NCBI GenBank assembly: GCA_043228905.1
Contig: JBHGNT010000016.1
Coordinates: 6,510,001 to 6,574,000 of the forward strand
Direction of reading: 5' to 3'
Length of the DNA: 64,000 nt
Source: Azolla caroliniana
Lineage: Eukaryota; Plantae; Polypodiophyta
Positions within the stretch are counted from its first letter, which is position 1, and each line of letters starts with the position of its first letter. Below are positions 1-64,000 of the stretch, piece after piece. Below the pieces are notes generated by a model. The model worked only from the letters and a program-made list of their open reading frames with translations, ran no database searches and was not told where the DNA came from. A program made the position numbers and the translations under genes.

Positions 1-1044
1 GTGGTCGGCGGTCGTCTCCTTACCGATCGCGCAAGCCCCGCTTGGGCTTGCTTCTCCGATATCCGGGGTTTCGGGTTGACACGCCCAAAACCGCTGGTCC
101 AACCTATCCGATTCCGAAATCGGTATCTCGGCCTCGTCCTTGGCCATTCTATCTCTGCAAGTCGAGAGGGCGTTTTGTTCCGCACCCTCTCCCATGGTAC
201 TGTCGTACCGATCTTTCGCCATCGCGCGGGGCAAGTCCGTCTCCTCAGTCTTGGCTTGTGGCCTCAATCTTTCCTCTTCCTCGAGCATCGCCTCGAGAGC
301 TGCGTACGCCTCCGCAATCCTGGCCCCAATGCCGACCCTTGCCGACTCTCTTTGCCGTTCGGCCTCTTCCCGCTGTGATGGCACGCCGTCGCGCCCCTTC
401 CTCTTAGCCTTCTTGACTCGCTCGTTGTCTAGCCGTTGGCACACCCTTCCAACCTTTGACCAGTCCTCCGTAAGCCCATTCGCTCCGTCATCGTCTTCGA
501 GCTCAATCCCGATGGCCTCCCGTTCCACTCGGTCGATCGACCTCACGAACAATAGGACTTTGTCTACCCCCACCAAACCTTGTTCCCGCTCCGGGAGCCG
601 AGCAAGCCGTCGCTCGAACTCTTGGAACGCCTTCGTTGCACCCTGGTGGGTCTTTGCCGATGCTACCCACTGGTCGAAGTCGTGCCATCCCCGACTCTTC
701 CGCCGTCCTCCATACGCCTATCGGAGCGCCTCTTCAAAGGCCTCCCACGAACTATGAGCTTCTTGGAGCTCCTTCACTTCCGCGTGCATACGGACGGCGA
801 CAACCTGACAGAAGAACTCAAGCCTCAACGCTTCGTCCACGTCTCGCTCCTCCATCTCCGCGTTGTAGGCTTCCAAGTAAGATGGGACTTTGTCCCCGTT
901 GAAACGACCGACTCTTTCGACCACTCGCTCAACCGCTTGTTGCGTTGCTTCTCGCCTCATCACCACTCGCGCCGACTCCAACACCACTTCGGCCACCATC
1001 ACCGCGAGGTTGTCGTCTTCCGACTCCATCCTCCCTCGCCGCCT

Positions 1045-1062
1045 TTCACGTCAGGTTCACCA
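1045..1062 (-). promoter_or_regulatory. Primer-binding site complementary to tRNA-Trp 3' end (1 mismatch)
   Basis: + strand TTCACGTCAGGTTCACCA vs plant tRNA-Trp 3' end TTCACGTCGGGTTCACCA (recalled, not searched); 4 nt from the LTR edge. Confidence 0.8.
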
Positions 1063-1066
1063 AATA

Positions 1067-1846
1067 TGTCGCGAAGTATCACGCGTGCGTGGAGAAAGGC
1101 GGGACCACGGGGGTCCTGAACTAGGGAGTGATGGAGCATAGGAAGTCGTGCTTCACCCTTTCCGGGGCACCCCAGGAGCACACCGGAAGCAACCGAAGGG
1201 AGAGAGAGAGAGAGAGAGAGCAGGCACGCAACATTGACTCTCGCACGAACATGTACATAAGCAAGAAAGAAACACTAAGACACACACACGCACACCAACA
1301 GAGACCCGAATATGCACAACCAAATGTATATGTATTTACAAGACAACGAGATTCAACACCGACTTCAAACCGGACCTAGGTCGCATGGGATACAACCGTT
1401 GTCTACTGCCAAGCCGCCGGTCGGGGAGCTCTCGGGCTTGTCGCACCGAGCGGGGTCTTGCACAGAGTACAGGGCAGAAAACTGGAACGCTAGATGCCAA
1501 GGCTCGACGCACAGAAGGAGGAGGAAGAAGAAGCAGAGGAGAGCAAGAGAAAGAAAAACCCTAGAACAAGAGAGAGAGAGAGAAAGAGAGAACGTCTCTC
1601 CGTCTAACGATATACCCTACTAATACAAAATGGGCAACCCTTCTACAAGGGACCATCCCTTCCTTTTATAGAACAAGGAGAGGGATGCGTTACAATGTGG
1701 GATAAATCCCGATTTACATGGGATTCTTTGCCCAAACTTAACTCCTATTATTCACACAATTACACGAGGGTGAGTGCACATGGTGCACCCCGCCGATGTA
1801 GCCAATATTTCTCGGTTTCCACATCTGGCCGAAATTCTTCACGACA
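1067..1846 (-). repeat. 5' LTR (780 bp)
   Basis: Termini TGTCGCGAAG...CTTCACGACA, TATA-like box on minus strand, GA tracts; flanked on the right by CCGG. Confidence 0.85.
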
Positions 1847-2124
1847 CCGGTTTGTAACACAACCGGATACCTATAAAAGGATTCAGATATGATGTAACTA
1901 GAGATGGATAATTAATAGAGAAGTGCAGTTATTTTCATATCTTGTTTATCCTGTCACTTCTGTTCTATGCTTAATGATGTTGATCTTACACGTGTAACTA
2001 ATCGATCTGGATAACAATCAGAGAGGATTGGTTCTGTGACGGTCTTCCCATTCCTTACTGTACCACCCCTTTGGTGAAGTGTTCCGGAAGGACACCCTGT
2101 GTTAGTGGCTTGTCCAGCCCAGGA

Positions 2125-2472
2125 TTAACAAACTTGTGGATATCGTTGATGAAAATTGTGGACTATATCAAGTACATTCTTTAAACTCTTGGTTGACTCC
2201 CATGTTGCTTCTAAGTTAGGGCACCCTTTCCATAGCACAAGGAATTGAAGTTGTTGACAAAGGAGGTGAGAGTTGAGTATCCTTTCGACCTCATACTCCT
2301 CTCTTGTAGACAATTTGACTAATGGGGAAGGAGAAGGATCACATCTTGGAATTTGAGATGGATGATGGAGTTTAAGAAGGTATACATGGAAGACATTATG
2401 AATCCTTATTGCAAATAATGTATCAATATGGTCTAACTTTAATGGTTTCACATGTAGACAAGACAATGTCAA
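2125..2472 (-). pseudogene. Degenerate chromovirus integrase C-terminus with chromodomain
   Basis: IHNVFHVYLLK...EEYEVERILNS...QFLVLWKG...ATWE; upstream pol not recognisable. Confidence 0.75.
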
Positions 2473-2499
2473 TAGTGCGATTGACTATATGCAACTACT

Positions 2500-3500
2500 T
2501 TCACATGGTATTTTGGATCACATACACAGATTCTCACTTGGTGAAGGGATATTACAATTCAATAAAGGGACTTTATGTATTGATATCAAATGTATGAAAA
2601 GGTTTGAGTATGAGAAGGGCATTGAATATTATAAACAACCACATTTGAGCATATACCTTAAACAAGCAGCCATGTATGTTAGAAATGACAAAGATACAAC
2701 CTGATGCCACTCAAGAATGCTAATGAGAAGCTTTCATGCTCACCCTTCTTGGATGACATTTGAGAATGACACTTCAATTATCATGCCCGCCAGACAAGTT
2801 CTCATATTTCTTGCAAATTACCCTAATATACACTAAGTACACGATAAGTAAGGATGTTCATCCTCCACTAGGTTTTCAATGCATAGAACTAGGCAATGAT
2901 GAAATAGTATGTTGGTTAAAGAAGAGTCTATATGGCCTAAAATAGGTAATTGATAGTGGTCTAACATTGGAGAAGTCCAAGGATGGTATTTAGGATCTAT
3001 AGTAATAGTTGAGAAAATAGTTTGGTATAAAGGACTTGGAATGGATGAACCAAATCTTGGTGCTGTATTCAATCAACTTGCTCATCCTATTATATGAAGC
3101 TGATGAGTCAATAGATCCACCTATCTCGAGGTGAATAAGTCACCAAAGTGCTCAATTGGTTCAATATGGATGTGTTAAAACATATTAGTAGGCCACAGCC
3201 AACTTATATGAGATTAAAAAAGCATGAACTCCTAGATTTCAAATTTAAATTGGAAGAAATGTGGAAAATTTTGTACCTATCAATGGTTAGAAGCTTGATG
3301 TATGCTATGGTGTACATCACACTCAACATCGTGTTTGTGGTTGCAATTGTAAAATAAATTCCTTTCAAACTCCAACAAAGAGCATTGGCAAGTGGTATAC
3401 TTGTCAAATGGAAGTAGTAACAAGGTGTGTACCTTGGAACAAGCAAAGCAATAATAATTGGATTTTCAAACTCACAATAAGAATTATACATTAGGACATT
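2500..3500 (+). pseudogene. Highly degenerate Ty1/copia RT remnant
   Basis: VCWLKKSLYGLK and YLSMVRSLMYAMVY motifs among many stops; boundaries approximate. Confidence 0.65.
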
Positions 3501-4739
3501 GGGGTATGTTTTCCGATTTGCGGGTAGAATGATATGAAAAAGTTTGATATTTTATTTGAGATTCCATAGAAAAGAATCAGTTTATTTTGTCATTGAAATT
3601 GCACCATTCTGTACTTATGAAGGCTTTATCCAATACCATTTACACCAAGTGGTAATGCATGCTTAGCCTTGGTAGGATGGGAAACCCTAGTATGAGAACA
3701 AATTCCTTTATTCCGTTTCTTGTTGTAGTTCTATATTTTTCGTGCATAAAAGTCATGAGCTCAAATCTCTCAAGTATGCATATGCTACACTCCTCACCCT
3801 AATCTTTTGTATTTCATTTCTTCAACCAAATTCTTGTCCAACTCATCAATCTCTTGACCAAAACCCTAGAGGTTCCACACATGCAAGCACGAACATTCAC
3901 ATGACAATGGAATCTCAAGAACCTACATGCATGCCACCTTTAGCAAGTGGAAGATACAATACAATGTCTTCACATAATTAGAGTGTGAACGGCCTATACA
4001 AACCATGTGTAGATATGGTTCCTACATATAAGTATGTAGGTAGAACTCAACCATGTGTGACCTTTCGATGAGTGGTTGTTGTGAATAGGACAAACAAAGG
4101 AAAAGGCTAGTTGGTTTGACTAGCATGAAATCTTCAAACCTCCAACCCTCACTAGATAAGGAGTAAAAGTAGGGCTTGCAAAAAGTAGTATTGTGATTGA
4201 GTTAGTTAGTTGAGTTGAAAACTAATTCTACTATATTGTGTAACATTTGTATGTCATTCTAATTGTGTAAAATGTACTTTCACATTCTATCATCCCCACA
4301 ATTATATTAGTATTTATAACCCTACAATGATGCCACAACTAAGACCTATCCCCAATACACGAGTAGTGGGACATGTTGAATCACCAATAGACAAAACAAA
4401 CACTCCACCGATGTTGACATGTATATGCCATTGTGGAATGTAGGAGTTGAACCCATAACCTCTTGGTCTCATTGGGTAACCTTACCAGCTAAGCTACATC
4501 CATATGGGCTCTCTTTGTCTCTCCCTAAGTCAATTCAAAGGGAGATTCTATCATTTTATTAGTCTAAATATGCCAAGAGGAGTAAAAGTCAATGATAATG
4601 TGATTGAAAGCCCAAACAATCAAATGCATACTTTGTCAATGGAAAAGATAACAGTTATGTATATCTCATTGCAAGAGATAGTGATGCAAATGCAAAGTGA
4701 AATGTATGCTTGTAAAGAAAAGAAGATATTTCCAAATGT

Positions 4740-6806
4740 AAGAGATGAAAAAGCAAAACTTGTTTAAGCTCAAACCAAAATTGGCATGGGGACAACTCAA
4801 GGGTAAGAAAGAAGATGTGAAAGGTTACTTTACAAATGAAGACATGCTAGAATATGTACAAAGGCTATATATGCATGAAGGTGTGGCTCCTATGGTTGAG
4901 AACATTGAAACACCATGCAATACATGTATCGATATTGATGATGTCAATTAGGGAATAATGAAGATGGAGAGCAGGAAAGCAGTAGATGTAACCTATGTTT
5001 CAAGTGAGCTTTTAAAATGGACAAGGCACATACTTGTGATTGTATAATGACAATTATAAAGCAAGTTATAAAACAAGGTTTTCCAAATGATTGGCTTATG
5101 AATTGGATTAAACCAATCTTTAAAGCTGGAGTTAAGAAAAGTATCAAATTATCGTACAATAATGTGAGCTCAACTATTGCTAAATTATAAAGCACTACTA
5201 TGGAGTAAAAGATAAGCACATGGGTTGAAAGTACAAGCAAAAGAGCACTTGGGCAAGCAGGATTTAGACCAAAACACTCCATCGTGGACCATTTGGTCAC
5301 ATTGAGAGTAATCATGGAAGAGAGTTGAGTACAAGAAAAAACACTTTATTGTTGTTTTGTTGATTTCAAGAAAGCTTTTGATACGGTACCACGAATTGAG
5401 CTTTGGAATAGAATGCTAGAGATTGACATGCCATTAGAGTACCGAGTTGTTGTTGCATGCCTATATGAACAAGTTAAATGCCAATTAAAAATGGATAGTG
5501 GATTCTCAAAGAACTTTTTAAGTAACATGGGGGTCAAGCAAGGATGTCCACTATCACCCACACTCTTTGGCTTATGTATTGATAAATTAGAAGAAGTGGC
5601 GAAAAAGGTTGAGAAGAGAAGAAGGATTGAATGCCCCCAAATTGATGCAATGTGTTATCTTATTGCTTTTATATGCAGATGATGTGGTACTCTTCTCATA
5701 TGATGTTGATAGTATACAACATTTACTTGGGGTATTAGAAGAACTTTGCCATAATAGTGGACTAGTAGTGATTGTGGAGAAAACAAAAATGATGGCAGTG
5801 CAAACCATCCAACCCTATCATTACCCTATGCTCACATAATAGAGGTGAACATATACAATTTGTTCAAAGCTTTAAATATCTTAGTATTGATGTACCCACC
5901 AAAAATAAATGGAGTACATGCATTGAATCTAGGCTTCAAGCCAGTTGGAGATTGTATTACCTTTTGGAGAACCAATGCAACCAAAGCGATACTTGTGGAT
6001 GGGAAGTAAAACTAATGTTGTTCAATGACATGGTAACTCAAGTATTGCTTTATGGAGTAGAAGTATGGGGTGGCACCATCTCTCTTAATGCATGGAATGA
6101 GATTGAGAAATGTCAAAAGATGTTTTTAAGGAGACAATTAGGAGTTACCAGGTTATGCTCTTGGAAACATGTGTTCGGCCCATAGAGATATTGGCACTCC
6201 AAAGGGTATATAGATACATTACAAAAGTTAAGAATATGCATTATGTAATGATTGAGGAAAGGTTGGCGGAATCATTAAGGATGAAATTGGAAGATGCTAA
6301 GAGGACAAAGCTAGAATATTACATTGTAAATGTCAACCCTGAATGTTGGTCTCAATATAAGGCAAGAATGCCTATTGATCATGTCCAACATTATCACATT
6401 ACCAATATGAGTAGTAATGCTCGTAGAGCCCTCACACTACTTCGCACCGGATCTCACAAGTTAGGCATTGAAGTTGCATCATGGTATCAAAATGTAACAA
6501 ATTTGAGGGCATGTAAAGTATTCAATGAAGGTATAGTAGAGGATAAATGTCACTTGCTCTTCACATGCTCGACATTGCTATTGGTTAAAGATATGATGAC
6601 ATATAAGTGGCATACTTAAGACACCGCCTATAAGGTTGAGCTCATATGAGCATGCCTTATTCATGCATGGAGACATTGTTTTTCAATGTATGAATACCCC
6701 TTTTTAGGAAGGGGACACATATCAAGAACACATGTATAGTCTGGTCCCATAACTAAGGTAAAAAATTGGCCTCTTTATGGACGATAAAAATTCTAATTCT
6801 AATTCT
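4740..6806 (+). mobile_element. 5'-truncated, degenerate non-L1 LINE (RTE-X-like)
   Basis: QAGFRP, CFVDFKKAFDTV, GVKQGCPLSPTLF, LLYADD, C-terminal LRTGSHKLGIE...C...EDKCHLLFTC; ends in short AATTCT repeats; clade assignment by motif recall. Confidence 0.75.
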
Positions 6807-8726
6807 CTCTCTCTCTCTCTCTCTCGTGTCCAACCCTGCTACATAACACTTCTTTACGAGAGATCTTTGCATTGTGAGATAGATCCTTGATTAGTTCTAC
6901 GCAAGTAATACAACCTTGGTACATAATGTTTCTATAAAACATTGCAACCAATTCCAACATCCTAGTTATTAGACTTTCATTTTATCTAGAAATTTAGGTT
7001 TCACACCATAATAGTCGACACAATGACATTGTTTTCCTGATGCAATGTAACATGTGGACATCATTAGAAGAAATTACAAATTGTTTTCAACTTTCACATA
7101 TTTAAGCTTGAGTTTCAATCTTGAATGGGAGTATTTTTGTAGCCTAAATAAACTCATGGCGATGATTAATATAAGGATCATGCATTGTCTTTCAGAATTC
7201 ATTTTGAGCTGCTCATAAAAACATCATGAAAACACAAGAATGAAACAGTTCCTACTAGAAACATGCGAGTTAGAATCATGGTGACTTAAACTAACAATAT
7301 TATCTAAATGATGCCAAGAAATATTTAGTTCTAAAAATACAATATTTTTCACTAGATAACGTTGTACTTTTAGCTTTAAAGACCGACAACTTTACCTAGT
7401 GAATATTTTTTCTATACATAATGTTGAACAAAGCATCGTTAAGGTCATCTTTGCCAAAAAACATTTCTATACTAATGAGATACTACCATTACCGCCTAAT
7501 TGTTTAGGCGCCCAACCCGTAAGCGCAACTACAACTCCATCATTGGTGCTAAAAAATATGTTTACTTAAACACTTATCTTAGTGGCATGAAACCATGGTG
7601 TTCCTTGAGAATACTAACAATAATAATCTCACATTATAGCTGGAGGCATCAGACTATGGTGCTCAAAGGTGTTATGGCCTACATTGAAACTTATGTCCTC
7701 AAAGAGAATAAACATTTTCCAATGACCCAATGAGATATTTTCATATTGAGTAGTTTTGACGCATCAATTCCTTGACCAACCTATGGCACTATAAGTGTGC
7801 TAAAAATGATTTTGATACCAAAGAAGGTTACTTTAAATCACATATTTATTGTTGTAACTTTTCTATGGGAGTATCACTCATGTTCCTAATATTTAACTCT
7901 TTATTGTATATTGGTCAAAAGCCTATGTTTGAATGTATGTGAAAGCATCATATCACATTCCTAACTATATGTTATTGATAATATTATCTTCAGTTGCCAA
8001 ATCAAAGTGCCAACTAACTAAATATTGATCAAATGGGCAATGAAAAATACAAATGGTGCCTTTTAGGAAGGGTGGTCATACCAACTTTTAATGATACAAG
8101 TTATTGTGACTAGATACTATTGAGATTGTTTGTAGAAGGAGATGTGTGTTACTTTCTCTATAAAGAGAGGAATGTGGCCAATGAGACCCAACCAATGTGT
8201 TGTATGCTTTCTTGATAAATGAAAATTAACATACAATAAATAGGGACACTAAAGGTAAAATTGTTCATGTTGATGCATGCTAAGCTTTATGAGACATCTC
8301 ATGTCTTATGTTCTATCGTGCTTGTGGAGTCTCGACTTAGGCCTTTGATGCTCCCTAATGATAGCTTAATGTTTGTGCCTCATTATTTTCTTAGATCTTT
8401 CAAAAGTAATCCATTTAACTAATCTCAATTGCCTCAAATATACTCAATTTGGGCTGCATAATTTGTGCGTGTGGCATATTTATATTTAACGTGTTATTTT
8501 GTATACACAAAAAAAGGCTATAATTTGAAACAACCAAACTTTTGTTTGATCAGCAAAAACCCAAACGAGACTTAGGAATCTTTATTGGCATCATGTATCA
8601 CATGGACACATGGGATCGTTACCATCATGTATAACAATGTGAACATCTGATCTTTATGAAATATTGTTTGATCGATCAAAACACAACATAGAGATAGGGG
8701 TTGGAACAAAACCCTAGCGAACAAAA

Positions 8727-8874
8727 TGCACTATCATTTTGTCAACAAAAGTAATGTAACAATGTAGCACTAGCTTATAGTAACATCAGAAGATATTAAC
8801 TTGCACTATCATTTTGTTGACAAAAGTAACACAACAATGTACCACTATCTTATAGTAACATTGTAACATATTAA
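8727..8874. repeat. Two-copy ~75-bp tandem repeat
   Basis: TGCACTATCATTTTGT starts at 8727 and 8802; also present in the duplicate near 56996-57145. Confidence 0.8.
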
Positions 8875-9074
8875 ACGTGAATTCTAATGGAATCGACACT
8901 CTAAGCATTGTCTAACTTCTAGGATCATTATTACATGAGAATAAAAGGATGACCAAACAACTTGTGTTTTCTTATGATTGATATGTCATCAATCATGATC
9001 ACTTCCAATAATACATAGATACCGTAAAGTCTTTTGTTCCATTATGTATATAATGAAAAAGTATGAATACTAAG

Positions 9075-10937
9075 ATATATATATATATATATATATATCC
9101 AAAAAAAACTCCTTCAATTAATTATAAGTTTTTACAAATGAGACAATTATGTACAAATCCCTATAGGGACGCGATAGTTCCATCTTATGTGGATGCCCAC
9201 TGACACAAGAAAGGGAGAGGACAACCATTGTTGGATGAAGGCTATTTCATTGTCTTTCAACTCCATTGGAGCCGCCCTTGAGGCCATCATATTGGCTCTT
9301 TAGAGTGGCTACAATTTCACACCATATCTCTTACAATAACCATGTTGAATGTGCGGTTTGGTTGGAGAAGACCCATCTACACTATTGTTTCCATAAAATC
9401 CAAAGAGTTATTGGGTTGACCTATTCCAACACAACTTGAGATTCGTCATTAAGAGGACTTGAGTGGACATTGCCGCTGGTGGCGAAAAAAACCTCTTGTG
9501 CTTTTATCACCAAAGTCCTCCCCTCTTGATGCTCGTATCTGCCAAATGGGGTCAGCCATGATAGCCAACATATATTTCCCCACTTGATTGAGCCTTGCAC
9601 CTGGCATAATTGCAACAAGCGGCCAACCCCCCGCCATATTTGATGAGACGCTAGGCAGTCCCACAGAGCGTGTCGTATTGATTCTATTGCACTTGGGCAC
9701 ACTACACAATTAGGAGAGCTAAGGTCCCCACGTTGCCATGCTCCCACCGGTAGGGACTTATGTATTAATAGCCATTGGAACGTGGTAATTCACCTCACGT
9801 GTTGTTGTTTCTAGATTTTCTGCCAAAACTTGGTGATAATTGTGGGAGGAACTTGAAATGTTCTCCAGACCTTCACAACAGCCGGTTCTTGGGCATTTTG
9901 AGCAGCTAGAATGTAGCTACCCAATCTAGTTGTGAATTGGAAGAAAGGGATGCGATTGCTTCCTTGCCCCGCATAAGGATCACGCTATGTCCATTGCAAA
10001 GGGTTCCAACTGACCTTACGTAGCCATGTGTTTTCATGAGTACATATGTGCTAATCGGGTTGTACTTTGATCGGATCCTGATCTACAATCCATTTATGAC
10101 CAGTATACCCGAGTACTCGAATTGCGTTATTCTGTGTTGGTGTCTCAGTGTCTCGCAATTCAGAGCCTTCGATCCTGTCTGGTGTTCCCCTACCTCTTGG
10201 GATCAGAGATCCCTCCTCCTCGTGGCCTATCCGTTTCTCCATTGTCGTCCTTAGAGTAGTAGTTTCCCCAGTCAGTAGAGCATTAATGATTTTCGATCTC
10301 ATAGTCCATCCGCCCCTGATTCCATGGAATATATTGGCTTGATCTTGTAGTGGTAGTGACATAAATTGTCACCAACATTCTATACTTTTTCCTAGACCTT
10401 CTGCAATGTATCCCCATAACAACCCCTTACGTGATCCCAGTAGTTGATTAGATTCATCCTTGGTACATGGGTTCCATAGGATACGTTGACTGAGCCAGGC
10501 AGGTTCGGAACTCAGTTGATCACACTTGAGCCCTCATCTAATGTCACACCATGCCTTCCACATGGATGCACTGAATCTATCCTCCAATTGGCGGGAGAAA
10601 CTAGGTTTGAGATCCATGTTTAGAATCCATCCCGTTTGGGGGGCCCAATTGACCCCTTTTCGTGGCCTAAAGTAAGCGAAACGTAACCGTAGTAGCATTT
10701 TTGAACAATCATTTCCTACTTGGAGTCCTTGCACCACAAATTTGGCAAGTACGACTTTTGATTGTGAAAGGGGATTTGTGCCAATTGATCATGGCATTAG
10801 ATCTCTTGCAAAATACGGCTAACCCACTTTCTAGCTTTTGGAGGTTTTCCAAGTCCCCTTGCAGGTAGACCGATGTGTCATCTGCAAATTCTATATCCAG
10901 GATGCTTTGGTGAGAATGAGATACGGGAAGACCACGT
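9075..10937 (-). mobile_element. L1-type LINE, 3' part of ORF2 (RT end, zf-RVT) ending at a (TA)n tract
   Basis: DIEFADDT near 10880; CVVCPSAIESIRHALWDC; (TA)n 9075-9098; frame rejoins 20062 upward when the gypsy insert is removed. Confidence 0.85.
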
Positions 10938-11489
10938 TGTCGCGTTGTTACGCGCGTGCGTGGAGAACAGGGCGGGACCACTGGGGTCTTGGACCGAGGA
11001 ATAGGTGGGGAAAAGAGAGAGAGGGAGAGAGAGACACACTCACACACGGATAGACAAAGAAGCGCGCGGGAACACAGCCCGATCAACACAAGCGACACAA
11101 GTTGGGCCGGAGATAGAGTATAAGAACGTGTATATAAATATATGTATGCAGATGACTCGAACGGTTACAGCCGATCAGGTCGGCGAGACGGGTGTCGACG
11201 CCTGATCACCCACGCACACAGGGGAGCAAGATGGAGATTCTGCCGGAAGCACACGAGCGTTCCACGGAGCAGAATCAGCCTCTCGAGAACCTGCACAAAG
11301 AAAGCTTATGGAGAACGGTAGAGGAGAAGAGCTCGGTCCCAGTCCGACAACACTTCGTCCCCTCTAGCGCGCGATGCCCTTCTCCCCCCGTCTCCCTCTC
11401 CTTTATAGCTCAAGGAGGGAGGCCGTTCACCCGTTCACATCGCATTAATTCTCTGTCCTTTCGGACAGAGATACTCCTCGATTTCCCCT
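10938..11489 (-). repeat. 3' LTR of element A, missing 134 bp at its inner (U3) end
   Basis: Matches 19376-19927 colinearly (552 bp), then switches abruptly to + strand RT sequence. Confidence 0.9.
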
Positions 11490-12654
11490 CGGGGTACGAT
11501 TAGTTCCAACTAGCCGTGGAGAGCAGAGACATTACGACGATGTGGACTCCTCTCGGCCTAGTGCAGATGTGTACCCTGCCACAAGGAGGGATGAACTCGG
11601 TGGCCCACATGGTGAATGCGATGAACAAGGTGCTGAGGGATTGTATCCCGGACATCACCATGCCATTCTTGGACGACATCCCGATCAAGGGATGTCCGGT
11701 GGAGGAAAAGGACGAAATGATCGGACTGGACGGATGCCGGAAATTCGTGGCGACACACATTGACGACTACGAGAGGGTGCTGCAGAGGCTAGAGGACGCG
11801 AGGCTCACCTTCTCCAGGGAGAAATCGGCCTTCGGGCAATCAGAGATCATGGTCGTCGGACATCTATGCGGACCGTATGACCGGAAACCGTCTCCGGTTA
11901 AGGTGGAAGCCATCTCCGCAATGAAGCCCGACTGTAACTCGGTCACGGAGGTACGAAGGTTCTTGGGAGCATGCGCGTTCTACCACATATGGATCCCGCA
12001 TTACGCCCACGTTGCCGAGCCGCTATACGGGTTGCTGAAAAAGGGGCGAAGATTCGAGTGGCGAGACGAGCATACGGAGTTGGTCCGAAAGATGAAGGAG
12101 GCTCTTGCTGCAGCTCCGACACTCCGGAAGGCTGTCTACGAGAAAGGCACTCCCATCTACATAACGGTAGATATAAGTCCGAGCGGAATCGGATGGGTCG
12201 TCAACCAAGAAGATGAGGACGACATTCGGTTCCCAATCCGGTTCGGCGCGAAGGTCCTCAGCGAGCGACAACGAGGATACGCCCAGGTTAAACGCGAACT
12301 CTGGGGTATCGTTTCGGTGGTGAAGGCCGATAAAGACTATCTGATCGGGACGGAGGTGATTATCGAGACGGACTACCTGCCGATTCTCGGCATGGTTTCC
12401 GGATGCGCAACCCCAGACCTGGCAATGCTCAGGTGGATAGCGTACATCAAGTCCCTGGATCCGGAAATACGACACATTTCCGGGAAAGACAATGCCATGG
12501 CCGACATGCTTTCGAGGGCGCGATTCGACGACGAGGGCGGCATGGTTTCGGAGGACGAGGAAGTCGGCGTGGACTTCTTCGAGGCGGCTTACGTAACAAC
12601 CGAGGGGGGGGACACTCCGGCGCTTAACGATTTCAATGAGAGCAAGTACGACGG

Positions 12655-13707
12655 TGTCGTGAAGTACGAAAGCTTCACATTAAAAGTCTACAATAAGATA
12701 AATACGTAATGAAAATAACATTTGATAATGTTTTATATATAAAGAAAATATTAACAACACATATGATAATATTATATATATATAAAGAAAAATAATATAT
12801 ATATATAGATAAATATATTATATTACACGAACAAGACAAGACTTGAACCAATAACCCCACCCTATGACTCTCAAATCTTACCATTTACTCTATACTAGTA
12901 ATATACATAAAATAAAGCATACTTTATATTACATAAAGGATTTGCTTCATGATATAAAAATAAAGTTGTATGTTGTATTCAATAGTATTTTGAAACTCAA
13001 ACCCACAACCTCATACACCAAAGTGAACACACCTACCATTAGGCTATATTTTCATGTTTATTGTTATTGCATATATTGTTTCATACATAAAAGCTCAAAT
13101 GAGCGAGATGTTTATCATGCATCACTACATGCATGACTTGTACCCTCCAATGCATCATATGCATGGGGGCACCTATTTAAATGGTGAAAGAGAAGATCAA
13201 AGGGAGATATGTATGAGATATCAATCAAATTATGTATTTCATAAGAGATACCATAAAAATAGAGAAAGAAGGGAAGAAGTTTAACATAAACGTGGAGCTC
13301 TAGCTTGGTGGTCGTGGTGGTCAACTCTCAACAAGAGGGAGGCGGTTCGAGCCTTATCTTCATCAAAATATATAAGTGAAGATTGTAATGGTCTACGATC
13401 AAGAGAGAGAAGAGCGATTACCTTGCAAGACAAAGTTCGGAGGTTCAACGATGTGCACAATCATTTTGTAACTCTTTCATGAAAATGATTATAAATTTCA
13501 TACACTTTCTCATATATTATTTTATATCTTATCTTGTCTTATCTTATATTCCTTAAAAATCCTATTTTGTCATATCTTATTGATCTCTATTCACTCTATC
13601 TCTACTCTTTCGTCTCTTCCGTCCATAATCCCTGTGATTCCTTCCTCACTTTCACGTTATCCTTTGTGTGCGCAACGCTACGCTTCTAGGCGAGCCACGT
13701 CACGACA
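12655..13707. mobile_element. AT-rich solo LTR (1053 bp) in the RNase H-integrase linker of element B
   Basis: TGTCGTGA...TCACGACA terminal inverted repeat; 4-bp TSD ACGG (12651-12654, 13708-13711); removal restores SKYDGEWLQIG. Confidence 0.9.
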
Positions 13708-15128
13708 ACGGGGAGTGGCTGCAGATTGGGGGATTCTTAAGGACGATGATGCAGGACGCGTCATGGACAAAGGACGAGGCCAACCGGATCCGGAAGAAAG
13801 CGTACCAATTCTTTCTCCGGGACGGATACTTGTGGAAGCACCCGAAGAAGAGAAACGGCATCCCGCTCCGAGTAGTGGCGATGGAGGAGGAACAGGAGGA
13901 GTTGCTGAAGGCCTACCACGACAGCCCCTGGGCTGGACACCGTGGGACGTGGGCCACGATCGAGAAACTAAAGGGGAAGTACTGGTGGCCGGGACTGTAC
14001 CGGGACGTGCATCGGTTCGTGACAACTTGTGAGAGTTGTCAGATACACTCCATAGTCCGACATCGGGACGAACTTCACCCTACATACCCTCCGGCCATCC
14101 ACTTCAAATGGATGGTAGATTTGGTGACGATGCTGATGGGCGTAGGGCAAATGCGATATCTGGTGCTGGCCCGGGAGGACCTGACGAACCATGTGGAAGG
14201 CTGAGCCCTGTAGAACAAAATGACCGCGACCGTGTGTCGGTTCCTGATCGAGGATGTGATATGCCGGTACGGGTGCGTCGGGAAGATCGTGGCTGACCGC
14301 GGGGAGTTGGATGCCGAAGAGGCCGAGGAGCTGTTCGACCGGTTAGGGGTCAAGCTCTCGCTCACCACAGCGTACAATCCGGAGGCGAACGGGGAGGTGG
14401 AGCACGGACACGGACCGATCGTCAAAGCGCTAGTCCGGGCGTGCGGAGGCCAGGTCGGGAACTGACCACGACTGTTACCTTATGCCTTGTGGGCGGATCG
14501 GACAACGCACAGTTCGGTAATCGGGTTCATGCCATCAGAGCTCATGTTCGGACAGAAGCCGATCATGCCGATGGAACAGACGATCTCCTCTTGGGCGACA
14601 GTGGACTGGAGAGACGAGATGAGCCGGGAAGAACTGCTAGCGGCGCGTATACGGCAGCTCGAGCGGAGGCCAGAGGACGTGGAACGAGCGACGGAGAGAC
14701 TTTGGACGGCGAGGATGAGGAACAAAGCCCGGTTCGACCGGACGCACCGGCTCAGACCAAAGAAAATCGAGGAAGGCGGTTGGGTGTTAGTCTACGACAG
14801 CAGCCTCGACAACCAGCACCGGGCAACACGGAAGTTTGCAAAGCGGTGGTTCGGGCCTTACATGGTAACGAACGCCAACGACAACGGGACGTATCACCTG
14901 GCGGAACTCGACGGTACGAGGATGGCGATACCGGTAGCAGGGAAGCGGATCAAGCGTTCAAGAAGCACCACGATGGCGAACCGGATCTAAGAGGCCCGAA
15001 CAACGATGAAGCACAGTCCGAAACGGAGGACAAACCGATGGACGAGGAACCGGAACCCGGACCGGTTTTCTCCAACAAGAACCCATTTTTGGCGCATACC
15101 GGTGGATGCGCGGTTAGGTGGGGGCGGA

Positions 15129-15758
15129 TGTCGTGAAGAAAACCATCCCTTAGCGTAATTGGTGCATAGCACGCGTGAATCGGCTCTTCACGCGTGCGCG
15201 CCCTTTAATGTATATAATAGAGAATTAGGTACAAAGGTATATCCTAGGTAGTTAGATTCGGTAGGTAGGATGTTAATGAGGGAAACGGCTCCCTTCTTGA
15301 AGCTATAAAAGAGAGGGAGACGCGGGGAGAAGGGGGGCATTATTTTTATTGAGGAGGACGAAGTGCTGTCAGACCGAAACCGAACGCTTCTCCTCTGTTC
15401 GTTCTCCATCTCTCTTCTTTGCAGGTTTTCGGGAGGCTCGCGCTGCTTCGAGGAACGCCCTTGTGCTTCCAACAACACCTCCATCCTATCCCCTTTCGTG
15501 CGCAGATGAGCAGGCACCGGCATTTGTTCGCCTGCCTGTTCAGTTGTAACCGCTCGCGTACTCTGTTGTTTATTTGTCATTCATTAATATACAAACATTC
15601 GTGTCTTCTACGTTGACAGGGCCGTGTCCCTGTGTTTCTTTGCTCATACGTAACCGAGCGTCTCTCTCTTTCTCTTTCCCCTTCTATCAACTGCTCTTTG
15701 GTTCAAGACCCCGGTGGTCCCGCCTCGTTTCTCCACGCACGCGCGTAGTAACGCGACA
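15129..15758 (+). repeat. 3' LTR of element B
   Basis: TGTCGTGAAG...ACGCGACA, TATA-like CTATAAAA, preceded by purine-rich tract; followed by ACGC. Confidence 0.85.
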
Positions 15759-18700
15759 ACGCGCACGCTCCCAAGAACCTCCGAACCTCCGTGACCGAGC
15801 TGCAGTCGTTCTTCATCGCAGCGATGGCTTCCACCTTAGCCGGAGACGGTTTCCGGCCGTATGGCCCGCATAGGTGTCCTACGACCATGATCTCTGATTG
15901 CCCGAAGGCCGACTTTCCCCCGGAGAAGGTGAGCCTCGCTCCCTCCAACCTCTGCAGCACCTTCTCGCAGTCGTCGATGTGCGTCGCCACGAATTTCCGG
16001 CATCCGTCCGGTCCGATCGTCTCGTCCCTTTTCTCCACCGGGCATCCCTTGATCGGGACGTCGTCCAAAAACGGCATGGTGATGTCCGGGATACAATCCC
16101 TCAGCACTTTGTTCATTGCATTCACCACGTGAGCCACCGAGTTCGTCCCTCCTTGTGGAGGGTACACATCTATACTAGGCCGAGAGGAGTTCGCATTGTC
16201 GTGATGTCTCTGCTCTCTACGGCAAGCTGGAACTGATCGTACCCCGAGTAGAGATCACCGACCGAGTAAATCGACCTTCCGGCGAAGGCCTCCGCGAACT
16301 CGTCTATTGTCGGTCTGATTCCTGCGTTTCGAATAGTCACCTTGTTGACCTGCTGCAGGTCTTGAATAAAGCGCAACGTGCCGTCCTTCTTCGGCACGGT
16401 AAACCACCGATTCGAGTATGGGGCACTCGACAGTTCGAGGATTCCCATCTTGACCTTCTGCTTTAACAAATCCATCAACTTCGGGATGTGAGCTCTGGGT
16501 ACTGGAATCGGTTTGAGACTCCACGGCACATGCGGTACCGTGAATATCACCATCGGTTCCACGACTGTCGGGTCTACGCACCCGATCTCCTCCGGTGAGA
16601 ATGCGAAAGCCTTCCTGTGCCTTCCGAGCATTCCCCGAAAACGGTCCTCTTCCGCCAGCAGTAGGAAGCCGCCCCCACCGATTTTGAGCTCGCGCAGTGT
16701 TATGTCAGTGAACATGTGTCCTATGCGGGCCGGATTTCGTAAACTCGGGTCCGACGCAACCCCCTTTATTCGCAACTCGCTGCCCTCCGGCAAGGGAGCC
16801 GCGACTAGCCTCACCTTCCGGTCCACAGTCTTGTACCTCGTGTCCACCCGGGCTGTTCGATCTGACTCGAGCCCTTTACTGAAGTCGGCGATGACTTCGT
16901 ACATCCTTTCCGAACATGCCAGAATCGTCCGGTCCTCTTGAAGGACTCCTCCGACTACCTCTCGCAGCTCCCCCAAGGTATTGTCGAAAGAGACCACCTC
17001 CACGGCTCCGTTGATTTCCTCTCCGAGGCCGAGGATACCACATGCCCGAAGTCGCTCCTCTGCCCTTTTCTTCTTCCGTCCAACAACGTCGACTATCGTA
17101 CCCCCTCCATTGTCGGAGAACCAAAATTTCCTACTTATAGTACATGTTTTCTCCGCTATCGTACATTTGTGGGGTTTTCCCGGAGTGTCTGGACTATCGC
17201 GGCCCCACGCCTTGATAGCCCTCTCTAAAAATCCTCTCGGTTTTCGCCCCCGAGGGTCTTGCGGTTCCGCTCATGGTTCGGTCTCACCGTCAGGAACTGG
17301 ACCGAGTGACGTCCATCCTGGCTCTTGACCCTTGCATAGGCCGAGCCGTTGTCCAACACCTTGGTCTCCATCCGTGCTGCCGTGATGTACGGTTCTCCTA
17401 GTGTAACCGGATGTGAGGATGTCTCCTACACGAAGAAGTGCTCGTCAATCTCGACATCGCCGATCTTTACTCGTACATTCGGGCAGGCTCCATGCAGTTC
17501 TTCGGTGGCACGCGTCGCTGCCCGTATCTTCCACCCGTGCTTGGTGTTGATCGGCCATTTCCCCTTCTTATAGAAGTCCATGGACATCAAATTGATTTCT
17601 GAACCGTGGTCCACCAACGCCATCACCGGTTCATGAACATCTCTGATCTTCACGGGGGTCTCCGTGGTCGCTCTGGCCCAGTGCGGCCTCGAATAGTGGC
17701 TCTCCGCCAACTCGTCTTCCAGCGCCATGTCCTCTATGTGTGTCGTCCGCACCTCCATTGGCTTCTCCGGTTCTGTCTCCGTCGACAGCCTCTTCCTCTT
17801 CACCAAGTCTACGATGGAGTCATGGAACTCCTTCTTGGCGATCTCGAGCACTTCCCTCAGCGACAGTTCCACCTTGCTGTCGAGGATTCGTTCTTCCAGG
17901 ACCTTTCGTAGGTCCGTGGATCTTTCGATTTCTCTGCCTAATCGGTACCCGCCCTTCTTGGGATTATCCTGGGCGCCGAGTACACCGGCCTCATTCCGCC
18001 TTTGCCCGAATCGATTTTCATATCGCTGCGAGGGCCTGGCCCCTCCGGTTTTCCCTACCCGCTTGTCCTCTACCAGAGCCTCGTAGTTTTGACAAGCGGC
18101 TTCGACGAAGCCCGTCTTTTCTTCCACCGGGTCACTCCACCCGGTTACCTCTCGGACCTGTTTTTCCGCGCGGTCCACCTCTTCTTTCCTTAGCCGCGCG
18201 CCGTCGAGGCCTTCCAGTACCGTCGGCCAGAACCCGGCTTTGTTCGTCTTCGGGGCCTCGCCACCTCCGACCCAAATACCAGCTGACGCTGAATAGTGGA
18301 CGGTCTCTGCGTGACGAGCCGTCGCCTCCTCCATCAGCCTTTTCATACCCCCTTGCCCGACGTTCAGGTTCAGGGCCTTTCGGGTCTCGCTGGCGTGCAC
18401 CCGAGCGTTCCACAAGTACACCACGTTGCTTCTCATCGCCTCGGCGAAGTCCCCGCAATCCTTCTGGATGTGCCCAACCGCGTCACACCACATGCACCTG
18501 TTTTCAGCCAGAGGTCGTCGGTCACGGGCCTGTTCGCCACCATCCCTCCGCGCCTGGGCGATCTGGAGATCCTTTACCATCTGCGTCAGCTCCTCCAGCC
18601 CTTGACCATGCCGGTTGAAGCCGACCCGGTCTCGAGCCAATCTCGGGTCTCTTCCCTTCGTGTTGGTGGTGTTGGCTCGAGCTTCTTTGCTGCGACAGAG

Positions 18701-19332
18701 CCCGCCCCTGTTGATCCTTTGTCAACCCATTCCCGCCGTTTGTCGAAACGGCCATAGACCCTTTTCACCACGGCCTAGTCGGCCATCAGCCCGTCATCAG
18801 TCTCTAATAGGAGACCTACCTGCTCCCGATCCCGATCGTCAACCGACTTAACAAACAATAGGACACGGCTTGTGTCCAGAACGGTCCGGTCAAGCACCGA
18901 GAGCCGCGCGAAGCGTTCCTCAAACTCCCGAAGGAGCACTGTTGCGTTCCTTCCTTTGTCGGGGGTCTCCACCCACTCCATGAAGTCCCACTTCGAAAGT
19001 CGAAGTGCATCTTTAAGCCCGTATCTTTCGAGGAGCTAACCTTCGAACTCCTCCCAGGTCCGACTCTCGGCCCGTACCTCGAGCACCTCCGTATGGATAC
19101 CCGGCATTGCCACTCGAGGGAATCCGGCTAGATGCCTCTCTTCCAGAATGTCCCTCATTACCATCTCAGCCCGGTAGGACGCCAAGTAGCTCGTGGCATC
19201 CTTCCCACTAAACCGGCCGATCGTACAGACAACCGCCTCGATAGCCCTATCAAGGGCGCCGGTGCCTTCGCGCGCACTCACTATACGGTCTACAGCCGAA
19301 GCCATGGCTTCTGCAAGGTCCGACCCCCTCAT
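15759..19332 (-). pseudogene. gag-protease-RT of element A, interrupted by stops and truncated in RT
   Basis: Zinc knuckle CMWCDAVGHIQKDC, protease LVDHGSEINLM, RT GDLYSGYDQF...FLDD, ends at RRFLGACA. Confidence 0.9.
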
Positions 19333-19353
19333 CTTCTACTCCTTTGCCGCCTG

Positions 19354-19371
19354 TTCACGTCGGGTTCACCA
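19354..19371 (-). promoter_or_regulatory. Primer-binding site, 18 nt, tRNA-Trp
   Basis: + strand TTCACGTCGGGTTCACCA equals the recalled 3' end of plant cytosolic tRNA-Trp including CCA. Confidence 0.85.
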
Positions 19372-19375
19372 AATA

Positions 19376-20061
19376 TGTCGCGTTGTTACGCGCGTGCGTG
19401 GAGAACAGGGCGGGACCACTGGGGTCTTGGACCGAGGAATAGGTGGGGAAAAGAGAGAGAGGGAGAGAGAGACACGCTCACACACGGATAGACAAAGAAG
19501 CGCACGGGAACGCAACCCGATCAACACAAGCGACACAAGTTGGGCTGGAGATAGAGTATAAGAACGCGTATATAAATATATGTATGCAGATGACTCGAAC
19601 GGTTACAACCAATCAGGTCGGCGAGACGGGTGTCGACGCCTGATCACCCACGCACATAGGGGAGCAAGATGGAGATTCTGCCAGAAGCACACGGGCGTTC
19701 CACGGAGCAGAATCAGCCTCTCGAGAACTTGCGCAAAGAAAGCTTATGGAGAACAGTAGAGGAGAAGAGCTCGGTCCCAGTCCGACAGCACTTCGTCCCC
19801 TCTAGTGCGTGATGCCCTTCTCCCCCCATCTCCCTCTCCTTTATAGCTCAAGGAGGGAGGCCATTCACCCGTTCACATCGCATTAATTCTCTGTCCTTTC
19901 GGATAGAGATACTCCTCGATTTCCCCTATAGAATATTGCTACCTAGGATTTAACCTTTCTGCCTACCTATCTACTATACAACAAGGGGCGTGCCCACGTG
20001 TAAGGGCCGGTTTACACACACTATACACGGTTTGCGCCTGGGGACGGTTTTCTTCATGACA
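19376..20061 (-). repeat. 5' LTR of element A (686 bp)
   Basis: TGTCGCG...CATGACA, adjacent to PBS, direct repeat of 10938-11489. Confidence 0.9.
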
Positions 20062-23037
20062 ACGTAGGTTGCCACGAGTTGAGAAAGCAAAAGAGTGCTT
20101 CGGTGTATAATAGAAATAAGGATGGAGCTAGTGGGCATCCCTATCATACAGATCGGGATATTCGGAAAAAGGGGCCCCTTTCACCTGCCAGTGACACGCA
20201 ACTACTGTCGTTCCTATAAAGTCCTGCAATGCCTTTGATCCATGTCTCTTGAAAGTCGAGTTTCCCCATCACACTTTCTAGAAAGTTCTAACATACCTTG
20301 TCATATGCTTTCTCAAAATCTAGTAGCACCACTATTACCATGTTGTTGGTACGCTTGGCAAGGGCTACTGCTTCCTAGAACGGGAAGAGGTTGTCTAGGA
20401 TGCTCTGATTTCTAATGAACCCTATCTAGGACGGATGAATGAGTTGAGGGAGAAGTGGTGTTAAACGACGTGCCACGATTTCTGTGAGCAACTTATAGAC
20501 AATATTGAGAAGAGTTATGGGCCGCCACTTGCTAATGTCGTTGGCACTCCCACCACCTTTAGGAATGAGATGTATCATCCCCTATCAAAATTCCTCCAAC
20601 ATGCTTCCAAAGGTGATGATATCCTCATCTTCCTGGAGGAGGTCTTCTTTAATAGTGTCCCAAAGGCATGTGAAGAAGTGCGGGGTGAGGCCGTCAATTC
20701 CGGGGCGACTATCGGCATCCAAATAAGAGAGGGCCTCCCATATCTCGATGATTGATAGGGGACACATGAGCCATGTATTCATTTCCGTCGTGACTTTCTT
20801 GGGTATGCTTTGGAGGATAATATCTTCTCTTATGTCTTCCCCTGTAGCCATAGTATCTTCGGTAAGTAGGCCGTTATAATAACTTGTGGCAATATTCCTC
20901 ATTTCGCCACCATCCTTAGTGGTCGTTCCATCCTCTTGGTTGAGGTTGCGCATCATTGTTCTAGCGTGCCTCGGGCCTTTGGAGCGGAAGAATTCCTAAG
21001 TTCGTGTTTTTGTCCCCTACTCGAATCCATCACGTCAGGCTTCCATGAAACTCCATGTCATATATTTCCTTTTCCGCCATGCTGAGTTCATGTTTGGCCA
21101 TGGCGACTTGTCCTACGATCCAACTACATGATGGGTATCTCTGTTGGAGTCGTTGTAAGGCTATTAGTCCCTGTTTTGTCCTCTGTCGCTTCTCCTGAGC
21201 ATCCTTGATTCTGGTCTTGACAATCTCATGTACGAGAGTTGAGGCTCTTGTTAATTTAGCTAGAAGTTTGTCAGATGTTGAAGAGTCATTGACGGGTAAT
21301 AACCATTGGTTGGAGAGTTGTTCCTTCACCTCTATAAATGTGTCAATAGTGTGTGGGATGCAAGTTTGGAATGGGCCCCATTTTCGGTGCAATTGAAAAT
21401 GACCAACTACCGGGTAATGGTCAGAGAAAGTCGTGCCTGCAGTTATGCGACACCACCCTCCCTTCGCTTCTAGAGCCTCGCCCACGTAAATGCGGTCAAT
21501 GTGAGATAGGGTGGGTCCACTATTCCACCCGTCTGAACGGGAGAATAAGAGAGAATCCCTTTTTCGTTGCAAGGTGTTAGAATGCCAAATGTCTCGCAGG
21601 TTAAGGTGTACACATAGCTTTTCCCATTGTTTACGTTCCCTTCCTTGTAGAACTATGGGGCTGTTGTTGGAGCTATCGTGAATGGATTCGATCATATTAA
21701 AATCCCCTCCAATGCACCACTCTTCGGCACCCGCTACTTGTAGGCGGATGCGGTCCCAGAATGTTGCCCTTTCTGTTCTGCTATTTGGAGACTAAACATT
21801 CATGAAATTCCAACATTGCCCTTGGATGGCCAACATGCAAAAATGTGCCCTACCAGGTATAACTGATTCCTGGTTTATTAAGCCTTGGGCTAGATGTTCC
21901 CAAATCAAAGTGCAAATACCACCATGATTTCCATCCTCCCCTATTGCTGGCTCCCAAATTGTTTGCCATAATCCTGGTAGAAGGTCTCTGACTTCCTTTA
22001 ACTGCGTGTTATTGAGGTGGTGTTCCTACAACATGATGATGTCAGCAACACTCCCTAATAAATATTCTTCAAGATCCCTTCTCAGTTTCCATCTGTTTTG
22101 TTGATCTAGTTGACTTCTGGGCCCTTGCACGTTCCATGTTACAATCTTCATACTCATGGAATGTGGTGGGAGATTGCTAGTTGATCCTGGTGCTTTGCAC
22201 AACAGGTTGTGAGTGAGTGGCCAGGGATGGAATGCTGGTCCAAAAACAGGCTGCTTGACTGCATAATGTATCTTTGACCTTGGACTTGGACCAGTCCTCT
22301 TGTGCCGGAAGCAAGAGTGGAAAAGAAATTGAGGTCATCGATACTCCATTCTTGTGTACCACCGATACATGTACCCTTATTTTATCCACCATTGTATGCC
22401 CTATACCTAGCCACTTCAGGGCATTTTGCGGGTGTGGTTCAAGGTCCTGGCTAGATGTAACACACTCATTTATGGATGGGAAGGCTATGATCTGAGGCGT
22501 GATATTCAAACTACTGCCTTTCTTTGTTGTTTCTCCATTGGGCGTAGTTCCGTTAAAGCTTCACATTAGGGTCTTAACATGACTTATCCTTCGCCGCTTC
22601 CCTGTTTTGTAAACTTTAATGAGGATATTCTCTTGTGTGTTTGGAGTCACCTTGGGTCTTTCCTTGGGGCTTATGAAAGCACTAGGGGAGTGCTCATCTG
22701 TGGGGGGGAGCTCTTGTAGTAGATCAAAACGATTGGGGCTCACTGGCGATGGAGGATTTTGCGACTGTGGAGTTTTAGGTAGGACATGGGATTTCCCCAC
22801 CACTCGCCATTCCATCACAGCCTTATCGGGGTGTGGTGGGGGAGGCTTTTGATTTCCTATGGTATCCCGACCATTCAATGTCTCCATGGTGGGATCCTTA
22901 ATGCGTCTCGTGGGGCAATTCTTTTTTAAATGATTGGAAGCTTTTTGCATGCAAAACATTGTTACGGTGCGCTGATCACTTCAATGCGTTGTTCAATCTG
23001 TATTCCGTTTTCCCCTGGAATGAGGATCTTGTGTGAA
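20062..23037 (-). mobile_element. L1-type LINE, ORF1 3' end plus ORF2 APE endonuclease and RT N-half
   Basis: ORF2 start MSMKIVTWNVQG at 22157; IGGDFN, SHIDRIY, SDHYPV; PGIDGLTPHFF; frameshifted ORF1 zinc knuckle near 22920-22960. Confidence 0.85.
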
Positions 23038-24317
23038 TGTTAAGGTGCGGAAGCGTTAGATAGAACTGGCTCAGCCAGGTAGCAATAGAGAATAAGATGA
23101 AGGTTTAATGGAGAACTTAATACACAGAGAATACGTGTGGGAGAGACAGAGAGAGTAGAACATACACTTAATTCAAAATAACACTCTAAAACTCTGTAAC
23201 TCTATACATACAACGTGCTAAACAACACTATTTATACAAGTCCATAAAGGACTGACAGAAGTACTGACAAGTACTTCAATATTCCTACATGTGACTGATA
23301 CTAACTACGAGAGAATGATTACCTAGTAGTCTAGGCTACTACTAGGCTTCCGATTATCGCTCTGATTCGGCTACCCGGTTCACCGGCTTAGTCTCGCTCA
23401 TCGGCTCACTGATCCGGCTCAGGCTTATTCAGCTGATCCGGATCTGGTTGAGCTTGCCCCTCAACACTCCTCCTCAAGTTCAACTTGAGGTCGGATCGTG
23501 GTGTCAGTGTTCGTGGCAGCCGGTTCTTCTATGCGGTTCCTTTTGGCGTTGCTCCGCCTTGCTTGTGCTCCTCGTTCGGTCCGGTCCTATTTGCCGCAAC
23601 CCTTCTAGTTCTACGCACCGCGAACTCCTCGGCCGACTTGTCTGCTCAACAGGCCCATTTCAGCTCCATCGCTATTGCGATTCCAGCGCTTGTCGACCCA
23701 TCGATTGCTTCGTGTTGGTGTCGACTTCAACTACGTCTGTGTCCGTTTGGTATTTAGTTGATCCAGCTTCTCCAAATCTTGAACCGAATCGATTTCCTTT
23801 GATTCGTTCCAGCTATTGTCCGAATCGATCGCTCCCGATTTGTTCCGGCTCTTGTTTGAGTCGGTGTTCTCCAACTCGTCTTGCGGTTTTAGGCCCTTCA
23901 CCACATTAGACCATGTCCGGGTCTTGGCCTTCTCCTTCTGGTCGGCTTTGTCCTTCTTGACTTTGCGACCGCTACCGCTCGTTCCGACTTGTTTAGATGT
24001 GCTGCCTTCTTTCGTCGACTTGACTTCCTTTTTCCCTTTGTCTCCCCCTTTGTTGGTTCTTTCTTCCTGTTCGGTTCCTTGTCCAATGCCATCCGTTCCC
24101 TTTCCTTCTCTCCCCCTCAAGTGCGGCACGTCAAAATGTTGAACACCAAGCATTTCAGTGAAGTGCTGCAACTTGTCCGATCCAAGCGGTTTGGTGAAGA
24201 TATCGGCAACTTGCCGATCCGTCTGAACATACCGAAGTTCAACTTCACCGCTCAAAACCTGCTCACGCATAAAGTGATAGTGGACATCTATGTGCCTCGT
24301 TCGAGCATGTAACATGG
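23038..24317 (-). mobile_element. Ty1/copia 3' end: RNase H tail, PPT, 3' LTR (23038-23466)
   Basis: HARTRHIDVHYHF...QVADIFTKPL; purine tract 23467-23478 on minus strand; LTR TG..CA 429 bp. Confidence 0.85.
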
Positions 24318-24519
24318 TGTCGTGAAGAAAAACCGTCCCTAGGAAGAATCAGTGAATAGAGAGCGTGAACCGGCCCTTACACATGGGCACATGTTTTGAT
24401 ATGTTGTACATAGTTAGGCATAGGTCAGTGATGTGAATATCCTATGCAGTGCGTATTCATTAGGTAGGGAATCGAGGAGTATCTCTATCCAAAAGGATAG
24501 AGAATAAAGGTGATGTAAT

Positions 24520-24793
24520 TGCTAGGAAATAGGTCCCTCTAGATGCGAAGTGAGAAGAATAGTACTGATGGAAACCGGATGACGAGTACCCGGCTACGGA
24601 GAGCCGGATGGTGCAGACCCGGTGAGAACCGGATGAATAGACATATTTGTAAATATGTTTCTGAGAGTCCATCGTGGCTATATTTGTAAATAGCTGAAAA
24701 GTCATATTAGTATAAATGTGACTTAGGGCAAACTTATGATTGTTGTTGTCATTCTTGTTTGTGCAAGAAAAGAGAGCGCGTAATAGTGTACAC

Positions 24794-24857
<64 letters not shown>

Positions 24858-25126
24858 GTCGTTGCCTTTGTTGTAACCGCCGACTGTGGCGAAGATCGTG
24901 AGCACGAGGTCGTTGCCTCTGTGAGCTCACTATTGTACATTCTAACATAGTGATAGTTTGCAGCTTGTGGGCTGCCGTGGTTTTTTCCCTAGTTTGGGTT
25001 TTCCACGTAAACATCCTGTGTACTCTTCTCTTCTTTGTGTCGTGCATTCTTTCCCCATTTTTCTGTGTATGATTCTAGGCTCGGCTATGGCCGAGCGGTG
25101 CGCATAGGGAGCGTGAGTTCCTGTCA
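24520..25126 (+). repeat. Copia LTR1
   Basis: TGCTAGG...CCTGTCA; one 54-bp unit; long (GA)n. Confidence 0.9.
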
Positions 25127-25156
25127 AAGTGGTATCAGAGCGAAACGACACAGAAA

Positions 25157-26819
25157 ATGGACGATTCGTTGGGAGGCATGTTCAAGCTCACCGGCTCCAA
25201 CTATTCGGTGTGGAAGTCGAAGATGAGGGACATGCTTGTGGTTAAAGATCTTTGGTTGCCGGTTCAATTCGGGGACAAGAGACCGGACAAAATCGACGCC
25301 ACAATATGGGAGGTGATGCACATGAACACAATGGCGTACATACGGTGCTTCATCGACATGAGCCTATATAACAACTTCAATGAAGAGAGCAAGGCTCATG
25401 AGCTTTGGGAGAAGATTGACATTATGTTTCAAAACAAAAATACTGTTAATCAAGTTTTGGTATTCCGGAAGCTAGTAAGACTCCGGTACCAAGATGGCTA
25501 CAACATGGCGGAGCACATGAATGCCTTCTAGGGGCTGATCCACCAGGAAACATCATTGGAAGTACCTCTCGCCGATGAGGTACTAGCGCTACTCCTGCTC
25601 GGTTCCCTCCCAGATAACTGGGATACATTGGTTGTCACCTTGGGCAACGCCGGGCCGGAAGGGAAACAGTTATCCCTAGTAAGAGTAAAGTCAAGCTTGC
25701 TAGATGAGGAGGCGCGTCGGAAAGATAAGGATACGAGCTCCGACTCCAAAGCGCTCCTTACCGAATTGGAACGCGAAAGACAAAGGAACCATAGTCCCCA
25801 GAACCGGGAGAAGTCGGGGACACGGTCAAAGTCAAGGGGGAGGCTTGCTTGCTTCTATTGCGGCAAGCCGGGACACTTCCAGAAGAACTGTCGGCATTTC
25901 CGAAAAGACAAGGAAACGGACGGTACCGATTCGAAGCGGACATTGGACCGGAACGGTAAAGACCGGAGGGGGCCGGTCTGGAAGGAAACGACGTCAATCG
26001 CGGCAAGTGAAGAAGAGTTGATGATCATCACCGAGGAGAGTGAGCTAAACCTTGCCGGCGACGAGATGACCTGGGTGGTCGACTCCGGAGCGTCCTTCCA
26101 CCTTACCCCGGACCGGAAATGCTTCTCATCCTACTCAACCGGTGATCACGGCTGTGTCCGGATGGGGAATGAAGGTACATGCCGAATTGTTAGCATAGGA
26201 GATGTGTGGTTGACAACGCCAACTGGATGCAAGTTGCTGTTGAAGGATGTCCGACACGTTTCGGAGGTTCGTCTGAACCTGATATTAACCGGTCGGCTCG
26301 ATGATGAAGGCTACACGGGTAGCATCCGGAACGGAGTTATGAAGTTCAGGAAAGGGAGCCTGATTGTGGCTCGGGCCTGGAAGGTCAACACGCTGTACCT
26401 GATGAATGCCCGATTATGTCCGGAAGAAGTGAACGTGGCATTCGACACTGCCGGTGAGTTGTGGCAAAAGAGGCTGTGTCACATGAGCGAGAAGGGGATG
26501 AAGAGGCTTGCAGACGACAACCTCATTCCAGTGAAGAACGTGCAGTTGGAGAAGTGCACTGATTGTCTGGCCGGTAAGCAAAACTGGACCTCCTTCCGAC
26601 CAAGGCCACCGATGAGACGTAATGCGTCACTGGAGTTGGTGCATACGGATGTGTGTCAAGTGGACACGAAGTCACATGCAGGATCACAGTACTTCGTGAC
26701 GTTCATAGATGACCACAGTTGGAAGTTGTGGGCCACACCATTGAAGACGAAGGATCAGGTGTTATCCATCTTAAAAGAGCTCCACGCGAGAGTGGAAAGA
26801 GAAACCGGCCGGAAGCTGA
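25157..26819 (+). pseudogene. Copia gag-protease-partial integrase (first copy)
   Basis: CFYCGKPGHFQKNC, WVVDSGAS, LVHTDVC, FIDD; stop at 25529-25531; cut at ERETGRKL by LTR2. Confidence 0.9.
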
Positions 26820-27578
26820 TGTTGGGAGACAGGTCCCTCCGGATGGGAAGGGAGAAGAACAATGCTGATGAACAAACTCGGTCGATGCCGAAACCGGATG
26901 AGGAGTACCTGGCTACGGAGAGCCGGATGGTGCAGACCCGGTGAGAACCGGATGAGGAGTACTCGGCTACAAAGAGCCGGATGGTGCAGACCCGGTGAGA
27001 ACCGGATGAGGAGTACCCGGCTACGGAGAGCCGGATGGTGCAGACCCGATGAAGACCAGATCAGGAGTACCCGGCCACGGAGAGCCAGATGGTACAGACC
27101 CGGTGAGGAATGCTCACTGAATGAAGAGACATATTCGTAAATATGTTTCTGAGAGTCCATCGAGGCTATATTTGTAAATAGCCGAAAAGTCATATTAGTA
27201 TAAATATGACTTAGGGCAAACTTTTAGTTACCACTGTTGTTGTCATATTCTTGTTGGTGCAAGGATAGAGTGAGCGCGTAACTGTGTACAGAGAGAGAGA
27301 CAGAACGAGGTCGTTGCCTCCGTTGTAACCGTCGCTTGTGGCGAAGAACGTGAGCACGAGGTCGTTGCCTCCGTGAACTCACTGTTGTACATTATAACAT
27401 AGTGATAGTTTGCAGCCTGTGGGCTGTCATGGTTTTTCCCATAGTTTGGGTTTTCCACGTAAACATCCTGCGTACTCGTCTCTTCTTCGTGTCGTTCTTT
27501 ATTTCCTGTTTTTTGTGTATGATTCTAAGCTCGGTTGTGGCCGAGCGTTGCGTATAAGGAGCGTTGTAGTTCCTGTCA
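26820..27578 (+). repeat. Copia LTR2 (divergent subfamily)
   Basis: TGTTGGG...CCTGTCA; about four 54-bp units; differs from LTR1/LTR3 in diagnostic blocks. Confidence 0.9.
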
Positions 27579-27607
27579 AGTGGTATCAGAGCGAAACGAC
27601 ACAGAAA

Positions 27608-30600
27608 ATGGACAAATCGTTTGGCGGCATGTTCAAGCTCACCGGCTCCAACTATTCAGTGTGGAAGTTGAAGATGAGGGACATGCTCGTGGTTAAAGAT
27701 CTTTGGTTACCGGTTCAGTTCGGGGACAAGAGACCAGACAAAATCGACGCCACAATATGGGAGGTGATGCACATGAACACAACGGCGTACATACGGTGCT
27801 TCATCGACATGAGCCTATACAACAACTTCAATGAAGAGAGCAAGGCTCATGAGCTCTGGGAGAAGATTGACATTATGTTTCAAAACAAAAATGTTGTTAA
27901 TCAGGTTTCGGTATTCCGGAAGCTAGTAAGACTCCGGTACCAAGATGGCTCCAGCATGGCGGAGCACATGAATGCCTTCCAAGGGCTGATCCACCAGGCA
28001 AATTCATTGGAAGTACCTCTCGCCGATGAGGTACTAGCGCTACTCCTGCTCGGTTCCCTCCCGGATAGCTGGGAGACGTTGGTTGTCACTTTGGGCAACG
28101 CTGGGCCAGAAGGAAAACGGTTATCCCTAGCAAGAGTAAAGTCAAGCTTGCTAGATGAGGAGGCGCGTCGGAAAGATAAAGATATGAGCTCCGACCCCAA
28201 AGCGCTCCTTACCGAATCGGAACGCGGAAGACATAGAAAACGTAGTCCCTAGAACCGGGAGAAGTTGGGGACACGGTCAAAGTCAAGGGAAAGGCCTACT
28301 TGCTTCTATTGTTGCAAGCCGGGACACTTCGAAAAGAACTGTCGGCATTTCCGTAAAGACAAGGAAACCGATGGCACCGATTCGAAGCGGACACGGACCG
28401 GACCGGAAGGGAACAACGGCAATCGCGGCAAGTGAAGAAGAGTTGATGCTCATCACCAAGGAGAGTGAGATAAACCTTGCCGGCGACGAGATGACCTAGG
28501 TGGTAGACTCTGGAGCGTTGTTCCACCTTACCCCGGACTGGAAATGCTTCTCATTCTACGCAGCCGGAGATCACGACTGTGTCCGGATGGGGAATGAAGG
28601 TACATGCCGAATTGTCGGCATAGGAGACGTGTGGCTGTCAACACCAACCGGATGCAAGTTGCTGCTGAAGGATGTCCGACACGTTCCGGAGGTTCGTCTG
28701 AACCTGATATCAGCCGGTCGGCTAGATGATGAAGGCTACGCGGGTAGCATCCGGAACAGTGTCATGAGGTTCAGCAAAGGGAGCCTGATTGTGGCTCGGG
28801 CCTGGAAGGTCAACACACTGTACCTAATGAATGCCCGGTTATGTCTGGAAGAAGTGAACGTGGCATCCGACACTGCCGGTGAGTTGTGGCACAAGAGGCT
28901 GTGTCATATGAGCGAGAAGGGGATGAAGAGTCTTGCAGACGACAACCTCATTCTAGTGAAGAACGTGCACTTGGAGAAGTGCACTGATTGTCTGGCCGGT
29001 AAGCAAAACCGGACCTCCTTCCGATCAAGGCCACCAATGAGACGTATTGCACCACTGGAGTTGGTGCATACGGATGTGTGTCAAGTAGACACGAAGACAC
29101 ATGCCGGAGCGCAGTACTTTGTGACATTCATAGATGACCACAGACGGAAGTTGTGGGCCACACCGTTGATGACAAAGGACCAAGTGCTATCCGTCTTCAA
29201 AGAGCTCCACGCAAGAGTGGAAAGAGAAACCGGCCGGAAGCTGAAGGCGGTTCAAACAGATACCAGAGGAGAATACCGGGGGCAGTTCGAGGAGTACTAC
29301 CGCTCGAAGGGAATCCGGCTCGAATTTACCGTGCCGAAGACTCCGGAACTAAACGGACTGGCTGAGAGGATGAACCGAACCATAATGGAGAGGGTCCGGA
29401 GTATGCTGGCGCATGCAAAACTACCCAAGAAGTTTTGGGCTGAGGCACTGTCGACGGCGACATATGTGATAAACAGATCACCCTCAGTACCCTTGGATGG
29501 AGACACACCACAGAGAGTCTGGACCGGTAAGGAAGTGTCCTACCGGCATCTGACGGTATTCGGGTGTCTCGCGTACGTGCATGTAGCTAAGGACCGGAGA
29601 CGAAAGTTAGATCCAAAGACCCGACCATGCATATTCCTCGGTTACGGTGACGATGAGTTCGGCTACCGAGTGTGGGACCTGGTCGACAAGAAGGTATTCC
29701 GAAGTCGAGATATTATCTTCATGGAGGACAAGACGCTCGCCGATTGGGAGTTGGAGAAGAAGATAATGAACTCTGAGTCGACTGGTAAGGATCGATTCTG
29801 CGAGGAGCAGACCCAACCAGAAAGAGACCAGTTAGCACTCGAGGAACCAGCCGGTTACAGTGAGGATACCGGACCCGCAGAAGAAGAAGTAGAGGAAGCT
29901 GAAACCGGAACCGGCCAAGACCCCGAATCGGATTCGGATGAAGAGCAAATGGAGGAGCTGGCTACCGAAGCCCAAAGACAGAGATATCCTCTCAGAGAGA
30001 GAAGGCCCCCCTGGAGATTTCCGGATGCAGAGCATGTGCTGCTGACCGATGAGAGGGAGCTGGAAAGCTTCGAAGAAGCAAATGATGATACCCACAGCCG
30101 AAAATGGTTAAGTGCCATGCAAGATGAGATGGATTCCCTGCATGAGAACCGTACGTACGAATTGGTGGAGTTGCCGAAAGGAAGGCTGGCACTCCGAAAC
30201 AAGTGGGTGTACAAGTTGAAACCGGGAGATGCCGGCAACCCCCCGAGATACAAAGCTAGGATTGTGGTGAAGGGGTTCCAACAGAAGAAGGGCGTGGACT
30301 TCGACGAGATATTTTCCCCGGTAGTAAAGATGACCTCCATCCGGACGGTGCTGAGTATAGCGGCAAGCATGGACCTTGAGGTAGAGCAACTGGACGTGAA
30401 GACGACATTCCATCACGGCGACCTCGAAGAGGAGATCTACATGCAGCAACCGGAAGGATTCGTGGAGAAAAGGCAGGAGCACCTAGTTTGCCGGTTGAAG
30501 AAGAGCCTCTACGGACTAAAGCAGGCTCCCCGACAATGGTACCGGAAGTTCGATTCCTTCATGACCGATCAAGGGTACCACAAGACGCAGGCCGATCACT

Positions 30601-31608
30601 GCGTGTTTGTGAAGAAGTTCGAAGGAGGCGACTTCCTGATACTCCTTCTGTACGTGGACGACATGTTGATCGTTGGACGGGACCAAGCCAAAATACGAAT
30701 GCTGAAGAAGGCTCTCAACCGAACCTTCTCAATGAAAGACTTGGGTCTGGCAAGACAGATGTTGGGGATGCATATCATCTGGAACCGGCCAACGAGGCAA
30801 CTGTGGCTGTCATAGGAGAAGTACGTGACAAAGGTGCTTCAACGGTTCAACATGTCAGATGCGAAACCGGTCAGATCGACAATTCCGGCAAACTGCAGGT
30901 TATTCGGTAAGCAAAGCCCGAAGACGAAAGCAAAGAAGGCGGATATGATGAAGGTTCCATATGCCTCTGCCGTCGGGAGCTTAATGTACACAATGGTGTG
31001 TACCCGACCGGATATTGGATACGCAGTCGGAGTGGTGAGCTAGTTTATGAGCAATCCCGGCAAGGAGCACTGGAACGCGGTCAAATGGATACTTCGAACA
31101 TGTGTCTCTGATTCGGCTCCGGTAAACCTCAACTTGACGGTTTTACCGATTCAGACATGTCGGCTGATCTGGATACCAGTCGGTCTACATCCTGGTATGT
31201 AATGACATATGCAAGGGGAGCTGTTTCGTGGCAGTCGAGGCTGCAGAAGATGGTTGCGCTGTCAACCACGGAAGCAGAGTACATGGCGGCTGTGGAAGCC
31301 GGCAAGGAAATATTATGGATGAAGGACTTCATCGGAGAGCTCGGTATCCGGCAAGATGAATACTGGCTCTACTGCGACAGTCAAAGTGCAATCCACCTTG
31401 CTAAGAATGCGGCCTACCATTCCCGGACAAAGCATATCTAGCGAAGGTATCACTGGATCCGGGAAAGAGTAGATGACCAGGAGTTTGCGCTGACGAAGAT
31501 CCACACGGCCGAGAATAGGTCAGATATGCTTACCAAAGTACTGATACCCGACAAGTTGGATGCATGCCGGAAGCGGGTCGGACTAGTAAGACATCCCATG
31601 CTGGAGTG
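27608..31608 (+). pseudogene. Copia gag-pol (gag, PR, IN, RT, RH) with several stops and small deletions
   Basis: ORFs 27410..28252, 28500..30815, 30825..31043, 31157..31441; NGLAERMNRT, LYVDDML, HSRTKHI. Confidence 0.92.
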
Positions 31609-31619
31609 AAGGGGGAGTT

Positions 31620-32350
31620 TGTTAGGAAATAGGTCCCTCCGGATGGGAAGTGAGAAGAACAGTACTGATGAGCAAACTCGGCCGAGGCCTAATCGGATGA
31701 CGAGTACCCGGCTACGGAGAGCCGGATGGTGCAGACCCGGTGAGAACCGGATGACGAGTACCCGGCTACGGAGAGCCGGATGGTGCAGACCCGGTGAGAA
31801 CCGAATGACAAGTACCCGGCTACGGAGAGCTGGATGGTGCAGACCCGGTGAGAACCGGATGACGAGTACCCGGCTACGGAGAGCCGGATGGTGCAGACCC
31901 GGTGAGAACCGGTAGAAGAGACATATTTGTAAATATGTTTCTGAGAGTCCATCGTGGCTATATTTGTAAATAGCCGAAAAGTCATATTAGTATAAATGTG
32001 ACTTAGGGCAAACTTATGATTGTTGTTGTCATTCTTGTTTGTGCAAGAAAAGAGAGCGCGTAATTGTGTACAGAGAGAGAGAGAGAGACAGAGAGAGGTT
32101 GTTGCCTCTGTTGTAACCGCCGCCTGTGGCGAAGATCGTGAACACGAGGTCATTGCCTCCATGAGCTCACTATTGTACATTCTAACATAGTGATAGTTTG
32201 CAGCCTGTGGGCTGCCGTGGTTTTTTCCCTAGTTTGGGTTTTCCACGTAAACATCCTGTGTACTCTTCTCTTCTTTGTGTGGTGCATTCTTTCCCCGTTT
32301 TTCTATGTATGATTCTAGGCTCGGCTGTGGCCGAGTGTGAGTTCCTGTCA
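31620..32350 (+). repeat. Copia LTR3 with four 54-bp tandem units (~31695-31912)
   Basis: TGTTAGG...CCTGTCA; unit GGATGACGAGTACCCGGCTACGGAGAGCCGGATGGTGCAGACCCGGTGAGAACC. Confidence 0.9.
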
Positions 32351-33316
32351 GTAATAGACTGTAACGTTTCTCTCTCCTTGGGCTATAAAAGGAGAGGAAA
32401 GAGGACTTAGTGGGGATCGCGTTGTGGAGGATGAAGTCCTGTCAGACTGGGACTGAGCTCTTCTCCTCTATCTTTCGTCGTTCTCTGCAGGTTTTGGGAG
32501 GCTGCCTCTACTTCGTGGAAACTACAAGTGCTTCTGGCAGAGGCTCCATCTCGCATTGTCCATGTGCGTTGTGTGAGTTGGTGTCAGCGCGTTGACGCTT
32601 ACCGGCTAGCCGGCTGTAATCTTGATCATAAATATATATTTGCTTTATTCGTTGCTCAATCTTCATTGTGAGTTCCCTGTGTATTTGTGTGCGCGGCTCA
32701 GCCATGGTTTCGTGTTGCTCCTCCCTCTGTTCGGTTATTCCCCGGTTCAGGGGCCCCGCGGTCCCGCCTTGGTTTCTCCTGCGCGTGCAGAATAACACGA
32801 CATAATTTAGTGAACTCGACGTGAAACAAGGTGGCAGAGGAATCGAGGATGAGGGGATCTGAGCTCGCCGAAGCCATGGCAGTAGCAGTCGATTGGATGG
32901 TAAGTGCTCGCAAGGGCACGGGCGCCCTCGATAGGGCCATTGAAGTAATTGTCGGCACAATAGGCCGGTTCGATGGGAAGGACACCACGATTTATTTGGT
33001 GGCCTACCGAGCCGAAATGGTGATGAGGGACATCCCGGAGGACAGGCATTTGGCTGGGTTCCCTTGGGTGGCGACACCAGGCATCCACGTAGAGGTGCTC
33101 GAGGTGTAGGCTGGATGCCAGACCTGGGGAGAATTCGAACGGTATGGGTTTGATGACGCACTTCGGTTATCGAAGTGGGACTTCATGGATTGGGTGGAGA
33201 CCCCCGGAAAGGGGATGAATGTGTCGGCGCTTCTCCGGGAGTTTGAAGAATGCTTCATGCAGCTCTCGGCACTGGACAAAGTAGTGCTAGACACGAGCCG
33301 CGTCTTGTTGTTTGTC

Positions 33317-36300
33317 TTTGCTTGTGTTCCAAAGATGACATGGCCTGTATTCTTTCTTCCTCTAATAGTAATGAGGCTTCTTTCCGAATTCGTTCCGACT
33401 ACAGTGCATTTAATTTTTCAGTTGCTTGTATTCGGAGTGTCGGAATCTAAAATTGTACTCGCATTACGGCTTCTAATCCGAAATCCATTCAGAGAGGAGT
33501 TGATTTAATAGATGTTTTATAAGACGTCCGATATGCCCATAAAGCACTCTGAAGCTTTTGATCCCAATCTGTACGATTTTCATTGACTATCTTTTTGAGT
33601 ATTGTCTGCAGTGTTTTATTTGTCGATTCTGCTAATCCATTTGCTTGTGGATAGTAAGTAGTGCTCTTTTTATGAACCACTGCGTAATATGTGGATAGCT
33701 CATGTACAATTTTATTAATAAAATGTGTACCTTGATCGCTTACTAATTCTATCGGACACCCAAATCGACACCATATATTTTCGTACAAATTTTTTGTTGT
33801 TTATGTTGTCGTATTGTCCCTGAGATGTTTAGCTTCTACCCACTTTGTACAGTAATCTATGGCGATTATGATGTAACGATTACTTCTGCGTATGGCTGCT
33901 GGTTTAAATGGACCGACAAAATCAAATCCCCATTTTTGAAATGGCTCCAAAGGCAAAACAGGTTGGAAAGGCATTCTGTCCTTTTCTGTGGGTTGCCCCA
34001 ATCTTTGACATAAATCACATTTTCAACAATAGTTCACTACATCCTTCATTATTGTCGGCCACCATAACCCATTGTTCCATATTTTTCGGGCTGTAGTTTC
34101 TCCGGCATAATGACCACCGGCAATACGACAATGAGATTCTCGCAGAATTATCGATTTCTCAAATTGTCGTACTGTCCTTCTCCAAATTCCATCTGCACCT
34201 TTATGATAGAGAGTATTGTTCAAAAAACAGAAATTTTGATTATGAACGGCTAAGCTTTTCCTTTTATCCACCGATAGATGCTCGGGTGGTAGCCCTGTTG
34301 TAAGACAGATTGTCATCTCCAAGATCCAAGCATCCTTGCCTTCCTCATTTATTTCTTGTACCCATACTGCTTCCACTCGAAAGAGTTGTCCATCCGGAAA
34401 ATCATCTGGCACACCTATGCCTTCTTCTCCCGACTCTAGTCGGCTAAGATAATCAACAATCACATGTTGTACTCCTAGCCGATGTAAAATGTCAAACTTG
34501 AATTCTTGCAGTAATAATGTCCATTGTGCTAGCTTACTAGTTAATTCTTGTTTAGAGACTAAATAGAGAAGAGCAGAATGATCGACATGGAATGTAAATT
34601 TCTTGCCCAAAAGGTAGTGGCGAAGTTTATTGATACTATAAATCATTCCTAACGCTTCCCTCTCGGTTGTTGAATAATTTCTTTCCGCTATCGAGAGTTT
34701 TCGACTAGCGTAATACACTGGTCTATACCAGTTTGGTTCGGATAACTACATAAGTGCACTGCCGATTGCTATATCAGATGCATCAACGAACACATGGAAG
34801 GGTTTATTCCAGTCAGGTCGTTAAACCACCGGAACTTTAGATAGCATTTTCTTGAGACACTCATAGGCATCCTGTTCCACACTTGTCCATTGAAAAGGAA
34901 CTTTATGCACCGTTGTGTGTAGAGGAATGGCAACATCTGCAAGATATCTAATCATCCTACTATGCCATCTAATCTGCCGCAAGAACCGACTAAGGCCCTT
35001 AGTGTTTGTAGGTGCTGGTGCTTCTAATATGGTCCTAACTTTGTTTGGGTCAACTGCAATTCCTTCTTGGCCGACAATATGGCCTAACAATGTCCCATTA
35101 GTAACTCTGAACGCGCATTTTGCCGGATTCAAGCTCAGCCGACCTTTCTGACATTGCTCCAAGCATAGTCGTAAATGTTCCCCATTCAGTAACGAAGGCT
35201 ATCTTTTCTTGATCCTCCGGATGCATCCTTACCTGATTATATCCACTTAATCCATCCAGGGAAGTGTACATTTCATGACCAGCGACTGCATCCGATATCC
35301 CATCCGTAAACGGTAATGGAAATGCGTTTGTTACTGTTGCTGCATTTAGTTTCTGATAGTCAACGCATACTCGAATTTTTCCATTCTTTTTCGGAAAAAC
35401 TACAATCATACTTAGCCATGTAGCTTTTTCTACCGGTCGAATAAACCCTACCTTCAGGAGTTTATCTATTTCCTCTTTAACTTTAATTGCATAATTAGAA
35501 TTTAAACGATACCTACGTTGTTGAACTGGTTTCGCATATTTATGCAGGTTAATTTGGTGTTGGCAAAAAGCCGGATCTAGCCCTTTCATGTCTTCAAAAG
35601 ACCAAGCAAAAACATCCTTATATTGGTTTAGTAACCCAAGTAACCTTTGTTTATCCGCCACTCTCATATCTTTAGCTACCAACACTATTTTTGGTTCAAA
35701 CCCCTTATCATCTTCTGCCAAATTTACTTCCTCCAATGCCGAAGCCTGAACCCATTGAGATACCTTCATTTCTCTTTCAGTAGCTTCCTGCTGCAATCAG
35801 ATTTCTTTCATTGTTTGCTCATCTAATGGTAATTCCTCTTGTGAATCCATGTACGGTGTCAAGGCTTGTAATATGTCTACTTCGAACAAAGGGATAATTT
35901 TTGGGTTATCATTAAAATAATGATTCTCTTCGACCTCATCTAGTCCTTCCATCATATTTACGGCCTCCGCATGAATTGGCAAACATTGTTTGCTCGTCGT
36001 AATCTTATTCTGAGTAGACACCCGGATTTTCGTCTTGCCTTTCCAGAATGTTAATAAATTCTGATTCCAAATTTGCTTAATATTAGCAGTTTTTAAGCAT
36101 GGTCGACCTAATAGCAAAGGATATGATCTAGGAGCTTCCAAATGACCATAACTACGGGCAATTCATTAGCTTGATTAATCTCATTAGCTTGGAGCATTTG
36201 GGACACATTGTTTTTATTTGCTTCTTCTACCCATTCCTTGGCTGCTTTCCGAACAACTTCCTAAATTTCCCACTCTGATTGTTTACTTTTACTTTTGGTG

Positions 36301-38130
36301 GTCATTTGCTGAATTTCTGACATGACCATGTGCACAGCTGGTGTTTTTCCTTTTCCTTTAGACGAACATTGATTTGCATAATGTCCCTCCTGTCGGCAAA
36401 TATAGCAGGTAGGAACAAATGTTCCACTCCCTTCGCCTTGCGCAAACTGATGATTTCCATCGTCATTAGAATATGGGGGTTGTTGAAATTGTCGTGACGC
36501 TTTTTGCTTATAGAATTTTTAAATATTCTTATAGCGATTTTGTTTAAACTGACCTCCATTGTGTTGTTGATAGTCATTATCTTGTGCTACCGAAAAATCT
36601 TGATTCTATTGATAATTATTTTGTCGAGCGGTTTCTTGGTACCTATTATTGAATATATGTCGGTTATTCTAGTACCCATTTTCCGGATAAATTTGCCGTA
36701 CTGGTGTTGTTGTTTTGTTAAGAAGATTATATTCACATTTCTCAACCGAATGAAGTTTAGAATGACATATTGTGCAATGTGTTTGTAAACTACATTCTAT
36801 TGCCGAATGCCCAGTATTCAAACAAGTCGTACATTGAACTGCTTGCTGAAACTGCAACTCCTCTCGAGTTGGCAACATATTATGTAATGCCGACATATCC
36901 ATACTCACATTTTTCGGATTCCGGCCTATAACGATTGCTTTATCAATCACTGGCTCGATCATCTAATTCCGGAAATCGAACACTGCTAATGTTGTTCGTA
37001 ATGGTTCACGAATTGCTTCAAGGAATACATCCTTCAATTCGTTGTCCGGAATAGGCCTGGAAATTTGGAGTTGTAAATTCTGAAAACGGATAACAAATTG
37101 AGACACCATCTCATGCGGCTCCTAATACAACGCATAAAATTGTGCTATCAGATCCTTTTGAGGAATCTGACAATGAAATAATTGCAGAAATTTGGTGTTT
37201 AATTGTTCAAATGTTTCGAATGCACGGAAACCATTTTGCGCAAACCAATTAGTAGACTGACCATCTAATGACAAAACAAACTCAGCAATTTTAGACCTAT
37301 CTTCGGCTACTACCGATAGCCTCTGAGCTCCATGGTTAATTTCCCATGTTGTCAAGAAATCCCTAACATGCGCTTCTACATCAACACCTTCCCAAAATTT
37401 AGAATACGGGTAAGGCATATTGTCTTCACTCTAGATAATGTAAAATGATATCTCCTCCTCGTGATTTTCGTCTGACTAACTATCAGTTAAATCGGGGAGC
37501 GCAAACCACCTTCTACTTGTTTCTGGCTTTAACTCTACATCCGAATCTTTTTCTAGTGTCTTCGTAATCGATCGTGTACGATGACGTTTACAACTGACTA
37601 GTGTATTTGTACCAAACAACATCCATTCGACTTGTTCTCTGCTAGTTGCAGATGTAACCGAGTGTGGCAAAATTTTACTGTGTTGTTCAGTCGACGATAA
37701 CTATTGCTGACACAGTATAGGTCGAACGTTACTCACCAAACGTTCTATTAATGAATTGTGGTTTAGACGAATAGATACTAAAATGGTTGTAGACTTATCG
37801 ATGTTCAACAAGCATCGAGATCGTTATTTACGTAATAAGTTATAACAGAAAGGAAATAGATTGACAGAGTGTTTTGTACACAAAGATTTCCTAAACTAAC
37901 TTTATATTGCTAAATAAAATGATAGCTCTTTACACTGCCTTCGATTCCTTTTATAGGCAACCGAAAGGATGTTCTCATCAAGAAAACATATTGCCAAACA
38001 TGGCAAGAACTACAAATTCTTTAACTAACTTATAATTTCAGTTTTAATTTACTTTGGCCAAATGTTGACTCATCGATCCTCTATACCGATCCAAATCCGA
38101 CTCCGACACTTCCCCACTTATCCGGGTAAT
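33317..38130 (-). mobile_element. Athila-like (OTA group) Ty3/gypsy, degenerate, truncated in integrase; 5' boundary uncertain
   Basis: gag with CCHC knuckles (CTTCLNTGHSAIEC, CTICHSKLHSVEKC), RT, RNase H YYASRKLS..ERNYSTTEREAL, integrase [21 protein letters not shown]; lineage by motif recall. Confidence 0.8.
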
Positions 38131-38139
38131 ACAAAAGAG

Positions 38140-38614
38140 CCTCAAGCTGAGCTTGAGGGGCAGTGTTGAGATACAAGCTCAACATTGGCTAGATCGGTTG
38201 TGCAAGCCGAGAACCGGATCGGTTGGGACCGATCGGTTAGGCCGGACCGGGTGCGTAAACCGGTGCGCAAACCTGTGCGCAACGAGAAGTCGTAGCGGTG
38301 CTTAAACTGCGGGGCCGTTGGAAAGATATTCCGCGTAGGAATATATTTTAGGAGTTAGTGTAGAGCTCAGTTATGAGCATTGAAGTATGTGTTAGTACTT
38401 CTGTCAGTCCGTATGGACTTGTATAAAAGTGCTCACTGAGCACATTCTATGTACAGACAGAGTATTAATTTTTGAATAGAGTTGTATGTATTGACTCTCT
38501 CTCCGTCTCTCTCTCCGTCTCTCCCCTGTACTGTGTGTGTGTCCAAGCTCTCCATTAAACCTATGTTTTCCTACGTTCTGCTCTCTGTTGCTTCCGCACG
38601 TTGTTCTTTTCACA
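38140..38614 (+). mobile_element. Copia PPT and 3' LTR (38164-~38614), internal region lost
   Basis: CTTGAGGGGCAG then TGTTGAG; layout like the LTR at 23038-23466 (GCTTCCGCAC near the end); right end approximate. Confidence 0.65.
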
Positions 38615-40708
38615 CTATCCTTCGGGAATGGGAGTCAATGTTGTTTGTCGAGTTGGCATGCTTCGCACACTCAGTCGACTTGTTTCGACTTGAAGGTCGA
38701 AAGTCCGATGACGACTCCCTTTGTTTGCATAGCTCGAAGCTGTTGGAGGTTTATGTGGCCGATTCTCTTGTGCCACAACTCGATGCTTGTCTCGATTTTG
38801 AGACCTTTGGCATACATGGCCGATTTCACTTCGTTCGAATTAAGGATGAACATTCGACCATCTCTTCGTCCTTTAGCTATGACTCAGTAATCTTTCTCGA
38901 TGAAGCATCCTTCGTTGTTGAAACGAACTTGTATGCCTTGCTCCACAATTTGGCTGAACGAGACCAAATTCTTCGTTATTGTGGGCATGTGCAAGACATT
39001 CTTGATGCATTTATTTTGGCTGTCGTTGCCGATGTGCCGAATCGGATGTGTGGTGTCGTAACCCATGTCTATGACGTCGGGTCAATTGGGTGTGCGCAAA
39101 TCACTGAACCACTCTTCGTGGGATGTCATATGATGTGAGGCACCGGAAACGACGAACCACACGTCTTTTGAGTTGGAGGTGCTTGTGGAGTTGAAAGTCG
39201 TCATAGAGTTCACTCTATGTCTCATTACGAATAGACCACCATAGTCATCGTATTCGGAGTTGTTGACATAGTTTGTGAGTTGTCGGCTTGTCAAAGCCGA
39301 CTCGCTTGTCTTTTTCCGACACTCCTCTTCGCGGTGGCTGATTTTGCCGCAATAGTTGCAAGCAATAGACCACGTTTCCGAAGGTTCCTTGATGGCTTCC
39401 TTCTTGTTGTCGAAGGTTTGAGTTCCCTTCATGTGATGGGTCTAATCGACCTCTTCTACCCCTTCGACCTCGTCCTTGGCCACAATCTGAATTCGAGAAG
39501 AATATTTGTCCTTCTGATGTCTTGGTTTTGGTTTGGACGTGGTTCTCTTCAACCATTAGCATTGATTGAAGCAGGAAGAACGAAGGAGGGTTTTCCCTTG
39601 CCAAGATTGCCATCCTCAATGAGTCAAATCGTTGTGTGAGGCCGCCCAAGCATACTTGAACCATCTCGTCTTTGTCGACATTTATGTTGATGGAGCCAAG
39701 CGAGTCGCAAATGCTCTTGATCTTGGCGGTGTAGTCTGACACAGACATGTCTTTTTGCCGAATGTTGTTCAACTCTTGTCGGAGTTGAAGCTTTCGGGCA
39801 GTTGTGTTGGCGGCAAACATTTTTTTTAAGTTCTCCCACGCCTCTTTGGGCGTCTTGGCGTCTCGAATGTGACTAAACATGTGGTCGTGGACACATGTTG
39901 CCAAGCAATGCATGACTTGACTCGCCACTTGCTCCAATCTTGAGTAGTTGGTGTTCTTTGGGCCGAGTCAATTTTCTTGAGCGTCGTTGATGTAGCTCCA
40001 ATACCCTTGGCGGACAAGGTATTGGTTCATCTTGTACTCCCAAGATGAATAATTACCCTACTCTAGCTTTTCACTACGGAGCGAGCTACCCATTTGTGTG
40101 TTCATTTTGATGTAGTGTCTTCTCTTCTTTTGATTTTCTTCATTCGATCACGTACACGTGCTACGTAGCGGCACTAAGGTAGCCGATGGCCGGATTTTGT
40201 CATCGACGTCTCGAACACACAATCACGGAGTCATGTGGGCTTAGTGGATTTTCTAAACCATTCTCTCTGATACCATGTTAAGAATTAGGTAATTAACTAT
40301 GGGTTAATTAGTACCTAATTATGAACTTAAGTTAAGCGAAAGATTAAGTGATATGTGTGCATATATGTGTGAGAGGAAGAGAGAGAGAGGGAGATACACT
40401 TATTAGCAATGATAAGATGGGGGATGAGTGACTATATTAAAAAGCATCATCAAATACAAAAATACCTACAATGAGGTATATATAGATCTCATGTGCAAGG
40501 GTGCACATGTGTGAGGAGAATATAGGTACAAGGGTGTAAGTCCTATATTAAATGTACTTGGGAGTGGAGGATCTGGAATATCCCACTTAAGTACAAGGTT
40601 CTATTTAAGGCGTTATAGTCAACACTTCTAACTAGATTCTATTTGGGTAACTACGAAGTTACATGGTTGACTAACTAACTTACTCTAATTGAGCTTGATC
40701 TCTCAACA
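38615..40708 (-). mobile_element. Copia 5' part: LTR 40276-40708, iMet PBS 40265-40275, gag, protease, pre-integrase region
   Basis: TGGTATCAGAG on minus strand; CNYCGKISHREEEC; WFVVSGASHHMT; LWHKRIGHIN...CEAC. Confidence 0.85.
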
Positions 40709-40869
40709 ATAATCAACTGCCATGTCATGGGGATCATAGTATGATATTATGTCCTAATCATAGAATGTAATATTTGTGTTCGTGCAAGCATTCAAACGAT
40801 TGAAAATGTTTGAAAACGGAAAAATATGTGCTCCTTTTTTTTCTTTTCTTTTTCATGTTTTTTATCACA

Positions 40870-41370
40870 AATTCAAGTCATCCTAGTGGTAACAAGACAT
40901 GCTATTGTTGTCTATGTCTTGTGATTGAGTCCTAATTTTCTCATCTCTCTTGTTAGTACCATAGCAAAATTTTATATTAGTTTTTTCGTTTTTTTTCATT
41001 TTTTGTTATTAGAAATAAGCTTAACCTAGTGGTAAATTGTCATGCTACTATTGCTTGTGTCTTGAGTTAAATTCCCAACTTTCTCATATCCTCTTGTTAG
41101 TGTCATGTTACTTTTTCTTTTTCTTTTTTGTTATTAGAAATTAGCTCACCCTAATGGTAAATTGTTATTCTACTACTGCCTATGTCATGTTTTCTTCATA
41201 TTCTCGAATATATGTATGTTTTATGAGTTTTTAATCGTTTATTTTTTCTTCTTTTTCTTTCTTTCTTTGTTATTAGAAATTAGCTCACCCTAGTGATAAA
41301 TTGTTATGCTACAATTGCCTATGTCATGTTTTCTTCATATTCTCGAATGTACATTTTATGAGTTTTTGAA
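40870..41370. repeat. Four diverged AT-rich tandem units of ~125-145 bp
   Basis: Recurrent CCTAGTGGTAA...TGCTA...TGTC core; TTGTTATTAGAAAT at ~41003, 41128, 41267. Confidence 0.75.
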
Positions 41371-43696
41371 CATTTGATTATAATTTATAATTACATAATT
41401 TGATTCAATCTCTATAGTTCATACTCCTTTTTTTGTAAAGTTCTAAAGTGAGGATGATAGAGATGTCTTGATTCTTAAGAAGCATCCCAAAAGTATGCAT
41501 ATAATACACTGCAAATATTGCAACCATACTTATGTTAGTGGTTCAGAATGGATTAGAGTCCACTTATTGGGATTGAGAGTGAATCAATATATAATATAAA
41601 CCATAGTCAATCTAATCCAACTTTGAGATGATTTACCATACACGTTTGATTGAATCATTCTCGAATGTGAATGCACGTATGATACGTATGGTTCAATCTA
41701 TGGTCCTAATCATAACTTGAACAGGGAGTTAAGCCTCAACCAGTTTGAGAGTTTCTAAACCTGAATCAAATCAGTTAAGGCTAAACTGACTTAGGAGCTG
41801 GTTTAGCTAAGCTGATTAAGCCTTAACCGGTTTGGCCCAAATTGGTTTGGTTTGGTTTGAGCCATCCCAAACCGAGCTAAACCAAACTAAACGGCCAAAC
41901 CGTTTAAAAATGGTTTAACGGTTCGGTTTAGGCTTGAGCCGAGTTGTCGCAGATTGATTCCTAGGTTTCCCCAACATTGTTGGCAAAAGTCCCAACTGTA
42001 ACCAGAACGATAGCATTGTTCCTAGGACTTTGTCCAACATTACTTGACACCAATGTTTAGGTTTGGTGTGCAAATTACAATTTCATGAATGTGTGCCTAT
42101 AAAACTTCCAATCTTATTGGAATGACACCACCATTAACATTCTAAAATATTTGTTAATTGACCAAATGTACAAATGTAGACATTTTCATAAATTAAATAA
42201 TATTTTTTTCGGATAAAGAGGTACAAATGTTTTTTACGAGTCATTGTCATAAAAACGAATGTAACATTTGCTTAAAAACCACCACATATATCTGTCATGA
42301 AAAAAATATTAATTACTTGAACTCATAATATTATAGGATGATGATCTTTCTACACCTAGACTCTTCTATTCTAGCTCCATGTAAACACTTTGGAATTTCC
42401 CTTATTTGGTGAATTTTACACGTCAAATATAAAAAAAAGTTTATTTTTGACAGGAGAGTTGGTTTTGATCTTACTCATGTTATAAAACCCTCTTTCACAT
42501 GCAATTGATAATATTGACAAAATCATTCTAACGTTTACTAGTCATCGTGATTACATCAATCTTTTGAAGATTCATGCATGTTTTTATCGCTTGATTAATC
42601 AATACACACAAATCCTTCTCAAAATGTTAACATGACAATTGAATGATTGTCTTATGAATGTGTTTCGTTTGTCCAAATTTTTATCATAGTACTGAAAACA
42701 CTTCATAGATTCAAACATGTGAAAATCATTCTTAAAAGAATGACATAGTAAAACATTGACTCAAGTGATCATAAGAGCATATCACACACTATATACGTTT
42801 TATGTATATTCACATCAACACCTCTATATATTTGACCCAAATGTAGGTGGTGTTGGTGTGAAATGCCACCATGAATCCATTCTCACAAAGTACCTTTGTC
42901 ATTACTAACAATAAATAGCAAATGATAAGTATCACTGATTGATTTGAAATGTTCTCCGCATAGTGATTTGTCTATATGATAATTAGTTGGACTCTGCTTG
43001 GATGCATATACTTTGGATTAAAAATCGAATATTACTATTTGGTGTTGCTACTTGAGACACTTAGCAACAAATCAATTATACACTAAAAAACAGTTGTATT
43101 TATTTAATATAAATGAAAACAAACATCTTATTTGACACATCTAATTGATAAAGCCTTTGCCTCACCTTCAAAAGAGGGATCAAGTCATCATCATTCATTT
43201 CGGAAATGGAAAAATAATGTAGGCAAAGTAAGAAATCTCTAGAATTTAGAAATTTCAATTTCTTACATTATTGCATCCAAACCTTTCTCAACCCTTAAGA
43301 ACCGGTGGAAAAAAGAACAAACTAAAGAAATAAAACTCAAGCAGGAGAAGAATCTAATCAAAAGTGAGAGAGGGGGATGGAAGCTTTTCGAACGAAGGAA
43401 ACAATATTTTATTTTAGTACGGGGAATAAAGGGAGATTGCTAGAAGAAGTCTCCCTTACTACCACACCACTCTTATTTCTTGGACATGCAAGTTGAATGA
43501 AAATGCTTTCCCCCAATATTTGGGGGATCATAGAATTCGAAAAACTATTTTTTTTCCCATAAAATTATCCTCCATTGGTATTAAAATTAGAGTGGCCAAA
43601 GGCAATATACAAAATAGTCCACTATTAAAATGAACATTGAATATCTTGTTACCTTTTTTCCCATATCTCCTGAGCTACCACAAGCCTGCAAGAGGC

Positions 43697-44095
43697 CTAT
43701 GAAGATGATAATGTCTGGGGAAAGGCCCCCATTTTGCAGCTGCTTAAAAGAAGTAAAGCTTCATGAACTTGATTATGCTGAGTATACCCAACAATGAGCA
43801 CGTTTGAAGGGACAATATTTTGATGAGGACGGCCTTTCAACAATTTCTCTACTTGTGCAAGCATCCCACACTTGACATACCTATCCACGAAGGTGGTACA
43901 AAATACAATATCCCCCTACATTAACTGCGTAATTCTGTCATGAATTGGTTGTCCTATGTGCGTTGTTTCTATTCTTCTACAAGCCTTCAATGTACAAATG
44001 AAGGTGATTGCATCTGGAGAAAGCCTCTCACTTTGCATATGTTCAAAACCGTACATCACTTCATAACATTGCCCTTGTTGGCCATATCCTCCTCC
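43697..44095 (-). pseudogene. PLS-class pentatricopeptide-repeat gene remnant
   Basis: GYGQQGQCYEVMYGFEHMQSERLSPDAITFICTLKAC...GQPIHDRI and DRYVKCGMLAQVEKLL...NIVPSNVLIVGYTQHNQVHEAL, with stop and frameshift. Confidence 0.85.
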
Positions 44096-44349
44096 ATCCC
44101 TCACTTCTCTTTGTCTAAAAAAGGGACTCAACCAAACCACCAACAATCTTCTTCAATAGAAAGATGAACACATATTAGCCTACGACTTAGTTGAAAGTTT
44201 ATGTGGACTACTTCAACACATGCTTCATCTGCTACATTTTAACACAAAAATAACCATGATGCTCCAACAACTCTTTTCTTCAACATGTGTCGACTTATCC
44301 TTATGCAGGCTAACCAAAAGCAGATCATTGAAGACCTATACAGTCAAAA

Positions 44350-45283
44350 ATAGAATGAGTCTACTCTTCTCATCCCCTCATGAAATTATCTTCAACCCCA
44401 ACATCATCATCCCTCATCCTTATCAAGAAATAGAAGATGTGCTTCTTTTTCCACATCCACCCTCTCGTCAAAGAACACCAAAGGCTTGTACCTACAACAA
44501 ACAACATGAATATAGTATGCATATTCCCTCTTGAAAATATGCTTCAACCCCCGACACCATCTTCACTCATCAAAAAATAGAAAAGTTGCTTCTTTTTCCC
44601 ACATCCACCCTCTCTCTGATTAACAACGAAGGTCTGCACCTACAAAAAACCAAAATGAGTATATTGTCCTCATCCCCTTCTTAAAATATGCTTCAACCCT
44701 CGACACCATCTTCACTCATCCTCTTCAAGAAATAGAAAATTTGCTTCTTTTCCCACATCCGCCCTCTCGCCAATTAACACCGAAGGCATGTACATACAAA
44801 AATAAAATGAGTAAATTATCCTCATCCAACCCTGAAAATATTATTCAGCACCCAACACCATCTGAACATTCATCCTTATTAAGAAACATAAGATCTGCTT
44901 CTTTTTCCACATCCACCCTCTCGCGGATTACCGAAGGCCTGTACATACAAAAACAAAATGAGTATATTGTCCTCAACCCCTCCTGAAAATATCCACCCTC
45001 TACACTCATCCTTCATCAAGATACAAAAAGATCAATTTCTTTTTCCACATCCACCCTCTTGTTGATTAACGTTGAAGGCATGTACATACAAACAAGCAAC
45101 ATGAGTATAATGTCCTCATTCTCTCCTAAAAATATGCTTCAGCCCCCGACACCATCTTCAATCATTAAAAATAGAAAAGCTGCTTCTTTTTCCCACATCC
45201 ACCCTATTGCTAATTAACACCGAAGGCCTGTACATACAAACATGCAACATGAGTATACTGTCCTCATCCCCTTCTTAAAATAT
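44350..45283. repeat. ~150-bp tandem array, six units plus a partial one
   Basis: ATGAGTATA...CCTCATCC and CCACATCCACCCTCT recur; unit starts near 44355, 44506, 44654, 44806, 44957, 45100, 45249. Confidence 0.9.
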
Positions 45284-45738
45284 TCGGCCGTGTAGCGGAT
45301 TCGGGCAGCCGGCGTGTCTTGGCATGGGAAGATTGACCTTGCCTGAATGGCCTGGCACTGTGTGAATACATAAGGTAGCTTCCCACCTGCTGTCTAGGCA
45401 GGATCTAGCCATTGCAATGTGGAGCCACCACTATCTGTATGGAAAATAACTGTAAAAGACGACTGGTTAGTCAAGGAAATTGTTAACAGTGTGCCTTTGA
45501 TTGCGTTTGGCTCAGAGAGCTTGAAAGGAAGAATGATGTCAGAGGATTTTCCATAGATAACAGAGATATGGAGAGACCTTGTGTCAAGGAAGAAATCCCC
45601 ACTGAATGGACGGGAGAGATGAAGGGTCGCAGAGCCATGGATGGACTTTGAGTCAAAATCTAAGAAGAGGGCAAGCTCGATTAGGTTAGTGAGAGGGTGT
45701 GTTGAGTCTGTGTAGGAATGCGGGTCTAGGGGTACTAT
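45283..45738 (-). pseudogene. LKHA4: 5' fragment (152 codons) of a leukotriene A4 hydrolase-like M1 aminopeptidase gene
   Basis: Manual translation: IVPLDPHSYTDSTHPLT...LFLDFDSKSIHGSATL...LDTR...[41 protein letters not shown]; start codon reads ATA, TAG at 45394-45396. Confidence 0.9.
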
Positions 45739-45808
45739 GGGGACTTGAGAAATTAGGGTTTTAGAAATCTTGGGACTTTCAGGGTTTTGGGGTTTTAGGG
45801 TATCAGGG

Positions 45809-46263
45809 TATTATAGATCATAGTACTAATGTAAGCTTAAGATAAGGATAATGAAAAGATAGATAGAAAGGAGAAAGAGAAAGAAGGGTGCCGATCCACC
45901 CGACCACCCCCGAGCGAAGGGATCGAGACGGACTCGAGCCTCGATCGGCGTCCCATACCACCGCCGTGGCGTCGAGTCGTACCTGGTGCTGGCGCGCTCG
46001 CTACAAGAGTTGACCCACCACACGAGCAGAGTCTCGATGTAGTCAAAAGATCCTCAAATGAGGGTAGCTAGGCCTCTTATTTATAGCGAAACCCAAGGCC
46101 CCCAGGCAAGTTCACACTTGACCTAATGGGTTGTCTCAATCCCGAGGATTAAAAGTAATCCTCCCCTTCTTTACACTCTCCTTTAACCCTCACACTTATC
46201 CACGTGTATAGAATACTACGGTAAATTCTTACCACGGGATATTATATGGTCATGCCCGTAACA
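45809..46263 (-). repeat. Chromovirus 3' LTR
   Basis: Element-strand termini TGTTAC...ATAATA; direct repeat of 52370-52824. Confidence 0.96.
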
Positions 46264-49200
46264 TACTCCCCCTCTTTAAAACATTGCACTCTTGCAATGG
46301 AAAGTTAGGGAAGTTAGTTCTAAGTGTATTTTCGCGTTCCCATGTGGCATCTTTTATTGATTTATCCATCCATTTTATTTTGAATTCTCGGATTTCTTTA
46401 GTACGTAATTTTTTTGTTTTAACATCGAGAATTCTTTCTGGTACATGTGGTTTAGAAGATAATTCTTCAGAAGTAACCAGAGTTTCAGTCATAACTGTAT
46501 TGTCGCCAGAACCTAGAAGTTCTTTTAGACGACTCACATGAAAGACTGGATGAATTCCGACACCATCGGGAAGAGCGAGACGATAGGCTGATGACCCAAT
46601 GCGTTTGAGGACTGTAAAAGGTCCACAAAACCGTGGGGCTAACTTAGCGCACTTACCCATAGACAATGTCTTAGAATTGTGAGGTACACGTAAAAATACC
46701 TTCTGTCCAGGGTTGAATACACGAGGTTGCCTATGATGATCGGCATAAAAACGCGCTCTATCTTGAGCTGTTTTTATATTATCTCGTGCAATATGCAACA
46801 TATCTTGCATATCCTGAAGAAAGTTTTGCGTACTTCGCAACTCATCATGATGTATAGTAACATCAATCGGGGCTCGTGGCTGAAAACCATACATCAACAT
46901 AAAAGGACTATATCCCGTCGACGTATGCTTGGAGCTGTTATAAGCAAACTCCAAAATTGGGAGATAACGTTCCCATTTTGTTGGTTTTGCACCAACGTAT
47001 GCTCGAAGCATGTCCTCAATAATTTGATTTACTCGTTCTGTCTGTCCATCGGATTGAGGATGATCCGTGGAGCTCATGCTCAACGTAGTTTCTAACTTCT
47101 TAAAGACCTGCGTCCAGAAGTCACTAGTAAACTTTGGATCTCGATCACTCACGATATCCATCGGTAACCCATAAAAACGAAACAATTCGTCAACGAATTG
47201 GTAAGCCAATTCAGGAGCTGTTACCGTGGTTTTAGTAGCAATAAATCTGGCCATTTTAGTTAGTCGATCAACGACAACCCAGATGGCATCATGACCTTTT
47301 TGGGTGCGAGGAAGGCTAACAATAAAATCCATGGATATACTTTCCCACTTATTATTGGGAATGTCCAAGGGATGTAAAAGTCCTGCGACTTTAAGTCGCT
47401 CGGCTTTGTTAACCTGACACTGGTGACATTTAGTCACATAGCTATGTATGTCAGGACGCATCTTAGGCCAATAAAATTGAGTGGAGATGAGAACGAGTGT
47501 ACGATGTATTCCAGGGTGCCCTGCTGAGGGTGCATCATGGCATTCAAAAAGAATCCTCTTTTTGACCTCGGGTAAATCTGGAACACAAACCTTCCCATTA
47601 CGGTAGAGCAAACCGTTAGCAATGTGGAAGTATTCCTTCGAGGATGTGGTGGTGTCTGTTCCAGACTCAACTCTTGCCCAGTATTTTGCGAAATAACTGT
47701 CATCAGGATACTTTCCTCGAAGGTGATCATAAAGATCTGATGATATTTCAGTGAAGCTAAGCGTGTTAACTTCACGGATGCGACTTAGTGCATCAGCGAC
47801 AGTGTTCATGGAACCTTTACGATATCGTATGGAAAAATCAAAGTCCTGGATGAGATCAGCCCATCGTCCCTTACGACCTTTCAGGTCTTGTTGGTCACAA
47901 AAATATTTCAAGGACTCGTGGTCCGTAGTTACCACAAAGTGATTTCCATAAAGATAATGGCGCCATGTTTTGAGCGCATGTATAACTGCAAATAATTCCT
48001 TTTCTTGAACGGTATACCGACATTGAGCAGAATCAAGTTTCTTACTCTCGAATGCTATCGGTTTACCATCTTGATACAAGACAACACCTATAGCGTAATC
48101 GCTGGCATCGGTTTCAACCTCAAAAGGTTTTGAAGGATCGGGTAAAAGAAGTGAAGGAGCCTTGCAAACCAGGTCCTTGAGTTCCGTAAAGGCAAGGTCT
48201 AGTGTAGCATTCCACACAATAGGTTTTGTAGACTTACGCGTTTGACCTTTTAAAAGATCAGTAAACGGTGTCGTCAATTGGGAGTAATTACGAAGAGACT
48301 TTCGCAAAAACCCCACAAAACCAAGGAATGATCGAACTTCTCGAATATTCCGAAGAGTGGGCCAAAGCTTGATTTTCTCAATGCGAGAAGGATCAATTTC
48401 AACTCGTTCGGTTATGAGATGTCCTAGATAAGTAATTGATTTCTTGAAGAACTCACATTTTGAGATCTTCGCATAAAACTGTTTGTCACGCAATGTTTGT
48501 AAAACAAAGCGGACATGTCTAGCATGTTCTTGTAATGTACGGCTATAAACTAAAATATCATCCAAGAAAATAACGACAAATTTTCCAAGTTGTTCTCGGA
48601 AAATGTCATTCATTTCTTGTTGAAAAGTAGCCGGAGCATTGGTCAAACCAAAAGGCATAACCAAAAACTCGTAATGGCCATAGCGCGTACGAAATGCCGT
48701 TTTAGGAACATCGTCCTCACTTATTCGTATTTGATGGTAGCCAGTACGGAGATCAAGTTTCGTAAAATACCGAGCTCCCTGGAGACGGTCAATTAGATCG
48801 TCAGCCCGGGGCAATGGATACGAATTCTTGATCGTCACTTTATTCAAGCGTCGGTAATTAATACACATACGCCATGTGCCCTCTTTCTTTTTAACCAAGA
48901 GAACTGGTGCACCCCATGGAGATTTACTATAACGTATATAACCCATTCGTAAATAGTCCTTGAGTTGCTTAGATACCTCATCTTCTTCGGATCGACTTAA
49001 GCGATACGGAGGTATACTTATTGGTGCAACACCAGGTACAATATCTATACGATGGTCTATATTACGTTTAGGAGGTAACCCATCAGGTAGTTCACTTGGA
49101 AAAACATCATGAAAATCATTTAAGATTTCATCAAGTTGTTGTTGTTCAAAATATGTTAATTGAATCGGGACATTATCGATATTGTAAACGTGAATGTCCG

Positions 49201-50680
49201 GATCAAGTACACAATAAAATAACGTAGAACAAGACAACTCGGATATTGATGGACACGAGGAAACAATCGAGAGGGATTGTTTTTTTACACATTGAATAAA
49301 ATGCGTACAATCGTTCAGTACAAAAGAAATGGAATGACGAACCCAATCAATAAATAAAGAAGAGTTTTTATTATAAAACCAGGGATAACCCAGTATTACA
49401 TCGGTGGTACAAAGATTCATTACATGGAAGTCTACTTCCTCTATATAAGTATCAATAGAAATTCCTAATGAATGAATCGCCCCGTTGATGTATTGTACTC
49501 TTCCATCAGCCAAGTGCACCGTGTAGGTGTGATCACTTACGGTGGGTTGGATTCCCCATATCTGAACCAAACGATCATTCACAAAATTGTGTGAGCTTCC
49601 CGAATCAAATAAAAATTGTACGGGAGATCCATTGATATACCCGTTTGCACGTAGTAAATCATTGGGACCCAATACATAGTGAGGGAAAGAACATTGACAA
49701 TTACTTAAATGATGTGTATAGACCTGAAGGACATTAGGAATCTGACCTTTATGGTCTGCAGCTTTAGCTTTGTTGTCGTGCTCTTTCCGTTGGAGCTTTC
49801 GACATTGATCTTTTGTATGACCCTTCTTTTTGCAGAATACACAAAAAGGATGTTGTCGCTTACAATCGCGATCCAGGAATTCGTTGGGTGTCTTGCGTTT
49901 CCCAACAAATTGCGACTGCTTAGTCCCGGGCGCTTCGTTGGGTTTGTTATGGTCCTTCTTCGAAGTGCGTTGATAGCGAAGAACTATTTCAACGGCCTCT
50001 TCGAAGGATTTTGGATCCTTATCGTGCACTATCCAGTGATAGTCCGAATTGGGGATGCCATTGACAAAACAAGCTATCAACCAATTGTCCCCTTCTAGAC
50101 CCGATTTTTGGATTTGGGTTCTAGCATGGTGAACATAGTCTTCTAGCGAGGAAAATTTCCTGCTAGAGAGGTTCATTAAAGCTTGTGCTGCCTCGGTTCG
50201 AGAGGGAGGTTGCAGAAATTGGCCCTTAAAAACCGTGACAAAATCTGTCCAGGTATCGGGCAATTTCCCCATAGTACGGAGGCCACGCCACCAGGCGGCG
50301 GCCTTACCCCCGAGTTCTCGGCCGACATATGCAATCTTCGTACTATCTGGCGTGGGATAGAGCTCAAAATGAGACTCCCATCATCCCAGCCATGTGCAGA
50401 TTGCTTCTTCGGTTCTTTCCTTTTTGTCTCCCGTAAATGGCTTAACGACAAATGATGGTTCACCTTGTCGCTCATCAGGTCTATTAGTCTCACGTTGTAG
50501 GCTAATGACACGTGCCTCAAGAGCACTCTGAGATTGCCGAAGTTCGGTCATCTGTTGAGCGGTGAAACTAAGGAATTGGGTTATTTGTGCCAAATACATC
50601 TCAGTGGACATTTGTCCAGGAGGATTCCCTTGAGTTCCTTCCGCTTGAGCGGATGACATCGGGTCGTTAATTTGAGCCAT
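46250..50680 (-). CDS. Single-frame gag-PR-RT-RH-IN-chromodomain polyprotein with one in-frame TGA at 50381-50383
   Basis: ORFs 50381..50680 and 46250..50272 are in the same frame; [48 protein letters not shown]...IKW...ATWE; stop lies 14 bp inside the 3' LTR. Confidence 0.92.
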
Positions 50681-50692
50681 TAAAGATTATTT

Positions 50693-52253
50693 CTGGAAAA
50701 GAAATAGGATAAGGTCAGAGATATAGTCATAACATCGTGTCGTGATGTAAACATATCATGAGCGAGCATTAATCGATATCATTATCTCACGTCAATACCC
50801 CTCTAGACGTATGAGATGAGGTTCAAGATCAGGTTACTATGGTAACACAAAGGTGTTTTAAAAACCATGGGGGTGACAAATAAATGTCTTTCCCTGATCT
50901 CTATATCGATTTTTTCATGGTGGCTCCCCGAGGCTCAACCATGTATGTTCGCGTCATGAATAGTTTATACACGAAAAAAAAAATGTTAACAATAAACTAT
51001 GTTTCGGTGCCCACATAAGTGGTTTCGGCTCTTTAAGTCCTATTACGAGGACCCCGAGGTGCACTTAGACCTTAAGTCTAAACATGTGTTATAGTCATAT
51101 GTATCAAGGATGTTGTATGGTCTTGGTCATATTTGAACTCGAGACCTCGAGAACAAATACATTAAACACTTGAGCCAACCAAGTAAGTTGCTCTTCTCGA
51201 ATGCTTAATGTTTGATGCGTATAAGAGATATGCGAGGCAATTGATCATATACGTTTTTTTAAAAGAACATATATGTCAAGGGTCCTTATTTCGCCCTCAT
51301 TTACCAACACTATGTTGGTACGTTACCTAACCTCAAGTCTCGTAATTACGATGGCATATGTCAAAGGGCAACCTAATGGTCAAGCCAAATGAGCCCTCGT
51401 TTCGTAGTAGGCTCACGTGGGCCATCACATGGTCACGTCATTACGAATGCCTCTCGTAAGAACGAGCTCATGGTGGCATCGTATCCATGTAACGAGGGAA
51501 GGATGTTGGATACGTGCGTCATTGGAGCGACCTCACTTGAAGTGGGTCAAGCCCTACGTACTCAACATCATTATGGCTATTGCGTTTCTTTACGTAACGA
51601 AATCGAGGTCATCAACGGGGTTGTCAACAATAAAAAATTGTTGAAAAAGGAATGGTGACAACGCCATTCTCACAAAAATGTGAGGACGGCCACCAACATC
51701 CTTTTCCCGACCATGACAACTTTCGACATAATCACGTAATAACGAATATACACATATGGTTACTTATCACATATATACGATCAAATACGTATATATGTGA
51801 CCACATATGCCTATATTCAACATATCGTTATAGTAAATAGCCACAAATGATGTGATCGAGATACGTAATCGAGGTATATACCTCTACGCACACGAAACAT
51901 CCACAAATAAGAGATCATCGTAATACGCAATGGAGGTATTGACCTCTTACGCATACGAGACCAAACGCATATCGTTTACAACAAATTAAGGTATTAAACT
52001 CATACGCAAACGTAACATATGTTCGTGAACGTAATACGTAATTGAGGTATTAACCTCGTACGCATACGACACTCATCACATATTATTAATATGTCAAACG
52101 AGGTATTGACCCCGTGCACATATGTAAACGTTTTAGATAATCAATTAAAGACCACTACAACATCATTGATTTAATGAAAAAAATTACATATAAACTAAAC
52201 ACATGATTAGATGGGAGAAGAGAGAATAGAAAAAAAAATATGGAAAGAGTTAC
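50693..52253 (-). other. Hairpin-dense leader region, candidate 5'-UTR intron and structured cis-acting RNA
   Basis: Donor-like CG|GTAACT at 52253; CTGAC + pyrimidine tract + CAG ending 50693; more than a dozen inverted repeats between; function inferred. Confidence 0.55.
51857..52125 (-). repeat. Array of five stem-loop units with GAGGT-N4-ACCTC cores
   Basis: Cores at 51871, 51933, 51988 (degenerate), 52044, 52100; spacing 62, 55, 56, 56 bp. Confidence 0.85.
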
Positions 52254-52369
52254 CGAAGTTCTTTGTTGATCGTTGTCTGGATCAAGGCCAACCGCACAAT
52301 GATCGATCAGCATCAATCAAAAGACAAATGAAAAACAAAGAAACATTAGTAAAAAAATCTGATACCAAA

Positions 52370-52824
52370 TATTATAGATCATAGTACTAATGTAAGCTTA
52401 AGATAAGGATAATGAAAAGATAGATAGAAAGGAGAAAGAGAAAGAAGGGTGCCGATCCACCCGACCACCCCCGAGCGAAGGGATCGAGACGGACTCGAGC
52501 CTCGATCGGCGTCCCATACCACCGCCGTGGCGTCGAGTCGTACCTGGTGCTGGCGCGCTCGCTACAAGAGTTGACCCACCACACGAGCAGAGTCTCGATG
52601 TAGTCAAAAGATCCTCAAATGAGGGTAGCTAGGCCTCTTATTTATAGCGAAACCCAAGGCCCCCAGGCAAGTTCACACTTGACCTAATGGGTTGTCTCAA
52701 TCCCGAGGATTAAAAGTAATCCTCCCCTTCTTTACACTCTCCTTTAACCCTCACACTTATCCACGTGTATAGAATACTACGGTAAATTCTTACCACGGGA
52801 TATTATATGGTCATGCCCGTAACA
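52370..52824 (-). repeat. Chromovirus 5' LTR
   Basis: Adjacent to PBS; TATA-like CTATAAATA on minus strand. Confidence 0.96.
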
Positions 52825-52829
52825 CAGGG

Positions 52830-53020
52830 GTTTAGGGTCTTTGGAAATCGGAAATCGGAGCAGAGGTTTTGTTTTCTACGGCTGATGATTAGGTTTTAGG
52901 GTTTTAAGATTACGATTAATGGTGCAGATCTCTCTCCTCTACATACATACATATAATATGTATACTTCTACTGCAGGCCTATTGTGTGTTCTCCCTAGGG
53001 TTAGGGTTAGGGTTAGGGCT
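52830..53020 (-). promoter_or_regulatory. Telo-box-rich probable 5' UTR/proximal promoter of the aminopeptidase fragment (continues in 45739-45808)
   Basis: Several AAACCCTA/AACCCT motifs on both sides of the chromovirus TSD, directly upstream of the fragment's first codon. Confidence 0.5.
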
Positions 53021-53266
53021 ATTCAGCACGATCTGTGTGCGATGGAATGAATACCTTAGTACCTATACACATACATCTACATACTTTAATTATCATGCCC
53101 GCCCAACAAGTTCTCATATTTCTTGCAAATTACCTTAATATACACTAAGTACACAATAAGTAAGGATGTTCATCTTCCACTAGGTTTTCAATGCATAGAA
53201 CTACGCAATAATGAAATAGTAAGTTGGTTAAAGAAGAATCTATATGGTCTAAAATAGGTACTTGAT

Positions 53267-55060
53267 AGTGAGCTTTTAAAATGGACAAGGTACATACTTG
53301 TCATTGTATAATGACAATTATAAGGCAAGTTATAAAGCAAATGATTGGCTTATGAATTGGATTAAACCAATCTTTAAAGCTGGAGTAAAGAAAAGTATCA
53401 AATTATCGTACAATAATGTGAGCTCAACTATTGCTAAATTATAAAGCACTACTATGGAGTAAAAGATAAGCACATGGGTTGAAAGTACAAGCAAAAGAGC
53501 ACTTGGGCAAGCAGGATTTAGACCAAAACACTCCATCGTGGACCATTTGGTCACATTGAGAGTAATCATGGAAGAGAGTTGACTACAAGAAAAAACACTT
53601 TATTGTTGTTTTGTTGATTTTAAGAAAGCTTTTGATACCGTACCACGAATTGAGCTTTGGAATAGAATGCTAGAGATTGACATGCCATTAGAGTACCGAG
53701 TTGTTGTTGCATGCCTATATGAACAAGTTAAATGCCAATTAAAAATGGACAGTGGATTCTCAAAGAACTTTTTAAGTAACATGGGGGTCAAGCAAGGATG
53801 TCCACTATCACCCACACTCTTTGGCTTATGTATTGATAAATTAGAAGAAGTGGCGAAAAAGGTTGAGAAGAGAAGAAGGATTGAATGCCCCTAAATTGAT
53901 GCAATGTGTTATCTTATTGCTTTTATATGCAGATGATGTGGTACTCTTCTCATATGATGCGGATAGTATACAACATTTACTTGGGGTATTAGAAGAACTT
54001 TGCCATAATAGTGGACTAGGAGTGATTGTGGAGAAAACAAACATGATGGCAATGCAAACCATCCAACCCTATCATTACCCTATGCTCACATAATAGAGGT
54101 GAACATATACAATTTGTTCAAAGCTTTAAATATCTTGGTATTGATGTACCCACCAAAAATAAATGGAGTACATGCATTGAATCTAGGCTTAAACCGGTTA
54201 GAGATTGTATTACCTTTTGGAGAACCAATGCAACCAAAGTGATACTTGTGGATGGGAAGTAAAACTAATGTTGTTCAATGACATGGTAACTCAAGTATTG
54301 CTTTATGGAGTAGAAGTATGGCGTGGCACCATCTCTCTTAATGCATGGAATGAGATTGAGAAATGTCAAAAGATGTTTTTATGGAGACAATTAGGAGTTA
54401 CAGGTTATGCTCTTGGAAACATGTGTTCGGCCCATAGAGATATTGGCACTCCAAAGGGTATATAGATACATTACAAAAGTCAAGAATATGCATTATGTAA
54501 TGATTGAGGAAAGGTTGGTGGAATCATTAAGGATGAAATGGGAAGATGCTAAGAGGACAAAGCTAGAATATTACATTGTAAATGTCAACCCTGAATGTTG
54601 GTCTCAATATAAGGCAAGAATGCCTATTGATCATGTCCGACATTATCTCATTACCAATATGAGTAGTAATGCTCGTAGAGCCCTCACACTACTTCGCACT
54701 GGATCTCACAAGTTAGGCATTGAAGTTGCATCATGGTATCAAAATGTAACAAATTTGAGGGCATGTAAAGTATTCAATGAAGGTATAGTAGAGGATGAAT
54801 GTCACTTGCTCTTCACATGCTCGACATTGCTATTGGTTAAAGATATGATGACATATAAGTGGCATACTTAAGACACCGCCTATAAGGTTGAGCTCATATG
54901 AGCATGCCTTATTCATGCATGGAGACATTGTGCTTCAATGTATGAATACCCCTTTTTAGGAAGGGGACACATATCAAGAACACATGTATAGTCTGGTCCC
55001 ATAGCTAAGGTAAAAAATTGGCCTCTTTATGGACGATAAAAATTCTAATTCTAATTCTCT
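53267..55060 (+). mobile_element. Second copy of the RTE-X-like LINE
   Basis: Near-identical ORF fragments 53667..54871. Confidence 0.8.
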
Positions 55061-57341
55061 CTCTCTCTCGTGTCCAACCCTGCTACATAACACTTCTTTA
55101 CGAGAGATCTTTGCATTGTGAGATAGATCCTTGATTAGTTCTACGCAAGTAATACAACCTTGGTACATAATGTTTCTATAAAACATTGCAACCAATTCCA
55201 ACATCCTAGTTATTAGACTTTCATTTTATCTAGAAATTTAGGTTTCACACCATAATAGTCGACACAATAACATTGTTTTCCTGATGCAATGTAACACGTG
55301 GACATCATTAGAAGAAATTACAAATTGTTTTCAACTTTCACATATTTAAGCTTGAGTTTCAATCTTGAATGGGAGTATTTTTGTAGCCTAAATAAACTCA
55401 TGGCGATGATTAATATAAGGATCATGCATTGTCTTTCAGAATTCATTTTGAGTTGCTCATAAAAACATCATGAAAACACAAGAATGAAACAGTTCCTACT
55501 AGAAACATGCGAGTTAGAATCATGGTGACTTAAACTAACAATATTATCTAAATGATGCCAAGAAATATTTAGTTCTAAAAATACAATATTTTATACTAGA
55601 TAACGTTGTACTTTTAGCTTTAAAGACAAGCAACTTTACCTAGTGAATATTTTTTCTATACATAATGTTGAACAAAGCATCGTTAAGGTCATCTTTGCCA
55701 AAAAAACATTTCTATACTAATGAGATACTACCATTACCGCCTAATCGTTTAGGCGCCCAACCCATAAGCGCAACTACCCACTTGCAAGGACACATGCCCT
55801 CCATCATTGGTGCTAAAAAATATGTTTACTTAAACACTTATCTTAGTGGCATGAAACCATGGTGTTCCTTGAAAATACTAACAATAATAATCTCACATTA
55901 TAGCTGGAGGCATCAGACTATGGTGCTCAAAGGTCTTATGGCCTACATTGAAACTTATGTCCTCAAAGAGAATAAGCATTTTCCAATGGCCCAATGAGAT
56001 ATTTTCATATTGAGTAGTTTTGACGCATCAATTCCTTGACCAACCTATGGCACTATAAGTGTGCTAAAAATGATTTTGATACCAAAGAAGGTTACTTTAA
56101 ATCACATATTTATTGTTGTAACTTTTCTATGGGAGTATCACTCATGTTCCTAATATTTAACTCTTTATTGTATATTGGTCAAAAGCCTATGTTTGAATGT
56201 ATGTGAAAGCATCATATCACATTCCTAACTACTATATGTTATTGATAATATTATCTTCAGTTGCCAAATCAAAGTGCCAACTAACTAAATATTGATCAAA
56301 TGGGCAATGAAAAATACAAATGGTGCCTTTTAGGAAGGGTGGTCATACCAACTTTTAATGATACAAGTTATTGTGACTAGATACTATTGAGATTGTTTGT
56401 AGAAGGAGATGTGTGTTACTTTCTCTATAAAGAGAGGAATGTGGCCAATGAGACCAAACCAATGTGTTGTATGCTTTCTTGATAAATGAAAATTAACATA
56501 CAATAAATAGAGACACTAAAGGTAAAATTGTTCATGTTGATGCATGCTAAGCTTTATTGGACATCTCATGTCTTATGTTCTATCGTGCTTGTGGAGTCTC
56601 GACTTAGGCCTTTGATGCTCCCTAATGGTAGCTTAATGTTTGTGCCTCATTAGTTTCTTAGATCTTTCAAAAGGAATCCATTTAACTAATCTCAATTGCC
56701 TCAAATATACTCAATTTGGGCTTCATAATTTGTGCATGTGGCATATTTATATTTAACGTGTTATTTTGTATACACTTCAAAAAAGGCTATAATTTGAAAC
56801 AACCAAACTTTTGTTTGATCAACAAAAACCCAAACGAGACTAAGGAATCTTTATCGGCATCATGTATCACATGGACCCATGGGATCGTTACCATCATGTT
56901 TAACAATGTGAACCTCTGATCTTTATGAAATATTGTTTGATCTATCAAAACACAACATAGAGATAGGGGTTGGAACAAAACCCTAGCGAACAAAATGCAC
57001 TATCATTTTGTCAACAAAAGTAATGTAACAATGTAGCACTAGCTTATAGTAACATCATAAGATATTAACTTGCACTATCATTTTGTTGACAAAAGTAACA
57101 CAACAATGTACCACTATCTTATAGTAACATTGTAAGATATTAAACGTGAATTCTAATGGAATCGACACTCTAAGCATTGTCTAACTTCTAGGATCATTAT
57201 TACATGAGAATAAAAGGATGACCAAACAACTTGTGTTTTCTTATGATTGATATGTCATCAATCATGATAACTTCCAATAATACATAGATACCGTAAAGTC
57301 TTTTGTTCCATTATGTATATAATGAAAAAGTATGAATACTA

Positions 57342-58695
57342 ATATATATATATATATATATATATATCCAAAAAAAACTCCTTCCATTAGTTATAAATTT
57401 TTACAAATGAGACAATTATGTACAAATGTCTGTAGGGACGCGATAGTTCCATCTTATGTGGATGCCCATTGACTCAAGAAAGGGAGAGGACAACCATTGT
57501 TGGATGAAGGCTATTTCGTTGTCTTTCAAATCCATTGGAGCTGCCCTTGAGGCCATCATATTGGCTCTTTAGAGTGGCTACAATTTCACACCATATCTCT
57601 TATAGTAACCTTGTTGGATGCGCAGTTTGGTTGGAGAAGACCCGTCTACATTGTTGTTTCCATAGAATCCAAAGAGTTATTGGGTTGACCAATTCCAACA
57701 CAACTTGAGATTTGTCATTAAGAGGAGTTGAGTGGACATTGCCGCTGGTGGCAAAAAAAACCTCTTGTGCTTTTATCACCAAAGTCATCCCCTCCTCTTG
57801 ATGCTCGTATCTGCCAAATGGGATCTGCCATGATAGCCAACATATATTTCCCCACTTGATTGAGTCTTGCACCTGGCATAATTGCAACAAGTGGCCAAAC
57901 CCCCGCCATATTCGATGAGATGCTAGGCAATCCCACAAAGAGTGTCATATTGATTCTATTGCATTTGGGCACTCTACACAATTAGGAGAGCTAAGGTTCC
58001 CACTTTGCCATGCTCCCACCGGTAGGGACTTATGGATTAATAGCCATTGGAACGTGGTAATTCGCCTCGCGTGTTGTTGTTTCCAGATTTTCTGCCAAAA
58101 CTTGGTGATAATTGTGGGAGGAACTTGAAATGTGTGCCAGACCTTCGCAGCAGCTGGCTCTTGGGCGGTTTGAGGAGCTAGAATGTGGCTACCCAATCTA
58201 GTTGTGAATTGGAAGAAAGGGATGGGTTTGCTTCCTTCCCCCGCATAAGGATCACGCTATGTCCATTGCAAAGGGTTCCAACTGACCTTACGTAGCCATG
58301 TGTTTTCATGAGTACATATGTGCCAATCGGGTTGTACTTTGATCGAATCCTGATCTACAATCCATTTATGACCAGTATACCCAAGTACGATTGGGGCTCA
58401 CTAGCGATGGAGGATTTTGCGACTGTGGAGTTTTAGGTAGGACATGGGATTTCCCCACCACTCGCCATTCCATCACAGCCTTATCAGGGCGTGGTGGGGG
58501 AGGCTTTTGATTTCCTATGGTGTCCCGACCATTCAAGGTCTCCATGGTGGGATCCTTAATGCGTCTCGTGGGGCAGTTCTTTTTAAAATGACTGGAAGCT
58601 TTTTGCATGCAAAACATTGTCACGGTGCGCTGATCACTTCAATGCGTTGTTCAATCTGTATTCCGTTTTCCCCTAGAATGAGGATCTTGTGTGAA
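57342..58695 (-). mobile_element. Second copy of the L1 with most of ORF2 deleted
   Basis: ORF1 tail fused to the zf-RVT region at 58387-58388. Confidence 0.85.
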
Positions 58696-59972
58696 TGTTA
58701 AGGTGTGGAAGCGTTAGACAGAACCGGCTCAACCGGGTAGCAACAACGAATAAGATGAAGGTTTAATGGAGAACTTAATGCACAAAGAATACATGTGGGA
58801 GAGACAGAGAGAGCAAAACATACACTTAATTCAAAATAACACTCTAACACTCTGTAACTCTATACATACAATGTGCTAAACAACACTATTTATACAAGTC
58901 CATAAAGGACTGACAAAAGTATTGACAAGTACTTCAATATTCCTACATGCGACTTATACTAACTACGAGAAAATGACTACCTAGTAGTTTAGGCTACTAC
59001 TGGGCTTCCGATTATCGCTCTGATCCAGCTACCCGGCTCACCGGCTTAGTCTCGCTCATCGGCTCACCGATCCGGCTCAGGCTTATTCAGCCGATCCGGA
59101 TCTGGTTGAGCTTGCCGCTCAACACTCCTCAAGCTCAACTTGAGGTCGGATCGTGGTGTCAGTGTTCGTAGCAGCCGGTTCTTCTACGCGGCTCCTTCTG
59201 GCGTTGCTCCGCCTTGCTTGTGCTCCTCGTCCGGTCCGGTCCTGTTTGTTGCACCCCTTCTAGTTCTACGCACGTCGAACTCCTCAGCCGACTTGTCTGC
59301 TCAACAGGCCCATTTCAGCTCCCTCGCTGCTGCGATTCCGGCGCTTGTCGACCCATCGGTTCCTTCGTGTTGGTGTCGACTTCAACTAGGTCTGTGTCCG
59401 TTTGGTATTTAGTTGATCCGGTTTCTCCAAATCTTGAACTGAATCGGTTTCCTTTGAGTTGTTCCAGCTCTTGTCCGAATCGATCAATCCTGATTTGTTC
59501 CGGCTCTTGTCCGAGTCGGTGTTCTCCAACTCGTCTTGCGGTTTCAGGCCCTTCACCACATCAGACCATGTCCGGGTCTTGGCCTTCTCCTTCTGATCGG
59601 CTCTGTCCTTCTTGACTCTGCGACTGCTGCCGCTCATTCCGACTTGTTTGGACGTGCCGACTTCTTTCGTCGACTTGGCTTCCTTTTTCCCTTTGTCTCC
59701 CCCTTTGTTGGTACTTTGTTCCTCTTCGGTTCCTTGTCCAATGCCATCCGTTGCCTTTCCTTTTCTCCCCCTCAAGTGCGGCACATCAAGCTGCTGAACA
59801 CCAAGCATTTCGGTGAAGTGCTACAACTTGTCCAATCCAAGCGATTTGGTTAAGATATCGGCAACTTGCCGATCCGTCTGAACATACCAAAGTTCAACTT
59901 CACCGCTCAAAACCTGCTCACGCACAAAGTGATAGTGGGCTTCTATGTGCTTCGTTCGAGCATGTAACATGG
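58696..59972 (-). mobile_element. Second copy of the copia 3' end (LTR 58696-59124)
   Basis: HARTKHIEAHYHF; 429-bp LTR. Confidence 0.85.
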
Positions 59973-61150
59973 TGTCGTGGAGAAAAACCGTCCCTAGGAT
60001 GAATCGGTGAATAGAGAGCATGAACCGGCCCTTACACGCGGGCACATGTTTTGATATGTTGTACATAGTTAGGCACAGGTCGGCGATGTGAATATCCTAG
60101 GTAGTGTGTATTCATTAGGTAGGGAATCGAGGAGTATCTCTATCTGAAAGGACAGAGAATAAAGGTGATGTAACATACTGTAACGTTTCTCTCTCCTTGG
60201 GATATAAAAGGAGAGGAAAGGGGATTGAGTGGGGATCGCGTTGTGGAGGACGAAGTCCTGTCAGACTGGGACCGAGCTCTTCTCCTCTATCTTTCGTCGT
60301 TCTCTGCAGGTTTTGGGAGGCTGCCTCTGCTTCGTGGAAAGCCCAAGTGCTTCCGTCAGAGGCTCCATCTCGCGTTGTCCATGTGCGTTGTGTGAGTTGG
60401 TGTCAGCGCATTGACGCTTACCGGCTAGCTAGCTGTAATCTTCATCATAAATATATATTTGCCTTATTCGTTGCTCGATCTTCGTTGTGAGTTCTCTATG
60501 TATTTGTGTGCGTGGCTCGGCCATGATTTCGTGTTGCTCCTTCCTCTGTTCGATTATTCCTCGGTTCAGGGCCCCCGCGGTCCCACCTTCGTTTCTCCTG
60601 TGCGCACAAAATAACATGACATAATTTGGTGAACTCGACGTGAAACAAGGTGGCAGAGGAATAGAGGATGAGGGGATCAAAGCTCGCTGAAGCCATGGCG
60701 GCAACAGTCGATCGGATAGTAAGTGCTCGTGAGGGCATGGGTGCCCTCGATAGGGCCATTGAAGCAATTGTCGGCACAATAGGCCGGTTCGATGGGAAGG
60801 ACTCCATGAGTTATTTGGTGGCCTACCGAGCTGAAATGGTGATGACGGACATCCCGGAGGAAAGGCGTTTGGCTGGGTTCCCTCGGGTGGCGACACCGGG
60901 CATCCACGTACAGGTGCTCAAGGTGCAGGCTGGATGCCGGACCTGGGGAGAATTCGATGCGCGGCTCCTCAAACGGTACAGGCTTGATGATGCACTTCGG
61001 TTATCAAAGCGAGACTTCATGGATTTTGTGGAGACCCCCGGAAAGGGGATGAATGCGTGAGCGCTTCTCAGGGAGTTTGAAGAACGCTTCGTGCGGCTCT
61101 CGACACTGGACAAAGGAGTGCTGGACACGAGCCGCGTCTTGTTGTTTGTC
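59973..61150 (+). mobile_element. Second copy of the tRNA-Trp gypsy LTR (59973-60621, uninterrupted), PBS 60627-60644 and truncated gag
   Basis: Empty site for the copia complex near 60170; TGGTGAACTCGACGTGAA. Confidence 0.88.
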
Positions 61151-63631
61151 TTTGCTTGTGTTCCAAAGATGACATGGCATGTATTCTTTCTTCCTCTAAC
61201 AGTAATAAGGCTTCTTTCTGAATTCATTCCGACTACAGTTCATTTAATTTTTTAGTTGCTTCTATTCGGAGTGTCGGAATTTGAAATTCTACTGGCATTA
61301 CGACTTCTAATCCGAAATCCATTCGGAAAGGAGTTGATTTAATAGATGTTTTATAAGACGCCCGATATGCCCATAAAGCACTCTGAAGCTTTTGATCCTA
61401 ATCTGTACGATTTTCATTGACTATCTTTTTGAGTATTGTCTGCAGTGTTTTATTTGTCGATTCTGCTAATCCATTTGCTTGTGGATAGTAAGGAGTGCTC
61501 TTTTTATGAACCATTGCGTAATATGTGGATAGCTCATTTTATTAATAAAATGTGTACCTTGATCACTTACTAATTCTATCGGACACCCAAGTCGACACCA
61601 TATATTTTCGTACAAATTTTTTGCTGTTGATGGTGTCGTATTGTCCTTGAGATGTTTAGCTTCTGGTTATGATGTAACGATTACCTGTGCGTATGGCTGC
61701 TGGTTTAAATGAACCGACAAAATCCAATCCCCATTTTTGAAATGGCTCCAAAGGCAAAACAGGTTGGAAAGGCATTCTATCCTTTTCTGTGGGTTGCCCC
61801 AGTCTTTGACATAAATCACATTTTCGACAATAGTCCACTGCATCCTTCATTACTATCGGCCACCATAAGCCATTGTTCCATATTTTTCGGGTTGTAGTTT
61901 CTCCGGCATAATGACCACCTACAATACCACAATGAGATTCTCGCCGAATTATCGATTTCTCAAATTGTTGTACTGTCCTTCTCCAAATTCCGTCTGCACC
62001 TTTATGATAGAGAGTATCGTTCAAAAAACAGAAATTCTGACTATGAATGGCTAAACTTCTCCTTTTATCCGCCAATAGATGCTCAGATGGTAGCCCTGTT
62101 GTAAGACAGATTGTCATCTCCGAGATCCAAGCATCCTTGCCTTCCTTATTTATTTCTTGTACCGGTACTGCTTCCACTCGAAAGAGTTGTCCATCCGGAA
62201 AATCATCTGGCACACCTATGCCTTCTTCTCTCGACTCTAGTCGGCTAAGATAATCAACAATCTCATCATGTACTCCTGGCCGATGTAAAATGTCAAACTC
62301 CAATTCTTGCAATAATAATGTCCATCGTGCTAGCTTACTAGTTAATTCTTGTTTAGAGACTAAATAGAGAAGAGCATAATGATCGACATGGAATGTAAAT
62401 TTCTTGCCCAAAAGGTAGTGGCGAAATTTATTGATACTATAAATCATTCCTAACGCTTCCCTCTCGGTTGTTGAATAATTTCTTTCCGTTGTCGAGAGTT
62501 TTCGACTAGCGTAATACACTGGTCTATACCAGTTTGGTTTGGATAACTGCATAAGTGCACTGCCGATTGCTATATCAGATGCATCAACGAACACATGGAA
62601 GGGTTTATTCCAGTTAGGTGGTTGAACCACCGTAACTTTAGATAGCATTTTCTTGAGACACTCATACGCGTCTTGTTCCATAGTTGTCCATTGAAAAGGA
62701 ACTTTATGCACCGTTGTGTGTAGAGGAATGACAACATCCACAAGAAATCTAATCATCCTGCTATGCCATCTAATCTGCCCCAAGAACCGACTAAGGCCCT
62801 TAGCGTTTGTAGGTGTTGGTGCTTCTAATATGGTCCTAACCTTGTCTGGGTCAATTGCAATTCCTTCTTGGCCGACAATAGGGCCTAACAGTGTCCCATT
62901 AGTAACTCCGAACGTGCATTTTGCCGGATTCAAGCTAAGCCGACCTTTCTGACATTGCTCCAAACATAGTCGTAAATGTTTGAAATGTTCCACTTTCAGA
63001 CTATATACGGCAAAATCATCTAGGAAAACTTGCATAAATGCAGGAATGTATTCCACAAAGATTTCCTGTATAACCCTTTGAAATGTGGCCGGAGCTGTTT
63101 TTAATCCGAACATCATTACTACTGCCACAAATACTCCCCATTTAGTAACGAAGGCTATCTTCTCTTGATCCTCTGGATGCATCCTTACCTGATTATATCC
63201 ACTAAATCCATCCAGGAAACTGTACATTTCATGACTAGCGACTGCATCCGATATCCCATTCGTAAACGGTAATGGAAATGCGTCCGTTACTGTTGCTGCA
63301 TTTAGTTTTCGATAGTCGACGCATACTCAAAATTTTTCATTCTTTTTCCGAACAACTACAATCGGACTTAGCCATGTAGCTTTTATTACCGGTCAAATAA
63401 ACCCTACCTTCAGGAGTTTATCTATTTCCTCTTTAACTTTAATTGCCTAATTAGGATTTAAATGATACCTGCGTTGTTGAACTGGTTTTGCATATTTATG
63501 CAAGTTAATTTGGTGTTGCCAGAAAGCCGGATCTAGCCCTTTCATGTCTTCAAAAGACCAAGCAAAAACATCCTTATATTGCTTTAGAAACCCAAGTAAC
63601 CTTTGTTTATCCGCCACTCTCATATCTTTAG
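61151..63631 (-). pseudogene. Second copy of the Athila-like pol (RT-RH-IN)
   Basis: ORF 61656..63227 retains MMFGLKTAPATFQR and VFLDDF. Confidence 0.88.
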
Positions 63632-64000
63632 TGACGAGAAATATGCGGAATAATCTCCGGCCACAACTGAAGCGTAGATCACTTGATGACAATCAAACAC
63701 AGAAGAAATGGGGATGGAGGTAAGTACACAAACAAAAAGAGAATACACAGAATGTTAACGTGGAAAACCCTGACAGGGAAAAACCACGGGAGTCCACAGA
63801 CTCCAAACTATCACTATGTCAAGGAGTACAACAGGCAGCACAGAGGCAACGACCTCTTGCTTACAATCTTCGCCTGGCGGCGGTTACAACAGAGACATGC
63901 TATGTATCAGTCACTCACTCACACACACTCTCTCTCTCGGTACAGTCATTACACCAATTACACTATACAAAGATAATAACAACAACTATCGTTATACACA
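63632..64000 (-). mobile_element. Copia LTR related to the 24520-32350 family, running off the window
   Basis: Reverse complement shares GAGGTCGTTGCCTCTG, CATAGTGATAGTTTG and GGGTTTTCCACGT with LTR1-3; absent at the equivalent site 35675. Confidence 0.8.

Follow-up and report, generated by a model that had tools for sequence, protein, structure and literature searches.

In foamy viruses the splice donor lies upstream of the primer-binding site (PBS). Their Pol is translated from a spliced RNA (PMC7828637), and retroviral Gag is made from unspliced RNA (PMC5035971). Around the retroviral major splice donor and packaging signal, as with the foamy virus pol mRNA, splicing strips messages of cis-signals that stay in the unspliced genome (PMC7828637). 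In plants, LTR elements generally lack introns, Ogre and EVADE excepted, and export of their RNA had not been studied directly, according to a 2025 review (PMC12786077). The splicing that yields short Gag messages in EVADE and Ty1/copia elements (PMC5580714) and the Ogre intron (PMC6317226, PMC12786077) are functional and partial; these introns are found within coding regions or between them and determine the Gag:Pol ratio. Arabidopsis Ty3 elements are reported to have no conserved splicing features (PMC5580714), and sunflower elements splice within coding regions (PMC7730604). BARE1, a Ty1/copia element with two TATA boxes and an intron in gag, has separate RNAs for translation and replication (PMC3735527). 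With the export elements musD MTE and IAP RTE, unspliced RNA requires a structured cis-element with pseudoknot-like contacts (PMC12786077).

Here we analyse a Ty3 chromovirus in a 64,000-nucleotide stretch of Azolla caroliniana DNA, referred to as the window. As in retroviruses and foamy viruses, cis-signals retained in its unspliced genome would be missing from its spliced messages, with the difference that the whole gag-pol frame, Gag included, is predicted to be read from spliced RNA. The proposed division of RNAs between translation and replication recalls BARE1, but would be made here by leader splicing. The introns would be functional and partly spliced like those of EVADE and Ogre, whereas their place is the leader and the coding frame is unaffected by them. 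No description of leader introns spanning the PBS in a Ty3 chromovirus was found in the literature searched, outside which fell most subscription papers and bioRxiv supplements.

Results

The window element and its family

The window element (Table 1) has LTRs, a target-site duplication, a PBS, a polypurine tract and the domain order PR-RT-RH-IN, with a chromodomain at the integrase C-terminus (PF00385, 28.8 bits; cut-off 25.1). Its PBS is presumably of the tRNA-Met type, and the motif TGGTATCAGA(GC) stands immediately 3' of the LTR in subfamilies A and B and in family C. The window copy of gag-pol is interrupted by one in-frame stop near 50380. The element belongs to a young, high-copy Ty3 chromovirus family: in genome G000 (523 Mb), 39 among the 42 matches listed cover the leader in full at 97–100%, and the start of exon 3 has 385 exact matches. 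Gag and pol share one frame, of 1479 codons in many copies, and leader splicing leaves a Gag excess unexplained. The subfamily is young and abundant even though its LTRs end in TG..TA, not TG..CA (52370, 45809), and its PBS has 10 nt.

Table 1 Features of the chromovirus and its leader, in window coordinates
Feature	Position	Strand	Remarks
Ty3 chromovirus		-	7.0 kb; carries the 1.56-kb leader module
5' LTR	52370..52824	-	455 bp; identical to 3' LTR
3' LTR	45809..46263	-	455 bp; polypurine tract ahead of it
Target-site duplication	52825-52829 and 45804-45808		CCCTG, 5 bp
TATA box	52639..52646	-	aligns with the family C TATA box
Leader exon 1, in LTR	52544..52616	-	no AUG; 5' end assumed; loose X3/X5 contig ends match L121:498-527
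Intron 1, likely	52277..52543	-	267 nt, GT..AG; takes out rest of R/U5, LTR end and PBS
PBS	52358..52367	-	10 nt in window copy; 12 nt in subfamily B and family C
Microexon	52254..52276	-	23 nt (24 nt in L121 and family C); no AUG
Intron 2	50693..52253	-	1561 nt, GT..AG, 39% GC, 51 AUGs
Array of five degenerate units	51860..52130	-	55–62 nt each; four shown folding as a hairpin, GAGG..CCTC-type apex; family A/B only
AT-rich multibranch domain	51565..51853	-	listed in the initial annotation; stable, yet among the least conserved parts
Structured core	50784..50943	-	160 nt; conserved across families
Branch-point-like CTGAC, pyrimidine tract, CAG acceptor	50693..50718	-	CTGAC at 50718-50714
gag-pol, single frame	46250..50680	-	Gag with CCHC knuckle, PR, RT, RH, IN, chromodomain

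Moss Tcn1 chromoviruses and the Physcomitrium elements RLG1 and RLG2 are likewise high-copy, chromodomain-bearing Ty3 elements (PMC6317226, PMC2864245, PMC7466625). The window RT has neighbours in mixed plant, fungal and chordate Ty3 clusters of the Atlas. Inspected by eye in five proteins, at positions that we take from HP1, the chromodomain aromatic cage is not intact, Trp alone being retained. The cage is reported to be present in 95% of Tcn1 members, and most members to be without a tRNA-complementary PBS (PMC6317226). The window element, which has a tRNA-type PBS and no intact cage, is therefore not assigned to the Tcn1 clade. Identity with RLG1 or RLG2 was unsupported as well: the published forward primers of both fail to match the window, the published transcripts having been compared over the first 400 letters of each.

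Other repeats surround the insertion. A 148-bp tandem repeat of 6.4 copies (44330-45283) lies about 500 bp past the 3' LTR, and telomere-like repeats (TTTTAGGG, TAGGGT) lie on both sides of the element (45777-45813, 52830-52900 and 52996-53018). The window also holds a long duplication with 93–99% identity, its parts 48.2 kb apart (about 5000-9800 and 53270-58100), and Ty1/copia-type coding pieces at 24800-32350, among which 54-nt units are tandemly repeated (26838-27161 and 31583-31960). Other Ty3-type RT/RH/IN pieces (11400-14900, 33470-35660 and 61700-63610) are just 25–33% identical to the pol of the window element.

Splicing of intron 2

The initial annotation had proposed a sense-strand intron from 52253 to 50693 with GT..AG ends. 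The donor GT begins at 52253 and the acceptor AG ends at 50693, 12 nt ahead of the gag ATG at 50680; the CTGAC, polypyrimidine tract and CAG on which the proposal drew are present in the window sequence, giving the GT..AG ends, branch point and pyrimidine tract of a U2-type intron. A CTRAC or similar motif followed by YAG 8–14 nt upstream of the ATG recurs in L069, L070, L072-L074, L078 and L079. The donor is GT in 63 of 66 matched copies, 11 matches ascribed to a gag look-alike having been set aside.

Transcript data came from four runs (X3, X5, X7 and X9) of a relative, organism B, with RNA status as guessed by the tool. As reference we used L121, the copy closest to the organism B elements, which shares 27 of the 29 X3 variants. 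A joint that links L121 positions 838 and 2404 and leaves out 1565 nt bounded by GT..AG was found in X3 (depth 7.2) and X5 (depth 8.4), two samples of one study, as contigs rather than reads and with a joint side of 26 letters. It is the equivalent of the 52254-to-50692 junction that the initial annotation had named as its check. X7 and X9 gave no such joint against L121, which they cover patchily. One X3 contig spans the unspliced acceptor (L121:2322-2433, depth 9.1), and spliced and unspliced forms therefore coexist in that sample. With the four runs aligned to the window itself, to which the relative is about 92% identical, no intron 2 junction appeared among the joints listed; one contig stops one base before the acceptor.

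The genome itself also contains copies from which intron 2 is absent. A genome-wide pattern for the exon 3 start without the acceptor upstream gave a single match, of 385 exact starts. In L064, an LTR element, 52254 is joined directly to 50692 and intron 2 is precisely missing. The donor-side pattern matched four times, at L064, at L068/L145, and at L066 and L067, the last two of which were rejected as intronless copies, neither aligning to the element. L068/L145 also lacks the intron and carries an additional A at the join. Because L064 and L068/L145 differ by 3.8% and have none of their private variants in common among 62 rows, they represent separate events; the closest copies that still have the intron differ from them by 1.2% and 2.8%. 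A target-site duplication was not confirmed at either. Intronless copies numbered 0 against 179 in subfamily B and 0 against 179 in family C, where the sole pattern match is a mutated acceptor with the intron still in place. With the joint in two of four runs and the two intronless copies in agreement, intron 2 is, with high confidence, a spliceosomal intron removed at exactly the predicted sites.

A probable intron 1, the microexon and the upstream AUGs

The original proposal was that splicing yields a short-leader gag-pol mRNA. Intron 2 is indeed spliced, but its removal alone leaves the PBS and four upstream AUGs. With the transcription start assumed about 30 nt downstream of the TATA box, near 52616, the leader has 55 upstream AUGs unspliced, 4 without intron 2 and 0 without both introns. 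Removal of intron 1 as well would thus give an AUG-free, PBS-less message.

The transcript evidence for intron 1 consists of loose contig ends in two of the four runs. In X5 and X3, contigs over the 24 bases preceding the intron 2 donor continue upstream, with ends before L121:808 that match L121:498-527 at 30 and 22 letters, and the matched LTR stretch stops 8 nt short of a GT in the LTR; the 30 LTR letters in X5 are what is expected of a 31-mer graph fork at the LTR donor. Intron 1 is listed as a loose end and not a joint, its LTR part falling outside the L121 stretch used. The two sides have six of eight letters in common, so that a template switch is a possible source. Of the matched copies, 49 of 50 keep the GT and 62 of 63 the AG, and the microexon has the lowest mismatch of all regions (1.25% over 80 copies). 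L146, considered as a copy without intron 1, was rejected: it carries a deletion within the LTR and no join to the microexon. From the loose ends and the family comparison below, we consider it probable that intron 1 is removed by splicing and that the microexon exists as drawn. Family C shares with family A the conserved G-rich LTR motifs within intron 1 (window 52452-52524).

Family C belongs to the same genome, and its Gag is 55% and its RT 82% identical to those of the window element. Its GT and AG dinucleotides align at the same places, with a predicted first intron of 259 nt (GT..AG) and a second of 1.4–1.6 kb, and its predicted layout of 84–87/259/24/1625–1628/8 nt has exons without AUG. 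Of 27 matched copies, 20 have AG at the last acceptor, six have AA and one has AT; AA also occurs in a metagenome contig (L077). The change may reflect either methylation decay or the movement in trans of acceptor-dead copies. Family C loci (L083-L110) fall into intron 2 length classes about 83 nt apart (1375, 1460, 1542 and 1625) through copy-number change of a 5' repeat, and another 49-nt repeat is also found in L078.

Folding of the leader

The leader had been described as non-coding, about 1.7 kb long and full of inverted repeats. The distance from PBS to ATG is about 1.68 kb, with no ATG-started sense ORF longer than 52 codons. The perfect 13-bp stem (51788-51800/51767-51779) is present; the minimum-energy fold contains the long-range helix (51836-51853/51565-51581), its 8 bp and 9 bp separated by a 1-nt bulge; and the five named hairpins fold at -4.7 to -7.7 kcal/mol. 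Against 24 dinucleotide shuffles, the whole of intron 2 folds with z -17.5 on the sense strand, better than the shuffles as had been anticipated, but the antisense strand reaches -14.3 and an equally long pol control -9.1. Among 150-nt windows, the main signal lies in 51325-52149, where nine of ten have z of -2.3 to -4.9; those in 50650-51174 are weak (+0.1 to -1.5), and some in pol reach -5 to -6.4. The label 'highly structured' is thus correct for the 5' and middle part, though the folding is not as exceptional as it looks. The coding stretches 48550-48699 (sense-strand z -6.4), 49900-50049 (-5.3) and 46675-46824 (-5.1) may contain further cis-structures.

The array of five units, which the initial annotation did not list, lies within the strongly folding 51325-52149. 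The AT-rich domain, by comparison, has an identity of 0.78–0.88 per 100 nt to 10 subfamily B copies and does not align to family C. The hairpins named in the initial annotation are lineage-specific; the conserved part is the 160-nt core.

For covariation within subfamily B we used 10 copies of 21 tried, the other 11 being dropped for missing ends or length. Of the 704 sites paired with confidence, 76 carry shared substitutions, as do 79 of the 419 unpaired ones. Six pair types are compensatory, 35 are kept after a change on one side and 37 are broken, and slid controls of 89–169 pairs give 0–1 compensatory. Three of the six compensatory changes lie in the five-unit array. These changes lend modest support to a large intron fold.

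The conserved core

The part of the leader shared most widely is the core. Elements with a Gag 37–55% identical to that of the window element have cores that are 79–84% identical. In L077, L078 and L079 (Gag 55, 37 and 46%), leader similarity to the window is limited to 50943-50784, while L074 (Gag 59%) shares 51064-50783 at 73%. Between the window and family C introns the core alone is well aligned (82% over 165 nt, E 7e-41). Four of 13 metagenome relatives combine a diverged Gag with enough upstream sequence, and all four have the core. L071 (Gag 58%) has none in its 751 upstream bases, and in L070 the core is partly overwritten by a duplication. Across 80 copies the core mismatch is 1.43% and that of gag 2.15%, as raw values with base composition left as is. 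A natural deletion scan took in 80 of the 385 copies, 60 of full length and 20 with breaks that are each at a single locus (two adjacent loci share one); dispensable leader parts could therefore not be mapped from deletions.

The predicted layout comprises a hairpin bearing an invariant G-rich loop, a covarying 9-bp helix that closes a junction with a palindromic arm, CCATGG/TTTTAAAA, and a terminal hairpin with a second G-rich loop. Many unpaired bases around these short helices are invariant. Of 394 cells in ten sequences, 96% are paired under the 40-pair structure derived from the window copy, against 31–49% for slid versions. Two-sided changes occur in five of the 40 pairs, four of them in the 9-bp helix, and the covariation score was reached by none of 500 shuffles; the covariation comes from about five lineages and lies in helices 3 and 4 only, and shuffles of this kind can be outscored by related sequences. 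The core may form a pseudoknot between a C-run and its first G-rich loop, which are 92% paired without two-sided change. Folded alone, the core is modestly stable (sense z -0.6 to -2.8 in nine sequences, antisense similar).

Database and pattern searches placed the core in no described group. Rfam gave two weak miRNA matches far below the gathering score for the window and none for five relatives; scans for a hammerhead core and a simple HDV-like descriptor gave no match; the core pattern occurred once in the window and not at all in viral contigs; and searches with L078 and L074 brought up no further family in genome G000. Two X3 joints, L121:726-1844 and 1727-1988, have non-canonical ends, and both deletion forms would retain the 3' core.

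Discussion

The core is conserved and structured, and it is present in unspliced RNA only. We propose a splicing switch that separates an AUG-free gag-pol mRNA from an unspliced genome in which the intron core would act as packaging signal, and give this reading a probability of about 0.62 at most. The doubly spliced RNA, whose leader of about 108 nt would lack both AUGs and the PBS, would be translated and not reverse-transcribed. The unspliced RNA, keeping PBS and core behind 55 AUGs, would be copied and poorly translated. The core would bind the Gag nucleocapsid through its G-rich loops and dimerise through its palindromes, with the proteins acting in trans on unspliced RNA. That the core is a genome-fate signal for packaging appears most likely by analogy with retroviruses, because of the G-rich loops, the palindromes and the CCHC knuckle in Gag. 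L064 and L068/L145 indicate at least occasional copying of RNA that lacks intron 2; such copies may come from rare RNAs that lost intron 2 and kept intron 1, or from recombinants. Loss of the PBS alone can explain why spliced copies are rare, and their rarity thus does not decide on a packaging role.

The main rival to packaging accepts the same splicing switch and gives the core a part in nuclear export or splice retention that would allow a fraction of the RNA with introns to escape, in the manner of the musD MTE or IAP RTE. The core ends 90 nt upstream of the acceptor and 1.4 kb from the PBS, an unspliced RNA with two introns has to be exported, and the possible pseudoknot would have a counterpart in the MTE, described as pseudoknotted (PMC12786077). 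The likeness is a predicted one of structure and role, with no Rfam match to link the core to these elements, and G-rich loops and palindromes suit nucleocapsid binding equally well; the two roles are moreover compatible. We consider export or retention as the core's role unlikely, while giving it far more weight than the rivals below. An internal ribosome entry site for making Gag from unspliced RNA would account for a core that, in four of five lineages under comparison, precedes the gag AUG by about 100 nt and follows dozens of upstream AUGs. It is improbable, since the predicted AUG-free spliced message removes the need for one and several AUGs stand between core and gag start.

Slightly more improbable again is that cryptic sites are spliced incidentally and that the core is a DNA element, for example an enhancer or internal promoter. 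In X3, cover extends over the intron's 3' third and hardly reaches its 5' part, the acceptor is lost in 7 of 27 family C copies, and core folding is weak and strand-symmetric; set against this, four splice sites and a 23–24-nt microexon are retained between families whose introns do not align, and the compensatory changes in the core include G-U pairs on the sense strand. Least credible is a core that forms a self-cleaving ribozyme of an undescribed kind, or an excised intron that persists as a stable non-coding RNA. The many invariant unpaired bases by short helices and the lack of a matching Rfam family would fit such RNAs, but the ribozyme scans were negative, cleavage would destroy the genome RNA, and neither X3 nor X5 shows intron-only accumulation.

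The splicing switch with a packaging core can be put in a stronger form, which we place a little below even odds: all proteins would come from the doubly spliced RNA, and the genome would be picked in trans through a new family of 160-nt pseudoknotted RNAs. If the proposal is true, a precisely delimited packaging or export signal would exist in an LTR retrotransposon lineage with none described, and trans-mobilisation would be implied as the rule for these families. In plants, little work has addressed how LTR-retrotransposon RNA is divided for translation and for replication, and by which RNA signals the genome is chosen. The exact junctions, the natural intronless copies and the short covarying core make packaging, export and translation each testable with leader-only reagents.

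Follow-up and report, generated by a model that had tools for sequence, protein, structure and literature searches.

The leader of a young retrotransposon in the genome of Azolla caroliniana is filled by a GT-AG intron of 1,561 nt (50693-52253), which contains both an array of five hairpins and a conserved structured core, and which is missing from two genomic copies of the element. Positions refer throughout to the window, that is, the whole 64,000-nt stretch of DNA that was analysed, and all features of the element lie on the minus strand, which is its sense strand. The preferred interpretation, to which a probability of about 45% is assigned, is that the array acts on the unspliced, packaged RNA as a redundant, family-specific helper to a more conserved core signal, and that the spliced RNA is the messenger for Gag-Pol. 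In plant LTR retrotransposons, the choice between translating and packaging an RNA is largely open. The element described here offers a clean layout, in which one intron divides two RNA forms and the genome records the rare copying of the spliced one. Moreover, the 168-nt core has no Rfam match and is kept across families whose reverse transcriptase (RT) regions are approximately 83% identical, and defined RNA pieces are available for binding, probing, and splicing-reporter work.

The retrotransposon and its relatives

The element is 7,016 bp long (45809-52824), is flanked by the target duplication CAGGG, and is bounded by two identical 455-bp LTRs: the 5' LTR at 52370-52824, with a TATA-like box at approximately 52646, and the 3' LTR at 45809-46263. 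Directly behind the 5' LTR lies a 10-nt primer-binding site (52358-52367; TGGTATCAGA(GC)), which we take to match initiator tRNA-Met, and a polypurine tract is located at 46266-46277. A single gag-pol frame (46250-50680) encodes capsid, protease, RT, RNase H, integrase, and a chromodomain. This order, with the chromodomain following protease, RT, RNase H, and integrase, together with the LTRs, primer site, polypurine tract, and target duplication, is that of a Ty3/gypsy chromovirus. The frame of the window copy is interrupted by an in-frame stop at 50381-50383, which is present in none of 28 close copies. Between the primer site and gag, an interval of 1.7 kb contains no long frame. The best named protein homologues are angiosperm retroelements, and an examination of 175 candidate stretches in viral contigs yielded no relatives.

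The window copy belongs to family A of six related families, A to F. Three related proteins are 75-77% identical. One of them represents family B, which is likewise young and shares the genome with family A (98-100% in the 150 best matches), and further relatives come from 18 metagenome loci. The leaders of families C-F are truncated or decayed, and the comparison of arrays is confined to A and B. One copy of family B has a gag start other than ATG; because no other copy has it, it was rejected as a family trait.

Some features of the copies are recorded as observations in their own right. The LTRs end in TG...TA instead of TG...CA (52370-52371 and 45809-45810), as do those of the intron-less copy L191; family B ends in CA. 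The primer site (52355-52367) has been shortened to 10 nt in the youngest subfamily, with the exact form in 47 of 102 aligned rows, and older copies match over 12-13 nt. Loci L014 and L025 hold paired tandem elements with one LTR apparently common to both. Elsewhere in the window, 54-nt tandem repeats (26838-27161 and 31583-31960) lie in or beside Copia-type frames at 25.5-30.8 kb. At 5084-9815 and, approximately 48.3 kb away, at 53338-58087 lies a repeat that is several kb long and 93-99% identical; its two copies probably form the termini of a large element with nested insertions between them. Another Ty3/gypsy family is represented by two copies (33135-35796 and 60170-63428), which are 91-94% alike and which neither of the RNA models described below matches.

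The leader intron

The intron begins at the donor TCG/GTAACT (52248-52256), 114 nt past the primer site, and ends with a branch-point-like CTGAC, a pyrimidine tract, and a CAG acceptor (50693-50718), 12 nt before the gag ATG. The array starts 140 nt inside it. Among the 102 aligned rows, no shared change affects the GTAA of the donor or the key letters on the acceptor side. The predicted junction was used as a query before any intron-less copy had been seen, and the search returned one match, as did its control; the match is a copy of the element, 97-98% identical. This copy has both LTRs, the 5' LTR being short of 86 bases, and exactly the segment 52253-50693 is missing from it. A DNA search with the junction then gave a second intron-less copy, the only one among the best 40 of 1,881 candidates, which carries an additional A at the junction together with the older primer site and different flanks, and is 96% identical to the first. 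The intact donor, by comparison, gave 716 matches against 5 for the control. The ends, branch point, pyrimidine tract, and precise removal all fit a spliceosomal GT-AG intron. Its two ends have only one base in common; recombination is therefore an unlikely origin of the intron-less copies, and splicing followed by reverse transcription is indicated. Junction searches gave no match for a donor inside the LTR and none for intron-less copies of family B. In families B-F, a YAG is located 7-12 nt ahead of the gag ATG; in B it is found in 15 of 26 copies, the AG being absent at the acceptor in the other 11.

Splicing would have marked consequences for the transcript. If transcription is assumed to start 30 nt behind the TATA-like box, the number of upstream AUGs falls from 55 in the unspliced RNA to 4 in the spliced one, and the position of the acceptor just ahead of the gag ATG means that the gag-pol messenger would be the spliced RNA. 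The spliced RNA retains LTR parts, the primer site, and the purine tract, yet it accounts for less than 0.3% of copies (2 versus 716), a ratio equally compatible with rare splicing and unable to separate it from selective packaging. Because this RNA keeps its primer site and is nevertheless hardly copied, the intron likely carries packaging signals. In public sequencing data, at least 13 runs contained matching words, none of those listed above 0.14 of the words. The splice joint was absent among the matches listed (15 + 15, with 79 + 9 beyond the listing), which come from contigs of six runs, from related organisms and of uncertain RNA status, and this absence does not count as evidence. The same applies to two of these contigs that span the acceptor unspliced and to one that stops one base before it.

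Hairpin array and conserved core

An earlier note on this DNA had described five regularly spaced stem-loops, and five apices of the type GAGGU-YAAU-ACCUC are indeed found on the sense strand, at 52113-52100, 52057-52044, 52001-51988, 51946-51933, and 51884-51871, with spacings of 56, 56, 55, and 62 nt. The two irregularities it listed are also present: apex 3 is degenerate, and apex 5 has the loop AUAU, with a closing pair that is U-G or C-G in other subfamilies. The corresponding units 1 to 5 extend over 52080-52134, 52024-52077, 51969-52021, 51913-51966, and 51851-51903. A search of the genome with a two-apex pattern gave 1,397 matches, against none for the control. A covariance model of the unit recovers all five positions with E values of 4e-11 or lower, and no other position in the window scores below E 1. 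Tandem Repeats Finder did not detect the array. Rfam gave no match at the gathering score and four weak ones (E 0.098-4.9), none in the array or the core.

The array is a diverged tandem repeat with a unit of approximately 56 nt, since units 2 and 4 are identical at 45 of 56 positions and 32 units from seven copies can be aligned with a mean column identity of 71%. The agreement extends to the linker (10 of 17 positions in units 2 and 4), so the statement in the earlier note that the linkers are not alike does not hold. Four or five units are present, depending on the subfamily. The array region folds better as sense RNA (z -5.52) than as antisense RNA (z -3.52; 0 of 200 shuffles in each case), and the same preference is seen in all five units taken singly. 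When the whole leader is folded, the pairing probability of the apex is 0.81-1.0 for units 1, 2, 4, and 5 and 0 for unit 3; when only the array is folded, the values for units 1-5 are 1.0, 0.42, 0.01, 0.75, and 0.28. RNAalifold, applied to 34 copies, paired the units with one another instead of forming five hairpins, and in 2 of 56 pairs both sides had changed. Other structures are predicted in this part of the intron as well: two further long hairpins next to the array (51600-51835) fold comparably well (z -4.17 and -5.20).

Selection on the array was assessed with a tree of 102 rows, consisting of the window and 101 of 129 loci; the remaining 28 loci were dropped because their longest continuous alignment was shorter than 1,700 nt. 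Changes on internal branches were read as those of active lineages and changes on terminal branches, which show an excess of C>T and G>A, as decay. Mismatches that are G-U on the sense strand and A-C on the other had been taken as a sign of selection on RNA structure. This argument is not confirmed, because the hairpin arms contain seven TRCGTA near-palindromes in the same sense, whose mutual pairing through G-U produces the bias unaided. Changes from Watson-Crick pairs to G-U versus A-C stand at 9:3 for internal branches and 88:58 for terminal ones (P = 0.37); several of the shared changes are A-U to G-U, though not significantly above the terminal branches. Pair-keeping and pair-breaking changes do not differ either (13:13 internal, 104:108 terminal; P = 1), and covariation across units is at shuffle level (0.153 versus 0.145; 106 of 500 shuffles). 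Thus, the compensatory change by which a packaging signal (psi) keeps its structure is seen neither in the tree nor among the units.

The primary sequence of the apices varies less. With C>T and G>A excluded, internal changes number 2 in 50 sites of the apex stems, 19 in 84 of the lower stems, and 35 in 116 unpaired sites. In a set of 47 copies chosen on the core, with the presence of the array disregarded, shared variants occur at 4 of 50 apex-stem sites versus 26 of 116 unpaired array sites (P = 0.029); the lower stems, with 13 of 84, show no significant constraint (P = 0.28), and the ratio of shared to private variants in the apices is not significant (P = 0.59). The array as a whole is retained: it is present in 55 of 60 copies chosen by a motif 1 kb away, and the other five also lack the primer site in the stretch that was fetched. 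The third apex is broken identically in 54 of the 102 rows, which form the largest young and most active subfamily, including the window copy; it is intact in older subfamilies, and all five apices are intact in a subfamily approximately 12% away. These variant counts and the shared broken apex mean that the apex is modestly constrained, one unit is dispensable, and constraint on the lower stems is unsupported.

Comparison with family B gives a mixed result. The earlier note had regarded the absence of the units from related active elements as an argument against its proposal, and such an absence is found in part: the A-type apex occurs in none of 28 loci of the equally active family B, and the unit covariance model, a search of plant genomes with which the note had suggested, gave no hit below E 0.05 when run on 17 loci from related families. 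Family B nevertheless has a hairpin array of its own at the same position, in 24 of 28 loci, consisting of two units of approximately 118 nt and two to four of approximately 83 nt; two of the four misses do show an array by self-comparison. It begins 136 nt past a donor-like site (140 nt past the donor in A), and this site is located 120 nt past the primer site (114 nt in A). The two arrays coincide in position and are unrelated in sequence, so that what is retained between A and B is the position only. In locus L100 (1740-2300), the leader array of family B folds with z -4.36 in sense and -2.42 in antisense. One unit of the 118-nt type also occurs in the metagenome locus L074, with one stem changed on both sides.

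The conserved core (50778-50945), 168 nt long and located upstream of gag, is the most constrained part examined. It has 8 internal versus 108 terminal changes; the corresponding counts are 199 and 684 for the part of the leader that separates the array from the core, and 39 and 78 for gag third codon positions; the internal-to-terminal ratio is 0.07 for the core and 0.29 for the leader. Shared and private variants in the core stand at 7:34 (P = 0.0097). The core can be aligned across all six families, and a core model yields 12 hits with E values of 1.3e-11 or lower across 24 sources, with every family matched. In a hand-drawn structure, 92.1% of 365 cells are paired and 6 of 38 pairs are changed on both sides. 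The covariation score was reached by none of 500 shuffles (10 related sequences, from which the structure itself was drawn). The first hairpin of the core bears a self-complementary loop, CCUCGGGG, flanked by AG (50926-50933), which is a candidate dimerisation site: it is unchanged in families A-D and has a predicted homodimer energy of -14.7 kcal/mol, and the single-strand fold closes two pairs within it. Because of its conservation in six families, its covariation, and this loop, the core is a better candidate than the array for a packaging and dimerisation signal. In locus L087 (1904-2072), a match to the core model (E 1.3e-11) is opposite in strand to the weak Gag match of that locus.

A further constrained, branched element with a second CCTCGGGG is located at 51004-51064. 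It is also present in families C and E and was not found in B or D, and its fold taken alone is not above shuffles (z -1.21). A reading of this element as a hammerhead or twister ribozyme was rejected, as Rfam gave no match.

The loop of the last hairpin of the core (50789-50799) contains an 11-nt complement to the array apex. The predicted energy of this pairing is -16.9 kcal/mol, a value that 300 shuffles of the remaining intron never reached, and the family-variable letters of the loop suit the A apex best in family A itself (-17.3 versus -10.5, -10.8, and -13.1). This complementarity was noticed first and tested afterwards, and it is treated as a lead. Units of family B pair with their own core loop no better than with the A loop, and a joint fold of unit 4 with the core hairpin keeps the two apart.

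Proposed mechanism, alternatives, and known systems

In the proposed mechanism, a single transcript would have two fates. The spliced form, freed of most upstream AUGs, would serve as the main messenger for Gag-Pol. The unspliced form would retain the structures of the intron, dimerise through the core, and be packaged, with its packaging and dimerisation signals presumably located in the intron. The hairpin apices could dock a protein that handles unspliced RNA, either Gag or a host export factor, or could pair with the core. The earlier proposal of a multivalent array for packaging or export retains its basis in one respect, since the array lies inside an intron kept only by the unspliced RNA and is thus confined to the RNA form that is copied (2 versus 716). 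It is weakened by the broken third apex, the lack of covariation, the unconstrained lower stems, and the absence of the unit from sister families, including B, and for these reasons the array is weakly supported as a packaging signal. Known loops that bind nucleocapsid have an exposed G; the array loops have none, which is a point against the proposed mechanism. An extended form of the mechanism, in which the whole packaging apparatus is located in the leader intron, Gag-Pol comes exclusively from the spliced form, and the five hairpins serve as redundant selectors that pair with a docking loop of the core in a splice-or-package RNA switch, is distinctly unlikely.

The same array could instead act as DNA. 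It may be an enhancer, composed of palindromic sites for host factors in a first intron, with the hairpins as a by-product of symmetry. The TRCGTA motif, present seven times, resembles NAC or bZIP cores, and every unit retains the sequence of its 5' arm and apex regardless of pairing by the 3' arm. The absence of covariation across units and the family-specific turnover at a fixed place fit as well, and precedents exist in the enhancer of the ZAM 5' UTR and in the LTR palindromes of Sireviruses, as far as these are described in PMC1885662 and PMC4728375. An enhancer would, however, have no need for all five units to fold better as sense RNA, an 11-nt complement in the core would be meaningless for double-stranded DNA, and the several shared A-U to G-U changes, though not significantly in excess, also point to RNA. 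On balance, an enhancer is somewhat unlikely.

Two other explanations are less probable still. The array could regulate splicing by offering decoy donors, a mechanism outlined in PMC3082916; in both A and B it starts 136-140 nt past the donor, both unit types contain AG/GU closed by ACCU (46 of 80 units in B), and the A apex can pair with a loop approximately 100 nt before the acceptor. However, the apex motifs score 6 of 9 against the donor consensus, the intron has 19 GT sites with equally high scores so that none stands out, and the joint fold separates unit 4 from the core hairpin, which makes a splicing regulator improbable. A near-neutral product of template slippage, in which one hairpin was duplicated in tandem and is now decaying, would account for the tandem origin, the variation between four and five units, the broken unit 3, the drifting lower stems, and the lack of a homologue in sister families. 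Against such decay stand the under-varied apex stems, the five intact apices in the subfamily approximately 12% away, and the array of family B at the same place, and we regard this origin as improbable too. The helper on unspliced RNA remains the preferred reading.

The literature searched, which included few subscription journals, showed no account of either the array or the core, nor of a plant chromovirus with an intron that spans the leader, and according to a 2025 review, RNA export of plant LTR retrotransposons has not been directly studied (PMC12786077). Individual parts of the arrangement have counterparts. As high-copy, young Ty3/gypsy elements with a chromodomain, the RLG1 and Tcn1 chromoviruses of mosses, as characterised in PMC7466625, PMC2864245, and PMC6317226, resemble the present one. 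However, most members of Tcn1 are described as having no tRNA primer site (PMC6317226), a trait that the present element, which has one, does not share. The palindrome arrays of maize Sireviruses, as presented in PMC4728375, likewise consist of a few hairpin-forming repeats at a fixed place with a sequence that differs between families; they are located in the LTR of Copia elements, whereas the array considered here belongs to a Ty3/gypsy element and occupies an internal, transcribed intron. The RNA of Ty1, also an LTR retrotransposon, likewise carries short self-complementary stretches near its 5' end, the dimerisation palindromes PAL1 and PAL2, as well as a 5' pseudoknot (described in PMC6844567). 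The dimerisation palindromes of Ty1 were tested, whereas those of the present element are predicted, and the likeness is one of description.

In retroviruses, psi is located behind the major donor. The retroviral leader, as outlined in PMC9143442, also carries structured signals only on unspliced RNA and a self-complementary, purine-flanked loop, of which the loop in the core is a predicted counterpart. According to the same source, all retroviruses make Gag from unspliced RNA, whereas in the present element, whose acceptor precedes the gag ATG by 12 nt, splicing would produce the entire messenger for gag-pol. A division of the RNA into one pool that is translated and another that is copied, as proposed here, is known from BARE1, EVADE, Ogre, CRR, and Bagy2, and spliced BARE RNA was, by the accounts cited, not found as DNA (PMC3735527, PMC12786077). 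The introns of these elements are described there as lying in or between coding regions, whereas that of the Azolla element is confined to the leader, behind the primer site and ahead of gag, and is accompanied by rare intron-less copies in the genome.
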